DNA of 64,000 nucleotides from Sulfolobales archaeon HS-7 (lineage in GTDB: Archaea; Thermoproteota; Thermoprotei_A; Sulfolobales; Sulfolobaceae), in assembly GCA_019704295.1 (NCBI GenBank), contig AP024596.1, positions 1,216,001 to 1,280,000 of the forward strand, given 5' to 3'. The position numbers were made by a program, and so were the translations under genes. Every line of letters starts with the position of its first letter. Position 1 is the stretch's first letter. The notes below the pieces were generated by a model. The model was not told where the DNA came from, did not search any database, and was given only the letters and a program-made list of their open reading frames with translations. Below are positions 1 to 64,000 of the stretch, piece by piece.

Positions 1-2
1 AC

Positions 3-359
3 GTGGCATTGGATGATATAGGAGTGGTAGTCAATCCCATGCTGGCCGAGGGTCAAGTATTCGGAGGCATAATTCAGGGTTTCGGCGAATCCCATTTAGA
101 GGAGGTAATTTACGACGAGAGCGGAAACCCCCTTACAGTGAGTCTGGGGGATTACGCTATTCCGACCGCGGTTGAGTCTTTCAACATGAAGTGGATTTAC
201 AGTGAAGAGGGAAAGGCTAATTCCCCGCTACCTGCTAAGGGTATAGGGGAAGGTGCCACGATAGGAGCTCCGCCCGCTATTATAAGGGGAATTGAACGAG
301 CTACAGGGAAGAGGAGAACAAAGATCCCATTGAGAATGGAGGATTTGTCCCCTTACTGA
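3..359 (+). CDS. Xanthine dehydrogenase/CoxL/CutL-family molybdopterin-binding large subunit, C-terminal part (5' truncated by window)
   Basis: Motifs NPMLAEGQVFGGIIQG and AKGIGE typical of the molybdenum hydroxylase large-subunit C-terminus. Confidence 0.9.
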   Translation: MALDDIGVVVNPMLAEGQVFGGIIQGFGESHLEEVIYDESGNPLTVSLGDYAIPTAVESFNMKWIYSEEGKANSPLPAKGIGEGATIGAPPAIIRGIERATGKRRTKIPLRMEDLSPY

Positions 360-517
360 TCAGTATAGATACCCATAATATGTGTGGTTATGAACTTTTT
401 TAGTTAATAATAACAAACTAGGGGGATTTAAAGGGAATAAGCATTTCCCTTTCTACCCATCCTTTATGAATTTACTTTATTTTATTGATTTGAAATTAAC
501 TAATTGTTTGCGGACTC

Positions 518-677
518 GGTCGGTTACGCATTCATTACAAATTGTAATTTATGAGAGAATATGATAAAATATGGAAAATTTCTGAGTTTAAATCGCCGCA
601 AGTCATTGAGGTACTATTGAATTAAATTTGTTATAATTACTGAAATAAACTGAATTTACATGGAGACGTGAATCCCC
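518..677 (+). mobile_element. MITE family A copy (~160 bp)
   Basis: Shares AATTGTAATT...TTGAATTAAATTTG...AAATAAACTGAATT...GTGAATCCC with the copies at 2266, 21301, 38808, 39251 and others. Confidence 0.7.
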
Positions 678-684
678 CTCTATC

Positions 685-751
685 CTTGATAACGGGATTT
701 TCCCGTTTTAGAAATTGTCTCATATTTAGTAAAATTGGCGAAACGTGACTG
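685..751 (-). mobile_element. Solo terminal fragment of an ISH3-family IS
   Basis: Reverse complement (CAGTCACGTTTCGCCAATTTTACTAAATATGAGACAATTT) nearly matches the element end at 63229. Confidence 0.7.
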
Positions 752-1030
752 TCTCTTAAATCAGATGAGGACCTTCAGCATGATAGCGAGAAAGGAGCGT
801 CCCTTAAAAGGGAATACAATTCAGTCACGCGATAAAGTGGTAGATTAGCTAGAGGTATATATCAAATTTCTTACTACTATAATAATGTCCTTGAGATGAT
901 GCACATCTATAATCATCATATTATCATTGCTGAATTCTGGTTTGACTTGTGCAGTACACTGCAAAAGATCTATCGTAGGTTAAATTAGTATATTGCATAA
1001 GCTTATAAATATCAAGGTTAATTATACTCC

Positions 1031-2263
1031 GTGAGTGAAACAAGACAAGTGCTATTAGACCAGAAGGTAAGATTAGAAAGAAAATTTGAAAAGGAGATAA
1101 TTATTCAGAGAGATATTCCAAATCTAAAAAAATATCTTTCACAACCGAACGTTTTAGCGATACTTGGCGTTAGAAGAAGCGGTAAATCCACATTGGCTGA
1201 ATTGTTATTAAGAGGGGAGAATTTTGGATATGTGAATTTTGACGACGACAGATTAGTGGGGATTAAAGTCCAGGATTTACATAAGTTGGAAAAAGCCATC
1301 TACGAGTTATTTGGCGAAGTTAAGTACTTCCTTTTCGACGAGGTTCATAACGTAGAAGGCTGGGAATTATTCGTAAGTAGGTTAAGAGAAGAGGGTAAAA
1401 AGATAATAGTAACTGGAAGCAATTCAAAAACGCTCTCTGGCGAACTGGCAACTGCATTAACTGGGAGACATGTGAATTTCACCTTATTCCCCTTCTCCTT
1501 TTCAGAGTACTTGAGATTTAAAGGTGTTAAGATTGAGAAAATCAAGGATACATTCACTTCTTCCTCAGAAGGAGCGATTATGAGGGAATTGGAGAACTAC
1601 ATGAGAAAAGGAGGTTTTCCAGAAGTGTTGAAAATCTCTGATGACTTCATTTTCTCAATATTTTCTGACATAGTTTATAAGGACGTAGTAGAGAAGTTAA
1701 GAATAAAGAGGATCGAATTATTCAGAGCATTTACTGTAAACATTGTAAAATACTACTCAAATGAAGTTTCGTTATCTAGATTATCTAAAACATTAAAACT
1801 TAGTAATAATACAGTCGAAGAGTGGTTTAATGGGCTTATAAACGCATATGTAATAACAACGTCTGAAAGGTTCACTAATAAACCAAGGGAAGGCATGACG
1901 TCGCCAAAGAAAGTTTACGTAATAGATCCAGGTTTTATATCTTCAATAGCACTGGACGACTCAAAAGGCAGGATAATGGAAAATTTAGTTGCGTTACAAC
2001 TATCTAGAGTTGGAGAGAAATTATTTTATGTAAAGAGCAATAATTACGAAATAGATTTTTTTGTAAAAGATAAGGCAATTCAAGTTACCTATGCTTCAGG
2101 AAAAGACGAAATACCTAAAAGGGAGATTGAAGGATTAAATAAAGTAAAGGCAAGGAAAAAGGTCGTGATTACTTGGGACTATGAGGATGAAATAAAAGAA
2201 ATAAAATTTATACCTATATGGAAATTTTTACTTAGTACGGAACGTTACTTGAAGAGTAGTTAA
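1031..2263 (+). CDS. AAA+ ATPase (AAA_14 + DUF4143 family)
   Basis: Walker A GVRRSGKS, Walker B FLFDEVH, VTGS, ALTGR, GGFPE, PKKVYVIDPG, ENLV and EIDF motifs. Confidence 0.9.
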   Translation: MSETRQVLLDQKVRLERKFEKEIIIQRDIPNLKKYLSQPNVLAILGVRRSGKSTLAELLLRGENFGYVNFDDDRLVGIKVQDLHKLEKAIYELFGEVKYFLFDEVHNVEGWELFVSRLREEGKKIIVTGSNSKTLSGELATALTGRHVNFTLFPFSFSEYLRFKGVKIEKIKDTFTSSSEGAIMRELENYMRKGGFPEVLKISDDFIFSIFSDIVYKDVVEKLRIKRIELFRAFTVNIVKYYSNEVSLSRLSKTLKLSNNTVEEWFNGLINAYVITTSERFTNKPREGMTSPKKVYVIDPGFISSIALDDSKGRIMENLVALQLSRVGEKLFYVKSNNYEIDFFVKDKAIQVTYASGKDEIPKREIEGLNKVKARKKVVITWDYEDEIKEIKFIPIWKFLLSTERYLKSS

Positions 2264-2265
2264 GC

Positions 2266-2428
2266 TAGGGATTTAGAGCTCTTTTGCGAGTTGTAATTCA
2301 GAGAAAGAACGATAAAATAAAGTGAATCGTTGAGTGCAAGTCCCTCACTGGTCATTGCGGTGGTATTGAATTAAATTCATTAAAGTTATTGAAATAAGCT
2401 GAATTCACAAAGGGGACTCCTATTGCCC
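2266..2428 (+). mobile_element. MITE family A copy
   Basis: GGGATTTAGAGCTCTTTTGCGAGTT...AATTCACAAAGGGGACTCCTATTGCCC; colinear with 38808-38970. Confidence 0.75.
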
Positions 2429-2721
2429 GTAAAGGGTAGATAACTTCTATAATTACTCTTAGTATGGGGGTAATAATGTCTTACTATGATCAAATCATTA
2501 GGAAAAAATCAGCGAAATTGATACTACTAACCTGACTCCCTTCATGTAAAAAATATAAAGATACTATATTTCCAAATCCCTGTATTAATACAGGTTGATA
2601 TGTGGGGTAATTTCGTCTCATACACATGGCAGATCTTCGGGTCTCTTCCTATCCCCTTGTATTATAATTTTAAATAAAACTGAGAAAAAAGAGTTAAAGG
2701 AATACTCAACTAATCGTGTAT

Positions 2722-2889
2722 ATGGGTGAAACAATGCAGCAGTTAACAAAGAAACATGAAATCAGGGCCGAGACGGTGGACATATCTAAACTACCGGAAG
2801 AGTACCTAAGAATTGAGTTTCCTGAAGATTGGAAATATAGGAAGAGAATAAACGCCTTAATGGACGGGACCTACTTCTATCAAGGCTAA
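2722..2889 (+). CDS. Small hypothetical protein (55 aa, MGETMQQLTKKHEIRAETVDISKLPEEYLRIEFPEDWKYRKRINALMDGTYFYQG), below the ORF-track cutoff
   Basis: Open frame with protein-like composition; BRE/TATA-like AAAAAAGAGTTAAA ~25-35 bp upstream; GGTGA before the alternative ATG at 2734. Confidence 0.5.
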   Translation: MGETMQQLTKKHEIRAETVDISKLPEEYLRIEFPEDWKYRKRINALMDGTYFYQG

Positions 2890-3025
2890 TTTTGAGCCTT
2901 TAATCTAATTCTTTGATCTAATTAAGGTAGTCTAGAGGTATGAGTGCAAGATATACTTTTTGTCCCTAAAAGTTTAAGCATTTTCACGTTATCCTACTCC
3001 TAAAATAAGGAGTTACCTTTTTATC

Positions 3026-3178
3026 TTATAGTTGATCGGACCTTTAGGGTCAAAATAAAACCTCTCATGAGGCAATGCAGAATTACCCTGACATTTAGGA
3101 ACAATAAGAATCATACTACAGAGGATGTTATTATATACAAACTAATAACCTTGGTTTTTAGGGTCTAACGAAGTATAT
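3026..3178 (+). mobile_element. MITE family B copy (~150 bp)
   Basis: Ends TTATAGTTGATCGGACC and GGTCTAACGAAGTATA; internal AATAACCTTGGTT; colinear with 42711-42866 and 32815-32960. Confidence 0.7.
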
Positions 3179-3591
3179 GAAGGGGGATTAACCTTATTTA
3201 AAATAAGAAGGGTTGTGTCTACATAAATTAATAGTTACTGTGTGAGAAGTTAAATTATATTATCAGAACATGGTACAGTTATTAGCATCGTTTATAATAT
3301 CTCAAAATTGACGTGAAATATATTATCCGTCTTATTCTGAACTAGTCAAATTTTTTAAATAGTACCCACTAAAACTAGAAGTATACCAGTTGTTTATCGT
3401 GGATAAATTTAAATAATTTATCTAATGAAGGGATTTGGGGTAAGTACTTACATACATTCCAGTGTTAGCGAATATAAAGTCCCTTATAAGCAGATTGCCT
3501 CAATTTAGGAAAACATGATAAAACGAACAACAAACCTCATCTTTTTAAGACGGTGTAAAGCATTTTAACTAGCTCAACAGCCAACTTTCTT

Positions 3592-3870
3592 GTGACCCCT
3601 TCTCCTGGTCAACTTATAAAGGAGCGGGAGCCGACTCCTTCTCCCGCAATGCCAGAGGGTGGCTACGAAGTTGAGTTTAAAAATAAGAGGACTAACATAG
3701 TTTGTCTCCTACCAAAAGGTTCACAACACAGGAAGTTACTTACACTAGCGTGCACCTCAGTCGAGTTGTTGAAGGAGTTAAACTACAGGAGGAGGCGACA
3801 ATTCTCCGCGAGGGAAAAGTTGACTTCAAGCGAACGTGGGGGAAGTATTACGAGAAGTGCAAGTAACGTG
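3592..3870 (+). pseudogene. tnpB: IS200/IS605-family TnpB 5' remnant, frameshifted and truncated
   Basis: KRTNIVCLLPKGSQHRKL...ELNYRRRRQF, then KVDFKRTWGKYYEK in a shifted frame; resembles the Sulfolobales TnpB N-terminus. Confidence 0.7.
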
Positions 3871-3959
3871 AGTGATTATAAATTAATTTACAGTTATCTC
3901 CTATACTCATGTAGTTTTAGTGTGTAAGATTTTGAGTTTACTACCATAGCTAAGTTATT

Positions 3960-5783
3960 TTACTTGAACACGAGAACGCCTTTTGGCGGAAGCGATGTCT
4001 TTCCATCTACAACTGTACCGTTTCCCGCTATAATAGACTTGCCGTCAATAATATCGTTTTGGATAACCGTGGTATCGTATGAGTGATTTATGAGAATGAG
4101 AAGCTTTTCCCCACTTCTTTCCATCTCTATCGTCTCCACATGGGGGACAACGGTTTTAATTGGACTTATCCCTGCGCTCCTCAATAAACTATCATAAACT
4201 GTTAGTAATTCCCACTGCATATTCTCCGACATAGTGGAAACCAATTCGAAAGGTAGTAGGGATAGGAAGGCCTTTCCGTTATATGTTATAATGGGTCTAC
4301 CTTCCACGTCTGTGGCTATGACTTCAGCGTCCACTGGTCTTACCTCGTACGTGTAGATAGGTGTCGGAAGTTCAACCGTTAAAACCTCATTTTGCAGCCT
4401 TATCTCGATCTTCCCCTCATATTTCCTTCCGTAGGTTCCGGCTTTTGAGGCGTTTTCTACTCCAAAAAGTTCCTCCCATAAATGAGTTAATGCGTCGTGA
4501 GCTGAATAAACTAGATTAGGTATGTATTTAAATGTAGAGACGTAGAGCCTCGCATTTGAGTTAATTATCTTCCTCCACGTGGTGGTTTTAAGAACAGGAA
4601 TTGAGGGTGCGATTATAACTCCAACATCGGTCAACTCCTCGTCTTCATTAAAGGTTCGAGGATTTATCCCTAGGGAGTTTAGGAAGCTGATCGATGTAGT
4701 TAAAGGACCGGGAATTCTAAAGAGAAATTCATAGCTCCTATTAGGCAGTTCGTATTTCCTGTAATTTGGTATAATGATTCCCACACGACTTAACTTTGGG
4801 AGAAAATCTTCTCCTACTTTAACTAGCTCTTGATGAAACTTATAGAAGCTTTTGACCGAGGGTTTCTCCTTTCCATTTACATCAATAAGGCCAAAGTTAA
4901 GTTCAAGTGGCTTCCATAAATAGGGAGGATCTGCTTCATGTGTAAAATCTGAAAAACACCAAGCTAACGCCCCGGCTGCCCCGTGTCCATATGAGCTCCA
5001 GAGAACTTCGTAAACAAATTGGGCGATTGATTCTTGGGAATATTGTGACGTGCTAAATCCAAACTCCTCGAGAACAACAGGTACTCTTCCACCCATCGAG
5101 TAAAGCTGAATAGTAGCTCCGTATACGTACCCGTGTCTGACAGGATCTGTGTCATACCTGTAGAGGTGAATTCCTACGTAGTCGGAATATTTTCTAACGA
5201 TTTCAGGATCCTGAAGGTATGAAAGCACGTCTCCAGAGGATACTATCTTCCCTCTTGCGGAGTCGTGAAGAGCTATCATGAGAGGTAGAGACTCCTCCAT
5301 AGAGGAAGGGTTTCTTACGAGGGAAAGCTCATTGCTGAGGAGGTAACCGAGGAGAGCGGGATGATCTTTTACCCTCTCTATTATGGCGTTAGAGAACTTC
5401 GCGAATTTACTAACCGCTTCAGGGGAGAAGACATCGTTGTTAGGGGCCCATGGGATGAACCAGTTCCTCCCGCTCATGTGCCCCACTATCATGGAAACTA
5501 ATACGTATATTTGGTTTTCCTTTGCGATATCCAGAAGGGTTACCAGTTGTCTAACCGACTTTTCATTAACATCTCCATAAATGGAATAAAAGTCTTCATC
5601 TAAGAGAAAAATTCTTACTGTATTACCTCCAAATTCTTTAATTTTTGAAAAATCCCTTCTTATTTCCTCCTCTTTCCAGTTTTTCCACATCTTTATGTTC
5701 TGCTCTCGTGGCCAGTAGTTTACCCCCAGAAGAAATTTCCGTTTACCATTAAAGCACAGCCCATTTCCACATATTTCTATCAT
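3960..5783 (-). CDS. GH5-like (clan GH-A) endo-beta-mannanase/beta-mannosidase, cytoplasmic
   Basis: GVNYWP, RIFL, GHMSG, SNE (acid/base), HLY, LEEFG (nucleophile) and WC motifs; no signal peptide. Confidence 0.85.
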   Translation of the reverse strand: MIEICGNGLCFNGKRKFLLGVNYWPREQNIKMWKNWKEEEIRRDFSKIKEFGGNTVRIFLLDEDFYSIYGDVNEKSVRQLVTLLDIAKENQIYVLVSMIVGHMSGRNWFIPWAPNNDVFSPEAVSKFAKFSNAIIERVKDHPALLGYLLSNELSLVRNPSSMEESLPLMIALHDSARGKIVSSGDVLSYLQDPEIVRKYSDYVGIHLYRYDTDPVRHGYVYGATIQLYSMGGRVPVVLEEFGFSTSQYSQESIAQFVYEVLWSSYGHGAAGALAWCFSDFTHEADPPYLWKPLELNFGLIDVNGKEKPSVKSFYKFHQELVKVGEDFLPKLSRVGIIIPNYRKYELPNRSYEFLFRIPGPLTTSISFLNSLGINPRTFNEDEELTDVGVIIAPSIPVLKTTTWRKIINSNARLYVSTFKYIPNLVYSAHDALTHLWEELFGVENASKAGTYGRKYEGKIEIRLQNEVLTVELPTPIYTYEVRPVDAEVIATDVEGRPIITYNGKAFLSLLPFELVSTMSENMQWELLTVYDSLLRSAGISPIKTVVPHVETIEMERSGEKLLILINHSYDTTVIQNDIIDGKSIIAGNGTVVDGKTSLPPKGVLVFK

Positions 5784-6674
5784 TTAACTCACCGAAGACG
5801 TCAGTTTTTTTATTTCCTGGACGCTGACCTTACCCTCCCTCACGAGCTTAAGCAACCTCTTGAACTCTTCGGAAAACTCTTCGCTTCCCGTCAAGGTTCC
5901 AATTGCTTCTGACAGTACCTCTTCATCTAGGTAGATCATCTTAACGGACATCCCTCCGTCAATTGTGAAATTGACTCCAGAGATCCATGACGCCTTTTCC
6001 GAACATAAAAAGGATATTAAGTTAGCTACGTCCTCCGGATTTCCGACCCTTCCCGTTAAATGTTGTTTATGATCTAGAGGAGAAAGATCGCTCTCATGAG
6101 GAGGGTACTGGTATCTTGACGTGTCGATCCACCCCGGTGAGATTGCAACGACTCTTATTCCGTATCTGGAGAGACTTACTGCCATAGCGTGAGTTAACGC
6201 TATGACTCCACCTTTTGATGCGGAATAAGGCTCTGTGAACGGTTCAGATTGAAAAGCTCTTGTCGACGCCATGTTTACAATCACTCCTCCTGTTCTACTC
6301 ATAATTTCTCCTAAGTGTCTGGAACAAAGGTAGGTACCAGTAAGATTAGTGCCGATTACCTTTTGCCAATCGGCTATGGACTGTTCGAAAAACGGCTTAC
6401 GAAATGACGCAATTCCTGCATTATTGATCAGGGCATCCACTCTACCAAACGCAGAGTCGATGAATTTCTTTAACTCAATAATACTCATTTCATCAGATAC
6501 GTCAGTTTTCTTAAAGACCACATTAAGATTTTTTTCTCTTAGGTTCTTCTCCCTGAATTTTCCCGCATCTTCATCTATATCCGCTATTACAACCAGGTAA
6601 CCATCCTGAGCCAGTCTCTCGGTAACTGCGCTACCAATCCCCTTGGCACCCCCCGTTACAACTGCTACTTTCAT
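5784..6674 (-). CDS. Short-chain dehydrogenase/reductase (SDR) with C-terminal extension
   Basis: TGGAKGIG, NNAG, YSASK and DGG motifs; likely start MKVAVV at 6674; stop abuts the GH5 start. Confidence 0.9.
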   Translation of the reverse strand: MKVAVVTGGAKGIGSAVTERLAQDGYLVVIADIDEDAGKFREKNLREKNLNVVFKKTDVSDEMSIIELKKFIDSAFGRVDALINNAGIASFRKPFFEQSIADWQKVIGTNLTGTYLCSRHLGEIMSRTGGVIVNMASTRAFQSEPFTEPYSASKGGVIALTHAMAVSLSRYGIRVVAISPGWIDTSRYQYPPHESDLSPLDHKQHLTGRVGNPEDVANLISFLCSEKASWISGVNFTIDGGMSVKMIYLDEEVLSEAIGTLTGSEEFSEEFKRLLKLVREGKVSVQEIKKLTSSVS

Positions 6675-7239
6675 AATTAAAATTAGGTTCATATGGAAAT
6701 AAAATTAAACCTCTTCTGTACCTCTTTAACTAATCGTTAACATCTCATATCCAGACCTAAAGGGTTAAGGAGGAAGAGTCCATAAGAGCTTTCTTGGTGT
6801 CTAAAGGTTTGTGGAAAATAATCTGACTTATCATCTAAGTGAGTATCACTCCAATCAAAAGTCCTGCATGGAATATCTTGAGCGTCATGTTCGATTCTTG
6901 GGTGTCTACGGTGCCTGTACAATCCTTATGGCAAACAAGCCCTAACTGTAATTGCGGTAGCAATTCGCAATCAAGATTGGAAATCTACGTTTAACACATA
7001 AAAAAGGGGTCCGTTAAAGAAGTTTATTTATCTCTTATATGCAGACAACTCTTCTAAAGATAATGTAATACAGGTTAAACTTTGGCAATAAAAAACGGCT
7101 ATCAACTACTATAAAGGTGGTTATTTGATATAGTGAGACTTCTGGCGGACCTTGCCTCTCCACTTAATACGGAATTTTCACAAATAGTCATTAGGATATT
7201 ATATACGGGTATATACACTACCGACCATTAACTTTATTT

Positions 7240-7822
7240 AAGAAATAGGGCATTACACGTATTGTTTTCCACTTCCCTTCCTCGCCCGCTTTACAGATAT
7301 TATGGGTTATTCCAGCCCAGATGTCCTTAGGATGTTGAGGTATATGTTGTAATTCCGGTCTATGACCTAATTACAATTACGATAGGCAAATATGCGATCA
7401 GCGATTGTCAAGTCCTTATCAACGTGTCCCCATCTAATACAAGTCAAGGCCGTATACGTTGAGATGACGAGTATATTCTTCGTAGTGCATCTTTCGAATC
7501 TACACTTTATAATACCCTGAGCCTATGAAGAGGAGCTCCGTGTAGCCTTATCCTACGAGGGTACTTAAGCACTAACAGCATGGCTAACAGGGGGAGTGTC
7601 CAAATTAAGGAGGCTATCCGCCTTGTAGGTCTAGGCTAGATAAAATTTTGCAGTATTCAGGACTTTTTCTAATGTTAGGAGTAAAAACAAAGGTTTTTCA
7701 TTCACATCACTCACGAAAGTTAACAACGACTTAGTTTTCTGGAGTTCGTGATATTCCCCTGCATTTCGGATAAGGTGATTAAAAAAACAATCAATTCCAA
7801 TATCAACCTCGCGCGATTTCAT
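7240..7822 (-). pseudogene. tnpB: Decayed TnpB (IS200/IS605) 3' portion and downstream end
   Basis: Minus-strand translation YTALTCIRWGHVDKDLTIADRIFAYRNCN*VIDRNYNIYLNILR is a degenerate TnpB Zn-ribbon/RuvC-III; IGID and RIRLH remnants upstream. Confidence 0.7.
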
Positions 7823-7956
7823 TAACGTTTGTTACGTAAAAGTACCAAAGTGTTACTTTAAGTTTTTTCCCCGACTATTAAACGTTATTTAAGTTGTTAA
7901 GTCAGAGACCTAAGGGAAAATAATAAGTTAATAAATTATCAAAACAAAACGGTAAT

Positions 7957-9786
7957 ATGGCAATTCATAACGATAAGGTAAGGTTTTTGACGTACGTAAC
8001 AGCCCCCTTCGCTATGGAACTCATTAGAACGGGAGCTGTTAAAAAATTTCCTGAAATTTTGTCATCCTACGGAATAGAAAAAGTATACATAGAGAACTAT
8101 AGGGACGGACTATTACTAAGCAAAAGCGATCTCCAATATCTGAAGGATAGGTTTGAGAGAAGACTGGAGGTTTCGGGAGGAATGGCAATAGGTACGTGGG
8201 GTGAGGGATGGGGAGAGATGGAACAATACGAATTCAAGGTAGCATGCATAAGCGACGAAAGGAATAGACAAATGATAAAGGCCGTTGCCGAAAGGAACGC
8301 CGAAGTTTTTAATGAAGTCATTATTGACGACTTCTGGGCAAACTGGTGTTACTCTGAAAAGGACGTTGAGAAATTTAACGAAATTTACGGGTATAGGTTA
8401 GATAAGAACACGTTGTCCAAACTACTAGCTGATAATGACGAAGAGATATCCTCTCTTTGGGCAAACTACTCGTCGCAACTTCTTGAGGACGTGTCTAAAA
8501 ATTACGTAGTAGAGCCTATGAAAAAAATAAACAGTAACTTGAAACTGATTCTAAAGGTTGGGGAGTGGAGGGAACTCTACATTCACAGGGGGTTAAACCT
8601 TCGTAGACTATCGAGACTGTTCGATAAGTTCTATGTGGGCACGGAGTCAAGAGAATTCTCCCCTGTCACAGGTTCTCTATATATCGTGCAATTCGTAAGG
8701 GCACTAGTAGGAGAGAAAGTAAAAGGGGTCTGGTTCGATCTTTATGATGGTATTACGTGGGAAGAACATGCAAGTTTACACACGTTAAGAAATCAAGCTA
8801 AGCTAAGCATGATGGGCTTCACTGATGAAATTTTGCTTTTTGATGCGAGACATTTTATGCAAAATTCTAGCGATAAGGAAATTCGAGGAATTGTTAACGA
8901 AATACGGCTTATGAAAAGTTGGAGAAGAAGGGTAACTGGCGAGGAAAAGGGTCTAAAAAAACTTGCTATACAACACCCCTATAATCAGGTCTTTGATGGC
9001 TATTTTGCCGATACGCTCGGATTAATAGGGGTGCCCATAGTATACGCGTCTGTTGATAGTGTAAAGGAAGGGGACAACGTTTTACTTACTGAAGGCGACA
9101 TCAAATATGTCGATATTTTAAGACTAATAGAGCAGGGGGCCAACCTGATCCTAACTGCATCAGCTGCTGAAAAATTAGGTAATACGCTGGGAGAAGTTGG
9201 ATATCAAATACTAGGAGTAGATTCTAGGAATCCGATCCTGCATCAATTCGTTAACGGGTATGCCTTCTTCTCTAAGGGAATTGGAGCCTCAAGACGTCAC
9301 AGGGTTGCTCCTGGATTTCTTGCAGGTCCAATATTTAATACAAATGACTCCGCTAATGTAATGCTGTGGCTATACGATGGAAAATTATCATATCCCGTGA
9401 TTTTTCAAAACAGTTATAGGACAGTGAAGGTCTCCGTATTAGGTATCACAAAGTACTATGGGTATCTTACGTTTAATTATCCTGAACTTGTAAGACAGGT
9501 AGTAAGGGACATCGCTTTCAATAACTTGGATTTCAGCGTTGAGGCAATAGGACACACTCTGACTAACTTAGTTACCGTGGTAAGGGGGAATAGCGTTACA
9601 TTTGTAAACCTCAATCCCTTTAACATAAGATTCTTCGTTAACCTTAAGGAAAACTCATATGTTGAGCTGGAAAAGCCGAGCGTAGGGGCTAAAATAGTTA
9701 GTGAGGAGAGCCTGAACAACGGAAAAAGAGTAAAAGTCGGAGTTAGCGCACATGGGCAAGCCTTACTTAAGATCACTACTCGCTGA
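7957..9786 (+). CDS. Uncharacterised 609-aa protein, putative glycoside hydrolase (TIM barrel, GATase-like and beta-sandwich layout)
   Basis: KVYIENYR, EVIIDDFW, VGTESRE and WFD motifs; lies between GH5, GH12 and sugar ABC genes; no signal peptide. Confidence 0.55.
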   Translation: MAIHNDKVRFLTYVTAPFAMELIRTGAVKKFPEILSSYGIEKVYIENYRDGLLLSKSDLQYLKDRFERRLEVSGGMAIGTWGEGWGEMEQYEFKVACISDERNRQMIKAVAERNAEVFNEVIIDDFWANWCYSEKDVEKFNEIYGYRLDKNTLSKLLADNDEEISSLWANYSSQLLEDVSKNYVVEPMKKINSNLKLILKVGEWRELYIHRGLNLRRLSRLFDKFYVGTESREFSPVTGSLYIVQFVRALVGEKVKGVWFDLYDGITWEEHASLHTLRNQAKLSMMGFTDEILLFDARHFMQNSSDKEIRGIVNEIRLMKSWRRRVTGEEKGLKKLAIQHPYNQVFDGYFADTLGLIGVPIVYASVDSVKEGDNVLLTEGDIKYVDILRLIEQGANLILTASAAEKLGNTLGEVGYQILGVDSRNPILHQFVNGYAFFSKGIGASRRHRVAPGFLAGPIFNTNDSANVMLWLYDGKLSYPVIFQNSYRTVKVSVLGITKYYGYLTFNYPELVRQVVRDIAFNNLDFSVEAIGHTLTNLVTVVRGNSVTFVNLNPFNIRFFVNLKENSYVELEKPSVGAKIVSEESLNNGKRVKVGVSAHGQALLKITTR

Positions 9787-10723
9787 TCTCCCAGCTGTAC
9801 AAATGATATCCCCCTACAGCCACGCCGTTTTGATTGTTAATTTCCATTCCTACCTGTATTGCATCTAAGTAATAGTGCAAAATAGAATCTTTCCATCCCG
9901 CCTTGGATTCTAGAATTACGGACAACTGCTTTAGGGCAATACCCACTGGAATCTCGAATTCGCCTGAATATAAAGGAATTTTAGGGGTAAAAACTACCAG
10001 AGTCCAACCACCCCCACTTACATTTAACACCCAAACATTCCACGAAATGGGAGTCTTCGTACCGTTTATGTAATCAGTTAATGTGATCGAACCAGCGTAT
10101 TGGTAATATGGAGCCCTTGATAGATTTTCCGTATAATACATCCAGAACATGACTTCCAGGTCTCCCTTGGTAATAGAACTCACGTTAGTCCCCGGCTGAG
10201 GTGTCAGCCAAATATCATACGAGAAATCAGTTATACTTCCCCTATACAAAAACAGAGCGTACTTAACAGTGGAAGTGAAGTTTGGCGTTTGCCCCAGAAT
10301 TTCTGGTAAAGGTAACCACGAAACCTCATAGGTCCTGTTTTCGAATGGAAACCACTCCTCTGCTCCATACATGAGTCCTGGATATCCTAATACCGGAGTA
10401 CCTGGAGCAGTTTTCTTTACATTTGTTAGATTTACTAGGACGTAAAAACCCGTTCTGTTATACGTAACTAAAGAGTACCCATTTGCCTCTTCCACGTTCC
10501 ACATGAAGGGTGAGGCAATTAATGAGGCCTCGTTTCCTCTTATGAAGGTAAGTGGGTACCAATAGTATTGATTGCCTATAGCAGTGGCGTTATTTGTTAT
10601 TGCCGGTATTAAAAGGACAGTCTCTTGGGACGAGGAAATTAGCTTGGACTGCCTTGCTTCGAGGTAAAGAAAAGAACTAGCTACTAAGATAACTACTATT
10701 GCAATAATTACTTTACTCCGCAT
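9776..10723 (-). CDS. GH12 endo-beta-glucanase, secreted or membrane-anchored
   Basis: N-terminal hydrophobic segment; PFMWN, GYPGLMYG, SYDIWL, LEVMFW and IQVGME as in Sulfolobales GH12 cellulases. Confidence 0.88.
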   Translation of the reverse strand: MRSKVIIAIVVILVASSFLYLEARQSKLISSSQETVLLIPAITNNATAIGNQYYWYPLTFIRGNEASLIASPFMWNVEEANGYSLVTYNRTGFYVLVNLTNVKKTAPGTPVLGYPGLMYGAEEWFPFENRTYEVSWLPLPEILGQTPNFTSTVKYALFLYRGSITDFSYDIWLTPQPGTNVSSITKGDLEVMFWMYYTENLSRAPYYQYAGSITLTDYINGTKTPISWNVWVLNVSGGGWTLVVFTPKIPLYSGEFEIPVGIALKQLSVILESKAGWKDSILHYYLDAIQVGMEINNQNGVAVGGYHLYSWEISE

Positions 10724-10726
10724 ATC

Positions 10727-11527
10727 TCAGTCAATCCTAGTGTATGGGTTTGGTACGACTTTTGTTAACAATTTCGTGTATTCATTTTGTGGGTTCGTTA
10801 TAACCCTTTCAACGTCACCCTCCTCAACTATTCTTCCTTGTTTGACTACGTATACCCTGTCAGCTACATATCCAATAGTCGCTATATCATGGGTAATGTA
10901 CATTATTGATATCCCCTTTTCATCTCTAAGTCTCTTGAAGAGCTCTAACAAGGACGCTCTTATTGACGCGTCCACGTTTGAGACAGGTTCATCCGCTACC
11001 AGAACCTTTGGATTTAGGGCGAGAACTCTTGCCAAGTACACTCTCTGCCTCTGCCCACCAGAAAGCTGGAAAGGATATTTATACAGGAATTCCTCTGGAG
11101 GGGAAAGCGATACCTCCTTGAGGAGTTCGACGACCCTCTCCTCTATATCTCCGTTATATTTGTATAATTTAAGGGGCCTCTCAATATGCCACTTAACTGT
11201 GTGGGTAGGATCTAGTGAAGAATAGGGATCTTGAAACACCAGATTGACATCAGCCCTATATCTCCTAAGTTCCTTCTTGCTCATTTTCGTTACGTCAAGT
11301 CCCATTGGATAATACATTATACTTCCCTTTGTTGGCTTAAGTAATCCGACAATCATCCACGCGATTACCGTTTTTCCTCCCCCGCTCCCTCCTACCATTC
11401 CAACTATTTCATTCTCCCTTATTTCCATATTTACGTCCCATATACCAGGTCTGTGTTCTTTCCTGAGTAAACCAGTCCTAACGATAAAGTCTTTGTAGAC
11501 GTGAATTAACTCGATTAGTTTACTCAT
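10727..11527 (-). CDS. Opp/Dpp-family ABC transporter ATP-binding subunit (DppF-like)
   Basis: GGSGGGKT, FQDP, LSGGQRQR, ADEP, ITHD. Confidence 0.93.
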   Translation of the reverse strand: MSKLIELIHVYKDFIVRTGLLRKEHRPGIWDVNMEIRENEIVGMVGGSGGGKTVIAWMIVGLLKPTKGSIMYYPMGLDVTKMSKKELRRYRADVNLVFQDPYSSLDPTHTVKWHIERPLKLYKYNGDIEERVVELLKEVSLSPPEEFLYKYPFQLSGGQRQRVYLARVLALNPKVLVADEPVSNVDASIRASLLELFKRLRDEKGISIMYITHDIATIGYVADRVYVVKQGRIVEEGDVERVITNPQNEYTKLLTKVVPNPYTRID

Positions 11528-12527
11528 AGATCTTCTTCACCTCCTTTTTCCACTCGGGATATCTACTACATATGTAAAATCCGTATTGATCGTAACTCAC
11601 CTTTTCCGGAGGGACCTCCCTGCACGTATCTGTAGCGAAAGGACATCTTGATGAGAATACGCATCCCTTGGGATACCTTCCGAAACCCTCAAAGTCCCCA
11701 GGAATTCGCGGTAGTTTTTTGCCCCTTGATGTTATCGTAGGTACGCTATGTAAAAGTAGGTATGTATAAGGATTATAAGCGTCTTCAAGCAGGGTCTCAT
11801 AGCTGCCGTATTCCAATACCTGTCCTCCATACATAACTGCTATATAGTCCGATATCTGAAACAGCATTGCGATATCGTGACTTATGATCAGGAGGGATAA
11901 ACTCTTCTCCTTCTGAAGTCTCTTTATTAGCTTAAGTATTTCATGTTGAACGACCACGTCAAGACCTGTTGTAGGTTCGTCCATTATGACTATTCTCGGA
12001 TCAAGAATCAATGAAACGGCTATTACTACCCTTTGTCGCATTCCTCCTGACAATTGAAACGGATACATGTCCAAAACCTGTTTATCTGAGAACCCGACGT
12101 CCTCCAGAGCTCTGTAAATCACGTTAATATTAGAGTAGTAATCCATACCCCTTGATTTTAAGACATCGAAGAATATCTCCTTAACCTTGCGTATGGGATT
12201 TAAGGAGTTCTGGGCAGCTTGAGGTACAAAAGAGATCAATTTCCCTCGTATCTCGTTCACCTGTTCGTTGTCCATTGAGAGCACGTCATACTTACCGTCT
12301 ACTATTATGCTCCCCGATTCGACTAACATAGGGGGATTTATGAATTTCATAATGGCCGAGGCAAGTGTCGATTTCCCGGAACCTGATTCCCCAGCTATTC
12401 CCGTTATTTTGTTTGACGGGATATCAATGGTTACATTCCTTAGTACTGTGGTAAGTCCAGAGTCGGATATATACCCGACTCGGAGTCCCCTAACTGATAT
12501 TGCCGGTTCCGTCACCATTATCACCAT
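11520..12527 (-). CDS. Opp/Dpp-family ABC transporter ATP-binding subunit (DppD-like)
   Basis: GESGSGKS, LSGGMRQR, MDEPTTGLD and C-terminal GCVFSSRCP. Confidence 0.93.
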   Translation of the reverse strand: MVIMVTEPAISVRGLRVGYISDSGLTTVLRNVTIDIPSNKITGIAGESGSGKSTLASAIMKFINPPMLVESGSIIVDGKYDVLSMDNEQVNEIRGKLISFVPQAAQNSLNPIRKVKEIFFDVLKSRGMDYYSNINVIYRALEDVGFSDKQVLDMYPFQLSGGMRQRVVIAVSLILDPRIVIMDEPTTGLDVVVQHEILKLIKRLQKEKSLSLLIISHDIAMLFQISDYIAVMYGGQVLEYGSYETLLEDAYNPYTYLLLHSVPTITSRGKKLPRIPGDFEGFGRYPKGCVFSSRCPFATDTCREVPPEKVSYDQYGFYICSRYPEWKKEVKKIYE

Positions 12528-13482
12528 TATTTTCTTTAATTTGTTTATAATATTTCTTTATATTCCACTCCCTTAATTTTGGATTAGCTACTCTATCTAT
12601 GCCCCTGTTTATTAAAGCAAATGAAAGGGCAACGAGACCAATCATTAGTCCTGGTGGGACGTACCACCACCACAGACCCCTTAAGTAGGCCTCTCCTCCG
12701 AGGGACCAGTAGAGCATCGTCCCCCAATTCACTTGAGTTAAACTTCCAAGCCCGAAGTAGTATATGAAGGTTAATCCCGCGATACCGTAAATTGCTGTAA
12801 AGAAGAAATTCGAAGCTATAAAGGGAAGGTTATTAGGAATGATTTGTTGAAATATAACGTTCATTTTAGATTCCCCTATAAGCTCTGAGGAAAGTATGTA
12901 CTCCTTCCTTCTAGTGGAGAGTACAAGGGATCGTAATACACGGGCACCCCACGCCCAACCGGTGGCTGACAGCGCCCCCAGAATTACAAAGTAGCCTAGC
13001 TTTATGGAAATTGCACCGAGATATGCCCCTATTAATTCGATGATGAGAATTCCCGGTATTATGAGAAATATTTGCGTAATTCCACTCAATATTCTGTCCA
13101 CTATCGTGTCGGCATAAAGACCTGCGGTAATTCCGACTAAAATAGCTATAAATGTTCCTATGAGACCAGTTAATATCCCTACTGCTATTACGGGAAAACC
13201 TCCCACTAATAGCTGGGAGAATACGTCCTGTCCGTAATCAGTCGTTCCGAGTAGATGCTGGAAAGATGGAGGTAGATCTCTCGGAAAGCTAGTCTGATTG
13301 GGGTTATAGGGGGTATAGAAAACCCCAATAGTACAGAAGACAATTATACCTAGAAGAAGGTAAAGTCCTACACGCGATATCCTCTGTTCCCATATACCCT
13401 GTAAAAGACTGTAAAACGCACTTTGTTTATCCACGTTAATCCTGAATCTCCTCTCTCTTTGTTTAGTTCTACTTACGCCCAT
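12490..13482 (-). CDS. Opp/Dpp-family ABC permease (DppC-like)
   Basis: HLLGTTDYGQDVFSQ, EAA-like loop, WWWYVPPG, multiple TM segments. Confidence 0.92.
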   Translation of the reverse strand: MGVSRTKQRERRFRINVDKQSAFYSLLQGIWEQRISRVGLYLLLGIIVFCTIGVFYTPYNPNQTSFPRDLPPSFQHLLGTTDYGQDVFSQLLVGGFPVIAVGILTGLIGTFIAILVGITAGLYADTIVDRILSGITQIFLIIPGILIIELIGAYLGAISIKLGYFVILGALSATGWAWGARVLRSLVLSTRRKEYILSSELIGESKMNVIFQQIIPNNLPFIASNFFFTAIYGIAGLTFIYYFGLGSLTQVNWGTMLYWSLGGEAYLRGLWWWYVPPGLMIGLVALSFALINRGIDRVANPKLREWNIKKYYKQIKENNGDNGDGTGNIS

Positions 13483-14513
13483 TATACTCCCTCAGTCTCC
13501 TCATGACTAGTTCTAGGGTCTATCATTCCATAAACGATATCTGCAACGAAATTACTTAGAACCATTGCGGTAACGAGCATGAAGAATATTCCATTTAATA
13601 ACGGATAATCTAATGCGGTAATCGCTTCGTTAAAGAAATATCCTAAGCCAGCGTAATTGAAAAGGAGTTCGATTGCTATCGCACCTAGCACAGAGTAACC
13701 AAGAGCTATGGAGAAGCTAGTGAAGTTGGGTAGTAGTGCTAACCTGTAGGCTTTTTGTGATACCTGTTTCTCTGGAACACCCATAAGCCTGTAATAGTTC
13801 ATGTAGTCTTCCTGAAGTATTGGGATCATGTTATTTCTCATTCCCATTACCCATCCTGCCAATGAAAATGCGATCAGAGTTATTACTGGTAGCATTGCAT
13901 GATAAACAACTGACCAAATAAAGGGTAATGAGAATTCCGGCCTAATGAACTTGAAAGTGTTATACTGACTACCCAAAGGAAATATGTGAGCGTCAACCGC
14001 TAGAAACTCTATGAGAATTTCTCCCGTAACGAATACTGGAAATGTGTAAAGGAACATTGTGCCTCCAACAATGAGGTAATCCTTTATGCCGCCTCGAGAT
14101 AGAGCTGCAGTTCTCCCCAAAATGTTTCCAATGAAGAAGGCTCCTACAACTGCAGGGATTACTATCGCAAAAGTCCAAGGAGCAGCCTCCTCTATTATTT
14201 GAGAGACGGGCACAGGAAACTCCAAGAGAGAGGGACCGAAATTAAGCTGTATAATATCTTTAAGGAAATCGAAATATTGAATGTAAAGCGGCGTGTGGTA
14301 GTATTGTGACAACCCAAGTTGCTGAACAAGAATCTCTATTTCTTGTTGAACGTTATTCCCATACGCTGATGCCGCTGCTCCTATTCTACCGTAAATTATC
14401 GTTCCTAAAACACTCCCAGGAATAAGACGAGGCAAAATGAAATCAATAGATATGCCGACAAACCAAATGATTATATAATATATACCTCTCTTTATTAGGT
14501 ACTCCTTTTTCAT
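13482..14513 (-). CDS. Opp/Dpp-family ABC permease (DppB-like)
   Basis: PRLIPG, PLYIQY, NFGPS, ELLFNYAGLG, DYPLL, IDPR. Confidence 0.92.
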   Translation of the reverse strand: MKKEYLIKRGIYYIIIWFVGISIDFILPRLIPGSVLGTIIYGRIGAAASAYGNNVQQEIEILVQQLGLSQYYHTPLYIQYFDFLKDIIQLNFGPSLLEFPVPVSQIIEEAAPWTFAIVIPAVVGAFFIGNILGRTAALSRGGIKDYLIVGGTMFLYTFPVFVTGEILIEFLAVDAHIFPLGSQYNTFKFIRPEFSLPFIWSVVYHAMLPVITLIAFSLAGWVMGMRNNMIPILQEDYMNYYRLMGVPEKQVSQKAYRLALLPNFTSFSIALGYSVLGAIAIELLFNYAGLGYFFNEAITALDYPLLNGIFFMLVTAMVLSNFVADIVYGMIDPRTSHEETEGV

Positions 14514-14764
14514 TAAGTATAGTATGCAGTTATAACTATATAAATATTAACTACTCAATAAGTTCTAAATTCAGTTGAGAATTATCAGATATTACCTCGA
14601 GAATGTACGCTGATCAATTACGTAATATTTAATTAAATGAGGATAACTGGTGGCTGTTCCTTCTCCCCTTGTATAATTATATAATTCATGGAGATATGTA
14701 ATATAAGTATTTGCATAAAGTTTAAATAGTCATGATAGATGAAGAAATTAGATAAGGTGAAGAT

Positions 14765-16837
14765 ATGAGTATAGAACTCAACTTAAAGAAAATGGTTTCT
14801 CTGTTTTTAGCAATATTGATGGTAATGGGATTCGGAATAATGCTGACGCCAGTTTTAGCCCAAAGTTCAACATCAACGACGCAGCCAGAGGGTAGTATAA
14901 CAATACTGGGTTCACCAGGCGAAGTGTGGCAAGATAACTTCAATCCATGGAGTGCTCCAGCCTTACCAGGCGGCTTAATTTACTTTATTTACGAACCGTT
15001 GGCACTGGTTAACCCGCTAAGTGGGCAAGTAATCCCATGGTTAGCAACTAATTGGTCGTGGACTTCTGGGTACGTTTACGTTAATAACTCAGGAAACTTA
15101 ACCAAAGTTCCTACAAGAGCCATTATAGTAAATCTGAGGGAAAACGTAACATTTAGCAATGGTGTTCCCTTTAATGCTACAGCAGTTTGGTACACAGTTG
15201 CCCTTGAACAGGCATATCCTCAATTGGGATATTTAGCTGGAACAGTAGCTAACATCACAATATTAGGACCGTACAGTATTGAGATAATATTCAATCCAAA
15301 TCAGGGGCCAATAACTCTTTACACACTGCTTAGGCAATTTATAGTAGATCCCTATCAGTGGGGTGCAATATTTCCACTCAAGCAACTTCCTAATGGTACT
15401 ATTGTGGCACTGAATCAAACTGGAAACCCATACAGATATCCTAATACCGATCCGATAGGCACAGGTCCATATGTGTTATACAGTTTTACCCCGCAGGAAA
15501 TAGTTCTAGCTGCTAACCCGCATTACTGGATGCCGGGAGAACCACGTATTAAGTATTTATACTACCCATCATATCCGAGCAACGTTCAGGCAGACACTGC
15601 TCTCAACAACGGTCAGATCACTTGGGGTGGAATTTTCGAACCTAACATTCAGCAAGATTTTACTTCTAAGAATCCTCAATATTACCACTACTATTTTGAA
15701 CCCCAAGTACCGGTTATGCTAACTTTTAACGATTTGATGTGGCCTTTATCTGATCCAGTGCTTCGTCAAGCGATAAGCTTAGCGATCAATAGAACTGCCA
15801 TATATTACCTCGGCGAGTACGGATATGAACTACCCTCGGCAACACCCCTTCCAATACCACAACAACAACTATATGTTCTTAACTCGACTGTCCTCAAGCT
15901 GGCGGAACAATTCGCTCCTCCTGACGGTAACGTTTCAGCCGCACTTCAACTGTTAAAGAGTCACGGATTTTCTCTAAATTCACAGGGGCAATTGGTAGCT
16001 CCTAACGGCACCGTTGTACCTCCACTTACAATAATCACAGTCGCAGGATGGACTGATTGGGATGCTGATCTGACGTTGATATCTCAACAATTAAAACAGA
16101 TAGGTCTGACCGTAAACGTGGAAACACCACCGTTTTCGGTTTGGTTTAGCGACATGGAGACAGGACACTACGACATGGCTATTGCATGGGATTTAGTAAG
16201 TGGTCCTACCCCGATTGAAGAGTTAGAGGGCTACCTATACAACTACTGGAATTCCCCCGGCAATGTTACGCCTATAGGAAACTCAACTTACTATAACTGG
16301 GAGAGGTTTAACCTATCCGTTGTATCCCCCTCTTTTGAACAGATGGTACAGTGGGCATGGAATAATTTCAGTGTAAACCAGACTGCATATGACAACATTA
16401 TAAATAGACTTGCATTACTCTGGATCCAATACATGCCCTCAGTAGGATTAGTCTATAGTGCATATTGGTACGAATACATTAACTCAACTGTAGTCGGATG
16501 GCCGAACGCCCAAAACCCCTATTGGTTAGGATCTCCTTACAATGGACTGCCTGAGACGGAGCTTCCAGTAGTCCTCGCTCTTCACTTAGTAAATCAGTCG
16601 GTACCAATGCCTTGGTGGTACTATACCTCTCAGGTACCGAAAAGCTGGTACACTTCGAGCAATCCGTTCGTGGTATCTCCCACAACTACTACCCCAGTCT
16701 CAACAACTACTACTTCAATGACTACTCCGCAGTCAACTACGACTCATCCAACAAATAATACGATTATATACGTGGTCGTAGCTATTGTAATCATCGTTGT
16801 GATAGCGGCTGCTGTATTAGTAATGAGAAGAAAATAA
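14765..16837 (+). CDS. Family 5 extracellular solute-binding protein (likely oligosaccharide-binding), with S/T-rich linker and C-terminal membrane anchor
   Basis: Class I signal peptide; NFNP, IYEPL, PWLA, IGTGPY; Thr/Ser-rich linker, TM and RRK; divergent from the permease operon. Confidence 0.9.
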   Translation: MSIELNLKKMVSLFLAILMVMGFGIMLTPVLAQSSTSTTQPEGSITILGSPGEVWQDNFNPWSAPALPGGLIYFIYEPLALVNPLSGQVIPWLATNWSWTSGYVYVNNSGNLTKVPTRAIIVNLRENVTFSNGVPFNATAVWYTVALEQAYPQLGYLAGTVANITILGPYSIEIIFNPNQGPITLYTLLRQFIVDPYQWGAIFPLKQLPNGTIVALNQTGNPYRYPNTDPIGTGPYVLYSFTPQEIVLAANPHYWMPGEPRIKYLYYPSYPSNVQADTALNNGQITWGGIFEPNIQQDFTSKNPQYYHYYFEPQVPVMLTFNDLMWPLSDPVLRQAISLAINRTAIYYLGEYGYELPSATPLPIPQQQLYVLNSTVLKLAEQFAPPDGNVSAALQLLKSHGFSLNSQGQLVAPNGTVVPPLTIITVAGWTDWDADLTLISQQLKQIGLTVNVETPPFSVWFSDMETGHYDMAIAWDLVSGPTPIEELEGYLYNYWNSPGNVTPIGNSTYYNWERFNLSVVSPSFEQMVQWAWNNFSVNQTAYDNIINRLALLWIQYMPSVGLVYSAYWYEYINSTVVGWPNAQNPYWLGSPYNGLPETELPVVLALHLVNQSVPMPWWYYTSQVPKSWYTSSNPFVVSPTTTTPVSTTTTSMTTPQSTTTHPTNNTIIYVVVAIVIIVVIAAAVLVMRRK

Positions 16838-16955
16838 AATTAAGAATATAAGTTAATATTTTTTATTATTGCTATTTTTATCCCATTAGGTTAACTCAAT
16901 CCTCAGGTTTTTCAGGATTATATACGCTTATATACTCGTTCTCAAAAAGTATACT

Positions 16956-17192
16956 ATGCCGTTAATAACTGTTAAAGTAGGGGAGGAGTTAAAGAGGAAA
17001 ATGGAAAAATACCCAGAGATCAATTGGAGTGAAGTTATTAGAAGATCAATAGAAGAGGAATTAAGGCATCTGTCAGGTAAGGATATAGCAAAGGCGGTTC
17101 TACTAACTGAGAAAAACAAGTTCAAGCCCGATGTAGATTTGGTAACTGCCAAGGAGGCAAGGAAATGGAGATCGTTATTGACGCCTCGATAG
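16956..17192 (+). CDS. vapB: VapB-type antitoxin (RHH)
   Basis: ELKRKM...INWSEVIRR; overlaps the downstream PIN gene. Confidence 0.8.
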   Translation: MPLITVKVGEELKRKMEKYPEINWSEVIRRSIEEELRHLSGKDIAKAVLLTEKNKFKPDVDLVTAKEARKWRSLLTPR

Positions 17193-17578
17193 TCTACCGT
17201 TGGTATGCAATTGACGATTATAGCGACTTGGCTATAAGAATAAGGGACGATCATCTTGAAGGTAAATTCGAACTATCTTCCCTAAATATCATGCCCTATG
17301 AAGTCCTGGAAACCATTAGATTCCTAGCTAGTAGCGTCCAGGAGAGTAAATTAAAGGATATTGGAGAGAGTATATACCTGTATGGGATAAAAATGCACTC
17401 GTTTAATGAGGTTTACGAATTGGCTTGCTCTATTTCGTTTGCAGAGGGAATAACTATTCTCGATTCAAGTTACTTAGCGCTTGCGATAAAGCTAAAAACG
17501 AAGTTATATACAGTTAATGAAGCATACAGGGATTTACGGGAAAAGTACAGTGAGAATCTAAATTTTATAACCCTTTAA
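17165..17578 (+). CDS. vapC: VapC PIN-domain toxin
   Basis: VIDAS, YEV, TILDSSYLALA. Confidence 0.85.
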   Translation: MEIVIDASIVYRWYAIDDYSDLAIRIRDDHLEGKFELSSLNIMPYEVLETIRFLASSVQESKLKDIGESIYLYGIKMHSFNEVYELACSISFAEGITILDSSYLALAIKLKTKLYTVNEAYRDLREKYSENLNFITL

Positions 17579-17608
17579 TGTGATGGTATATAATCGTATA
17601 TACGACCC

Positions 17609-18796
17609 TCACAAGGTACTGGCGAATTTCTTGATTGCCTCTAAATCGGCATTTGCAACGGTTTCCCACGATGATCGCAATTCTAAAAATTTATCCGTAT
17701 TGTTGTCGATGAACCATTCCTTATTCAGAACCTTGAGAGTAATGTCAGCTATGTCTCCTATGTTATCTTCCTGAACCCTGAGCACGTCCTTCACTCCAGA
17801 ATAGATCTCCCTAGTTGCCTCAATGTCATATGTAGTTACTGGCGTTCCTGCGGCTAAGGACTCTAATATTACCAGGGAGAAACTGTCGTAATGTGAGGGA
17901 TACACCGTTACTTTGCCTTTCGAGATATAGCGATACAATTCGGTTCCCTCTTTGTAACCTAAATACTCCACGTTTACGTTCAATCTTCTAACGGACTTCT
18001 CGAATACGTCTCTATCGTATTCGGAGGAGAAGTTTCCAAATACGTAAATCCTATAATCTCTCTTCTGGTTAACTCTCTTCCATATTCTAGGTATTTCGAA
18101 TATCCCTTTCTCCGGTATTAGCCGGGTGAAGTAAACTGCGTAATCCTCTTTTTCCTCACTCCTCAATCTTGTGATATAGGAATCAAATGCATTACTGGGT
18201 ACTGTAACTCTGTAGGGGATCATCTCATCTAATCCAGATAATTTAACTGGAGTTTCAGAGACGGAGATTACGAAGTTCAGCATCCTCTCCTTTATGACGT
18301 GTAACCAGCGAGTTCTCTGGTACTCAGAGTCCTTTACCGCTTCTGAAAACGCCTTAAGCGCCCTGGGAAGAGGGCCACGAAATTTTATTTTGAATAGCGT
18401 CCCATAGTCCTTGTAAAAAGGTTGAAGTTGAAGTTGGAGACATAGCGGTTTATTTTCAACTATCGAATGGGCGAAGATAATTTCCTCTGATGAATTGCTG
18501 TAGATACTTGCTATGGTTGATTCCCTAGAGACCTTACGGTAAATATCGGTTATCCTCTCCAACTCCATCCCTTCTCCTATCGCATCAATAACTTCCCCAT
18601 AAACTCCCACATCCCTAAGTTCCTTAATCTTGCTGCTAATTCCTTCATGTTGATTTAAAAAGATCTTTAAATTCCTTAACGAAGGTAATACGACTACGTC
18701 GTCGCGTTTAGCTAACCGTTTTGACACCTCTAAGTTCCTTTTATATCCCCCCGTATTTTCGATGATTCCAAAGTCGATAAATAACGTAACTTTCAA
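17609..18796 (-). CDS. GT4-family glycosyltransferase
   Basis: RLIPEKG and YPSHYDSFSLVILESLAAGTPV. Confidence 0.9.
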   Translation of the reverse strand: MKVTLFIDFGIIENTGGYKRNLEVSKRLAKRDDVVVLPSLRNLKIFLNQHEGISSKIKELRDVGVYGEVIDAIGEGMELERITDIYRKVSRESTIASIYSNSSEEIIFAHSIVENKPLCLQLQLQPFYKDYGTLFKIKFRGPLPRALKAFSEAVKDSEYQRTRWLHVIKERMLNFVISVSETPVKLSGLDEMIPYRVTVPSNAFDSYITRLRSEEKEDYAVYFTRLIPEKGIFEIPRIWKRVNQKRDYRIYVFGNFSSEYDRDVFEKSVRRLNVNVEYLGYKEGTELYRYISKGKVTVYPSHYDSFSLVILESLAAGTPVTTYDIEATREIYSGVKDVLRVQEDNIGDIADITLKVLNKEWFIDNNTDKFLELRSSWETVANADLEAIKKFASTL

Positions 18797-19279
18797 TTTA
18801 CTCAGTAATTGATTTTGCCTAAGTTTAAAAAGGCCTTATACAACATTTTTATAATCACTTTAAATTGCTCTAATTCCGTCGACCTGTTAGGTAATAGCGG
18901 TATATACTGATCTATTATTTGGGATATATGTTATTTTATAAAATTATAAGAATAAAAACTATATAATCAGCACTTATCTCCTTGGGGGAGTTCTCAAGTG
19001 AAATAACCCCAATAGCGTAATTCAATCAGAACGTTCCCTTTTAGTAATAAAAGACATTAATCTTTACTCATTTGTTTTAATTTAAGTTATTCTCAGATTT
19101 AAGAGTTTAATTTATACTTCATAACCCCTAACCCAATTTCGATCATTGAACAGCCCCTTAGCATTCACGACCTTTTAGTTGGTAATTTATTCCCATTCCC
19201 TCATTAACTAGCAATCATTACACGCTTTCACACACTTTCTGTGTAACCAAGGCTTACGTATTTTCTCACAATTCTTAAT

Positions 19280-19903
19280 TCATAGCTTTACCATCACGTA
19301 GTTAAAACCCAGATATGCAAATAGGAACGGTATCAGAAAGATTTCGTCAAGACCTAAGGCTACCTCACCTATCCACAATGTGCCCAAGCTAAAAAGCAAT
19401 GCTGATAGGACGAACTTCAACTGTGGAACCCTGATTCTTCCAACCTGAGATTTCAGCGTTCCCGTTAATACTGTGGTTACTATTGCAGCAAGGACAGTTC
19501 CCAATAGGGTGGAGTAATAACTTTGAGGCAGTAACGCAAGGAGAACGAGGGCCGCCTCTAATCCTTCAACAGCTGAGACCGCGAAAACAACCGAAAGTCC
19601 CTCCTCCTTTTCCTCTCTGGCTCTTATAAGATGCTTAAAAGACCTCCTCGCACTTCTCAAAAGCCTGTATCCGAAGTAAAATAAAATTACCGAGGAGGCC
19701 AGTAATACGTAATTGATCGGCACTAGGTAAATTAGTCTGCCAATGGTAAACGTTGGGATCAGCACTAGGGCAACGCCGGCTATAGCGTAAATGAATGGAA
19801 GCTTACTTTTGTGTATATTATGGTAAATGGCTGCTATCGCCCCAGCTTCCGTCAGCTCCAAAAGTGAAAACGCGAAGGATGTAATGAAAACTCCTACGTC
19901 CAT
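19280..19903 (-). CDS. Integral membrane protein (COG4280 / LysE-superfamily-like, two ExxE-containing halves)
   Basis: LLELTEA and VEGLEA in duplicated TM halves. Confidence 0.6.
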   Translation of the reverse strand: MDVGVFITSFAFSLLELTEAGAIAAIYHNIHKSKLPFIYAIAGVALVLIPTFTIGRLIYLVPINYVLLASSVILFYFGYRLLRSARRSFKHLIRAREEKEEGLSVVFAVSAVEGLEAALVLLALLPQSYYSTLLGTVLAAIVTTVLTGTLKSQVGRIRVPQLKFVLSALLFSLGTLWIGEVALGLDEIFLIPFLFAYLGFNYVMVKL

Positions 19904-19998
19904 AGCGGTTATATCTTCTTGAAGAGGAAATAAATTTAACCACGTCTTAAAGATGTTCCTCCACTCTTATATTTTGAATTAAAAATCTATATAACCAG

Positions 19999-20592
19999 AT
20001 GTTGACAATATATAGTATGAACGTTATTATTGCTCCTCATCCTGATGATGAAACCATATGCTGCGGAGGATTGATAGTAGATCTTCTAAAGCAACGTAAA
20101 CCTGTACACGTCATTTTCGTAACCGATGGAAGATTTGGATCGAAAAATCCAAGCCTAAGGGGAAGTAATATCTTAGTGAATTTAAGGAAGGAAGAGGCTA
20201 GAAGGGCGACGAGCGTTCTCGGGTTAGAGGAAAGAAATCTTACGTTTCTCGATTTTCCCGATAAGGGCGTCTCAAACAATATTGCAGTGAAAAAGAGGAT
20301 TACCGAACTCTTGAACGAATTAAAACCCGACGCTGTCTTCTATCCTGAGAGTACTGATTTACATGAGGATCACAGTTCGATCGGTGTGTTCGTTGACGAA
20401 ATCGTAGGTAATTTCGGAAGATATAGATATATAGTGTGGGGAGAGAAAAAAGGAGTCCCTAAACTTGCTCTCGACATTACCAAGTACTATGGGAGAAAGC
20501 TGGCTGCCCTGTTTCAATATTCGACTCAGTTAGGAGGTTTACCCCCCCAGATCTGGGGTAATATCGTATCAAGAAGGGAGATCTTTTACTAA
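19999..20592 (+). CDS. PIG-L/LmbE-family deacetylase
   Basis: APHPDDE, VTDG, RKEEA, HEDH, YSTQ. Confidence 0.9.
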   Translation: MLTIYSMNVIIAPHPDDETICCGGLIVDLLKQRKPVHVIFVTDGRFGSKNPSLRGSNILVNLRKEEARRATSVLGLEERNLTFLDFPDKGVSNNIAVKKRITELLNELKPDAVFYPESTDLHEDHSSIGVFVDEIVGNFGRYRYIVWGEKKGVPKLALDITKYYGRKLAALFQYSTQLGGLPPQIWGNIVSRREIFY

Positions 20593-20635
20593 AACTTAGT
20601 ACAAAATATTAAAAAGTGGTATAATACCTAATACT

Positions 20636-21169
20636 ATGGAAGAGATTGCAATTTTAGGTGGAGGATGTTTCTGGTGTATGGAGGCTGTTTTTTCCAGGGT
20701 TGTAGGTGTTCTGTCAGTAACGCCAGGGTATGCGGGCGGTGATTTTCCAAATCCTACGTATGAGGACGTCTGTTCTGATGTAACCGGCCATGCTGAGGTA
20801 GTAAAGCTTGCGTTCGATAACTCGGTCATAAGTTATGAGGATATTCTTGATATATTCTTCGATGTTCACGATCCTACTACCCCGAACAGACAGGGTAATG
20901 ACGTGGGTTCCCAATATAGGTCCATAATTATTTACACTAGCGAACAACAAAGGAATATTGCCCTATCTAAAATTAACGATGTCGAGAGGAAATTAGGCAA
21001 AAAGGTAGTAACTGAGGTTGTTCCCTATAAGGAATTTTACGAAGCGGAGGATTACCATCATAAGTACTTTGAGAAGCACCCGAATCAACCCTACTGCAAG
21101 TTCGTAATTTCTCCGAAGGTCGAGAAGTTCATGAAGCATTATCCTCAAAAGGTAAGGATAACCGGGTGA
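20636..21169 (+). CDS. msrA: Peptide-methionine (S)-S-oxide reductase
   Basis: [31 protein letters not shown]. Confidence 0.97.
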
Positions 21170-21300
21170 TTTAACCCCTTTTACTTTCTGTGGGTCTAAA
21201 GGAAAATATCGTGTGATATCTCCATAGAACTCCTAAGATCATTATATTCCCTTAACTCCTTTATCATCGTCTAGTTCAAGGGGCATCCTCAAGGAGGAAA

Positions 21301-21457
21301 GGATGGTTCTGAAGTCCTTTGCAAATAGTAATTTTTAGGAATGGTGGTTAAAGCGGAGTACCTATAGGCGTGGACCCATGGTAATCGCTGTAACAATCAA
21401 TTAAATTTGTTACAATTTTCAAATAAACTGAATTCACAAAAGATACGTAAATTGTCA
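21301..21457 (+). mobile_element. MITE family A copy (diverged)
   Basis: CAATTAAATTTGTTACAATTTTCAAATAAACTGAATTCACAAAAGATACGTAAATTGTC matches the family 3' half. Confidence 0.65.
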
Positions 21458-21827
21458 GAGAAACTCGATCTATCCCCTAGATTACTAAAAGTATAAAATC
21501 CCTGTTTTTTCTATCGACCTGAAGATTATGGAGACTTGGAAGAGGCTCTGGTTATCTCAAATCTTAAGTCTAACATTCTCCAACTTCGCGTAACTATTCG
21601 AATGAGCTTGCAGGAATCGAGAATGTTAGACTACTTTCTGGTATATAGCAGAAACCATGGAATTCAGGAAAGTGTTGTTACTCCTAGGGAAATAGAGAAC
21701 TCATTAAAGCTTTTGCCCAAAGGCCACTTATTTACCCTCACATTGTTATAACGTCTGTCAGCGGATATCGATTCTCATCAGATTCTAACGTGTTGTATTT
21801 ATATACTTTAGAAACGAAGAAAGTAGT

Positions 21828-22139
21828 ATGATAAATACAAGTGGAGTTTACAAAAAGTATATATCAGAAGAAGGTTATCTACTACTGCATAATAAAGAAA
21901 AAAAGAAGGCCTACGAAATTAACCTTGGTCTAAAAACCGTCTCTTTCAGGAAAGTATTAAGGCGTTTTCCCTACAAACCTTTTAAAAACAATCGCTTTGA
22001 AAGGAAATATCAAGATCAATTAAGAAAATCTTACCATTCAAAGAAGGATAAAAGTTACGCATACTTTTCTTACCAATTGATGAGGACGTTAACGAAAATA
22101 ACGCAATCAAGATTAGGAGGGAAAACACATGTGGATTAA
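21828..22139 (+). CDS. Hypothetical basic protein (doubtful)
   Basis: 103-aa ORF overlapping the hemerythrin start; no recognisable motif. Confidence 0.3.
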   Translation: MINTSGVYKKYISEEGYLLLHNKEKKKAYEINLGLKTVSFRKVLRRFPYKPFKNNRFERKYQDQLRKSYHSKKDKSYAYFSYQLMRTLTKITQSRLGGKTHVD

Positions 22140-22551
22140 GGATCCGATATCCCTTTTGAGATTTGAACATTCGATTATCAGAGTCCGTTCCTCCTTAGCT
22201 TTGGCTTCTCTCGACTGGGAGATTGGGTGGATTATGCTCAAGGATCTATACACGTTCGTAACGGAGTGGCACGCGAAGATTGAGGATATATACGTATTCC
22301 CCTTACTAGGAGTTCAGAGCAAGCCGTTTTCTAATGACCACTTATTACTTGAGAAGTATGGAAAGTCGTGTTTAAATGAGAGGAGGAGGGACTGGGCGGA
22401 GAGATTCATAAGTATACTTATAGAACACAACATTAATGAGGAAAGGAACTTATTCCCTGACGAAATGGACGCACCCATAACCATGCAGAGAATTGTTGCA
22501 AATGCAAAGGAATATAAGGATTATTTCGCAATGACAGGACTAGAACCGTAA
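22129..22551 (+). CDS. Hemerythrin/HHE cation-binding domain protein
   Basis: EH...WHAKIED...FP...DH...EHNINEE...LFP pattern. Confidence 0.8.
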   Translation: MWIKDPISLLRFEHSIIRVRSSLALASLDWEIGWIMLKDLYTFVTEWHAKIEDIYVFPLLGVQSKPFSNDHLLLEKYGKSCLNERRRDWAERFISILIEHNINEERNLFPDEMDAPITMQRIVANAKEYKDYFAMTGLEP

Positions 22552-22582
22552 GAAAAGGTTTCGCTAAAGAGGTATTAAAGGG

Positions 22583-25513
22583 CTATTTCTTCCTATACCA
22601 GAGGAACACTATTACCACAAGTAGCACGATTCCTGTAGCGATAGAGATCACGAGTTGTAATTTTAAGGAAATTGCCAGGTTCTCGTTTATTGGCTCTTCG
22701 ACTATTACCTTCGACCCAGGTGCCAGAGTAAACGTGCCCTCGAATTCACCTTTATCGTATATCGGAATGCTGGCGTTCAATATTAAAGTACTCCCTTCGT
22801 TTAACCAAGTTCCCCTTCCATTAATGGTAACCAAGAATTGCGTTACAGTATAGACTTTTAGAACAGACGGCGAGGTGAGGGTTATGTTTTCCCAAGAAGC
22901 GTTTGTAATCACCTTGCGCGTATCATTATTCACGTAATACGTATAATTCCTTAAAATCACGTTTGAATTGTATGGGAACCAGTTTGACGTAATAATTTCG
23001 CAACTCCCATTTACGAAGGCTTTTACTGGAATGGTGGATAATACCGTTAGATATTCCTGTCTTATCACCTCAACAGTTAGATTAAAAGGTGAGTTCAGTG
23101 TAAAACTCCTTGGAGAGATTTCGGTTATTACATATCTTGTCCCGTTTTCCTTGTAAATGGTTACGTTTTCGATCACGAATGAGGTATTCGCATTATACCA
23201 CCCGCTGGTAACCGATTCGTTAGTGCCGTTTACCTCACCGAAAACCGGAATTGGCGAGGAAACGTTCAAGTAAAACTGAGTGATCCAATTTCCGTTTATC
23301 TCAATCGGTTTAACTATAGAAAAGGATAACCCTGTGTTTATATATCCTAGGATTTCCCTTTCGTCTTGCGAAATATATATCGAGTAATTGGAAATAATTA
23401 CTTTAGTGCCCTCTAAATACCAACCGCTAGTAATCTGTTCTAACGTGGAATTAACATATCCTTTAATTGGGAATAAGGAGTTTACAGAGAGGTAGTATTC
23501 GTTATAGTACAGTACATCCACCCTCTGATTAGGCCGCATAACTATTCCCCTTGAAGAATAAGCTACCCATCTCTCCTGTTCGTTAGGGGCATAGAGAATT
23601 CTCGAGTAGTTATAGTATGATCTCGCGTTAACCCAATGTAATCCTACAGGAAGTGTTGCATTACGTGAAAAGTAACAAAACGTTACGTTAGGAGTCAAAT
23701 ATCCTTTACCTCCTGTAACCGAGAACGAGAAGTTCAGGTAAAACTGCTGATAATAGGTGGCCAGTATGACAGAGGAATTCTCAATCACTCCTGCTGAGTT
23801 TAACGTAACCCATCTTTGATCTCCAGAAGTGTAATTAAGGAAAAAATACTTAGAACCAGTTGGTAGAATCAAGTGTTCACCAGGTATTATTGTCGTATTA
23901 CTACCATTGGGGAATATCAACAGGATACTTAGGTTAGAGGAAGAAATTCCGATAAATTTATCAAGAAAGGTGACGTTAACCACCTTAGGTACGAGGTATA
24001 TTCTTAATTCGGAAGTCGAATTAATTCCGGGCAATAGTGTTAAAGTTAGATATATCATGTATTCCCCGAAACTATACGATGAAGGAGGGCTAACGGAAAA
24101 ATTGAGTAATATACTCTGATTTACGTAATACGTCCCCGTCAGTCCCGATATAGGGAAGTCCTCTGGATTACTGCATGAAACCGTGACATTACCGAAGCCG
24201 TTAAGAGTCAAGTTCTCGTGGTAGAGATTACCTGGGACGAGGTAAAGGTAGTCAACGGTAGGAGATGTAGATAGTTGCGGAGCAAATACAGTGTAGTTAC
24301 TGCCCGGACTGAGAGAAGTTGAAGCTTCTCCGACTACCTTCCCATTGACCACTGAAAGGAAACCGTACCTCATTGGGTGAAGAACCAGAATAGCTTCATT
24401 ATTGAGGTAATTTAACTTTAGACCAGCGGAAATCGGATATGAGGGATTATATCCAACAACGCATCCTACGTCGTGATCCGTAACGATTCTTATAAGGGAA
24501 ACATTATCTCCGTTCCATAGTTGGGTCAATGATGAGGAATTCCCTTGTGATAGTAAAGCGGATAATTGCCCTGTTGTCACATTATAGCGACATGACACTT
24601 TTACGTTACTAACCGTTTCAGCGGTATCCACGCCAAAATTATACGTGTTAATGGGTTCTTGGAAGTTGTGACCGTTAAAATAACATATAGACAACTCGAC
24701 CTCGGAGTTACTTACGTTTGCGCATGCTCCATCATCGACTCCACCCATAACTAATTCGAGATCGTAATATAGACCGTCCGGAGTGTACTCATTACCGTTG
24801 ATTGTTATCGATATGTTGGACGATCTAGGTGCGTTACGGACGGTTACTTGATCGTAATTTATCCAACCATGCCCGTCATTGTACCAGAAGTAAATTACCG
24901 GACAGCCTTTACTGCTATTACTTACGTTCATCATCAATGAGACGGAGAACGGCTCTTTAACTCCAACAAACCCCCCAGGGTAACCTGAAGCGCTGTCGAA
25001 ATAAAAAGAAACACCTTCATTATAACATATAAGACCGTTTCCCACTACACCTCTAACTCCAGCTTTAGGAGCCGACATATTCCAGATATTATCCCAAAAC
25101 TCAATACTTCCCCCCATATTGTATTGGGAAACGTCCTGAATCCACAAGGCGTATTGCCTGTTGTCATTCCAGTACGTTAAAACAGCATTAAGTTCAAAGG
25201 AAACCGCGTTTTCCGTTGTATTGGATTTGAATTTCGAAATGGCGGAAAGGCGGTAAACCTTAACCACGCCCTTAACTTGGTCTGTTTTTACATAACATGG
25301 ACCTTTCTTTCCTATCCCTAAAAAGGAGATTCCTCTTGGCGCTAGAGAGGAATTGTAAGTGTTATGTACGTTTATCATTCCGCTATTCTTCAACCGTTCT
25401 ATAGGATGGGCTAATCCATATACCGGATTCTGAATGTTACCGTTGGTCACCAGGTAACTTGCAAATGATGTGCTCAACATCAGGACAATAAACGCGAGAC
25501 CTATATATCCCAT
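22583..25513 (-). CDS. Thermopsin-family (peptidase A5) surface protease with beta-repeat stalk and C-terminal TM anchor
   Basis: Signal peptide; ELNAVL, WIQDV, DNIWN, DLELVMGG, NFGVDTAE; repeated QFYLNVSS...GWY units; TM plus RKK. Confidence 0.9.
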   Translation of the reverse strand: MGYIGLAFIVLMLSTSFASYLVTNGNIQNPVYGLAHPIERLKNSGMINVHNTYNSSLAPRGISFLGIGKKGPCYVKTDQVKGVVKVYRLSAISKFKSNTTENAVSFELNAVLTYWNDNRQYALWIQDVSQYNMGGSIEFWDNIWNMSAPKAGVRGVVGNGLICYNEGVSFYFDSASGYPGGFVGVKEPFSVSLMMNVSNSSKGCPVIYFWYNDGHGWINYDQVTVRNAPRSSNISITINGNEYTPDGLYYDLELVMGGVDDGACANVSNSEVELSICYFNGHNFQEPINTYNFGVDTAETVSNVKVSCRYNVTTGQLSALLSQGNSSSLTQLWNGDNVSLIRIVTDHDVGCVVGYNPSYPISAGLKLNYLNNEAILVLHPMRYGFLSVVNGKVVGEASTSLSPGSNYTVFAPQLSTSPTVDYLYLVPGNLYHENLTLNGFGNVTVSCSNPEDFPISGLTGTYYVNQSILLNFSVSPPSSYSFGEYMIYLTLTLLPGINSTSELRIYLVPKVVNVTFLDKFIGISSSNLSILLIFPNGSNTTIIPGEHLILPTGSKYFFLNYTSGDQRWVTLNSAGVIENSSVILATYYQQFYLNFSFSVTGGKGYLTPNVTFCYFSRNATLPVGLHWVNARSYYNYSRILYAPNEQERWVAYSSRGIVMRPNQRVDVLYYNEYYLSVNSLFPIKGYVNSTLEQITSGWYLEGTKVIISNYSIYISQDEREILGYINTGLSFSIVKPIEINGNWITQFYLNVSSPIPVFGEVNGTNESVTSGWYNANTSFVIENVTIYKENGTRYVITEISPRSFTLNSPFNLTVEVIRQEYLTVLSTIPVKAFVNGSCEIITSNWFPYNSNVILRNYTYYVNNDTRKVITNASWENITLTSPSVLKVYTVTQFLVTINGRGTWLNEGSTLILNASIPIYDKGEFEGTFTLAPGSKVIVEEPINENLAISLKLQLVISIATGIVLLVVIVFLWYRKK

Positions 25514-26440
25514 TAATAATTATTCGTGAAGGAATATAAATTCCTTTGCAATTTTGTAATTTGTGATATAAAGTAGAGAAACTGAGACATAGTGAATGGA
25601 TTACTTCTTTTACTCTTTGTATCCCTCTTTGTCTGTAATTTGCCTTAATTGGTTATTTGAACTCCGCCGTTAACGATCGTTACTACTCTTTTTTAGGCCT
25701 GTCGGTGACTCTTAAAAAGGGGTAAACTCCTCCTCTGCGGACGAGTTTAAATATGTTATCGGAAAAGAAATGATAGAGCTTCTCTCACCTAGATGTACTT
25801 GTACTAATGTCTTCTTACCAACAAACTGAGCACCCATATTATCTGCATGAATAGAATTCTCACCCCCACTTAAGTTAACCAGTGTCCGCCTTCAGTGGAC
25901 TCAGCTACTACGTCTTCTATTTTCAAGACGAATTATTGAAGTTCTTGACGTCAAATATACATGTACATTATTCTGAATATTTTAAAAAGTAGGGAGTTTT
26001 AATACGGCTCTAGCCTTAATGTCTCCCTGTCCTCTCTATATAGAAGGAGAATTACGTTTGTTTACCTCCCTATCAGCTTGCGCTTTCATAGCGAGGTTTT
26101 CATTTAGACCGAACCTAAATACAGATAATACGGTTAGAAAATAAAAACAGTATTAAAGGATCCTGTCACAATAGTTGTTTGGTATAGATCGATGTATATT
26201 TGAGTTAAGCATTATGACAACATGCAAAGGTGTGCATTTACTTTATCTGGGGATTTTCTCTAAATTTCCCGTTAACTTAGCTCAAAACCCCTTTAAAGGG
26301 ATCGGATCTGCTACTATTTGTAAATTGACAATCAACCTATAAATTTTCAAACTCCTAAGGTATACGCTCGACTCAACGTTAATAGGAATTTTTGACATAT
26401 TATAGAAAAAACTTTTAACGTAGAGCTATATTCAAAGTGT

Positions 26441-27049
26441 ATGATTGTCGAGGTTAGAAACGGGAAATTGTTGATGGATGGAATTGAAGTTGGCGAGGTG
26501 AAACACAGCATGTCGCTGGACAAACCGCTAGTTGTTACGAACATAGGCATAGAGCTCAAGAGGCAGGGGTTTGGTGTCTACTCTGTATTGAAGAACGATT
26601 CTGAAATAGGAACGCTACAAGGAAGGGATCTGAAGCTATCGTATAATGGAAATGAATACAGTCTTAGTAAATTCGATCCCCGTGAGGCAGTTAGAGGAAA
26701 CTACGAAACTGAAATACTTTTAAACGGCCTTCAGATAGCTAAGGCATCGATTACAACGGGGGATGTAAGGATAGAGGGGGACATTCCGGATAGGGACGTT
26801 GCGGCAATATATGCATCCCTCATGTACCGATACGCCACGGTTACTAACTACAGGGTGGAGAGGAGGAATATAAGGAATCGTTTTAGAGTACCCATTGTCA
26901 TAGCTAATATTGGGATTCTCCTATTAGCTGGATTCCTACCTGGTCAATACTCAGTTCTCGTAGCCCTTATAGGGATTGTAGTCCTTGATCTAGCGATATA
27001 CCTCATATTGCGAAGCAAAAGAAGAACAACAGAGTATTACAGTTCTTAA
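26441..27049 (+). CDS. Hypothetical protein, beta-rich N-terminal domain with two C-terminal TM helices
   Basis: Intact ORF with TATA-like AAAAACTTTTAA upstream; hydrophobic hairpin near the C-terminus. Confidence 0.65.
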   Translation: MIVEVRNGKLLMDGIEVGEVKHSMSLDKPLVVTNIGIELKRQGFGVYSVLKNDSEIGTLQGRDLKLSYNGNEYSLSKFDPREAVRGNYETEILLNGLQIAKASITTGDVRIEGDIPDRDVAAIYASLMYRYATVTNYRVERRNIRNRFRVPIVIANIGILLLAGFLPGQYSVLVALIGIVVLDLAIYLILRSKRRTTEYYSS

Positions 27050-27443
27050 CACTTTAAAGGACAGAATTTCTCTCCTAAGCATCATTCTTTGAAAAGGAGG
27101 TAAGATACATTAATCTTTAGATTCCACGGAGAGTAAATCCCTGATTGCCCTCTAGACAACGCTAAATTAGAGTTTACTATTCATAGTAAGTTACGTATTA
27201 AGGCTTAGATCCTTATCTGATAGGTGCGTAAGTTCTAAACATTTTTCACCAAAAATGATATACGCCTTAAATACCTTTAACTATCTTTGAAAAATATCCT
27301 GAGAAGCTCTCCCCCTAACTTGGGGAATACTAACATTTTGTCCATACTTTGAAGTAGAAAGCTAAAAATAAAGTATACTTCCCAGATTCATCAGGACTTT
27401 CCAGACACAAGAAAGCGTGATTACTTCGGACGTAAGTTAATCG

Positions 27444-27857
27444 CTACTGCGTAAAGTCCCTTATGTGGACTACAAAAGGTAATTCCTTCACTTTTCTGAG
27501 TAGTTTTTCATCGGCTGTATATACCTTATCCTTCAAGATTTTCCCTAATGCTATGTATGTAGCGTCGTATATCGTTATGCCGTACTCGGAAGAAAGTGAA
27601 ATACTCTCTCCAAGTATATCATCAAATCCGTAAAGCGAAATCTGAAAGTTCGATAAAATTTTCCCTACTTCCTCTAATTCCCTCTTTCCTAAATTATAAG
27701 TGTACTTAAGTCCGTTTAAAACCTCAAAGGGGAGAATACAAGGTGCTGATAAGTCCTCTAATCCCCTAACATAAGCTTCCTTCAAGATCAGCGATTCTTT
27801 ACTGTAATTTTCATTGGCAAACCACTTTATTACAACCGAAGCATCTACAACTGCCAA
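27444..27857 (-). CDS. vapC: VapC PIN-domain toxin
   Basis: VVDAS, FEV, TIYDATYIAL, YTAD. Confidence 0.9.
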   Translation of the reverse strand: MAVVDASVVIKWFANENYSKESLILKEAYVRGLEDLSAPCILPFEVLNGLKYTYNLGKRELEEVGKILSNFQISLYGFDDILGESISLSSEYGITIYDATYIALGKILKDKVYTADEKLLRKVKELPFVVHIRDFTQ

Positions 27858-28105
27858 TTCCTTTCACGCCATTCCCTAATAACGTCTCCTGAATTCTTAC
27901 CGCCGTAGTTTAAAAAGAACTGATAAGATCTAACAGAAGCTTCAGAGATTTTCTTGTAGTCCTTTCCTCCTTTTTTCCCTTTTCTCTCTTCCTCCTCTAT
28001 TACCTCCTCTATTTTCCTCCTTATTACCTCGCTCCAGTTTATGTAACTTAATTCGTCCATTTTCCTCTTTAGCTTCACGTCTATCCGTATACTAATTACC
28101 GGCAT
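27845..28105 (-). CDS. vapB: VapB-type antitoxin (RHH)
   Basis: MPVISIRID...INWSEVIRR; overlaps vapC; likely start MPV rather than the track start at 28129. Confidence 0.82.
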   Translation of the reverse strand: MPVISIRIDVKLKRKMDELSYINWSEVIRRKIEEVIEEEERKGKKGGKDYKKISEASVRSYQFFLNYGGKNSGDVIREWRERNWQL

Positions 28106-28492
28106 ATAGATGAAGTACGAGCCGTACATTATAAGATTTACGCTAACGTAATAAGTGTACTAACAATTTGACTTCCAGTGTTTTCTCATAGCGGTCGTAA
28201 CTATCAGAGCAAGTTGTTTCGATCTGACGTCTTCCTGCCATAGAATAATACCCTTTCAGAGAGTTGATCGTTCCCTTCTCAATTCGAGGTTACATCTCTG
28301 GGGCAGTAGAGGGCGTCAGAACTTCCCCCATCTGAAAAGAGGAGGAGATTTTGATTAACCCATGATAATTTCCAATGTGTAATTAACAGAATAACTAAAT
28401 AAACTAAAAGGTTACAAAACACATTTATCTAGAATTAAATCCATTTAATTATAAGCAGAGAAGTAATATAAAATAAGCTTATTTATGGTAAA

Positions 28493-28652
28493 GGCCGTTT
28501 ATGTGTTAATTCCGAATTCACTTTATTTACAAAAATAAAATGAATTTAATTGAATGAACTCATAAGGACTAGTTAGAGGTTCGCATTTACAATTTCCTTT
28601 ATTTGATCCCTATTTGCAACGATTACAGTTTGTCATGTAAACCCGAATTCCC
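28493..28652 (-). mobile_element. MITE family A copy (reverse)
   Basis: GAATTCACTTTATTT...GAATTTAATTGAAT...ATTACAGTT is the reverse complement of the family core. Confidence 0.65.
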
Positions 28653-28992
28653 TATCACATTGAAAAATCAGAACCTATTCGATTTACCAGGGAGATATTC
28701 ATGAAGTTCGAGAATAGTAAAGTATAAGCTTAGTGACACTTAATGATAAATCTTTAGCTAAGAACCGGAGGTAGAGACAGCATCTAATATAGGTATGAGT
28801 TATTAACACTAAGAAGTTCTCTAGATATAGGACCTAATTTATTCTGTTAAACACTTTATTACATTTAAGACTAATTTGTAACTAAATAATAATATTTTTA
28901 GCTAAAATTACTATTTTAAAATAGTTGATAAGTTAGTTTAATTACTATTATTACAAGAAATATTTTATACCCATAAGGAATACAGTTATTAA

Positions 28993-29538
28993 TTGAAGAT
29001 TTTTAAGCGTAAAATAGAATATACATCTATGAGTAACTCATTAGAGAGATATGCAGAGTTCCTTGAGGATTATGCAAGATATTTACTTAGTAATAAACCT
29101 GTTATTGATATTTCCTTATCTCCACAGGAACTAATTGATGAGGCTTCTAGGATTAAAGCTAAACTAAAAGTAAGGTCAGAAAAAGGTAGAATTATAATAA
29201 ATCTAAATGAAGGGGAAGCTGTCTATTTTACAAAATTCTTGGGAGAGATCGTATTTTCCTTTGATAAGCTTTATAGACCTTTAAAGATAGAAATCGAGAT
29301 AAAAGAACGTATTCATGAGTCCATTTTTAATGAAAGTCAAAAGAAATGTAAGTCAATAAAATATGACAACGGTTTTATTGAAGTGTTTTTAGCAAAAGGT
29401 GATGCGGAACATTGGGCGCACATTGAGGGGGAGATCGTATTTTCCTTTGATAAGCTTTATAGACCATTAAAGATAGAAATGGAGATAAAAGATTTAATGG
29501 ATAATGAGAAAGTATTAAAAAGTGCTGATCTTATCTGA
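28993..29538 (+). CDS. Putative antitoxin with two tandem DUF2283-like units (likely start 29029, MSNSLE)
   Basis: Internal repeat GEIVFSFDKLYRPLKIE[IM]EIK occurs twice; IKYD...IEVFL...IVFSFD...KIE resembles DUF2283. Confidence 0.5.
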   Translation: MKIFKRKIEYTSMSNSLERYAEFLEDYARYLLSNKPVIDISLSPQELIDEASRIKAKLKVRSEKGRIIINLNEGEAVYFTKFLGEIVFSFDKLYRPLKIEIEIKERIHESIFNESQKKCKSIKYDNGFIEVFLAKGDAEHWAHIEGEIVFSFDKLYRPLKIEMEIKDLMDNEKVLKSADLI

Positions 29539-29815
29539 CCATGCTAAAAAACATTTAGAAGATATTAAGCGGTATTTAAGTAAATTTAATGATCCAATAG
29601 ATCCTTTAAGTAATGAAGTATTTCCATTTTTAGAAAGAATAAAAGGAATTCCTCAAACTCCTAATTTACGCTTAGGCGAATCAGAAAGATGGAGGATAGT
29701 TATTCACTTTAGATCTTGTGCGAAAATAAGATACGTGATAGCTAAAAGGAGGAGTGAGTTAATTTTAGTAACAGTACATCCAGATCCAGATACTCAAAAC
29801 TATATAGAAATGTGA
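29522..29815 (+). CDS. Putative RelE-fold (DUF4258-like) toxin
   Basis: N-terminal LSDHAKKH and C-terminal IRYVIAK...LILVTVH; 97 aa; overlaps the upstream gene. Confidence 0.55.
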   Translation: MLILSDHAKKHLEDIKRYLSKFNDPIDPLSNEVFPFLERIKGIPQTPNLRLGESERWRIVIHFRSCAKIRYVIAKRRSELILVTVHPDPDTQNYIEM

Positions 29816-29976
29816 TGTCAAGATAGAATTATCTAACCTAAATAGTCCCATACCAATAATTTCTTATTTATTATTCAAATATCTTCTTTACTTTCTTGTC
29901 TTCGATATGAATCTAGAATATCTTTACCTTTATATATTTATACTTAATCGAAAATAACTTTTCTTAACAAGAATCT

Positions 29977-30050
29977 GGGGCGATTCATGTCTACATTGCG
30001 AATTCACTTTATTTTATTAGTTTAAAATTAACTAATTCATTGCAGGTTGG
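29977..30050 (-). mobile_element. MITE family A partial copy (reverse)
   Basis: GGGCGATTCATGTCTACATTGCGAATTCACTTTATTTT terminal motif. Confidence 0.6.
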
Positions 30051-30389
30051 TAATACTAAATAAGGGACGAGCCGGAAATAATACCATGGAACAACCTGAA
30101 TTACCAAGTATAACCGAATACGGATTTTACTTTCCAGCTCGTCCCACCTTCCGCAGGACGCATTATTAAACAAATTGGTCGTAGAGATCGAGAGGAAAGC
30201 CCTTGAGGAAGCGGAGGAGATGAGTCCAAAGTAGGGGAAAATGGGTTGAGGGGAAGAGTCTCTAGTTTCTGCATCCTCAAGGGCTTCGTGCTCTTGATGA
30301 AGGGTAGGAGGAAGATCTACGGCATTCTACTTAAGCGTGAAACTATCTGTCTTGTACAAGGAGGGCAAGGGGATCAAGACGCGCGTAGA

Positions 30390-30740
30390 GGCGCCTTACG
30401 CTTCGCCTCTAATACAGCTATGGGAACAGCAGGTCCAGAAAGTTACATACATAAACGTCCCAGTCCTTGACCTTCCTGGGCAACTTGGACCTATTTACGA
30501 CTAAACCATTATAAGGACTTGCTATTCTCGTCCCTGCTACGTATTTTTCCCAAGGAAGACCTTAGCGTATAACACACTTCCCTCTTCCTAGCAATACCCA
30601 TAGCCTCTCGAACTCTTCCTCTCCGAACCTCCACTTCCCGCCCTAAGTACTACTGGTTTAACCTCCCCTTCTTTACGTACTCCCTAAACTCGGTATACGA
30701 TATTCCCAGACGCCGTCAACTTCCTTAGGTCTTAGCATTG
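30390..30740 (-). mobile_element. IS110-family 3' remnant
   Basis: ACGCTTCGCCTCTAA...AGCTATGG...AGTCCTTGAC shared with the 46316-46440 end of the larger IS110 remnant. Confidence 0.6.
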
Positions 30741-30815
30741 CGTGGGATATATGATGAAACAACATAAACTCTACGGTCTAAGGGGACTGCTGACAACGAC
30801 AGAATATTTAAGTAC

Positions 30816-31301
30816 TTGAAGGTAGAGATATCTCTTGTGGAAGAGCTTATTAGGAGAGCTGAAGAAAAAGGGATTGATGTTGAGGGATTACTCATCTCTG
30901 CTTTGTCAAATAAAGACCCTCAGAACGAGATTAAACTTAGGCTCGAGTTGGCTGAAAAATATATGAAAAGTGCAGAGGAGTACTTAAAGCAAGGTGATCC
31001 AGTTCAGGCTTCAGAAAAGGCATATAAAGTAGCTGAAGAAGTCGTTAAGGCCTTAGCCGAAAAGTTTGACTTACCGGAATACCAACAAGCAATCAAAGAA
31101 GGTAGGTGGTACACTTATCTTCTAGCTAAAGCTTCTAACGCCCTAGCAATTAAGTTGGGGAAATGGGCGCTAGACGGTTGGGATAGCGGCTATGTAATTC
31201 ACGTCTGGGGGTTTCATGAAGCAAAGCTCACAGTTGACGACATCACTTCATACGTTGAGAGAGTTAGAGAGATGTTAGAAGAATCTAAAAAGATACTATA
31301 G
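30816..31301 (+). CDS. PaREP1-family (HEPN-like) protein
   Basis: GDPVQASEKAYKVAEE...LHVWGFHE-type motifs (here IHVWGFHE). Confidence 0.9.
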   Translation: MKVEISLVEELIRRAEEKGIDVEGLLISALSNKDPQNEIKLRLELAEKYMKSAEEYLKQGDPVQASEKAYKVAEEVVKALAEKFDLPEYQQAIKEGRWYTYLLAKASNALAIKLGKWALDGWDSGYVIHVWGFHEAKLTVDDITSYVERVREMLEESKKIL

Positions 31302-31945
31302 AGTTAACCTTACAATTTTATGTTCTTTTGCTAATTACTTCAAAAGGGAAGGATATTACTATTAGTTAGATCTAATTTTTACATAAGCTTCACTACTGTT
31401 TCTATCATTAATATTAGGGGTCAGCTAGGACTTTAACACATGGTAAATTTATTGAAAAGTCGTGACAGTTAGATTTACCCTAAACACTTACCTATCTGCT
31501 TACTCCATTCATGTTAACGGGGGGATTCAAAGAAGGCCGAGGACCCGTGATAATGTCCAATTGATATTAAATGTTATTTACTTTATTAAAAATTTTAGGA
31601 TATAAGAATAATCCACCCCACACCTATCAATCATGACAATAACAGGGTGTTACGAGAGATAAAACTCCTTGTTGACTTTCTTTGAACTAAAAATATTTAG
31701 CGTTACCTGCTGCAAATCTTTAACTCGTCTGACCAAAAACATTTTTAACAATAATATTGTATATTATATTTAGATAGTTCTTTTTATGTTCAATAAATTT
31801 TCTCTATATTATTTCTGACTTATAATTGAATTCAGGACATATTTTAAAACTTTGTTAGTTTATTCAGTTATTCATAAATTACACATTAAACATTCTCGCT
31901 CGACCCTAGTAAATGTTCTTAAACTAATACTAATTGAGTAGAGCG

Positions 31946-32761
31946 ATGATAGAAGCGATTTTCGGCAACGCAAGAGATATGAGTGAAGTTGAGGACATTA
32001 GCGTAGGGTTTAATTTAATTTCTCCTCTTTATTATAATGGACCCTTTGATTTCCCCTGATCTTTTCTGATCTCATGACGATTGTCTGTTCTATTGAGAAT
32101 ATTGGTAATGAAGCTTACCATGATCTCCATAACGGTAGGAAAGCAGTATTCGTTACTGCAGATGATAGGATAGATGGCAAATTGTACCAAATAGTAGCAG
32201 ATCTAATAAAATTAAAGAAACAGTTTTTAGATATTAAGAAAATAATATGGAAAAACTGAAGAGTTATATTAGAATTAGTAGAAGGAGCGGTGTTTTAGTA
32301 CAGCGTCTTCTCTATTACTATTCTGACAACCTTTATGAGGATATAGTAGTCTTTAAGAAACCGGTGAGTTCGCAACCGAAAAAAGGAGGAGAGCAAGGTA
32401 AACATAACCAAATTTCAGAGGGAAGTGTGGTACTTAAGCGTGGGAAATAAGTAACGTTTTGCCTAACGATGAATACTTTAAGTTTACTGCTCCTTTTCTT
32501 AAGGAGTTAGCAGAAAGAGTGATAACACTGTATCCCTTGTAGGAGATACTGTGCTAGACCCAATTGTGGGTAAGGGCACTACGCTAAAAGTAGCTGACAG
32601 GCTAAGGAGAAACGTTGGTGGATACGAGATAGATCTAGAGCCTAGGAAAGTGATTTATAAAGATTAGGAAAGAACACTCTATCGGAACGCCTGAAGTTAA
32701 AGTAATAGAGAGGAGTGATATAAAGGGGCTGAGGACTAAGTTAAGGGAGAAAATAGAGTAA
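31946..32761 (+). pseudogene. DNA methyltransferase (N6/N4, class beta) pseudogene
   Basis: Fragments in different frames: MIEAIFGNARDMSEV...ISPLYY (degenerate SPPY) and GDTVLDPIVGKGTTLKVA...GYEID; includes track ORFs 32074 and 32247. Confidence 0.8.
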
Positions 32762-32814
32762 AAACTACAAAATAGGTAACGAGATGTATCATCTATGTGG
32801 TAAAATAGGAGGAG

Positions 32815-32960
32815 TTATAGATGGTTAGATCTTAGAGTCATGGGGAAATCTTCCACAGGGCATAACACGTTTAACGTTGTGGAACACTAGGAGTTATAGT
32901 TTGGGAGGCTTATTACGTAGAAACCAATTACCTTGGTTTTTATGATCGACAAAGTATAAT
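32815..32960 (+). mobile_element. MITE family B copy (diverged)
   Basis: TTATAGATGGTTAGATC...ATTACCTTGGTTTTTATGATCGACAAAGTATAA. Confidence 0.6.
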
Positions 32961-33022
32961 ACTTGCCCCCAACAAACTAAGGTTAAGAAAAAGAGATATT
33001 ATCACCTAAGTTAATTTCGCTT

Positions 33023-33739
33023 ATGCAGTTAAAGGAGAAGTTTAGCAAGGATCCCGTGAAATACGCGTTTGAAATTTATGATATGGAGAACGAAAGTAAA
33101 TACACCGAGTTCATCATTCATAGGGAGGGATACTTAATGTTCTATAGGAGATTTAAACATCCAAATGTAATTCTTGAGGCCGACGAGGAAGAGACATTAA
33201 CTTACTTAATTTCCAAAATAAGCGAAAGTAAATATATCCTTTTTACGGATCCGAAGTGGCTAGGTGTAGTCAGAGAGAAAATACCGAATGCTAAAATTTA
33301 TGGGGAGATATTAATGATATGCGAGAATCCCAAAGCATTCCCAGATAAAAGGGTTAGAAGACTATCTTCTGACGACCTTGAACTCACCCCATACTCAGGT
33401 AAGAGATTGGAATTTCTAAGTGAGGCCCTATCTGCAGGAAAGACGACTGTTTATGGCGCTTTTGTGGATGAAAGGTTCGTTTCCGTAGCGTATACCTGGA
33501 TAGAAACTGAAAGTGTTGCTTATATCGGTGGGGTTCTCACTGAGGAGAGGTACAGAAATAGGGGTCTTGCAAAGGCAGTGGTTTCAGCAATTGCTAACGA
33601 TATCGTAAAGAGGGGGAAGATTGCCTCTCTCTACGTGAGGGATGATAACATCCCCGCAATAAAGGCCTATGAGGCAGTGGGCTTTAAAGCCCGTGGACGT
33701 AGGCTTTGGGTAGATGTAAATACGGGAGAGTCGCCATAG
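33023..33739 (+). CDS. GNAT-family N-acetyltransferase
   Basis: IGGVLTEERYRNRGLAK and NIPAIKAYEAVGF. Confidence 0.9.
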   Translation: MQLKEKFSKDPVKYAFEIYDMENESKYTEFIIHREGYLMFYRRFKHPNVILEADEEETLTYLISKISESKYILFTDPKWLGVVREKIPNAKIYGEILMICENPKAFPDKRVRRLSSDDLELTPYSGKRLEFLSEALSAGKTTVYGAFVDERFVSVAYTWIETESVAYIGGVLTEERYRNRGLAKAVVSAIANDIVKRGKIASLYVRDDNIPAIKAYEAVGFKARGRRLWVDVNTGESP

Positions 33740-34436
33740 TGTTTAACGTTCAGGGGGGTAGCTGTTATCGTAATGGGCAGTATTTTTCTCAGATTGAAAA
33801 GGTTCTGATACATTCTGCTTGAGAAATCATGGATTCTAAATTGTAACAAGATTGTTTAGGCAGGTGATAACACTATCTTTGTAAAATTTTGGAAAGAATA
33901 ACTTTTATGGAGTAGGGGCTTTCAATAGTAAGCTCGTTTTAATTTCATTAAAAGACTAAGGGATGTACTGTTATACTTTCTTGGATTCTAAAGTTCAATG
34001 TACAACTTTACCCACCTTAGTATTATACATGTTGAACAAACGATGCTAGAGGGTCTGTATTTACCTTTAAAGAGTAAGGATTATCGTAGGTAATGGCAAA
34101 ATTCAGAGTGTAATTAGTGCCGAAAATGTAGCAAGACGTAAAGTTAATGAGGCCTATTTTACTTCTGAAAGAAAAGGGGATAAAGAACTAATCGTTGAAA
34201 GCCTAGCAATAAGCTTTTCCTGTTAAAATATTGTAAATATTAAGTAATTATTTTTATCTAAGAAAATAATATGGATATAAGTTAAATTAAAATTGATCAA
34301 CGAAATAAGTTATATGTTTCTTAGTACAAAGAGTGAGTTTGATCTAGAAAGGTGGATTAAGTCATTAAAAATTCTTCAGGTATACTATAGTACTAAAAGT
34401 TTAAAAACGAGAGGGCAGAATATATTATGAAAAGAC

Positions 34437-35162
34437 ATGGAAAAGGTTTTAGGACCCCAAACAGAAGAGGGATTAAAGTATCTCTTTTCAGCAAATGCGG
34501 AAGACTACATGAGGTTATTATTAATATCCAAATACTTAGATGCAATGGGTATGAAAAAGGAGGCTGAGGCCTTTAGGGAGAAAGCAAACGTAGAGCTTGG
34601 TCACGCGAGTGCTATATTAAACACGTTAATAAAGCATTACGGGCTTACGGCAATGGTTCAAGACATGGCTAAAGAGGAGAGCGAGCAGCACGTTTCCGAG
34701 TACAATAAGGTAGCTATGGCCGCCAAAGCCGAGGGAAATACCGAAGTTGAGTCCATGCTCTGCTCCTTCTCCGAACAGGAAAAGGATATAGCTGAGACGA
34801 TAAAAATGGGAGTAAAGAAGCTTGTCGAAGACATGGCTAAAGAGGAGAGCGAGCAGCACGTTTCCGAGTACAATAAGGTAGCTATGGCCGCCAAAGCCGA
34901 GGGAAATACCGAAGTTGAGTCCATGCTCTGCTCCTTCTCCGAACAGGAAAAGGATATAGCTGAGACGATAAAAATGGGAGTAAAGAAGCTTGTCGAAGAC
35001 ATGGCTAAAGAGGAGAGCGAGCAGCACGTTTCCGAGTACAATAAGGTAGCTATGGCCGCCAAAGCCGAGGGAAATACCGAAGTTGAGTCCATGCTCTGCT
35101 CCTTCTCCGAACAGGAAAAGGATATAGCTGAGACGATAAAAAGGATTAATGTATCATCGTAA
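34437..35162 (+). CDS. Rubrerythrin/ferritin-like protein with triplicated C-terminal helix pair
   Basis: TEEGLK, AEAF...ELGHA, EESEQHVSEY...AAKAEG pattern of the rubrerythrin four-helix bundle. Confidence 0.75.
   Translation: MEKVLGPQTEEGLKYLFSANAEDYMRLLLISKYLDAMGMKKEAEAFREKANVELGHASAILNTLIKHYGLTAMVQDMAKEESEQHVSEYNKVAMAAKAEGNTEVESMLCSFSEQEKDIAETIKMGVKKLVEDMAKEESEQHVSEYNKVAMAAKAEGNTEVESMLCSFSEQEKDIAETIKMGVKKLVEDMAKEESEQHVSEYNKVAMAAKAEGNTEVESMLCSFSEQEKDIAETIKRINVSS
34660..35142 (+). repeat. Perfect tandem repeat, 168-bp unit, about 2.9 copies
   Basis: AAGACATGGCTAAAG starts at 34660, 34828 and 34996; no mismatches seen. Confidence 0.95.
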
Positions 35163-35464
35163 TCTTTTTTACTTTTTTAACGTTATTTTTTATAACATAA
35201 AGGATATATTCGGGATTAATCATAATCACATTAGTTATTAGATATATCAGAATACCACAGGTACTAAAGGACATAAGGGAAAACATGTTGATCTTTAGAG
35301 TCAAAAAGAGTAAGTCAAACACCTGGCGTTTATGTACATTAGTCTATATTTAGGGCTCCTTTCCAATGTACACTAAAATTTTACGAAGTTGTATCGTTTT
35401 GGGCGGAACGTTTTATACGTTTGTTATAGCAAAGCTTAATATTTATAATGTATTATTATAATCT

Positions 35465-35740
35465 ATGACAAAGGTCATGGTTATACATGAATGGGATGAT
35501 ACGCAGAAAGAGAAAGTAATAAATTTCTTTGATCAATTGGTCTCAATGGCCAAATCGAAAAAGCTTCCCAACGGGTTTAAACTTGAAAGAGTCGATATGG
35601 ATGAGAAAAACAATGCTGCTGTATGCCAGTGGGAAGTTCCCAGTGTTCAAGAGCTCATGAACGTTGCAGGTCAGATGAATATAACGTGGAAAGTTAAGAT
35701 GATTTCTCCTTCTCCTAAATATGAACATAAACTAATTTGA
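35465..35740 (+). CDS. Small hypothetical protein, probable ferredoxin-like (dimeric alpha+beta barrel) fold
   Basis: MVIHEW...AVCQWEVPS pattern; TATA upstream, T-rich terminator downstream. Confidence 0.6.
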   Translation: MTKVMVIHEWDDTQKEKVINFFDQLVSMAKSKKLPNGFKLERVDMDEKNNAAVCQWEVPSVQELMNVAGQMNITWKVKMISPSPKYEHKLI

Positions 35741-35979
35741 ATTTTTTATAAAATATACTCTTTTTGTTTGTTTATATTACAACTTAACTTATATTCTATT
35801 TCGTATACAATATTTGCAAAAAGAGGTTTATGATTATTTTAGCGACTTACGCGTGGCTGGCATTGCAACATTTACGGATGTTTTCCCTAAAAAGTCTCAT
35901 GTTAATGGGATATTGTATTACTTATCAATCAATAAAATTTTTCAAAAACGCGTTAGGACACGCTAAGTTAATATCTAGA

Positions 35980-36130
35980 GGGGCGATTTAGGGCTCTTTT
36001 GCGGACTAAAAGAGGGTATAATAAAGTAAACTGCAGAGTGTAAATCCCTACCTTGTATATGCGCTAATATTCAATTAAATTCATCATATTTCTTAAATAG
36101 ACTGAATTCTCAAAGGTACGTGAACCAGCC
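35980..36130 (+). mobile_element. MITE family A copy (internally shortened)
   Basis: GGGCGATTTAGGGCTCTTTTGCG...TTCAATTAAATTC...AAATAGACTGAATTC. Confidence 0.7.
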
Positions 36131-36231
36131 GTAAGGAAGTCAGGTATACTCTCTTACAATATACCTTACAAGCCTAAATGTTCCTCCCCAACCCCCCGTG
36201 GATTCACAGGTTTATATGTCTCTCTCAGTTA

Positions 36232-37234
36232 CGAGTCTGGGACAAATTATTCTAATGGGTTCCAGATTTAAATATGATTTCAGGATTTTTAATCTAACGC
36301 TTTAGACCACAGGAGGTCGTGAATCGCGACCCTCGCTAGGACCTTCAAGTGGATCCTCTCTTCCTTGACCTTGTTTGTGATTCACCCTGTCCTCCTTAGA
36401 GGAGATCAGGGACTCTGCTTTCTCACGCTTGAAGTACTCCTCCAAGTACTCCAGCGGGTTCCTCATGAACCTCAATATCATCTCCACCTTTTCCCTCCTT
36501 TGATCGTGGCGTTAGACTTTGGTATCAAGTAGACCTCGGAATCAGGGAAGTCATCAGGTGTAGACCAGTACTTGTCAGTCCTCAAGGAGTCCACTTGCAC
36601 GCCAAGATCCCTCAGGACCTCGAGGGCTATCTCATAAGCCTCTCACTCTTAACCGAGTAACCGTAAGCGACGATCAAGTTACTGCCTAGGTAATGAAGAG
36701 TACACGAAGTCCTTCCCTTCCTTCACCTCTTCCCCGGACTTCTCCCCTTCATCCAGTTATGCTCACTAGGGAATAGCCTGTCCCGTCTATGACCGCGTCC
36801 ACCTTGAGGCCACTAATGCTCTTTTAGAGCATGTTGTAAAGGACAACGCAGACGTCGGATAAGTCTCTCTATCATGTTGTAGCTTATCTCCTCCTTCGTT
36901 AGTAGTGACGCCAGTTCTGCGCCTCCCCGTTGGCCTAGGTATTCCTTGATTATCAGTAAGTCTTGTGGGGTTAACTCTCTCCTCTCTTGTTTTCCCATGT
37001 CTTCACGAACTTCCCTTCATATATGTTCCGCCTTAACTCCTGACCGAACCTTAATCTAGCTTACCTCTCCTCTTCGCTTTCCTCAGCCTCCGCCTTACCC
37101 ACCCTACTCTCCTTGTATAGTGATCAAGTCCTCTATTGACTCCTTGAAGTCCTCGAAGTCCTTCTGAGTTAACTTCTTATTCACATGTTCGTAATACAAA
37201 ATAAGCGGTATCTGAAGTTTTTGTCCCAGAGTAG
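36232..37234 (-). mobile_element. Degenerate ~1-kb IS (ISNCY, ISC1043/ISC1048-like) with transposase pseudogene
   Basis: TIRs GAGTCTGGGACAAA and TTTGTCCCAGAGT; broken frames with IDGTGYS, DKY and EYLEEYFKREKAES; paralogous to 59461-60417. Confidence 0.75.
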
Positions 37235-37418
37235 CATAAAGCTAATATCCCCTCTAAATTGATTGGGAAAACAATTTTTCTCAGTGAAGCAGAGGGTTTA
37301 TTGAAGATCCCTCTCTTTTAGTTCTTGGTCTTTCAATAAGTAGAGAGTTTTATTATAAATCGGAAATCAGCTCAAGATATCAACGGATGCACCTATTCTT
37401 AATAGTTAAAATTTTAAC

Positions 37419-37898
37419 GTGGAAGTAGAATATTTCCATATGGCAATTAAAGAAGCTAAGGAATTAGTGACTCTAATTCTAGGCTTGGCAGGAGGTCATA
37501 TCGCTACAGATACTAGATTTCAGAAGATAGCATTCTTGGTTAATGAGAAAGTCCTTAAGAAAGATGTTAAGTTTGAACCTATGGACTTCGGTCCTTACTC
37601 TAAGGAACTGGTTAAGGCCGTTAATAAGCTTAAAAAAGAAGGTAAGGTTATTTATGTACTTGACAGCGATAGTGTTTCTCATTATTCTCTGACAAGGGAA
37701 GGGGAGGAGGAATTTAAGCGTTTAGAGAATAAAATAAGTCCAGATACGTTAAATGAAATTAAGGAAATAATAGGAAAATTTAAGGATGTGCCTCTAACCT
37801 ATCTTTTAGCATACGTGTATACTAATTATCCAGACTACACTGTAAAAAGTAAAATTATTGATAAGGTTGAAGAGTGGAGGAACTATTACGGGATTTAG
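37419..37898 (+). CDS. SocA/Panacea (DUF4065)/YwgA-like winged-helix protein
   Basis: TRFQKIAFL, FEPMDFGPYS, YSLTREG, LAYVY...YP; likely start ATG at 37440. Confidence 0.7.
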   Translation: MEVEYFHMAIKEAKELVTLILGLAGGHIATDTRFQKIAFLVNEKVLKKDVKFEPMDFGPYSKELVKAVNKLKKEGKVIYVLDSDSVSHYSLTREGEEEFKRLENKISPDTLNEIKEIIGKFKDVPLTYLLAYVYTNYPDYTVKSKIIDKVEEWRNYYGI

Positions 37899-38712
37899 GG
37901 CAACTTTTAGCCTTAGAAACTAATTCGTAGGGTAGATTAATTATAGTACCTTCATTCTGCTTTATCACAATTCCATACGATATGCTCTCTAGGTTACCAC
38001 AATATTCATTACCGGAATTGTCTATTATGCAGACGCAATATGCAGGGTCTTTTACTAAATCGAAAAGCTTCATCTCTATTTCCGTATCAGTATCAAGAAT
38101 ACCTAAATTAGGTCTTCTAGTAATATAAAATACATAAACACATATCGTTATGATAAACGAGATAATTATCGAAAATAAAATTAAGAGGCCTACTTGATCA
38201 AAATCCTTATCTATTACCATAAAAATTGCTGTAAGCACGAAAGTTATTGCCAATATGATTAAAAAGTATCTAATTACTAAAACGAAAATGCCTCCAAACA
38301 CTTTATTCCATTTTATGCGTAGGCTATCTACATCCGGAATATTATATTGAGACTCTTCCACGAGGTTATTGATAATTTTTTTCCTTTTACCTATAAATCC
38401 TATAACAACAAAGAAAAGAATTAAAAATATAATATAAGAAACTGTAGATAATATAATATTATTTGTAGTTTCTAAATGGTCAGATACAGGTGCAAGTGTA
38501 GCAAAAAATAACGATGCTAGTAACAATATGTAAGTTACTACACCAACATATTTTAAATTTATGAAATAGTATAATGGCCTATAGACATAGCCTATTAATT
38601 TTAAGATATTGTTCCTTTTGCTTATCTGTTGGATCCAATTAGTTATTATATAAACTAGTATAGATGCTGAAAACGTACCTAGAACTGCCGTAATCCCATT
38701 CAACAGTAACAT
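37855..38712 (-). CDS. Multi-pass membrane protein with C-terminal Sm-like beta domain
   Basis: About five TM helices; VCIIDNSGNEYCGNL...IVIK...INLPYELV pattern; very AT-rich. Confidence 0.6.
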   Translation of the reverse strand: MLLLNGITAVLGTFSASILVYIITNWIQQISKRNNILKLIGYVYRPLYYFINLKYVGVVTYILLLASLFFATLAPVSDHLETTNNIILSTVSYIIFLILFFVVIGFIGKRKKIINNLVEESQYNIPDVDSLRIKWNKVFGGIFVLVIRYFLIILAITFVLTAIFMVIDKDFDQVGLLILFSIIISFIITICVYVFYITRRPNLGILDTDTEIEMKLFDLVKDPAYCVCIIDNSGNEYCGNLESISYGIVIKQNEGTIINLPYELVSKAKSCPKSRNSSSTLQPYQ

Positions 38713-38807
38713 TAAAAGAAAATTTGAGATCTCACGATAATAACTATAACTTTCATCCTATTTTAGTTCACAAGTTAGAAGTTTTTCTCAGTTATCTGGA
38801 GGAGTTC

Positions 38808-38970
38808 GGGTGATTTAGAGTTCCTTTGCGAATTGTAATTCATAAGAAAGATAGATGAAATACAGAAAATTGTTGAGCGTATATCCCCTATTAGTAATTC
38901 CTGTTGTATTGAATTGAATTTGTTACAATTCTTAAAATAAACTGAATTCGCAAAAAGATGTGAATTACCC
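38808..38970 (+). mobile_element. MITE family A copy (best preserved, 163 bp)
   Basis: Imperfect ~27-bp TIRs GGGTGATTTAGAGTTCCTTTGCGAATT and AATTCGCAAAAAGATGTGAATTACCC. Confidence 0.85.
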
Positions 38971-39250
38971 TATTCCCACTGAAGTTGTTGATTTATATCG
39001 AGGGAGGAACACCATCTCGAATTTTGACTAAGCATTATTTAGATTTACTGAGATTCGAGAAATAGGTATTATCCATATTTACACAGAACACTTAATGAAT
39101 TTTTCTCATGTTATAAATGACGACTGATGCTTATCTACTCTGCCAGTGTAATTCATCAAAATTCAATGAGAGGAGTTACGAAATCCTTTTTATGCATAAT
39201 GATAATCATATTTTTGGATTGAGGAAAAAAATTAGAATGGGGATGATTAC

Positions 39251-39414
39251 GGGCGATTCAGGTTTCCATTGTGAATTGAAATTATAGCAAAGATATATTA
39301 AATATGAAAAATTGTTAAGTGTGAATCCCTACCTAGTCCGTACCATGGTATTCAATTAAATTCAGTAGATTTTGCTAAATAAACTAAATTTGCAATAAAA
39401 GTGTGAAAGGCTCC
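39251..39414 (+). mobile_element. MITE family A copy
   Basis: GGGCGATTCAGGTTTCCATTGTGAATT...AAATAAACTAAATTTGCAA; closest to 56853-57015. Confidence 0.8.
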
Positions 39415-39950
39415 GACTTCTTGGTTATTGAGAATAAAGAGGATTTTAGGAAGTTCAAGGAGGACTTCCTAGACTAGCAAGGGAAAAAGCTAAGCTCTAT
39501 AAGCCCTTTTATGAGAGCTAACCTCTCAAATAAACACTGTAAAGTTTTTTGAATCAGCACTGTAAAGTATCATTATATTCCCTATAACATCTACCGAGAA
39601 CATGGCATTTCTATCCTTATCCCTTCCTAACTTCTCTCTGGAGTATTTGAAGGGTTTTTTCCTGTAATAATTCTAGTTTCTCTAAAACGAGCACTACCAG
39701 CTTATCATTATACGTATCCATAGCATACTCCAAAAACTATCTAAGGTTCTTTATCTCCCTTAGGCGTGGTCTCTGCGAACCATCTTGAGTTTGGATGGAA
39801 AGCCCAGGAAGGAATTCATGAAACACCTCCAGTATTTCAAAAATTTTCCCCTTGTTCCTCTAGTTTTCCGTTTTCTTTACGATTACTATGAGTTCATAAG
39901 CTTTAGGGCATTTACGTAAGGTTTATTTCTTATCTACCCTATCTTCTCCC

Positions 39951-40646
39951 ATGCACGTGAAGGTCGGCATTTGCGGATATAGGAAAGGACTTGACGTAGA
40001 CGTTATAGAAACGCAACAGACGTTTTACGATATAGTTACGGAATCTACAGCGTCTAGGTGGAGAGAGGGATATTCGGGAGAATTTACAGTAAAGGCTTTG
40101 CAGGTAATAACACACGAAAAGAGTAGTCCGACGTATAAAAGGATGAAGAAGTTCTTTGGTAATCCCGAGAACTACGGCGGGTTCAGGATAAATCGGGATA
40201 CGGAAAGGGGACTGGAATACACGTTAAGTGCTGCGAAGGTCCTCAATGCCACAATAATAGTGTTTCAGACCCCACCCTCCTTTCTCCCCACAGAGACACA
40301 CGTGAAATCCGTTATTGATTTCTCCTCAATTTTGGATAAGCGCTTTCTCTACGCATGGGAGGTAAGAGGTTCCTGGGACGATCAAACCATAAGGAAAGTT
40401 CTCTCCTCGACGGGCTTCATTCACGCCGTAGATCCATTTAAAAGGACCTCCCTTTCGGAGTTTAAGTACTACAGGTTGCACGGGATAGGTAAGGAGATTA
40501 ACTACAGGTATAGGTATACTGAGGAGGATTTTAGGGCACTGGTCAACGCCCTAGGGGATAAGGAAAATTACGTTTTGTTTAACAACGTTCATATGATAAG
40601 GAATTCGCTCGAGTTTAAGAATTACCTCTCGGGTGACGCTAAATGA
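39951..40646 (+). CDS. DUF72-family protein
   Basis: VGICG, IETQQTFY, FTVKA...ITH, FQTPPSF, WEVRG, YYRLHG, FNN. Confidence 0.88.
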   Translation: MHVKVGICGYRKGLDVDVIETQQTFYDIVTESTASRWREGYSGEFTVKALQVITHEKSSPTYKRMKKFFGNPENYGGFRINRDTERGLEYTLSAAKVLNATIIVFQTPPSFLPTETHVKSVIDFSSILDKRFLYAWEVRGSWDDQTIRKVLSSTGFIHAVDPFKRTSLSEFKYYRLHGIGKEINYRYRYTEEDFRALVNALGDKENYVLFNNVHMIRNSLEFKNYLSGDAK

Positions 40647-41575
40647 AGAATGAAATTTTCCCATGGGGAGTTAACGTACCATACCTAATTATTGCAGGAA
40701 TTTACTTTTTAGCAGGAGGGCTCTCTCTCTTTACTGGACAGAGTCACGGACTTTTAATGTTGTTGGGCGCGTACTCTCTTTACAGCGGTATGATACAGAG
40801 GCTTTTCTTCCCTGCTAGGAAGTACATCGTTCCTCAGTTAATCAATATGATACTCGTGTGTATTCCTATTCCCTTGGCTCAGGTTCTAGCCTACATTGCC
40901 CTTACAATTACCGCAGTATGGTCAGTACTGGACGTATCTAAGTACGGGGCGAAATATCCAATAAACCTCCTTGTTTTGTCCTCACCTATTCTCTCCGTGA
41001 TCTTCTGGACTCTTTTCTCAGCCTTTGGGAACTACTGGTTATTGATAATTCCGTTAATGTCTTACCTGTTTGGAGTGAACGTAGGGGTATTTACGGCTAC
41101 ATTAGGAGTCAAACCGAAGTATGGTTTACTTCAACTACCCATTCTGGCGGCAGTTTTCTCGATACTCCTCATACATTACGTAATAGTTCCGGTAGGGATT
41201 TACTTCGCATGGCTTTTCTTTAACGGGGTAAAGAGGTTTAACTTAAGCGCTGCAGTAACTGTTTTTACGGGAGGTTTCACCTCACTTTTATCCGTGTTTA
41301 CAGGAATGGAGATTCACGCATTCGCCTTAGGAGTAATGCTCCCCTTTTTCTACTCATGTATTACCTATTCCCTCTCCAGGTACAATTACGATTACGAATA
41401 CGTTATTCCTCTACTTCTGATGATATCCTATTTCATACGAATGTTCCTACTGATACCGTCAGGCATTGCAACTGCAGTTGGCATTATTCTATTTTATTAT
41501 CTAAATATAGACAATTTTAGTTTATTTACATTAAGAAACGGTCTCTCTAAGAAGTTCCTTTCAGGTAACGCTTAA
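40643..41575 (+). CDS. Polytopic membrane protein (possibly NnrS-like)
   Basis: About ten TM segments with two intramembrane His (SHGLLM, EIHAF); ATGA overlap with DUF72. Confidence 0.55.
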   Translation: MKNEIFPWGVNVPYLIIAGIYFLAGGLSLFTGQSHGLLMLLGAYSLYSGMIQRLFFPARKYIVPQLINMILVCIPIPLAQVLAYIALTITAVWSVLDVSKYGAKYPINLLVLSSPILSVIFWTLFSAFGNYWLLIIPLMSYLFGVNVGVFTATLGVKPKYGLLQLPILAAVFSILLIHYVIVPVGIYFAWLFFNGVKRFNLSAAVTVFTGGFTSLLSVFTGMEIHAFALGVMLPFFYSCITYSLSRYNYDYEYVIPLLLMISYFIRMFLLIPSGIATAVGIILFYYLNIDNFSLFTLRNGLSKKFLSGNA

Positions 41576-41667
41576 CTACATTTACGAGGAGAATATAAAG
41601 GGTTATAACTGATCACTAATAATATTAAATAAAATTATTAACGCATAGTTGCCTGAAACCTTGTATA

Positions 41668-42081
41668 ATGAAGTATCAAGTTTTTCCTATGGAGGAATAC
41701 AGGAAGTGGATGAGTCAAGCCGAAGAGGATTTGAAGACCGCTGAAATCCTACATGAGAACGGTAGATATTACGCATCGGTATTCTTTTGTCATCAGAGTG
41801 TGGAGAAAGCGCTAAAGGCTCTACTCATCAAGGGAAGAAAGGATCCAGGTAAAACTCGTTCCCTTTCGGATTTACTTGAGATGATAGAGTTAGATTTGGG
41901 CATTCAGATTACCGACGATGTGAGGAAGGCCGCGAATCAGATTATACCGCACTACACGTTAAGTAGATATCCTGACGTATCCAACTCCCTCCCCGCTCAA
42001 ATTTATCATGTGGAGATCGGCGAACACGTCATGCGAAGTTGTAAAAAGGTGTTGGAATGGTTAAATCAAAGTCTGCAATAG
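41668..42081 (+). CDS. HEPN-domain protein
   Basis: AEEDLKTA, FFCHQSVEKALKA, SRYPD; likely start ATG at 41689. Confidence 0.88.
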   Translation: MKYQVFPMEEYRKWMSQAEEDLKTAEILHENGRYYASVFFCHQSVEKALKALLIKGRKDPGKTRSLSDLLEMIELDLGIQITDDVRKAANQIIPHYTLSRYPDVSNSLPAQIYHVEIGEHVMRSCKKVLEWLNQSLQ

Positions 42082-42401
42082 AAAGTCAGAAAAGGATGGA
42101 GGAATTCGTCCGGGAAATAATATGCCAGTTAAAGGGGAGACTCCCTGTTAGGGAAGTATACGTATTTGGCTCCAGGGCACGGGGGGACTACAAGGACACT
42201 AGCGATATTGATCTTATCTTCGTCATAGACGGGATGAGTAATGTCGGGGTGGTTAAAAGAATGAACATGGTGACCCCTTTCATAAGGGGAAAAGTGGACT
42301 TCGTGGTCCTATCACCGGAGGAGAAAGAGGGTCATAAGCTAATGAAGGAAGCCAAGAAAGTCTGGGGAAGAGAAGAGGGATTTGTAGGCTTACCGACTTA
42401 A
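42057..42401 (+). CDS. Minimal nucleotidyltransferase (MNT) antitoxin
   Basis: VYVFGSRARGD...SDIDL; overlaps HEPN. Confidence 0.9.
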   Translation: MVKSKSAIESQKRMEEFVREIICQLKGRLPVREVYVFGSRARGDYKDTSDIDLIFVIDGMSNVGVVKRMNMVTPFIRGKVDFVVLSPEEKEGHKLMKEAKKVWGREEGFVGLPT

Positions 42402-42429
42402 TAGCGAACCAAAGCACTATTTAACTGGA

Positions 42430-42578
42430 ACAGTCAGGTTTATCTGATGAATTCAGTTTATTTCAGTAATCATAGCAAATTCAATAATAAGAAACAGCTA
42501 CGTGAGGTAAAACTTACCAATTTACTGTATTTATGTGTCTTTATTATAATTTAGTTCGCAAAAGAACCCTGAAACGCT
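42430..42578 (-). mobile_element. MITE family A copy (reverse)
   Basis: GAATTCAGTTTATTTC...AGTTCGCAAAAGAACCCTGAAACGC. Confidence 0.65.
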
Positions 42579-42710
42579 TAGATAGTTACAGAATATATTA
42601 ATATTAATTAAATATAAATTATTTAAATGGAAACTTCCGCAATTTTACTCTATGATGTAAAATAATTACTCCATCTAAAACTTTTACCATGACTCATTGC
42701 CTTATGTGAG

Positions 42711-42866
42711 ATTATACTTGATCAGACCTTGAAGTCTAATGGAAAATCCCTCATAGGACAGCTCATGACATGCCAAACTTTATTGAACAATAGGAATCAT
42801 GGTTTGAAAGGTTTATTATATATAAACAAATAACCTTGGTTCTTAAGGTCTGACAAAGTATATAAT
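42711..42866 (+). mobile_element. MITE family B copy (best preserved)
   Basis: TIRs TTATACTTGATCAGACCTT and AAGGTCTGACAAAGTATA. Confidence 0.8.
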
Positions 42867-42892
42867 AAGGAAAAAATAATTACTTCCCTTTT

Positions 42893-45562
42893 TCAAATCA
42901 AATATTTAACTATAAGTAAAAGTACTGCCGCTGCGATCATTAACACGATGGCGACCACAAATAGGCTTTGATTACCACCTTGGATGGCCGAAGTTGCTGA
43001 AAACTCCACAAGAGTTATTTGGAATCCGTAATTACTCACAGGTATTGGAGACGCCCCTACCTCAGCTTCAGTAACAGGAGCGTAGAGGATTACCTTATAC
43101 TCATTACTTGTTAAAGATGGTCTCGAAATTCTGATCTTCACGTTGTTTACTCCAGGATGTAGAGTTACTAGACTAGAGTAGTTCTGTGGACCTGCCTGTA
43201 CGACGACGTTTACCGTTATACTTTCCTGCAACCCGTTGTAGATCTTTACATGTACGTTTCTCCCATCAACCGATGCGGACTTTATAGTTATGTTATTGAA
43301 GGCCGACTTTACCGCACTTACTATAGTATTAGAGTAAAGTAGGGCCTGTTCCATAAACCACGATGGTCCATTAGCGGGGGGTCCGGTTTGCCACGTCCAG
43401 TCACTTCCTTCCGCCACGTAGAGGTAATTCCATAAAGTGTTAATCTCAGTTGTGGAGTTCGGCGTTTCGTTGAATAAGATGGGAACTGTGGGCGAGATAG
43501 AGTCCCCGAGAAGTGCGGTATACGCTACTAAATACTCCCTCGCTAGAGACAAGTTACCCCATATGTAGATTTTGCCAGGGTATCCGTTGTTCCAGTAATC
43601 TAGATTGAGGTCCCAGGAGCTTTCAGGTAGATTTGTGATTATAGATGTGGGTTTATGGGTTTCAATTGCCTGTTGCGCAGTCTGTGTAACTAACCATGTC
43701 CCCTGATACTCGGAAAGGGATTGATATATCGCGTAAAGGTCGGAGGGGCCGGTCGTGGGATTAAATATGAGCGGGTTCTCACCATCGAGCGCTACTGTTA
43801 CTACACCCCCGGGATTGTTCATGTATATGGTAGCTAGTTGGTGGATGAGTTCCTCCGCAGTTAAAGAGGGAGATTGGCTGAAGAAATAGAAGCTGAAGTC
43901 GTTAGAGAGCGTAGTGTTCCTGAAGAGAACTATTATTCTCTGTCCAATACTGTTTTCCACTATAAATGGCTGATCGGGATTTAGCGTACCGTTTACTAAT
44001 GTGGAGTATGGTAGGAAAGCCTGCTGGTCCAGAATGGTGTAGCTAATGCCGGATTCGTTATAAAGCGTAACAAGTCCCATGTCGAACGCCATCTCAGGAG
44101 TCCAAGTTCCCTTAGCCCATACTCCGAAAACCCTATGAGTCATATTTCTTCCCATCTGTATTTGGGCTAACACGTCACTATACCATCCGTTATTAAGCAT
44201 TATGGCTTGGAGAGGATGATAGAAAGGTACTGTAAGGACGTCGACTTTCCCCTCTTGTACGAGCTGTTTGTAAAGGGAGAGCGTGTAGTTCGTTGCGTTA
44301 ATATCATGAGATACGTTTACTCCGAAATTCGAAGAGAAGGTGGGTGTACCTTCGTTGAGGATGGTCTCCCATTGATAAAGGAGTACGGGGGTGAAATCTA
44401 TTGTAACGTTAACGTTAAACTGTTTTATTAGCATGGCCTGAAGCTCATAAGATCCGACCAACTGACCGTTCCAATTGAAATCCTGTCCTGTGTGTAACCA
44501 CACCCAAGGCTGTTCCCACGTTCCGTTAGGTCCAATGTAAAGAGGTTGATGCATATTCCACACGATGACGAAACTCAGAGGCTTCTTTCCAGTTACATTG
44601 AGGATGTAAAGGGCGGGGAGGTTTGCCGTCCTTGTGAGCTCTGAACCTTGATAAACGTTGAGAGTGGGGTAAAATATTCCTTGTTGAAGGTAGTTTGGTA
44701 CTGTTACGTTGATGAGGTTATTTCCAGCTTGTAGGATTTCAGATACGTTATAGGTGTAGGAGTTGAATACGAATGAGAGGGTTACCGGGATCTGCTGGGC
44801 CTCTAAGTTATTGAGTTCAAGTGTAACTCCTATGCTCTGATTTGTCAAAAATACGTACCTTGTGTAATTTGCACCACTGAACTCTATTGGTGAGTAAACG
44901 TCCTGAATTGCGAAATTTGCACCATTACTCGCGTGGTAGTACACACCTGTGGTTGCGTCGAAGTAAACCCACTGAATCCACTGTCCTGGGGAGAACGGTC
45001 CTAGCAATACAGTGTAGTTACCGTAAAGAGGATTATATTTCATTATTGCATTAGAGATGTTACTCCAGGGTAAACCGGTCTGAGGACCTGTTGTTAAACC
45101 GTAGTGGATCGTAAAGTTATCTGGCGCTCTTCCTATTGCTGTGATCAGTATGGAACCGTTCTGTAATACCGTAGCGTAAGTGTAACCTACGTCTAAGGGA
45201 TTTACTTGTAAATTCCAGTTCCAGAATGGATGGTTATCGTAATTTATCCATGTACCTGTCGTGTTATCGTAAAATACCCAACCTATCCAAGTATTGTTCG
45301 GAAAAGGACCTATAGTTGCGGAAAAGTTGTGACCATTCCATTGCATTTGTTGGTTAAATACTTGTGTCCATGCCTGCTGAGGGCCATTTTCAATTCCATA
45401 ATGAAGAGTCACAGTGTCGCTACTCGATGGACCTGAGATGTAAATCATAACATACCCACTAGTGGTTACGGTAAAGTTTACCTGATAACTCGTTTGAGCG
45501 ATAAGAATCGGTGTTATTACGGAAAGGAATAGAAATCCCAGAAAAAGGAATACTTTTCTCAT
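42893..45562 (-). CDS. Membrane-anchored GH57 amylopullulanase/alpha-amylase with two N-terminal CBM-like repeats
   Basis: Signal peptide; duplicated HYG...GP...W...W.FYD/YFD units; WNMHQP, PFYHP, WTPEMAF, ALDGEN, AEGSDWTW; C-terminal TM. Confidence 0.92.
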   Translation of the reverse strand: MRKVFLFLGFLFLSVITPILIAQTSYQVNFTVTTSGYVMIYISGPSSSDTVTLHYGIENGPQQAWTQVFNQQMQWNGHNFSATIGPFPNNTWIGWVFYDNTTGTWINYDNHPFWNWNLQVNPLDVGYTYATVLQNGSILITAIGRAPDNFTIHYGLTTGPQTGLPWSNISNAIMKYNPLYGNYTVLLGPFSPGQWIQWVYFDATTGVYYHASNGANFAIQDVYSPIEFSGANYTRYVFLTNQSIGVTLELNNLEAQQIPVTLSFVFNSYTYNVSEILQAGNNLINVTVPNYLQQGIFYPTLNVYQGSELTRTANLPALYILNVTGKKPLSFVIVWNMHQPLYIGPNGTWEQPWVWLHTGQDFNWNGQLVGSYELQAMLIKQFNVNVTIDFTPVLLYQWETILNEGTPTFSSNFGVNVSHDINATNYTLSLYKQLVQEGKVDVLTVPFYHPLQAIMLNNGWYSDVLAQIQMGRNMTHRVFGVWAKGTWTPEMAFDMGLVTLYNESGISYTILDQQAFLPYSTLVNGTLNPDQPFIVENSIGQRIIVLFRNTTLSNDFSFYFFSQSPSLTAEELIHQLATIYMNNPGGVVTVALDGENPLIFNPTTGPSDLYAIYQSLSEYQGTWLVTQTAQQAIETHKPTSIITNLPESSWDLNLDYWNNGYPGKIYIWGNLSLAREYLVAYTALLGDSISPTVPILFNETPNSTTEINTLWNYLYVAEGSDWTWQTGPPANGPSWFMEQALLYSNTIVSAVKSAFNNITIKSASVDGRNVHVKIYNGLQESITVNVVVQAGPQNYSSLVTLHPGVNNVKIRISRPSLTSNEYKVILYAPVTEAEVGASPIPVSNYGFQITLVEFSATSAIQGGNQSLFVVAIVLMIAAAVLLLIVKYLI

Positions 45563-45859
45563 TTATAGGACTGAAATAGTGTAACTTTTTAAAATTAATG
45601 AGTATTAACTAATTCATGTCGTAAGTGTAAAAGTCTAGGATACTCTATTAAACTACCCTACCGGTAGAACTTTAATTATTGGGCCGTAAAATCAAGAGGG
45701 AAAGGCTTAAAATGAGGAGCACATATTACTCATGGACAAGCGTGATAATTGGTACCCTCTGCCGCATTAGTTTTGATGTTACTTCTCAATATAGAGTTCA
45801 AGAAAAGAAAATCGGCTAGCGATAACTCTGATCCTAGCTTTTCTTTGAGGGATTTAGTA

Positions 45860-48097
45860 CGGGAGACAATAACTAAATTTCAGCCGAAAAATTCGCGTTG
45901 AGGAACAGCGTACTCGCTCGGGTAAAAACCCTTAGGAGGGCTAGGAAATTCTAGTTAAGTCGTCTTAAGATAGGCCTATCCATTGCGTATATTACAAGGT
46001 TGAAGAGAGGAATAGGGCTGTGTCATGGATAGAGAAAGGAGGTACTTTAGTGCAACCTTCGCTCTAGTGAAAGCTCAAATGTAAAGGTTCCCTACGGCAG
46101 TATGTTTCAATTTGAGGTAAACGTCATAGCCCTTGCTCAGGCCTTTTCACGTTCAGGACACCCTACCTCCTAATTTAAGTACTTATCCAAGGAAGGCTAA
46201 AAGTCTACGACGAATTTGACGTTGGGGAAAAATAGGATAAAACGGGTAGCCTTCGTGTTGATGGTCCACGTTACGGTAACTCACGTTAGAATCGCTACCT
46301 AACTCGGTACTCCAAGGCGCTACACGCTTCGCCTCTAACATAGCTATGGAAACAGCGTGTTCAAAACACTACTTACGTTAACGTCGTAGTCCTTGACGTT
46401 CTTACCCTTGATCAACTTCGACCTCTTTGTAACTAAACCCCTGTACACGCGATCCACTAGAACGTGGTAGCTTATGCTGGCGAGCTTCCCCGCGAGCGCA
46501 CAAGTTACCTCAACACTACTTTTTTAGTGATGAGCCTCTCGTAGAAATCCGCAAAAGGTCCACGCCTAGCTATCCTAGCGGACAAGTAAAATGCCCTTCG
46601 CAAGTACTTGTTACCCTCTATCCACGTGGGACTTGCTATTTCCGCTCTGCTTAGTCCTTGGGGCACGCGTAAGCTCTCGCAGCCTTGGAACTTAGAAAAC
46701 GAGAGACGTCGCCGAACTCATCGTAGATCGTCGCAGCGGTTTAACTCCGGGGATCTTGGAGAGCTCTACAACTTCTTGCGGGATTTTCGAAAGTATTGCT
46801 TTCTCGACGCCATCATGTCCTCTAGTTGCTTTAACAGCTCCGCAAGCTGTTCAAGCTAGCCTCTCGGCTCGATTCAGTGTTTACCCCAATTTCTCGCCTA
46901 ACTCCCTCTTGCCCTTCTGCTTTAACTCTCCCTTGGACAGCTTCTCAAGCAGTTCCCCTCTTATTGAAAAGCTCTAACTTATACCGAGCGGTCTCTAGAA
47001 TTTTCCTTATCTCGTCACTTGCGCCTCTTTCTCCACAAGGCTTGTCCTGTATCTTGTTAGCTCCCTTATCTCCCCGTCAGGTATGAACCTTTGACTACTC
47101 CCGTCATGAAGGCCGTTACAAACCTTTGCGCGTCCAGTCCATCTTCTTCCCGAGTATTTCGGACAAATGTAGGGTTAACTACCGTTACCTTGAATCCTCT
47201 CTGAGTTTCTCGTGCAGGTAGTAGAAGGGCCTGTAGCCTCCATTATTCCCTCCCTGTAATCGCTAAGGAATTTCACGAGCTCCTCTATCCCCTCGTTGTC
47301 GTTTTTGATTCCCTCCTTGATTGAATACGGATTTCCCTTGTTCCACTAGAAGTTCTCCCTTTGCCACAGTTAACTCTCGGATATGTCTATCGCGAAGCCC
47401 TTGGTAACGACTTCCATGGTGTATCTTGCTCACTCGTGAAATATTACCTTAACTAGTGTAATACCGTCTCCCTCGTTTCATAGCACCAGCTACCGTCAAC
47501 CCCTAGAGAAACTTGTTACAACCTCGGGGGTTCTATCCCCTCTTGTGTTCTAGAGACATCACAGCCAGCCTCTTCTACGGGGTTTTCCCTCCATTGGGTC
47601 GGCCTTACCTTGTTTTGCCCTTGTCGCCTTACATGCTTAACTCACGTAATACTTGTTTTATCTCCATAACTAGTGGTACGCGTTTTCCCCGTGGAAGTTC
47701 CCCTAACTTTTTCCCTTGTCTTACAAGGGATATATTCCCTTCCTCTATCCCCAAGAGGAGGGATAAGTCCATTATATAATGTTACGGAGTTAGAGAAAAT
47801 CTTCTTGAACAATTCCTCTGCAATCAATGAGGGACTTATCCCTTGCCTTAATTTCCCTCACAGCAAGATTGAGGATGTCCCTCGCTCAATCTCTGACGTC
47901 CTCATTTCTACCCACTTGATACTACCAAAGATAAGATATTATTATAGGCATAAAAACTAGGTTGCCTACCTTTCTCTAACATAGAAATTTATTATTTCTT
48001 CACTTAGATGGAAATTTAGCTAAGCTCCGCTCTAGATAACGAGACTTTTTAACTTTTTGAAATTGTCTCATATTTAGTAAAAATGACGAAATATGGC
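45860..48097 (-). mobile_element. Decayed ISH3-family IS interrupted by an IS110 element
   Basis: End motif at ~48060-48097 and 47640-47910 are homologous (reverse) to 63229-63650; transposase C-terminal remnant (QIET) at ~46000-46260. Confidence 0.65.
46316..47632 (-). mobile_element. IS110-family element with pseudogenised recombinase (ATG at ~47417) and ~200-bp 5' non-coding end
   Basis: MEVVTKGFAIDIS...NDNEGIEEL (DEDD N-domain) and GNKYLRRAFYLSA...CALAGKLA (C-domain) across frameshifts; no TIRs. Confidence 0.78.
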
Positions 48098-48405
48098 TAG
48101 CTTTAGGTGATTTAGGTTTCCACTGCGGATCGTAATTATTGCAGATAAGTACTAAATAAAGGGAAGTATTAAGTGCGAACTCCATCAGTCGATACGATAA
48201 TATAAATTCATTTGAATTTGCTAAATAAATTAGATTCACTATAGAGGCTTAAATGGTTCTGGCTTTATTGGGAATTTAAATAATTGCTACATAAGGAGAA
48301 ATTACATTGAGGTAGATAATCTAAATGTATAATGGAGTTTAAACAAGGAAAAAATAATAAAGGGACTTACCACCCCATTTTAAATTAACATAAGTATGTT
48401 TATAA

Positions 48406-51400
48406 TCATATAACAATCTCGTATATCTGTCCATTACTGTTTAGCATATAACTGTTAGTCTGTAAAATCACTGGCACCCAGGTGTTAAACCCATTAAATA
48501 GCAAGACCGGTAGTGAGGTTGACGTCATTGTTGTCTCATTAAAGGTAAGCGCTGGAAATCCTGTTTCTACTCCTTCTAATGGGTATAGAGGTTCGGCATA
48601 TGTAGGGGATACTACGTGACAAGCAGCGCCCAAAAACGAACTCGATAACGAATTGGGATAAAATATGTTGGAGCTTGAGGGTAGATAACCGTCGCTTGAA
48701 GACATGAACATTACAGGATATTGTCCCACACCGAAGACGTACGATGATTGTACACCTACGTACTTTGTGTGAATCTCGACGCCGGTACTGTTTAGAACTT
48801 GTCCTCCAATGAAGGGAATCTGTTCTCCTAATGATTGGTAAATGTATCCCTGAATCTCCATAGCGAGGTTTAAAATATTCGATTGTGCAGCCATTTGTAG
48901 GCTCGGATCGTTAAGACCGCTCATTCGATTCAGCTCGTTTAGCATTGCGTTAGAGGAATAATCTACATCACTCTTTAACGTTAATAGTTGTTGAATATTT
49001 ACCCTATAATCCTTAAAGGAAGTCAAATCGTTCATGGAGTTAATTATGTTATCAATTGACGACTCTTCTTGAGATATGCACGATTGTATTGAACCCGAGT
49101 TCTGCTCTGCTAACATGGAAAGTACTTTCTGTCCCGCCGTTTCTATTCGATTTACCGAGTTCATTGTTTGTAAATAAGCTTGATAAACTTGGTAACTTCC
49201 TCCATATCCAATACCATTTATTATGTTTCCGAAAGTACTCTCCTGGTCCATAAATGAGGATAGAAGCTGCTGATTTATACCGCTATATAGCGCATTCATC
49301 AGATATTCTCCTGACGGTAGTAAAGATGTATATCCTGCCGTGGAAAGAAGTAGACCTATATTACTACCTAAATTCGCCCAGTATTCGTTAATGTTCTGAG
49401 CGGTGTAATTAAGGGCTGAGATTGCGCCGTACTCTCCGATACCATTCCCAAACCATCCCATATCGCACAAAAACGATGATAACCCAGGAACTCCCTCTAT
49501 TTCACTAAGCGCCTTATATACTGAGGACGTTCCAACATACCCAGATCCAATATCCGACATGATAGGTTGTATACCAAGATCGGATGAAAACTCAAAGTAA
49601 TCCCAAGGTTTAGGTGCGTTCGATAACTCCAGGAATGCCTGGATATTCTCTCCGTTAACTATAATTATTGGAACGGGTACTGCGACTCCATTGGAGTTTT
49701 GTTTATATGTTATTGGAGTCGAAATGCTAATTTGTTCCTGGTATACGAAAGCTCGTCCATTATTGTAATTAAGTCCAATTACCCCGATAGGAGAGTTTGA
49801 AGTTTGTGTTAAGCACAATCCTCCGTAGGAAAACCCGCTGACGTCTAGTTCAGCGATTGCGCCTGCAGGTATTCCGATTTTCTCTTTAGATGAAGAACTT
49901 AGCACGGAGCTTAACCCGGAGCTAGTCATGTTTATCTTGTACGTTTCTCCACCCTGTACAACAATTCCAGTAACATTCAGGAATGGTGAAAATATTGTTA
50001 TATTTGCAGTCCAGTTTTCAAGTGAGGGCGGGATTTTTAGGAAATTGAATACAACTGATGTCGGATTTATTACTGGTAACAATACTTCCTGAGAAAATTG
50101 TTCAAACGTCGAGCTAGTGTAGGATAAGAGATTTAGAGTTCCCCCAGTTCCATTCAGCAGCACCAGTGGACAATTCGAGGGCTCCGTAAAATTGCCCGTT
50201 ATATTGGAGAAGGCGTTGTACGGATAGGGTTCTCCCTCAATTAACAGTAACGTGTTGGCTGGAAAAGTCAGAACATTTTCTGTAGACACTACGCATGACG
50301 ACATGCCGTTAGAAACTAATACTATGCCGTTCATATTCGTACCTACAAATTCATTGACCTGTTTACTTCCCGAATACATCGCTATCACGTTAGTATTTCT
50401 ATTTACGATTATTGATAGGAATGCGTACCTCGATGGTAAATTATTTACACTGGATGGAAGCTGTCCATAGGACGAATATGTTCTGCTATATGTAACCCCG
50501 TTTACATTCCAACCGTTAGATGTAATAGAATTTATCCACGAATTGGAACTTATATTGAACTCATACTCATAGGGAACGAACGCTACTCCCTTCTGTCCAG
50601 GATTAACGGAAATTGTTTCATTCGTTCCCGTCAACGCATTTATAAACGAGGCCTGTAGAAACGAATCTCCCTGACTTGCAAAGGTAACCTCCTCTATAGG
50701 TCTCATGTAAATATTTCCTCTGTAAACCGTATCAGAGGATGTCACAGATGAGCTCAATGTATTCGGCGTGAAGCACGTAAAGTTCCTGAACAAATTATTG
50801 GAAAATGTCCCAATTCCTAAGTAGTTTAGTCGGGCATTGTAGGTGGGAGTTATAAAGGTCCATGAGTCGTTGTAATTCGTGTAGCCTGGAATATTTGGTA
50901 AATTAACTGGGGGGGGATTAGAACTTGAGTAAGTGAAATTGGCCTCTGAAACGCCCGAGGCATAAACGTTCTGATTTGATGCAATATTTTTGAAAGTTAT
51001 ATGCATAACCTGGAATTTATCATTTACTCTAACTATATTGTTATATATTGCAATTTCCGTTATGATCAAAGGACCATCTGGTGGAATGAAAGCTGGAATG
51101 TAGAGAGTCCCAACATATCCTATAGGAAAGTTGTGTACATATCCGCACAAGTTGACGCAATTATCTTCAGCGAAGTATAAATAGATGATATCACCGTTAT
51201 CCGTAAAACCACAAGGGATGGGAAGAGTGGCAGGATGAACAGAATAGCGTCCACGATAAGGTCCTGCCCACGATGACGGATAACTTGTCACACATCCTCT
51301 ATCTGTACCGGAATCATAATATGTCACGAACGCAGGTCCATTAGCTAATTCGCTGAATGGGGGGTAAATAGTTATCCCATATGCCAACCATGGACTTGGA

Positions 51401-52653
51401 AGGTATGAACTCCTCGACATATTGACATTACATATTCCGTCTTCTGGAAAACTAACACTTACGGTCCCTCCTAATGGATATCCAGGGGGATGATTAAATA
51501 CGAAGTATATCGGATCAACGAACTCAGGAGGTGCCCCCGTAAGAGTAAACCACGTTTCAGGTTCTGGTAGAAAAGGTGGAGCACCTTCATCCAGATAGGT
51601 ATTATGAGTTCCATAATGTGGAAATATTACCACGCGAGGTCGTATATTTGATATATATGGTACGCATCCTTTCCCTATGTAAACGACCACCTCGTTAGTG
51701 TCATTAGACGCATTAACATATTTGTAACTGGCAAACAGTGAACGTATTTCCCACTTTTCGAAATTAAATCCGTGACCCGTCAGTCCAGTATCCGCTCTTG
51801 CCATTGCTTCCAAATTCAGAAGTGTTCCATTTGGGATTAGGAAAGTTTTATAATAATTTTTATAATTATAAAATTCGGATATAGAAGGACGAATATAATA
51901 CTGATTTCCTCCTGACGAATCGAGGTAACTACATCCAAAAAGTGATGGTATGCCAGGGTATATTGTTGGCACGCACGGAATGGGTGATATAAATACAACA
52001 CAAATTGATAGATTTACGTTGGATTGTTGTTTTTGTATGAAGTTTTCCTGGCTTAAAAGCCCCATTTGATTCTTAAGTAAAGATGCAATGCTTCCCTGTA
52101 TCTGATTCTGATCGTTACCTAGTTTAAAGTATTGGGGAGTTGGAGGGGCGGGATACCAGAAAATTTTTCCTGTGGATGTTACGAATCCTACTACACCCGT
52201 AATGTAAGGCACGGCAATCTCTTCCCCAGGGTTGAGTAATAGTTTATTGTTAACATTTTGACCGTTGGTGAAGAATGTAAACGCGCTAGATAAGGGAAGA
52301 CTGCACTGTCTCAATCCCTTAGGTATCTGCAGAGACGACGTAGATGATAATGATGCATAATACGGGATGCATGAAGCAGGGTTGTTAAAATCTATTATTA
52401 AAGGCTGGGAATCTGGCGTCGAGTAATACATTATACCTACAACGCAAAATGGAACATTACCACTGTTTACTAAAAATGCCAGAGTCCCATCTCCAAACAC
52501 GTTACCTTCGGTTTGCGAGGCTTGAGATTCTGTGTAAAGAGAAACCTGTGAGGCCTGTAACGAACCCTGATACAAATATAAATAAGCTGCTAATGCGCTC
52601 AGAATGACTAACAACAATAAAGCGATCCCAATTATCCCCAAAACATCATTCAT
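48406..52653 (-). CDS. 1415-aa pilin-domain-fused surface protein (giant minor pilin/adhesin candidate)
   Basis: Pilin-like hydrophobic N-terminal helix, then VNSGNVP, LNPGEE and FVTSTGKIF echoing neighbouring pilins; beta-rich Cys-rich middle; helical region near the C-terminus; adjacent to TadC/ATPase. Confidence 0.75.
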   Translation of the reverse strand: MNDVLGIIGIALLLLVILSALAAYLYLYQGSLQASQVSLYTESQASQTEGNVFGDGTLAFLVNSGNVPFCVVGIMYYSTPDSQPLIIDFNNPASCIPYYASLSSTSSLQIPKGLRQCSLPLSSAFTFFTNGQNVNNKLLLNPGEEIAVPYITGVVGFVTSTGKIFWYPAPPTPQYFKLGNDQNQIQGSIASLLKNQMGLLSQENFIQKQQSNVNLSICVVFISPIPCVPTIYPGIPSLFGCSYLDSSGGNQYYIRPSISEFYNYKNYYKTFLIPNGTLLNLEAMARADTGLTGHGFNFEKWEIRSLFASYKYVNASNDTNEVVVYIGKGCVPYISNIRPRVVIFPHYGTHNTYLDEGAPPFLPEPETWFTLTGAPPEFVDPIYFVFNHPPGYPLGGTVSVSFPEDGICNVNMSRSSYLPSPWLAYGITIYPPFSELANGPAFVTYYDSGTDRGCVTSYPSSWAGPYRGRYSVHPATLPIPCGFTDNGDIIYLYFAEDNCVNLCGYVHNFPIGYVGTLYIPAFIPPDGPLIITEIAIYNNIVRVNDKFQVMHITFKNIASNQNVYASGVSEANFTYSSSNPPPVNLPNIPGYTNYNDSWTFITPTYNARLNYLGIGTFSNNLFRNFTCFTPNTLSSSVTSSDTVYRGNIYMRPIEEVTFASQGDSFLQASFINALTGTNETISVNPGQKGVAFVPYEYEFNISSNSWINSITSNGWNVNGVTYSRTYSSYGQLPSSVNNLPSRYAFLSIIVNRNTNVIAMYSGSKQVNEFVGTNMNGIVLVSNGMSSCVVSTENVLTFPANTLLLIEGEPYPYNAFSNITGNFTEPSNCPLVLLNGTGGTLNLLSYTSSTFEQFSQEVLLPVINPTSVVFNFLKIPPSLENWTANITIFSPFLNVTGIVVQGGETYKINMTSSGLSSVLSSSSKEKIGIPAGAIAELDVSGFSYGGLCLTQTSNSPIGVIGLNYNNGRAFVYQEQISISTPITYKQNSNGVAVPVPIIIVNGENIQAFLELSNAPKPWDYFEFSSDLGIQPIMSDIGSGYVGTSSVYKALSEIEGVPGLSSFLCDMGWFGNGIGEYGAISALNYTAQNINEYWANLGSNIGLLLSTAGYTSLLPSGEYLMNALYSGINQQLLSSFMDQESTFGNIINGIGYGGSYQVYQAYLQTMNSVNRIETAGQKVLSMLAEQNSGSIQSCISQEESSIDNIINSMNDLTSFKDYRVNIQQLLTLKSDVDYSSNAMLNELNRMSGLNDPSLQMAAQSNILNLAMEIQGYIYQSLGEQIPFIGGQVLNSTGVEIHTKYVGVQSSYVFGVGQYPVMFMSSSDGYLPSSSNIFYPNSLSSSFLGAACHVVSPTYAEPLYPLEGVETGFPALTFNETTMTSTSLPVLLFNGFNTWVPVILQTNSYMLNSNGQIYEIVI

Positions 52654-52680
52654 TCTGCCAAAAATTAAATACTTAATGGA

Positions 52681-52692
52681 TATTTAAACTTT
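52681..52692 (-). promoter_or_regulatory. BRE/TATA promoter (AAAGTTTAAATA) of the 1415-aa gene, leaderless spacing
   Basis: Consensus Sulfolobales TATA ~28 bp upstream of ATG 52653. Confidence 0.65.
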
Positions 52693-53024
52693 GTTATTTG
52701 AAGATCATGACCTTTTTATTAAAAATTCCGTAAGTAAAGGCTAACATAAGCTCAATCCCTCAAAACTTCCCTAATTTACCTAAGTAATGTTAATGTTTTT
52801 TGAGGAAACTTCACTAAAGTATTTCAAATAGTATATATATATTCTTTCCTTTTTTTGGACTTTTATGTATGAACAATTAAAGAAGTTCAAATTATAATTA
52901 GTCCCACCGATAACGCTAGTTATTCAAAAATTGGAAAATCGCCATTCTTAATATAAAAGGAGCCCCCAGAGAACTCAGGAAACATAAAAAAATAGCGGCG
53001 CGAACCCTTAAAGATAAATTGGCT

Positions 53025-55175
53025 TTAAAGTAATGCTAACAAATGAAGAGCTAGTATTACTGAGGAAGAGAAACCGAAAGCCGATTGTAAGGCAGGTTTT
53101 ATAAATGTGAATATTACGATGCTTATTGTTGAAACCGTAACTGTGCTCATAGCTAGCTTGGAATCAGCAATTGTTCCAGTAATAGCCTTGTTTAGTATTA
53201 AGCCTAAAATTATTGAGGAAATTTGAATGAATACATATACTATGTTGAAGTCTGAACTGTTTATCTGAGTGTTAAGGAAGGGGAGTCCCTGAGTGCTTAC
53301 CCCTTGAAGCCCTGAAAATATCTGGTTTGAATTAAAAGAGGACAATAAAGATAGAGTTATTAATGAAGTTAAAGCAAGCAAAGCAGGCGTAATAATGGAG
53401 ATTATTTTGTAGAACCTTAATCGCGCTTCTGCCTCCCTCTTAGCGTTAACATAAGTGGTTACGAAGCTATGTATTTCCTCTATTAGGAGGGGAGAAATGT
53501 TTCCAGACTCGGTAAGTATTCCTAGGAGGAAAAAGATAAATTTTCCTAACCAACTAACGGTCCTAACTCTCACATTATTTAAAGTCCTACCTCTTTTTAT
53601 TTGCATAGCTATGTTTTTAATAATTTTCGTGAAAGCCGGTTGATAGGTCTTTGACTCACTCCTATTTATTATCGCTTTGGAGAGATCGTATCCTATTTTT
53701 CTGAATTCTGCAAGATCTCTTAGCATAGTTGGAAGCGAAGTCTCCACCTCCTTAATTTCGTTAAGCTGCGGTCTTACTTGTACATAAAGGAGGAGAAGGG
53801 GTACTATTACCGCCCCGTAAAGTGTAAGATATATAGGCACATTTGTAAGATATAATATACCTCCTAGCGCAATACCCAGAGCTACCGGAATGGTTAGATT
53901 GTATCTGACTTTATCGGGAGTTTTAGGTCTTACGCCCTTCGTCATGAAGTACAGCGCAAGTCCGAAGAGAAATGGTAGGACGAGTAGAAGATTAATGATT
54001 TGTGTCCCTCCTAGACCAACCAGGACTATAAAGATACTGGGGACGACTAAGAACAGAATCACGACGGCTTCACCCAAAGATGATATTCTCTCTGAAAACA
54101 ACATCCACTTTAGCGCTAACCACTGGGTAAATTCCTTTTCCTTATCATTTAAATACGCCTCCAGATCTCCTCCACTTGTGAAAACAGCTGAATATCCGTA
54201 TAGGAATGCGGAGTACTCCTTTGAAGTTCTCAATTCGGCCCTTTTTGACACAACTTCTAACATAGATTTCCCAAAAGTCATAATATCGCGAAGGAAAGCC
54301 GATGCTTCCATCTTAAAAGCAGTAAATACGTCAGTTTCCCTTATTTTTCTAAAGACGTATGTTATTGGTAGTCCCGATGACGATGCTATGGCCACAAGGG
54401 CAGCAAAGAACGGTAATTCGTAAAGGTTGAGTTCTCTGGCTTGCGATGCCTTAGAATATGTGTCAAGATAAGGATAGAAGAAGAATAATGCGGGGATTGA
54501 TAAGATGACTCCATAAACTATTAGAAACATTATCGGAGGGAACGGTAGAGTTATGCCGATTAAGGGAAGTCCGTAATTTACAAGTGCAAATATCCCAGCG
54601 GCCAAGATCACTGATACTGGAATGTAGTCTATTCCCGTGGCGCTGTAATCTATTATCTTGAAAACCATGTCTTCGTAACTTCCAGCTACGAGAACGTTCT
54701 TCTCAATCTTCTTGACATACCATCTCACTAACCTCTGAAACCTCTTAGTACCCAACAATACCTTCGCAACTTTCACCGGATATATTCCGTGCAATTTATT
54801 GACTTCCTGCTCGATTGCCCTTTTGTACTCAGGAAGACGGAACGTTGAGGCTATTACCTCGAAGATTATAAGTCCTACAAAGGCCGCTACTACAGCCAGT
54901 CCTATTGTGTTTGCATAGAAAGGATTGTTAATAACTGCTATGAGGAAGTGATCTATCGGAATCAGGAAGAATGCAAGCACGACATCGAGTATTAGAAAAG
55001 CTAGGAGGAGAACGGTGTCCCTTGTTCGTGAAATAACAATAAGGAACAACATTAACTTTACGATGGGATCGTTACCTACCATTTTGCTCTTCTTAGTAAT
55101 GTTACTTTCCTCCTTCTCCTTGGGTTTCTTTTCCTTAGGTTTCATTAAATCCCTAAGTCCTGCCAACCCCCTCAT
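53025..55175 (-). CDS. Type IV pilus/T2SS-F membrane platform protein (TadC/ArlJ-like, two T2SSF domains)
   Basis: ELPFFAALVAIASSSGLP and SLPTMLRDLAEFRKIG repeats, SGGDL and ESGN, multiple TM; ATGA overlap with the ATPase. Confidence 0.9.
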   Translation of the reverse strand: MRGLAGLRDLMKPKEKKPKEKEESNITKKSKMVGNDPIVKLMLFLIVISRTRDTVLLLAFLILDVVLAFFLIPIDHFLIAVINNPFYANTIGLAVVAAFVGLIIFEVIASTFRLPEYKRAIEQEVNKLHGIYPVKVAKVLLGTKRFQRLVRWYVKKIEKNVLVAGSYEDMVFKIIDYSATGIDYIPVSVILAAGIFALVNYGLPLIGITLPFPPIMFLIVYGVILSIPALFFFYPYLDTYSKASQARELNLYELPFFAALVAIASSSGLPITYVFRKIRETDVFTAFKMEASAFLRDIMTFGKSMLEVVSKRAELRTSKEYSAFLYGYSAVFTSGGDLEAYLNDKEKEFTQWLALKWMLFSERISSLGEAVVILFLVVPSIFIVLVGLGGTQIINLLLVLPFLFGLALYFMTKGVRPKTPDKVRYNLTIPVALGIALGGILYLTNVPIYLTLYGAVIVPLLLLYVQVRPQLNEIKEVETSLPTMLRDLAEFRKIGYDLSKAIINRSESKTYQPAFTKIIKNIAMQIKRGRTLNNVRVRTVSWLGKFIFFLLGILTESGNISPLLIEEIHSFVTTYVNAKREAEARLRFYKIISIITPALLALTSLITLSLLSSFNSNQIFSGLQGVSTQGLPFLNTQINSSDFNIVYVFIQISSIILGLILNKAITGTIADSKLAMSTVTVSTISIVIFTFIKPALQSAFGFSSSVILALHLLALL

Positions 55176-56797
55176 ACCCCTATGAGGTTTTTAGACTGTG
55201 AAGCAATTATCTGGTCTATTTGTGCAGGCTCCAAATAGTATAACCTAAGGTAACCTGCTAATTCGTTATAACTTGATATCTTCATTTTCATAAGTGCCCT
55301 AAGGAACTCTACCCTTCTCTCTGCTTCATACTTCAATGTGGAGTCATCCCACGCAAGGTAAGTGGCAGCGTCTTTTAATTGATAAGAGTTTTGTAACACT
55401 TTGGAAATACTATTTGGTGTAGTTTCGTTTAGTACGGTATTGTATTCAAACACCTTCTGATACGTATTACTCGTTCCCTGAGGAATGTTTTCCCATATAG
55501 TCATAATTCGTCTGTACTGTTCTCTAGTTTTGTAATCTATTAATCTGTTTACTGATACAATTGAGGACAATAGTTGTTCAAATTCCCTTGCGGTCACTTC
55601 AGGCAATAACCCTAAAATCCTCGCCCTAACTTCTTCTGGGTTAGCACCGTGAAATGTGGTTATGCCTCCGTGACCTGTTGCAGAAGCCTGAACTAAATTA
55701 CCCATTTCCGAACCTCTTACCTCTCCCACTATTACGTAGTCTGGCCTATACCTTAAGGATGTCTTAACTAGTGCATCCATTCCAATTTCTTTCCCTGAGG
55801 CAAAAGCCACAGTTCTCGTGAAAAGTCTTATCCAGTTTTCATGTGGAAGTAGTAATTCAGGTGTATCCTCAATAGTGAGGATTTTCGCATTAGGATGAAG
55901 CAGCGTTAATAACGCGTTAAGGAAAGTGGTCTTTCCCGAACCCGTAGGTCCCACGATTAGAATGAATTTCTTAGCCTCGGCTAAAATCCATAGATATACA
56001 ACCTCTGGTATACTCGTCATCCCCTTTTGTATTAAATCAATAATCGTAAAGGGTTTTTCTGGATGCTTCCTTATATCCATGGTAGAACCAGGGAGTGAAA
56101 CCTCATTACCGTATGTCGTTGCAACTCGATGACCCTCCTTCAGAATGGCATCCTGTATTGGGTTCGCCAAGCTAATAGTTTTTCCTCCTCTTTCCATTAT
56201 CTTTTCCACAAGGGACTTTACCTCAGTCTCGCTGTCAAATATAATGTTAGTCGGCAACCTGAGATATTTGGTAAAATACTTGTGTACAACTGTAACCGGC
56301 TTTCCAAATCCCGATATCTCAATTTCCTCAATGTTTTTGTCATAAATAAGAGGTGTTAGGATTGAATAACTCATTTCCCTGATAACCATATATACTAACT
56401 TATCTATGCTTGAACCTTCCACTATTAGATCAAGATTCTCCGCAATATTTTGTAAATATTCTCTTATTTGTTTTTTCATTGCAAAAGGTGAAACTTTCTC
56501 ATCATAAACGTCCCCCAAGATAGGTACAGACACATACATGTATTCTTGAATTTGGTTTATTATATCCTCCTCCTTTGGAAGAATGTTCGGCTCTTTTATA
56601 AAGTAGTATCCCCGACCGTTTATCTCCTTTATCGTTATTTTTACATAAGAAAGAATCGGATCTACTTCGCTAAGATCATATTCCGATAAAATTTTCCCTT
56701 CTGGGGGAATGCTCTTTACCTTCAAAATTTTCTCTGCGCCTGCATCCTCCTTATTCTTATCAAGAATCGTTTTCCTGAATACTGGAAACTTAACCAT
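55172..56797 (-). CDS. Type II/IV secretion-family assembly ATPase (TadA/ArlI/PilB-like)
   Basis: GPTGSGKTT, TIEDTPEL, LRYRPDYVIVGEVRG, TGHGGITTFH. Confidence 0.95.
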   Translation of the reverse strand: MVKFPVFRKTILDKNKEDAGAEKILKVKSIPPEGKILSEYDLSEVDPILSYVKITIKEINGRGYYFIKEPNILPKEEDIINQIQEYMYVSVPILGDVYDEKVSPFAMKKQIREYLQNIAENLDLIVEGSSIDKLVYMVIREMSYSILTPLIYDKNIEEIEISGFGKPVTVVHKYFTKYLRLPTNIIFDSETEVKSLVEKIMERGGKTISLANPIQDAILKEGHRVATTYGNEVSLPGSTMDIRKHPEKPFTIIDLIQKGMTSIPEVVYLWILAEAKKFILIVGPTGSGKTTFLNALLTLLHPNAKILTIEDTPELLLPHENWIRLFTRTVAFASGKEIGMDALVKTSLRYRPDYVIVGEVRGSEMGNLVQASATGHGGITTFHGANPEEVRARILGLLPEVTAREFEQLLSSIVSVNRLIDYKTREQYRRIMTIWENIPQGTSNTYQKVFEYNTVLNETTPNSISKVLQNSYQLKDAATYLAWDDSTLKYEAERRVEFLRALMKMKISSYNELAGYLRLYYLEPAQIDQIIASQSKNLIGV

Positions 56798-56829
56798 ATC
56801 CTATTAATTAAATCGTTTATTAATAGATG

Positions 56830-56841
56830 TATATAAACTTT
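56830..56841 (-). promoter_or_regulatory. BRE/TATA promoter (AAAGTTTATATA) of the ATPase-TadC operon
   Basis: Consensus TATA ~33 bp upstream of ATG 56797. Confidence 0.65.
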
Positions 56842-56852
56842 CATGAAAGAAT

Positions 56853-57015
56853 AAGCAATTAGGGTTTCTATTGTGAATTGTAATTATTACAAACCGCAAT
56901 TAAATAAAGGAAATTGTTAAGTGCTAATTCCTACCTAGTCTATGCAATTGCATTAGATTGAATTCATTTTATCTTTCTAAAAAAACTGAATTTGTGGCAA
57001 ACCAGTAAAAGGTCC
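56853..57015 (+). mobile_element. MITE family A copy
   Basis: TTGTGAATTGTAATT...AAATTGTTAAGTG...CCTACCTAGTC...ACTGAATTTG; colinear with 39251. Confidence 0.75.
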
Positions 57016-58224
57016 ACCATCTGGAGTTGAGGAAATTAATTAGATCTCTGTAATAATTTCATAAATTTCTACAAATAAATATAGAGTGAAATAGCAAAAT
57101 ACCAGATAAGTGAACTACCTTAATCCTCGCTGATAAAACAAAAATTTAGTAATTATATCGCTTTATACTCTAAAGTTCATGTGCCTACTTCTATGGAATT
57201 GAATTAACTCGGTTTAAGGAATCATCTTGAAGAAAAGAAATTGAGTCCTTTGTTTTTAAAATATGAGAAATAACTATCCTAGGATTATATCAAAACTAGA
57301 GTAAGTTAATACTACGTCGAATCTTACGTAAATATTATTAGTAGGAACTATAATGATCTCATCGGAGTTAAAAGCACTTAATTTCCTTTGCTAAACATTT
57401 CGAGAACTGACGGATTTCAGTAAAGTACTAATAAATTTTTGGTCTGCCTTAAACGAACTTGAGGGGTTTGCACAGCCCCACAGTCTCATTTGAAAGTGTC
57501 CAATGTGGGACTGTTAGTTCCTTCTAGGATTTAATTTTGAGATATGTGAATAAAAGGGATTACATTAGGCTGAATTGATGGTAAAATACAGGGATTTCAG
57601 TAAATTAAACGCCCTGTTAACATGTTCTGAACGCTTAGAAAAGGATCGACTAGTTACGCTAGAAAAGCTCAATCCCTAGGTTTGATTCTAAAAAATCACG
57701 CTCTTTCTACTACACTAAATAAACTAATTTTTATATTACTGCTTTTGAAATATCTGAACGAATTTTATCCATGATAGATACGTTTTATAACTTTCTAGTT
57801 TATCTAGTTATTCACATTAATTATGTATTGAACAATGTCTTGAGAAAGCACTCGTCGGAGCTGTATCTCATTTGCAAGAAGACTGAGAAATTCAAGGACC
57901 TTACATAATAAGCCTTAAAGGTCTAGGTGATACACTCCTTATACCCATGTCTATACTTCTTCTCCATACTTAATCCTTACCTAACGCTATCGTTGGAATT
58001 TAATCAAAGATATTCATTACTGAATTAAAACAAATGAAACTTAGAAAAACTGGAATCTGTCATCGACTCTTACGAATCTTAAGATTTTCAGACACTTGTA
58101 ATCACTCTAATATCGGCTCATAAAAATGGCAGCATATAGGTCTGAAATTATTAATCGGGGTGGATTATCCTTTTTAAGGAAAAATTAATCACCAGTATGC
58201 GATTATGAATTCACTCCATAAACG

Positions 58225-58617
58225 TTATTGTCTTAACGCATATAGGAGTTCTCTAAGAAGTTCAAGCTCCGCATTAACCTCCCTTTCTAAACTCCTTCTT
58301 AGAGGTAAAATTCTCTTTGTCGTGAACCTTAAGTGAAGAACTGTGTTATCGAGATAGGGAATAAGAAGGACTACCAACTGATCGAGTGTATAGTTATTCT
58401 TAGATATAATCCATATAATATATTGATCTTTCAGATGAAGTGTAGCGGTGACTTTACCGTTAATTAAATAGGTGAGATTACTAATTTTACTGATTTCCTC
58501 AACTTCATAGAATAGTCTTAGACAACCCGAATTTAGGAAAAAGGATTGTAACTTCCTGTAATTATAAGGTAACTCTTTCTCAAGTATGATTTCTTTCACA
58601 GTATTATTTCCTGTCAC
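58225..58617 (-). CDS. Hypothetical protein (possible START/SRPBCC-like fold)
   Basis: 130-aa intact ORF; strand-helix start, beta-strands and a long C-terminal helix. Confidence 0.5.
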   Translation of the reverse strand: MTGNNTVKEIILEKELPYNYRKLQSFFLNSGCLRLFYEVEEISKISNLTYLINGKVTATLHLKDQYIIWIISKNNYTLDQLVVLLIPYLDNTVLHLRFTTKRILPLRRSLEREVNAELELLRELLYALRQ

Positions 58618-58938
58618 ATCATATTTATCAATTTTTTGTTTGTCTAGAACTATGTTATTTCATTCAATTGTTGAATTATAATTAGATATTATTGGTACAA
58701 CTTATTATTAAAATACAGGAAGGGCTAACCCTGGAAACTACACGGAAAATTATTAAGATATTTAGCTGCGACATCTTTTTATTAAATCCGTATTGCGTTA
58801 TTATGGGGGATCTTGTTTATCTTAGGATAAACAAAAATTAGCATGAATCATACCTAGGGACTTATACTTACCATGTAAAAACAATTCGAAAACAAATAAA
58901 AATTTTAGCTTGAAGAATAATATAAACTCTATACTTCT

Positions 58939-59412
58939 CTAATATATAGTATAGTGTTCTGATATCGAGGTCGACTGGCTTGTACCAGAAGCAGTCGTTC
59001 CAGTGCCAGAAATTTGTATCTCTACCGTGCTACCAGACGGTATATTTGCTCCTTGTTGTTGTACTAAGAACCACACAACCATTTGGTCGCCAGGATTTAA
59101 TGTCCCGATACTAGTATTCGAAACCGGATTCACACTACCACTATAAAAGACGTTTCCAGTTAGACTAAGAGCTATGCCACCTGTATTTTGAACTGTGACG
59201 ATTATATATTCGGTTTCTCCCCCCAATACTATTGCATTAACATTAAGAATGGAGAGTGATGCCTTCGCTGAATTACTTGTAAGGAGATGGGCTACATAGT
59301 ATGCTACGAAAGCGGCAGCAACTATGACAATTAAGATCAACAACACCGTACTAATAATACCCTCTACTCCTCTTCTTACTTTCCTATTATTGTATCTTTT
59401 CTCTACTATCAT
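58939..59412 (-). CDS. Archaeal type IV pilin (class III signal peptide), probable major pilin
   Basis: RKVRRG|VEGIISTVLLILIVIVAAA; VQNTG; LNPGD. Confidence 0.9.
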   Translation of the reverse strand: MIVEKRYNNRKVRRGVEGIISTVLLILIVIVAAAFVAYYVAHLLTSNSAKASLSILNVNAIVLGGETEYIIVTVQNTGGIALSLTGNVFYSGSVNPVSNTSIGTLNPGDQMVVWFLVQQQGANIPSGSTVEIQISGTGTTASGTSQSTSISEHYTIY

Positions 59413-59437
59413 TTCAAAAATATTTTTTCTGGACTTA

Positions 59438-59449
59438 TATATAAACTTT
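59438..59449 (-). promoter_or_regulatory. BRE/TATA promoter (AAAGTTTATATA) of the pilin gene
   Basis: Same 12-mer as the ATPase promoter, ~26 bp upstream of ATG 59412. Confidence 0.65.
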
Positions 59450-59460
59450 TCCGCTTACTA

Positions 59461-60417
59461 GACTCTGTAACAAAAACTCTAAGTAATCCTTACTTCCCAT
59501 TTCGAACACGTAAACAAGAAGTTGACTCAGAAGGACTTCGAGGACTTCAAGGAGTCAATAGAGGACTTGATCACCGCAAAAGGAGAGTAGGGTAGGTAAG
59601 GTGGAGATTGAGGAAAGGGAAGAGGTTAACTAGGTTAAGCCTCGGTAAAGAGTTAGGGCGTCACACAATGAGGGGAAGTTCATGTAAACATGGGAAAACA
59701 AGGGAGGAAGAGCAAGTTAACCCCCAGGGCGTACCAATAATCAATACCTAGGCCAACAGGGAAGCACAGGACTAGCGTGACTAACAAAGCAGGAGATAAG
59801 CTACAAGACGGTAGAGAGACTTGTTTAATGTTTTTCCTTGTGCTTTACAACATGCTCTCAAAGAGCGTAGTGGACTTCGTCAATGGACAGGCTATTCCCT
59901 AGTGAGCATTACTGGAAGAAGGTGAGAAGTCCGGGAAAGAGGTGAAAAAAAGGAAAGCACTTCGCGTACTCTTCATTACCTAGGCAGTAACTTAATCGCT
60001 TAGTTACTCGCTCAAGAGCGAGAGGCTTACGAGGCCCTCTAGTTTCTGAGGGATTTTACCGTGCAAGTTGACTCCTTGAGGGTTGACAAGTACTACGGCA
60101 AGTCTGCACTTGACGACTTCTATAATTCCGAGGTCTATTTAACCTAAATCTAACTTAACGATCGATGGAGGGAAGATGTCGAGATGACATTGAGGTTCAT
60201 TAGCCCATTGGAATAAAGGAGTCAAGCCTGAGAACAGAGTCCCCGATCTCCTTTAAGGAGGACAGGGCGTATCATAAACAGGGTCGATAAGAGAGGATCC
60301 ACTTGACGTTCCTAACAAAGGTCGTAATTCACGACATACTGTGGTCTAAAGCATTAGATTAAAAATCCTGAAATCATATGTAAATTTGCAACCCATTAGA
60401 TTAATTTGTCTCAGACT
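59461..60417 (+). mobile_element. Degenerate IS (ISNCY, ISC1043/ISC1048-like), second copy
   Basis: Ends GACTCTGTAACAAA and TTTGTCTCAGACTC; reverse-complement homology to 36232-37234; many frameshifts. Confidence 0.75.
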
Positions 60418-60555
60418 CCTCTTTTGCCTTGTAATTTCCCTAAATTTCTGCGGCCCTTTCTCAAACTTAATGCTCGGTAAGCGATAATCTTAGGTTTGAA
60501 TTAGGTACTATTAATATTGTAGAATTTCAGATGATTTGGAAAACAGAATATATAG

Positions 60556-61386
60556 CAGTGGTATTATCCCAATTTTACTAAAAATAATATAATTTCGAAA
60601 AACCAAGGGAAAATCTCGCCAGCTAAAGTAAAAATAAGTTAAATTTCTTTTTAAAGCGGGGAAAGGATCGACCTTTGTATCGGAGAAAGGTGCATAAGCT
60701 AGTTTTTGCGCGTATAGTGATACCTTGTGTTTGGCATTATCAAAAGGAAAGAAATGAGGACGTTAAAGTTTAACCGAGGGAATTCTCAAATCCTTGGTAT
60801 AAGGGTAAGGAAACCCCGGGATGAGTTCCTTGGCAAATAAGTTACTTAAACCCGTTTAAGTTCATTTCCTCCAATCCTAAGAACATCGTGAGATGGGTAA
60901 GATCCCCTCCTCAGGGTATAGGACTACATCTCCCTTGTGAGATACTGGAAGTGGTTGAGGAACTTTTGGGAAGGATTATCGAATTCTGTGAGTTGCACAT
61001 TATTTTTCAGAAGAGAAGAACGTCCTGGGACTTGCCGAGACCTTTCTGAGCTAGACAAGGGAGCAGCGACACTAAGGAACGATCTTTAAGGGGTAAGAGG
61101 CTTAAAGGGATTAAACGCCTTCGCCAGCTTCATAGGTCTAGCTTACAACATTCAACAATTTGGAACCCTTGTAAAACCCTGAAATCTTTGCTTTAAGACC
61201 TTACTAAAAAAACTCGTTCCTAGCCTTGAATCTCGAAAATTATATGATTACTTCTAATCATGCCTTAATAAACTGATTTTATATTATTTCTATTCTCATA
61301 ATCGAGCGAATTTAATTCCAGTAAGATGTGTTTTACAAATTTTTTAGTTTATCTAATTATTCGCAATAATTACACGTTCGACACTG
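60556..61386 (+). mobile_element. Internally deleted ISH3-family IS
   Basis: Begins CAGTG...CCAATTTTACTAAAAAT, ends CACTG; 5' part homologous to 63229 onward. Confidence 0.7.
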
Positions 61387-61483
61387 TAACATAATTAGCT
61401 AAAAATTTTTACATAATATTCAAGTAAACCTCAAAACTTGAGGTAACGAAATTTTTAAATAGAAGATAAGAAAAAAACTCCTA

Positions 61484-61987
61484 GTGAATAGAAGAGCAAC
61501 ATCGGTAATTATATCGACGGTCCTCCTATTATTGATCACTTTGGTAGCAATATCACTAGTCATGTATTATTATGGATCGCAAATACCATCAGCGGTTAGC
61601 GTATCACTACAAAAGGAAAGAATTGCTATAAGGGAGGGAGGGCAGTTACTTAATTTGATTTACTTTTACTGTAATAGTCCCTGTTACAGCGCTACGTTTT
61701 ACGTTGAAGACACATCTTCACTACCAATATATATACAGGCGGTATGCCTATTGAGTCCTGACGGAACTGTAAGTCTATATACGGAAGGGTTAAATGTGGG
61801 TAATTCACTTAATGGTTTGGTAGAAATCTGTAACAGTAACGGACCATTACAGACGACTAATATTGATGGCGTTGAATATATAATCCTCTTTTCACACGAA
61901 ATTTATTGGATTCATATAGATTATCCCGGAAATATTGCTTCAATGAAGCTTATTATCAAGAGTAATGGATTTTATATTGAGGTGTAG
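61484..61987 (+). CDS. Type IV pilin-like protein (class III signal peptide)
   Basis: MNRRA|TSVIISTVLLLLITLVA. Confidence 0.85.
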   Translation: MNRRATSVIISTVLLLLITLVAISLVMYYYGSQIPSAVSVSLQKERIAIREGGQLLNLIYFYCNSPCYSATFYVEDTSSLPIYIQAVCLLSPDGTVSLYTEGLNVGNSLNGLVEICNSNGPLQTTNIDGVEYIILFSHEIYWIHIDYPGNIASMKLIIKSNGFYIEV

Positions 61988-61990
61988 TTG

Positions 61991-62416
61991 ATGAGTATGA
62001 AGGCCCAAAGCTCTGTAATAGTTATGATTGCAGTAATGGCAATATTCTTTCTAGCGTTATCATCAATTGTTTATGTTCAAATGATAATGGGAACCATTAC
62101 CAACGAGTATAAGTCAATATACCAGATCGATGTATTGAAGGGAAGGGAATCGCTACTTGTAACGGTGTATCAAAGTGAGCAAGGCTATGTCCTTACTATT
62201 GTAAACAACGGTCCAATACAGACAAGAATTACCGGAATTTTTGCAGTATGTAACAGCGGTAATTATTTAATGAAATGTCCGTTGAATAACGGTGCAGATC
62301 AAACTTTGTCTCCTCAACAAAGTATAGTATTAACCTATAACCCGCCTAACCCAACTAACGTTGAGGCATACATAGTAGTTACTATGTATGGAAACGTTTA
62401 TTATGCAGCGACGTGA
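61991..62416 (+). CDS. Type IV pilin-like protein (minor pilin)
   Basis: MSMKA|QSSVIVMIAV; RESL, VNNGP, LSPQQS, VTMYGNVY; GAGGTG RBS before ATG 61991. Confidence 0.82.
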   Translation: MSMKAQSSVIVMIAVMAIFFLALSSIVYVQMIMGTITNEYKSIYQIDVLKGRESLLVTVYQSEQGYVLTIVNNGPIQTRITGIFAVCNSGNYLMKCPLNNGADQTLSPQQSIVLTYNPPNPTNVEAYIVVTMYGNVYYAAT

Positions 62417-62420
62417 GAGC

Positions 62421-62891
62421 ATGATGAGGAATAGAAAAGAGACTAGAGCAGTTTCAGAGGTTGTAGCCTCGGTTATCTTAATTTTAATAACTCTTTCTGC
62501 AATGAGTTATGTCATATATTACTTTATGTACAGATACTATGAAGAAGGAGCTGGACTAAATTTAGAAGCAAATAGACTAATATTATCGTCAGGGCAGATA
62601 ATATCAACACTTTACGTTTATAATAACGGTACGGATTACGTTTTCTATTTTGAAGATATTGGTAATTTCAAATTGGATCTGCAGGGGGTATGTTACATGA
62701 CCGGCGGAAAATTAGTTAACATAAGCGCTAACGCGCCTATATATAACTATTCTAGTGTGGTTAAATGCGCACCAACCACAATTTGGCCGCGAGAAGTTTA
62801 CTGGATAGTTCTAAATGATGGTGAACTAAGCTCCTTTAATGGTATTCTCTATCTTAAAATAAACGGTGTATTCATACAGCTACAGGGATAA
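62421..62891 (+). CDS. Type IV pilin-like protein (class III signal peptide)
   Basis: MMRNRKETRA|VSEVVASVILILITL; paralog of the 61484 gene (GQLL/GQII, FYVED/FYFED, EIYWI/EVYWI, NGFYI/NGVFI). Confidence 0.85.
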   Translation: MMRNRKETRAVSEVVASVILILITLSAMSYVIYYFMYRYYEEGAGLNLEANRLILSSGQIISTLYVYNNGTDYVFYFEDIGNFKLDLQGVCYMTGGKLVNISANAPIYNYSSVVKCAPTTIWPREVYWIVLNDGELSSFNGILYLKINGVFIQLQG

Positions 62892-63228
62892 TATCTAACA
62901 TATTTCGTCGACAAATACTTCAATTGATAAATTCAAAATATTTTCCTAATAAAATAGTACTCGCCAGAGTGTTATGTAAATAGCGTTAACAAGGATTGAT
63001 AAGCTAATTGGAATTTAAAACTTTCAATTGCTTTCTATCAAGAAGAATACAGCGGAGCTTAGGAAAGTGCTTGTTTTATAACCTATCTCGGAACTACACG
63101 AAAATCTTTTGACCAATTACGATATACAGGAAAGAAGTCCTATGGCTTTAGGTATGATAACGTCTTAACTAGGTTGGGTCTATGTCCCCTCTTTCACGTC
63201 TTAGAGAGGATGTTGACTTACTCATGGA

Positions 63229-64000
63229 GCAGTGTTGTTTCGCCAATTTTACTAAAAATGAGACAATTTTTAAAACATGGGAAAATCTCGCTCAAGAGAG
63301 TAGAAATTAGCTAAAAATTCGGTTAAAGTAGGGAAAAGATCAACTTTTATCTCAGAGGAAGATGCGTAACCTAGTTTTTATACGTATAGTAATACCTTGT
63401 GTATTATCAAGCGGGTAGAAATGAGGACGTTAAAGTTTAAGCGAGGGACTTGCAAAATCTTAGTATGAGGGAAATCAAGATTAGGAACAAGTCCCTCGCT
63501 AATAGTAGAGGAAGCGTTTAAGAAGATTTCCTCTAATCCCCGGGACATTATCAGGAGGAGTAAATCCCTCCTCTTGGGGAATAGAGGAAAGGATTACATT
63601 TCCCTTGTAAGACAAGGAAAAAGCTAGGTAAACTTCTGGGTAGAACCTTAGAGTTCTGGGGGCTGTGCTCGATCTTCTCTGATATCGTGCTTGGATTTGA
63701 CGAGACCTTCCTAGGTTTGGGTGAGAAGGAGGCGGAAAGAGTGGGGGACAAACTCTTCTCGGGAAAGGCCAAGGTTAGATCCACGGATATCTTGTCTCCC
63801 GTGAGATGTAACGTGGTTACCCAATTCGCAGTTCCAGGGGATCAAAAGCCCTCAGAGTTTCTTCAAGATTTCGTCAAGAAGGCTGTATAGTACATCAACT
63901 TGAGTTACGTTGTTGCTGACGCTGGATTCCTCAACCTCGAGATCGTCAAGGAGTTACCCGCTAAAACCGTGATCAGAGGGAAAACTAACTTGAAGGGAGT
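63229..64000 (+). mobile_element. Decayed ISH3-family IS, running off the window
   Basis: Terminus CAGTGTTGTTTCGCCAATTTTAC; transposase remnant SYVVADAGFLNLE with stops and frameshifts. Confidence 0.75.

Follow-up and report, generated by a model that had tools for sequence, protein, structure and literature searches.

Gene content and state of the locus

The window analyzed here is a 64,000-nucleotide stretch of the genome of Sulfolobales archaeon HS-7 (contig AP024596.1, positions 1,216,001 to 1,280,000), and it carries seven genes of a type-4-filament (T4F) locus within 14.5 kb. Their presence, coordinates and intactness are as given in a preliminary description of this DNA. Four genes are on the minus strand. 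These encode a giant protein of 1415 aa (48406–52653), a BasF-like platform protein of 716 aa with two stretches of Pfam T2SSF (53025–55175), a BasE-like assembly ATPase of 541 aa (55172–56797; Pfam T2SSE, E 1e-33) and a BasC/UpsA-like small pilin of 157 aa (58939–59412). The other three are on the plus strand and encode a BasA-like pilin of 167 aa (61484–61987), a BasB-like pilin of 142 aa (61988–62416) and a second BasA-like pilin (62388–62891), the true start of which is probably at 62421. All four small pilins have class III-like N-termini: RRG/VEGIIS, RRA/TSVIIS, KA/QSSVIV and TRA/VSEVVA, in the order of their coordinates.

All seven reading frames are intact, including those of 1415, 716 and 541 codons. 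By arithmetic, with 6.3% stops per codon at 40% GC, the chance of an open frame of 1415 codons is about 1e-40. The motifs of the ATPase are complete, and its Walker A sequence is GPTGSGKTT. The spacers are of a different nature. Those at 45563–48405, 56798–58938, 59413–61483 and 62892–64000 have 26–51 blastn matches each elsewhere in the genome (49 for the second, 51 for the third) and contain no long ORF, and thus we regard them as repeat or IS debris, in line with the dead IS elements first seen there. A MITE-like unit of about 130 bp is found at 56863–56992, and positions 59461–60418 are 99.7% identical to genome positions 1636071–1637028 by blastn. The spacer at 59413–61483, made up of IS remnants, lies between the BasC-like gene and the operon of three pilins. 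The fragmentation of the locus by IS debris and the inversion of the BasC-like gene count against the explanation that we favor below.

Searches with Pfam and NCBIfam gave no Arl or UpsX family matches in the region, which bears out the earlier statement that genes of the arlF/G/H/X and upsX types are absent, and no Aap-specific accessory genes were matched within the locus. The prepilin peptidase is encoded elsewhere, as expected, by a Peptidase_A24 (PibD-like) gene at genome position 473614.

Relationship to the bindosome system

The bindosome consists of BasEF and BasABC of Saccharolobus solfataricus (Zolghadr et al. 2007, 2011). It constitutes T4F subclade 4I (Makarova et al. 2016, PMC4858521), and a Bas filament has never been observed (PMC3047682). 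In NCBIfam, the best match of the window ATPase is BasE at 396 bits, followed by FlaI at 263, and the platform protein matches BasF at 320.6 bits versus 224.5 for UpsF and 13.7 for ArlJ. A point against the assignment is that both proteins are far below the curated cut-offs of 1000 for BasE and 1300 for BasF, which belong to narrow "exception" models passed only by Saccharolobus-type proteins (1028–1138 bits). With the BasE model, scores exceed 1000 bits for true BasE and are about 400–460 for the clade of the window type and about 300–335 for Ups proteins.

The ATPase tree gives the same assignment. The window protein and a paralog from its own genome group together (support 100) within a clade (99) whose sister group is true BasE (SH-aLRT 94). 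The resulting Bas superclade (98) excludes Ups and is sister to it, and the window ATPase falls outside the Ups clade (100). Further ATPase paralogs of this genome, at 120 kb, 1.70 Mb and 1.73 Mb, fall separately. Among the searched Sulfolobaceae genomes, the canonical and the window-type ATPase never occur together: the canonical type is found in all eight g9 genomes, and the window type in two of three g13 genomes and, in two copies, in HS-7. Because the two types are mutually exclusive, we read the window type as the Bas ortholog of its lineage, duplicated here. An ATPase paralog with 61% identity is located 330 kb away at genome positions 1602703–1604265, and the compact Bas paralog at 1.60 Mb keeps the canonical divergent layout. 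A third intact pilin triplet with a giant gene sits 6–12 kb past the window.

The pilins are also of Bas type. The two BasA-like pilins match NCBIfam BasA (E 2e-8 for 61484–61987 and 4e-9 for 62388–62891; alignment A2), and the pilin at 61988–62416 matches BasB (E 1.4e-12; alignment A3). The pilin at 58939–59412 matches arch_flag_Nterm (26.8 bits, cutoff 20), has weak UpsA and BasC matches, and aligns with the genes in the BasC position of other loci (alignment A4). These three alignments include the BasA-, BasB- and BasC-position genes of Sa. shibatae. Candidates for class III sugar-binding proteins, whose surface function depends on the Bas system, are found by pattern elsewhere in the genome, for example at 1315612–1317030 (KKG/LTGTQTAIVV) and 1151867–1153258.

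Like the Bas system of Saccharolobus solfataricus, the window locus combines a BasE-type ATPase and a fused double-T2SSF platform of BasF type with three small pilins of the PilA family that bear class III signal peptides. In both systems a secreted accessory protein belonging to one family is encoded next to these genes, and the gene of the prepilin peptidase is located elsewhere. It differs in several respects. ATPase identity is only 43–47%, the window type forms a sister clade, and HS-7 has two BasEF pairs, three pilin triplets and three giants. In the window, the pilin order is A-B-A' with C separate and inverted, the gene order is interrupted by IS debris, and the accessory protein has 1415 aa versus about 506 aa. 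We conclude that the locus is a second copy of the known Bas machine and not a new kind of pilus.

The giant protein and its family

The giant protein has a leaderless pilin-like head (aa 1–200, 52054–52653; alignment A1), a beta-rich middle with a conserved central module (about aa 650–900, 49954–50706), and a helical, variable C-terminal part (about aa 1030–1415, 48409–49566), all on the minus strand. Its sole TM-like segment is aa 4–22, and no second TM helix hidden by a frameshift was found in the other frames.

The N-terminus reads M-N-D-V-L-G, where Met1 corresponds to residue +1 of a mature pilin, with D3 and G6 after it. No class III leader, i.e., a PibD-cleaved peptide with a [KR][GA] end, precedes it: there are ten open upstream codons without a start, and then a stop. 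In eight of ten family members an in-frame stop lies 1–14 codons upstream of Met1, and all members begin with M-x-[D/E]-x-[L/I]-G and a hydrophobic helix, followed by an Ig-like domain. Judged from sequence, the N-terminus of the giant family thus mimics that of mature BasA and dispenses with the class III leader. A TATA-like box (TTTAAATA, 52681–52688, minus strand) is placed about 31 nt before the ATG of the giant, and other family members have such a box about 30 nt ahead of the start codon, which points to a promoter of the giant gene's own and a near-leaderless mRNA. A T-run is located after basF. This promoter and the T-run weigh against assuming co-expression with basEF.

The preliminary description had called this a pilin-fused protein. 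The architecture of the head agrees with this in alignment and in the AF2 model; a class III signal peptide is absent, and the head resembles a mature pilin instead. The model (mean pLDDT 66) has a helix at residues 2–45 and strands at 50–167 that form a beta-sandwich to about aa 170. With hhalign, the head gives a weak match to BasA-like pilins (probability 56%, E 1e-4) and Met1 is placed on the +1 residue of BasA. In a search of the HS-7 genome with a family profile built without Saccharolobus rows, the best match after the giant family itself is BasA (E 9e-4). The top Foldseek matches are an archaeal pilin, archaellins and FlaF/FlaG, all of them weak (E 5e-3 at best, for 8fk7), and the VIA structural comparison gives head–pilin Z scores of 6–7 (6.9) that are not above generic Ig folds. 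A complex prediction for the head with mature BasA-, BasB- and BasC-like pilins scored 0.01, in a run without controls, and counts neither for nor against docking. The structural matches of the head are too weak to tell a pilin from a stator.

The central module is common to all large family members and includes an F-S-N-[WI]-[ST]-G motif. Homology searches of genomes give matches to aa 621–945 of the paralogs, and BLASTP to the metagenomic giant gives E 4e-9. Searching the ESM Atlas with parts of the giant gave only sub-threshold InlB B-repeat leads, in the central module. The C-terminal part appears mostly helical to about aa 1280 and then beta, a rough pattern taken from an otherwise unusable AF2 model of the last 425 aa run as a single sequence (pLDDT 32). 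It has no similarity to the C-termini of the paralogs, and those of all three HS-7 giants are mutually unrelated beyond a common W-D-[WY] junction. The genome thus encodes three different C-terminal modules, of which two have a hydrophobic helix following the common W-D-W junction. A second TM helix near aa 900–1000 is present in paralog B, in paralog C and in the Sulfuracidifex protein (genome G042).

The whole giant found nothing beyond itself in Pfam, NCBIfam, PDB sequences, the ESM Atlas or a word-based homolog search, and no toxin or enzyme families were matched in Pfam and NCBIfam. Several candidates were rejected. Two profile hits, P0130 (SLBB repeats) and P0131 (cadherin/RTX), were discarded as family members, being repeat proteins of bacteria with a match to a short G-D-x-I-x-V-P motif. 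The giants have no NCBIfam match to SlaA, and a SlaA-like protein (95.9 bits) with a SlaB-like neighbor is encoded at 667.5–674 kb of the genome. A toxin–immunity layout was discarded as well: no giant has a small conserved ORF downstream, and the 79-aa ORF that follows the window giant sits in a repeat.

In addition to the two paralogs in HS-7, with which identities are about 30–38%, homologs of 236 to 1436 aa adjoin Bas-type genes in Sulfuracidifex, hot-spring metagenomes and Saccharolobus. In G042, Bas-type genes C, A and B are followed by a giant of 1190 aa; genome G041 also has a homolog beside Bas-type genes, as do metagenomes L026 (1234 aa) and L049 (236 aa), and in Sa. shibatae a 506-aa form directly follows basF. 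The linkage of the giant to the ATPase and platform, on which the first description had staked its reading, recurs in other genomes. A profile built without the Saccharolobus rows still recovers the Saccharolobus proteins (E about 1e-6), and the head of about 170 aa common to the giant and the Saccharolobus protein is detected by BLASTP at E 4e-4. The giant is thus an expanded form of a conserved, overlooked Bas component. From its published description, the Saccharolobus form of about 506 aa is probably arCOG08524, which Makarova et al. 2016 (PMC4858521) list at the bindosome locus as a "~500 aa secreted protein" and an "adhesin or S-layer protein". It and the window giant are encoded beside basF or the pilins and share the M-x-[D/E]-x-L-G N-terminus and the head of about 170 aa; the window giant is almost three times longer, with the central module and the helical C-terminal part in addition.

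Proposed role of the giant

We favor, as somewhat more probable than the alternatives taken together, a model in which the head of the giant docks in a Bas pseudopilus made by the BasEF/BasABC-like set, most likely as its cap. The BasE-like ATPase and the BasF-like platform would assemble three to four PibD-processed BasA/B/C-like pilins into a short, envelope-embedded pseudopilus. The pilin-like head of the giant is synthesized leaderless and can do without prepilin peptidase; its helix, imitating the mature BasA N-terminus, would dock into this structure, most likely as the first subunit. Once docked, the head may hold a large, glycosylated and lineage-variable ectodomain at or beyond the S-layer, with a role in adhesion or envelope organization. 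Bacteria offer parallels in tip or priming subunits, such as GspK with the minor pseudopilins, PilY1 with FimU-PilVWX, and the modular pilins of Gram-positive T4P. The likeness is in the idea only, namely a large subunit that fits only at the filament end and whose gene accompanies those of three to four minor pilins. These subunits have no homology to the giant, and the leaders of the pilin-type ones are cleaved by prepilin peptidase; PilY1 is not a pilin.

A possible though rather less likely alternative is that the giant is an unprocessed, pilin-derived protein retained in the membrane by its N-terminal helix at the base of the Bas structure, as an analog of ArlF/ArlG, and that it links this structure to the S-layer or fills the pseudo-periplasm and is not extruded. 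Like ArlF/ArlG (FlaF/FlaG), the giant is encoded in a T4F locus and has an N-terminal membrane helix that is not cleaved, without leader or cleavage site, followed by a beta-sandwich of pilin/archaellin type; FlaF and FlaG also rank near the top of the structural matches of its head. The second TM helix in paralogs B and C and the G042 protein would keep these in the membrane; it is as compatible with an anchored protein as with a tip, and argues against a free tip for them. In addition, S. solfataricus deleted for basEF has a disturbed S-layer and cell shape (PMC3047682). On the other hand, the window giant (giant A) has no second anchor, and the helix of its head imitates the N-terminus of mature BasA (x-x-[D/E]-x-[I/L]-G), which points to packing of the filament type. 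ArlF/ArlG are proteins of about 150–170 aa in a rotary machine, versus the 1415-aa giant, and no sequence similarity between them was detected.

Bas-type machines could also be extrusion devices for leaderless, pilin-headed giants whose C-terminal modules are swapped between paralogs, serving contact-dependent adhesion or antagonism on a T4F core. We consider this a long shot. If it were true, sugar uptake would be only one use of the bindosome.

The preliminary description had instead proposed a distinct, unclassified pilus of the Sulfolobales, with the giant delivered as its tip subunit in cell–cell contact or antagonism, and this we now find very improbable. The ATPase clade is indeed separate from canonical BasE, and the unrelated C-termini of the three giants after the W-D-[WY] junction recall polymorphic effectors. 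The reading fails, however, because the ATPase and platform are of Bas type, with BasE and BasF as best matches and the ATPase sister to BasE within the Bas superclade, and the gene content is that of Bas, a result named beforehand as one that would speak against it. None of the searched genomes has the two types together, a member of this accessory family also occurs in the Bas locus of Saccharolobus, and the giant has neither an immunity-like small gene after it nor matches to toxin or enzyme families. Least probable of all is that the window locus is a decaying duplicate, unused as a unit, with the compact paralog at 1.60 Mb as the working Bas: every spacer is filled with repeat debris, the BasC-like gene lies in inverted orientation 2 kb away from the genes it belongs with, and the paralog has the canonical layout, but all seven ORFs and the ATPase motifs are complete, the giant retains its TATA box, and the further triplet and giant past the window are intact.

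To our knowledge, no other type-4-filament system of the Sulfolobales is as poorly understood as the bindosome. Our analysis adds to it a further component, conserved across the whole Bas superclade, in which a leaderless pilin-like head carries 40 to 1240 extra residues. A pilin-type head can thus dispense with prepilin peptidase, and genome screens that rely on the class III cleavage site would miss this family, since it has no leader. Members of the giant family are specific candidates for the part that caps or anchors the bindosome structure.

The window locus and its place among type IV pilus systems

The window spans positions 1216001-1280000 of a genome that consists of a single contig of 2.15 Mb, with a GC content of 39.6%. 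Its genus has no other representative in the set of 47 Sulfolobaceae genomes compared. On the reverse strand of the window lie the gene of a giant protein of 1415 aa (48406-52653), a 716-aa platform protein with two T2SSF stretches (53025-55175) and a 541-aa T2SSE ATPase (55172-56797), whose gene overlaps that of the platform by 4 nt. Class III-like N-termini mark four small ORFs, at 58939 (reverse strand) and at 61484, 61988 and 62388 (forward strand). All of these are intact and in place, as the preliminary description had claimed. The spacers between them hold no long ORFs, and each has 26-51 blastn matches elsewhere in the genome. They include a MITE-like repeat of ~130 bp (56863-56992) with more than 25 genome-wide copies of 76-82% identity. 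A 958-bp IS fragment (59461-60418) is 99.7% identical to genome 1636071-1637028 by blastn, and is thus a recent copy amid otherwise old debris. A Peptidase_A24 (PibD-like) gene is encoded in trans, at 473.6 kb. Elsewhere in the window are a GH12 glycosidase and a Dpp/Opp-type ABC transporter (two ATPases, two permeases; 9776-16837), with a 690-aa family-5 solute-binding protein bearing an ordinary Sec-type signal peptide in the same stretch, a 976-aa thermopsin (22583-25513) and a secreted GH57 enzyme (42893-45562).

In NCBIfam, the best match of the ATPase is BasE of the bindosome assembly system, Bas (396 bits), and the platform protein scores 320.6 bits with BasF versus 224.5 with UpsF. Two of the small pilins are best matched by BasA and one by BasB; the fourth matches the archaellin/pilin N-terminal domain and, weakly, UpsA and BasC. 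These Bas-family scores are far under the narrow NCBIfam 'exception' cut-offs, which only Saccharolobus-type proteins exceed (1028-1138 bits). The BasE model gives 403-461 bits for proteins related to the window ATPase, as against 298-336 bits for presumed UpsE proteins. In an ATPase tree of 58 rows (IQ-TREE quick search, LG+C20+F+G4), the window ATPase pairs with its own-genome paralog (support 100), and the pair joins Sulfuracidifex and two metagenomic sequences in a clade (99) that is the sister of true BasE (SH-aLRT 94). The whole Bas superclade (98) is sister to the Ups clade (100); Bas and Ups have been grouped in subclade/subsystem 4I (Makarova et al. 2016, PMC4858521; 2026 PLoS Genetics survey, PMC13705601).

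When matches of at least 44% identity were counted across the 47 genomes, a single copy was present in each of 8/8 Saccharolobus-type (g9) and 2/3 Sulfuracidifex (g13) genomes, and two copies in the genome studied here; none of the 47 has both Bas ATPase types. Because the two types never coexist in one genome, we take the sister clade to represent these genera's Bas ortholog, which has been duplicated in the genome studied here. The preliminary description had proposed a distinct pilus built round a giant pilin-fused tip protein. Since the ATPase falls with Bas and the gene content is also that of Bas, the pilus is not a distinct one.

A second Bas locus (genome 1600632-1605833) is compact, with divergent genes in the order basF<-basE<- ->A->B->C. 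A third, intact pilin triplet (A-B-A') lies 6 kb past the window end, in a stretch (1285706-1296684, 6-17 kb past the end; loci L019 and L021) that also holds a 1436-aa giant paralog and has no BasEF pair of its own. Between this triplet and the paralog sits a beta-propeller-like secreted protein of 760 aa. Further T4F loci are found at 1702035-1707767 (a 511-aa ATPase and a 639-aa platform, with four pilin-like genes upstream of them) and 1726-1730 kb, and an Ups-like locus at 118-123 kb.

The giant protein as a companion of Bas genes

The linkage of the giant gene to the ATPase/platform pair, also part of the preliminary description, is borne out in Sulfuracidifex, Saccharolobus and metagenomic loci. 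Besides the paralog adjoining the third triplet, a 1300-aa paralog is separated from the second Bas locus by 8 kb. The order in Sulfuracidifex G042 is basF<-basE<- ->C->A->B->giant (1190 aa), and in G041 basE, basF, A, B and a giant cut off by the contig end. On metagenome contig L026, basE and basF are accompanied by two pilins and a 1234-aa giant homolog (E 5e-10 and 4e-9), with a thermopsin-family protease gene (5533-8130) between pilins and giant. The gene directly after basF in Saccharolobus shibatae encodes a 506-aa protein that aligns to giant aa 1-184 (BLASTP E 4e-4). It fits the description of a 'specific ~500 aa secreted protein (arCOG08524)' in the bindosome locus (Makarova et al. 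2016, PMC4858521), and is probably that protein. The plasmid-like metagenomic contig L049 (JGI 3300027937, 1-17731) holds a basal member of the Bas superclade, in which basE, basF, C, A and B are followed by a 236-aa leaderless member. Because this contig also carries ParB_N, a TFB-like zinc ribbon and a TraG/VirD4-like ATPase, its Bas cluster may belong to a plasmid or to an integrated element.

A profile of the head domain (aa 1-200) found only about nine true members among 1.84 billion representative proteins; two further matches, bacterial repeat proteins, were dropped. Without its Saccharolobus rows, the profile still recovered the Saccharolobus proteins (E about 1e-6), and its next-best match among all own-genome ORFs was a BasA pilin (E 9e-4). 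The giant protein is a conserved component of Bas. One member from a MAG (P0126, 987 aa, L048 931-3892) has 51 cysteines, far above its relatives.

A leaderless, pilin-like head

All ten members begin M-x-[D/E]-x-[L/I]-G and continue with some 20 hydrophobic residues; N replaces D/E once, in P0126 (M-R-N-V-L-G). Mature BasA-like pilins read [VIL]-S-[E/D]-[VI]-[IV]-G after [KR][GA]. From these matching patterns, Met1 of the giant corresponds in position to the +1 residue of a processed pilin, and hhalign places it on the +1 residue (probability 56%, E 1e-4). An in-frame stop lies 1-14 codons upstream in 8/10 members, with no intervening start codon, and the family has a TATA-like box about 30 nt upstream of the start codon. 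These genes cannot encode a leader peptide.

An AF2 model of aa 1-200, built from seven rows, has a helix (2-45) and a beta-sandwich (pLDDT 66). In Foldseek, the best matches are a pilin of Pyrobaculum calidifontis, archaellins and FlaF/FlaG, each of them weak (E 5e-3 to 0.1), and the VIA Z-scores of 6-7 are no higher than those of generic Ig folds. A pilin-like architecture is supported; the signs of homology to pilins are suggestive but fall short of proof.

Outside the head, only a central module (about aa 650-900) is conserved, and over the C-terminal ~400 aa the window protein and its paralogs have no similarity. A second TM-like helix follows a conserved W-D-W in both paralogs and the Sulfuracidifex homolog (P0002 aa 977-995, P0003 aa 990-1008, L020 protein aa 889-907). 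The window protein retains P-W-D-Y at this junction and, with the helix absent in all frames, has lost it. Its 20 N-glycosylation sequons and 19 Cys are what would be expected of an extracellular Sulfolobales protein.

Possible role in the Bas machine

The machine parts are all present: ATPase, platform, pilins and the in-trans peptidase. We suggest that the leaderless head would insert N-in, in pilin fashion, and that BasEF would take it up along with BasA/B/C. The giant would become the first subunit of a short pseudopilus, a cap position proposed because of its bulk, and its ectodomain would be displayed at the S-layer. The chief alternative is that it stays anchored at the base, in a role like that of ArlF/ArlG. 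A base anchor would also suit the second TM helix seen in three homologs, and the S-layer phenotype that a basEF deletion produces (PMC3047682). Identity with SlaA was rejected, since SlaA/SlaB-like genes sit at 667.5-674 kb.

The searchable literature yielded no account of the Bas-linked accessory protein as a pilin-like subunit that lacks a leader and is conserved throughout the Bas superclade, nor of its expansion to 1200-1440 aa and triplication in this genome.
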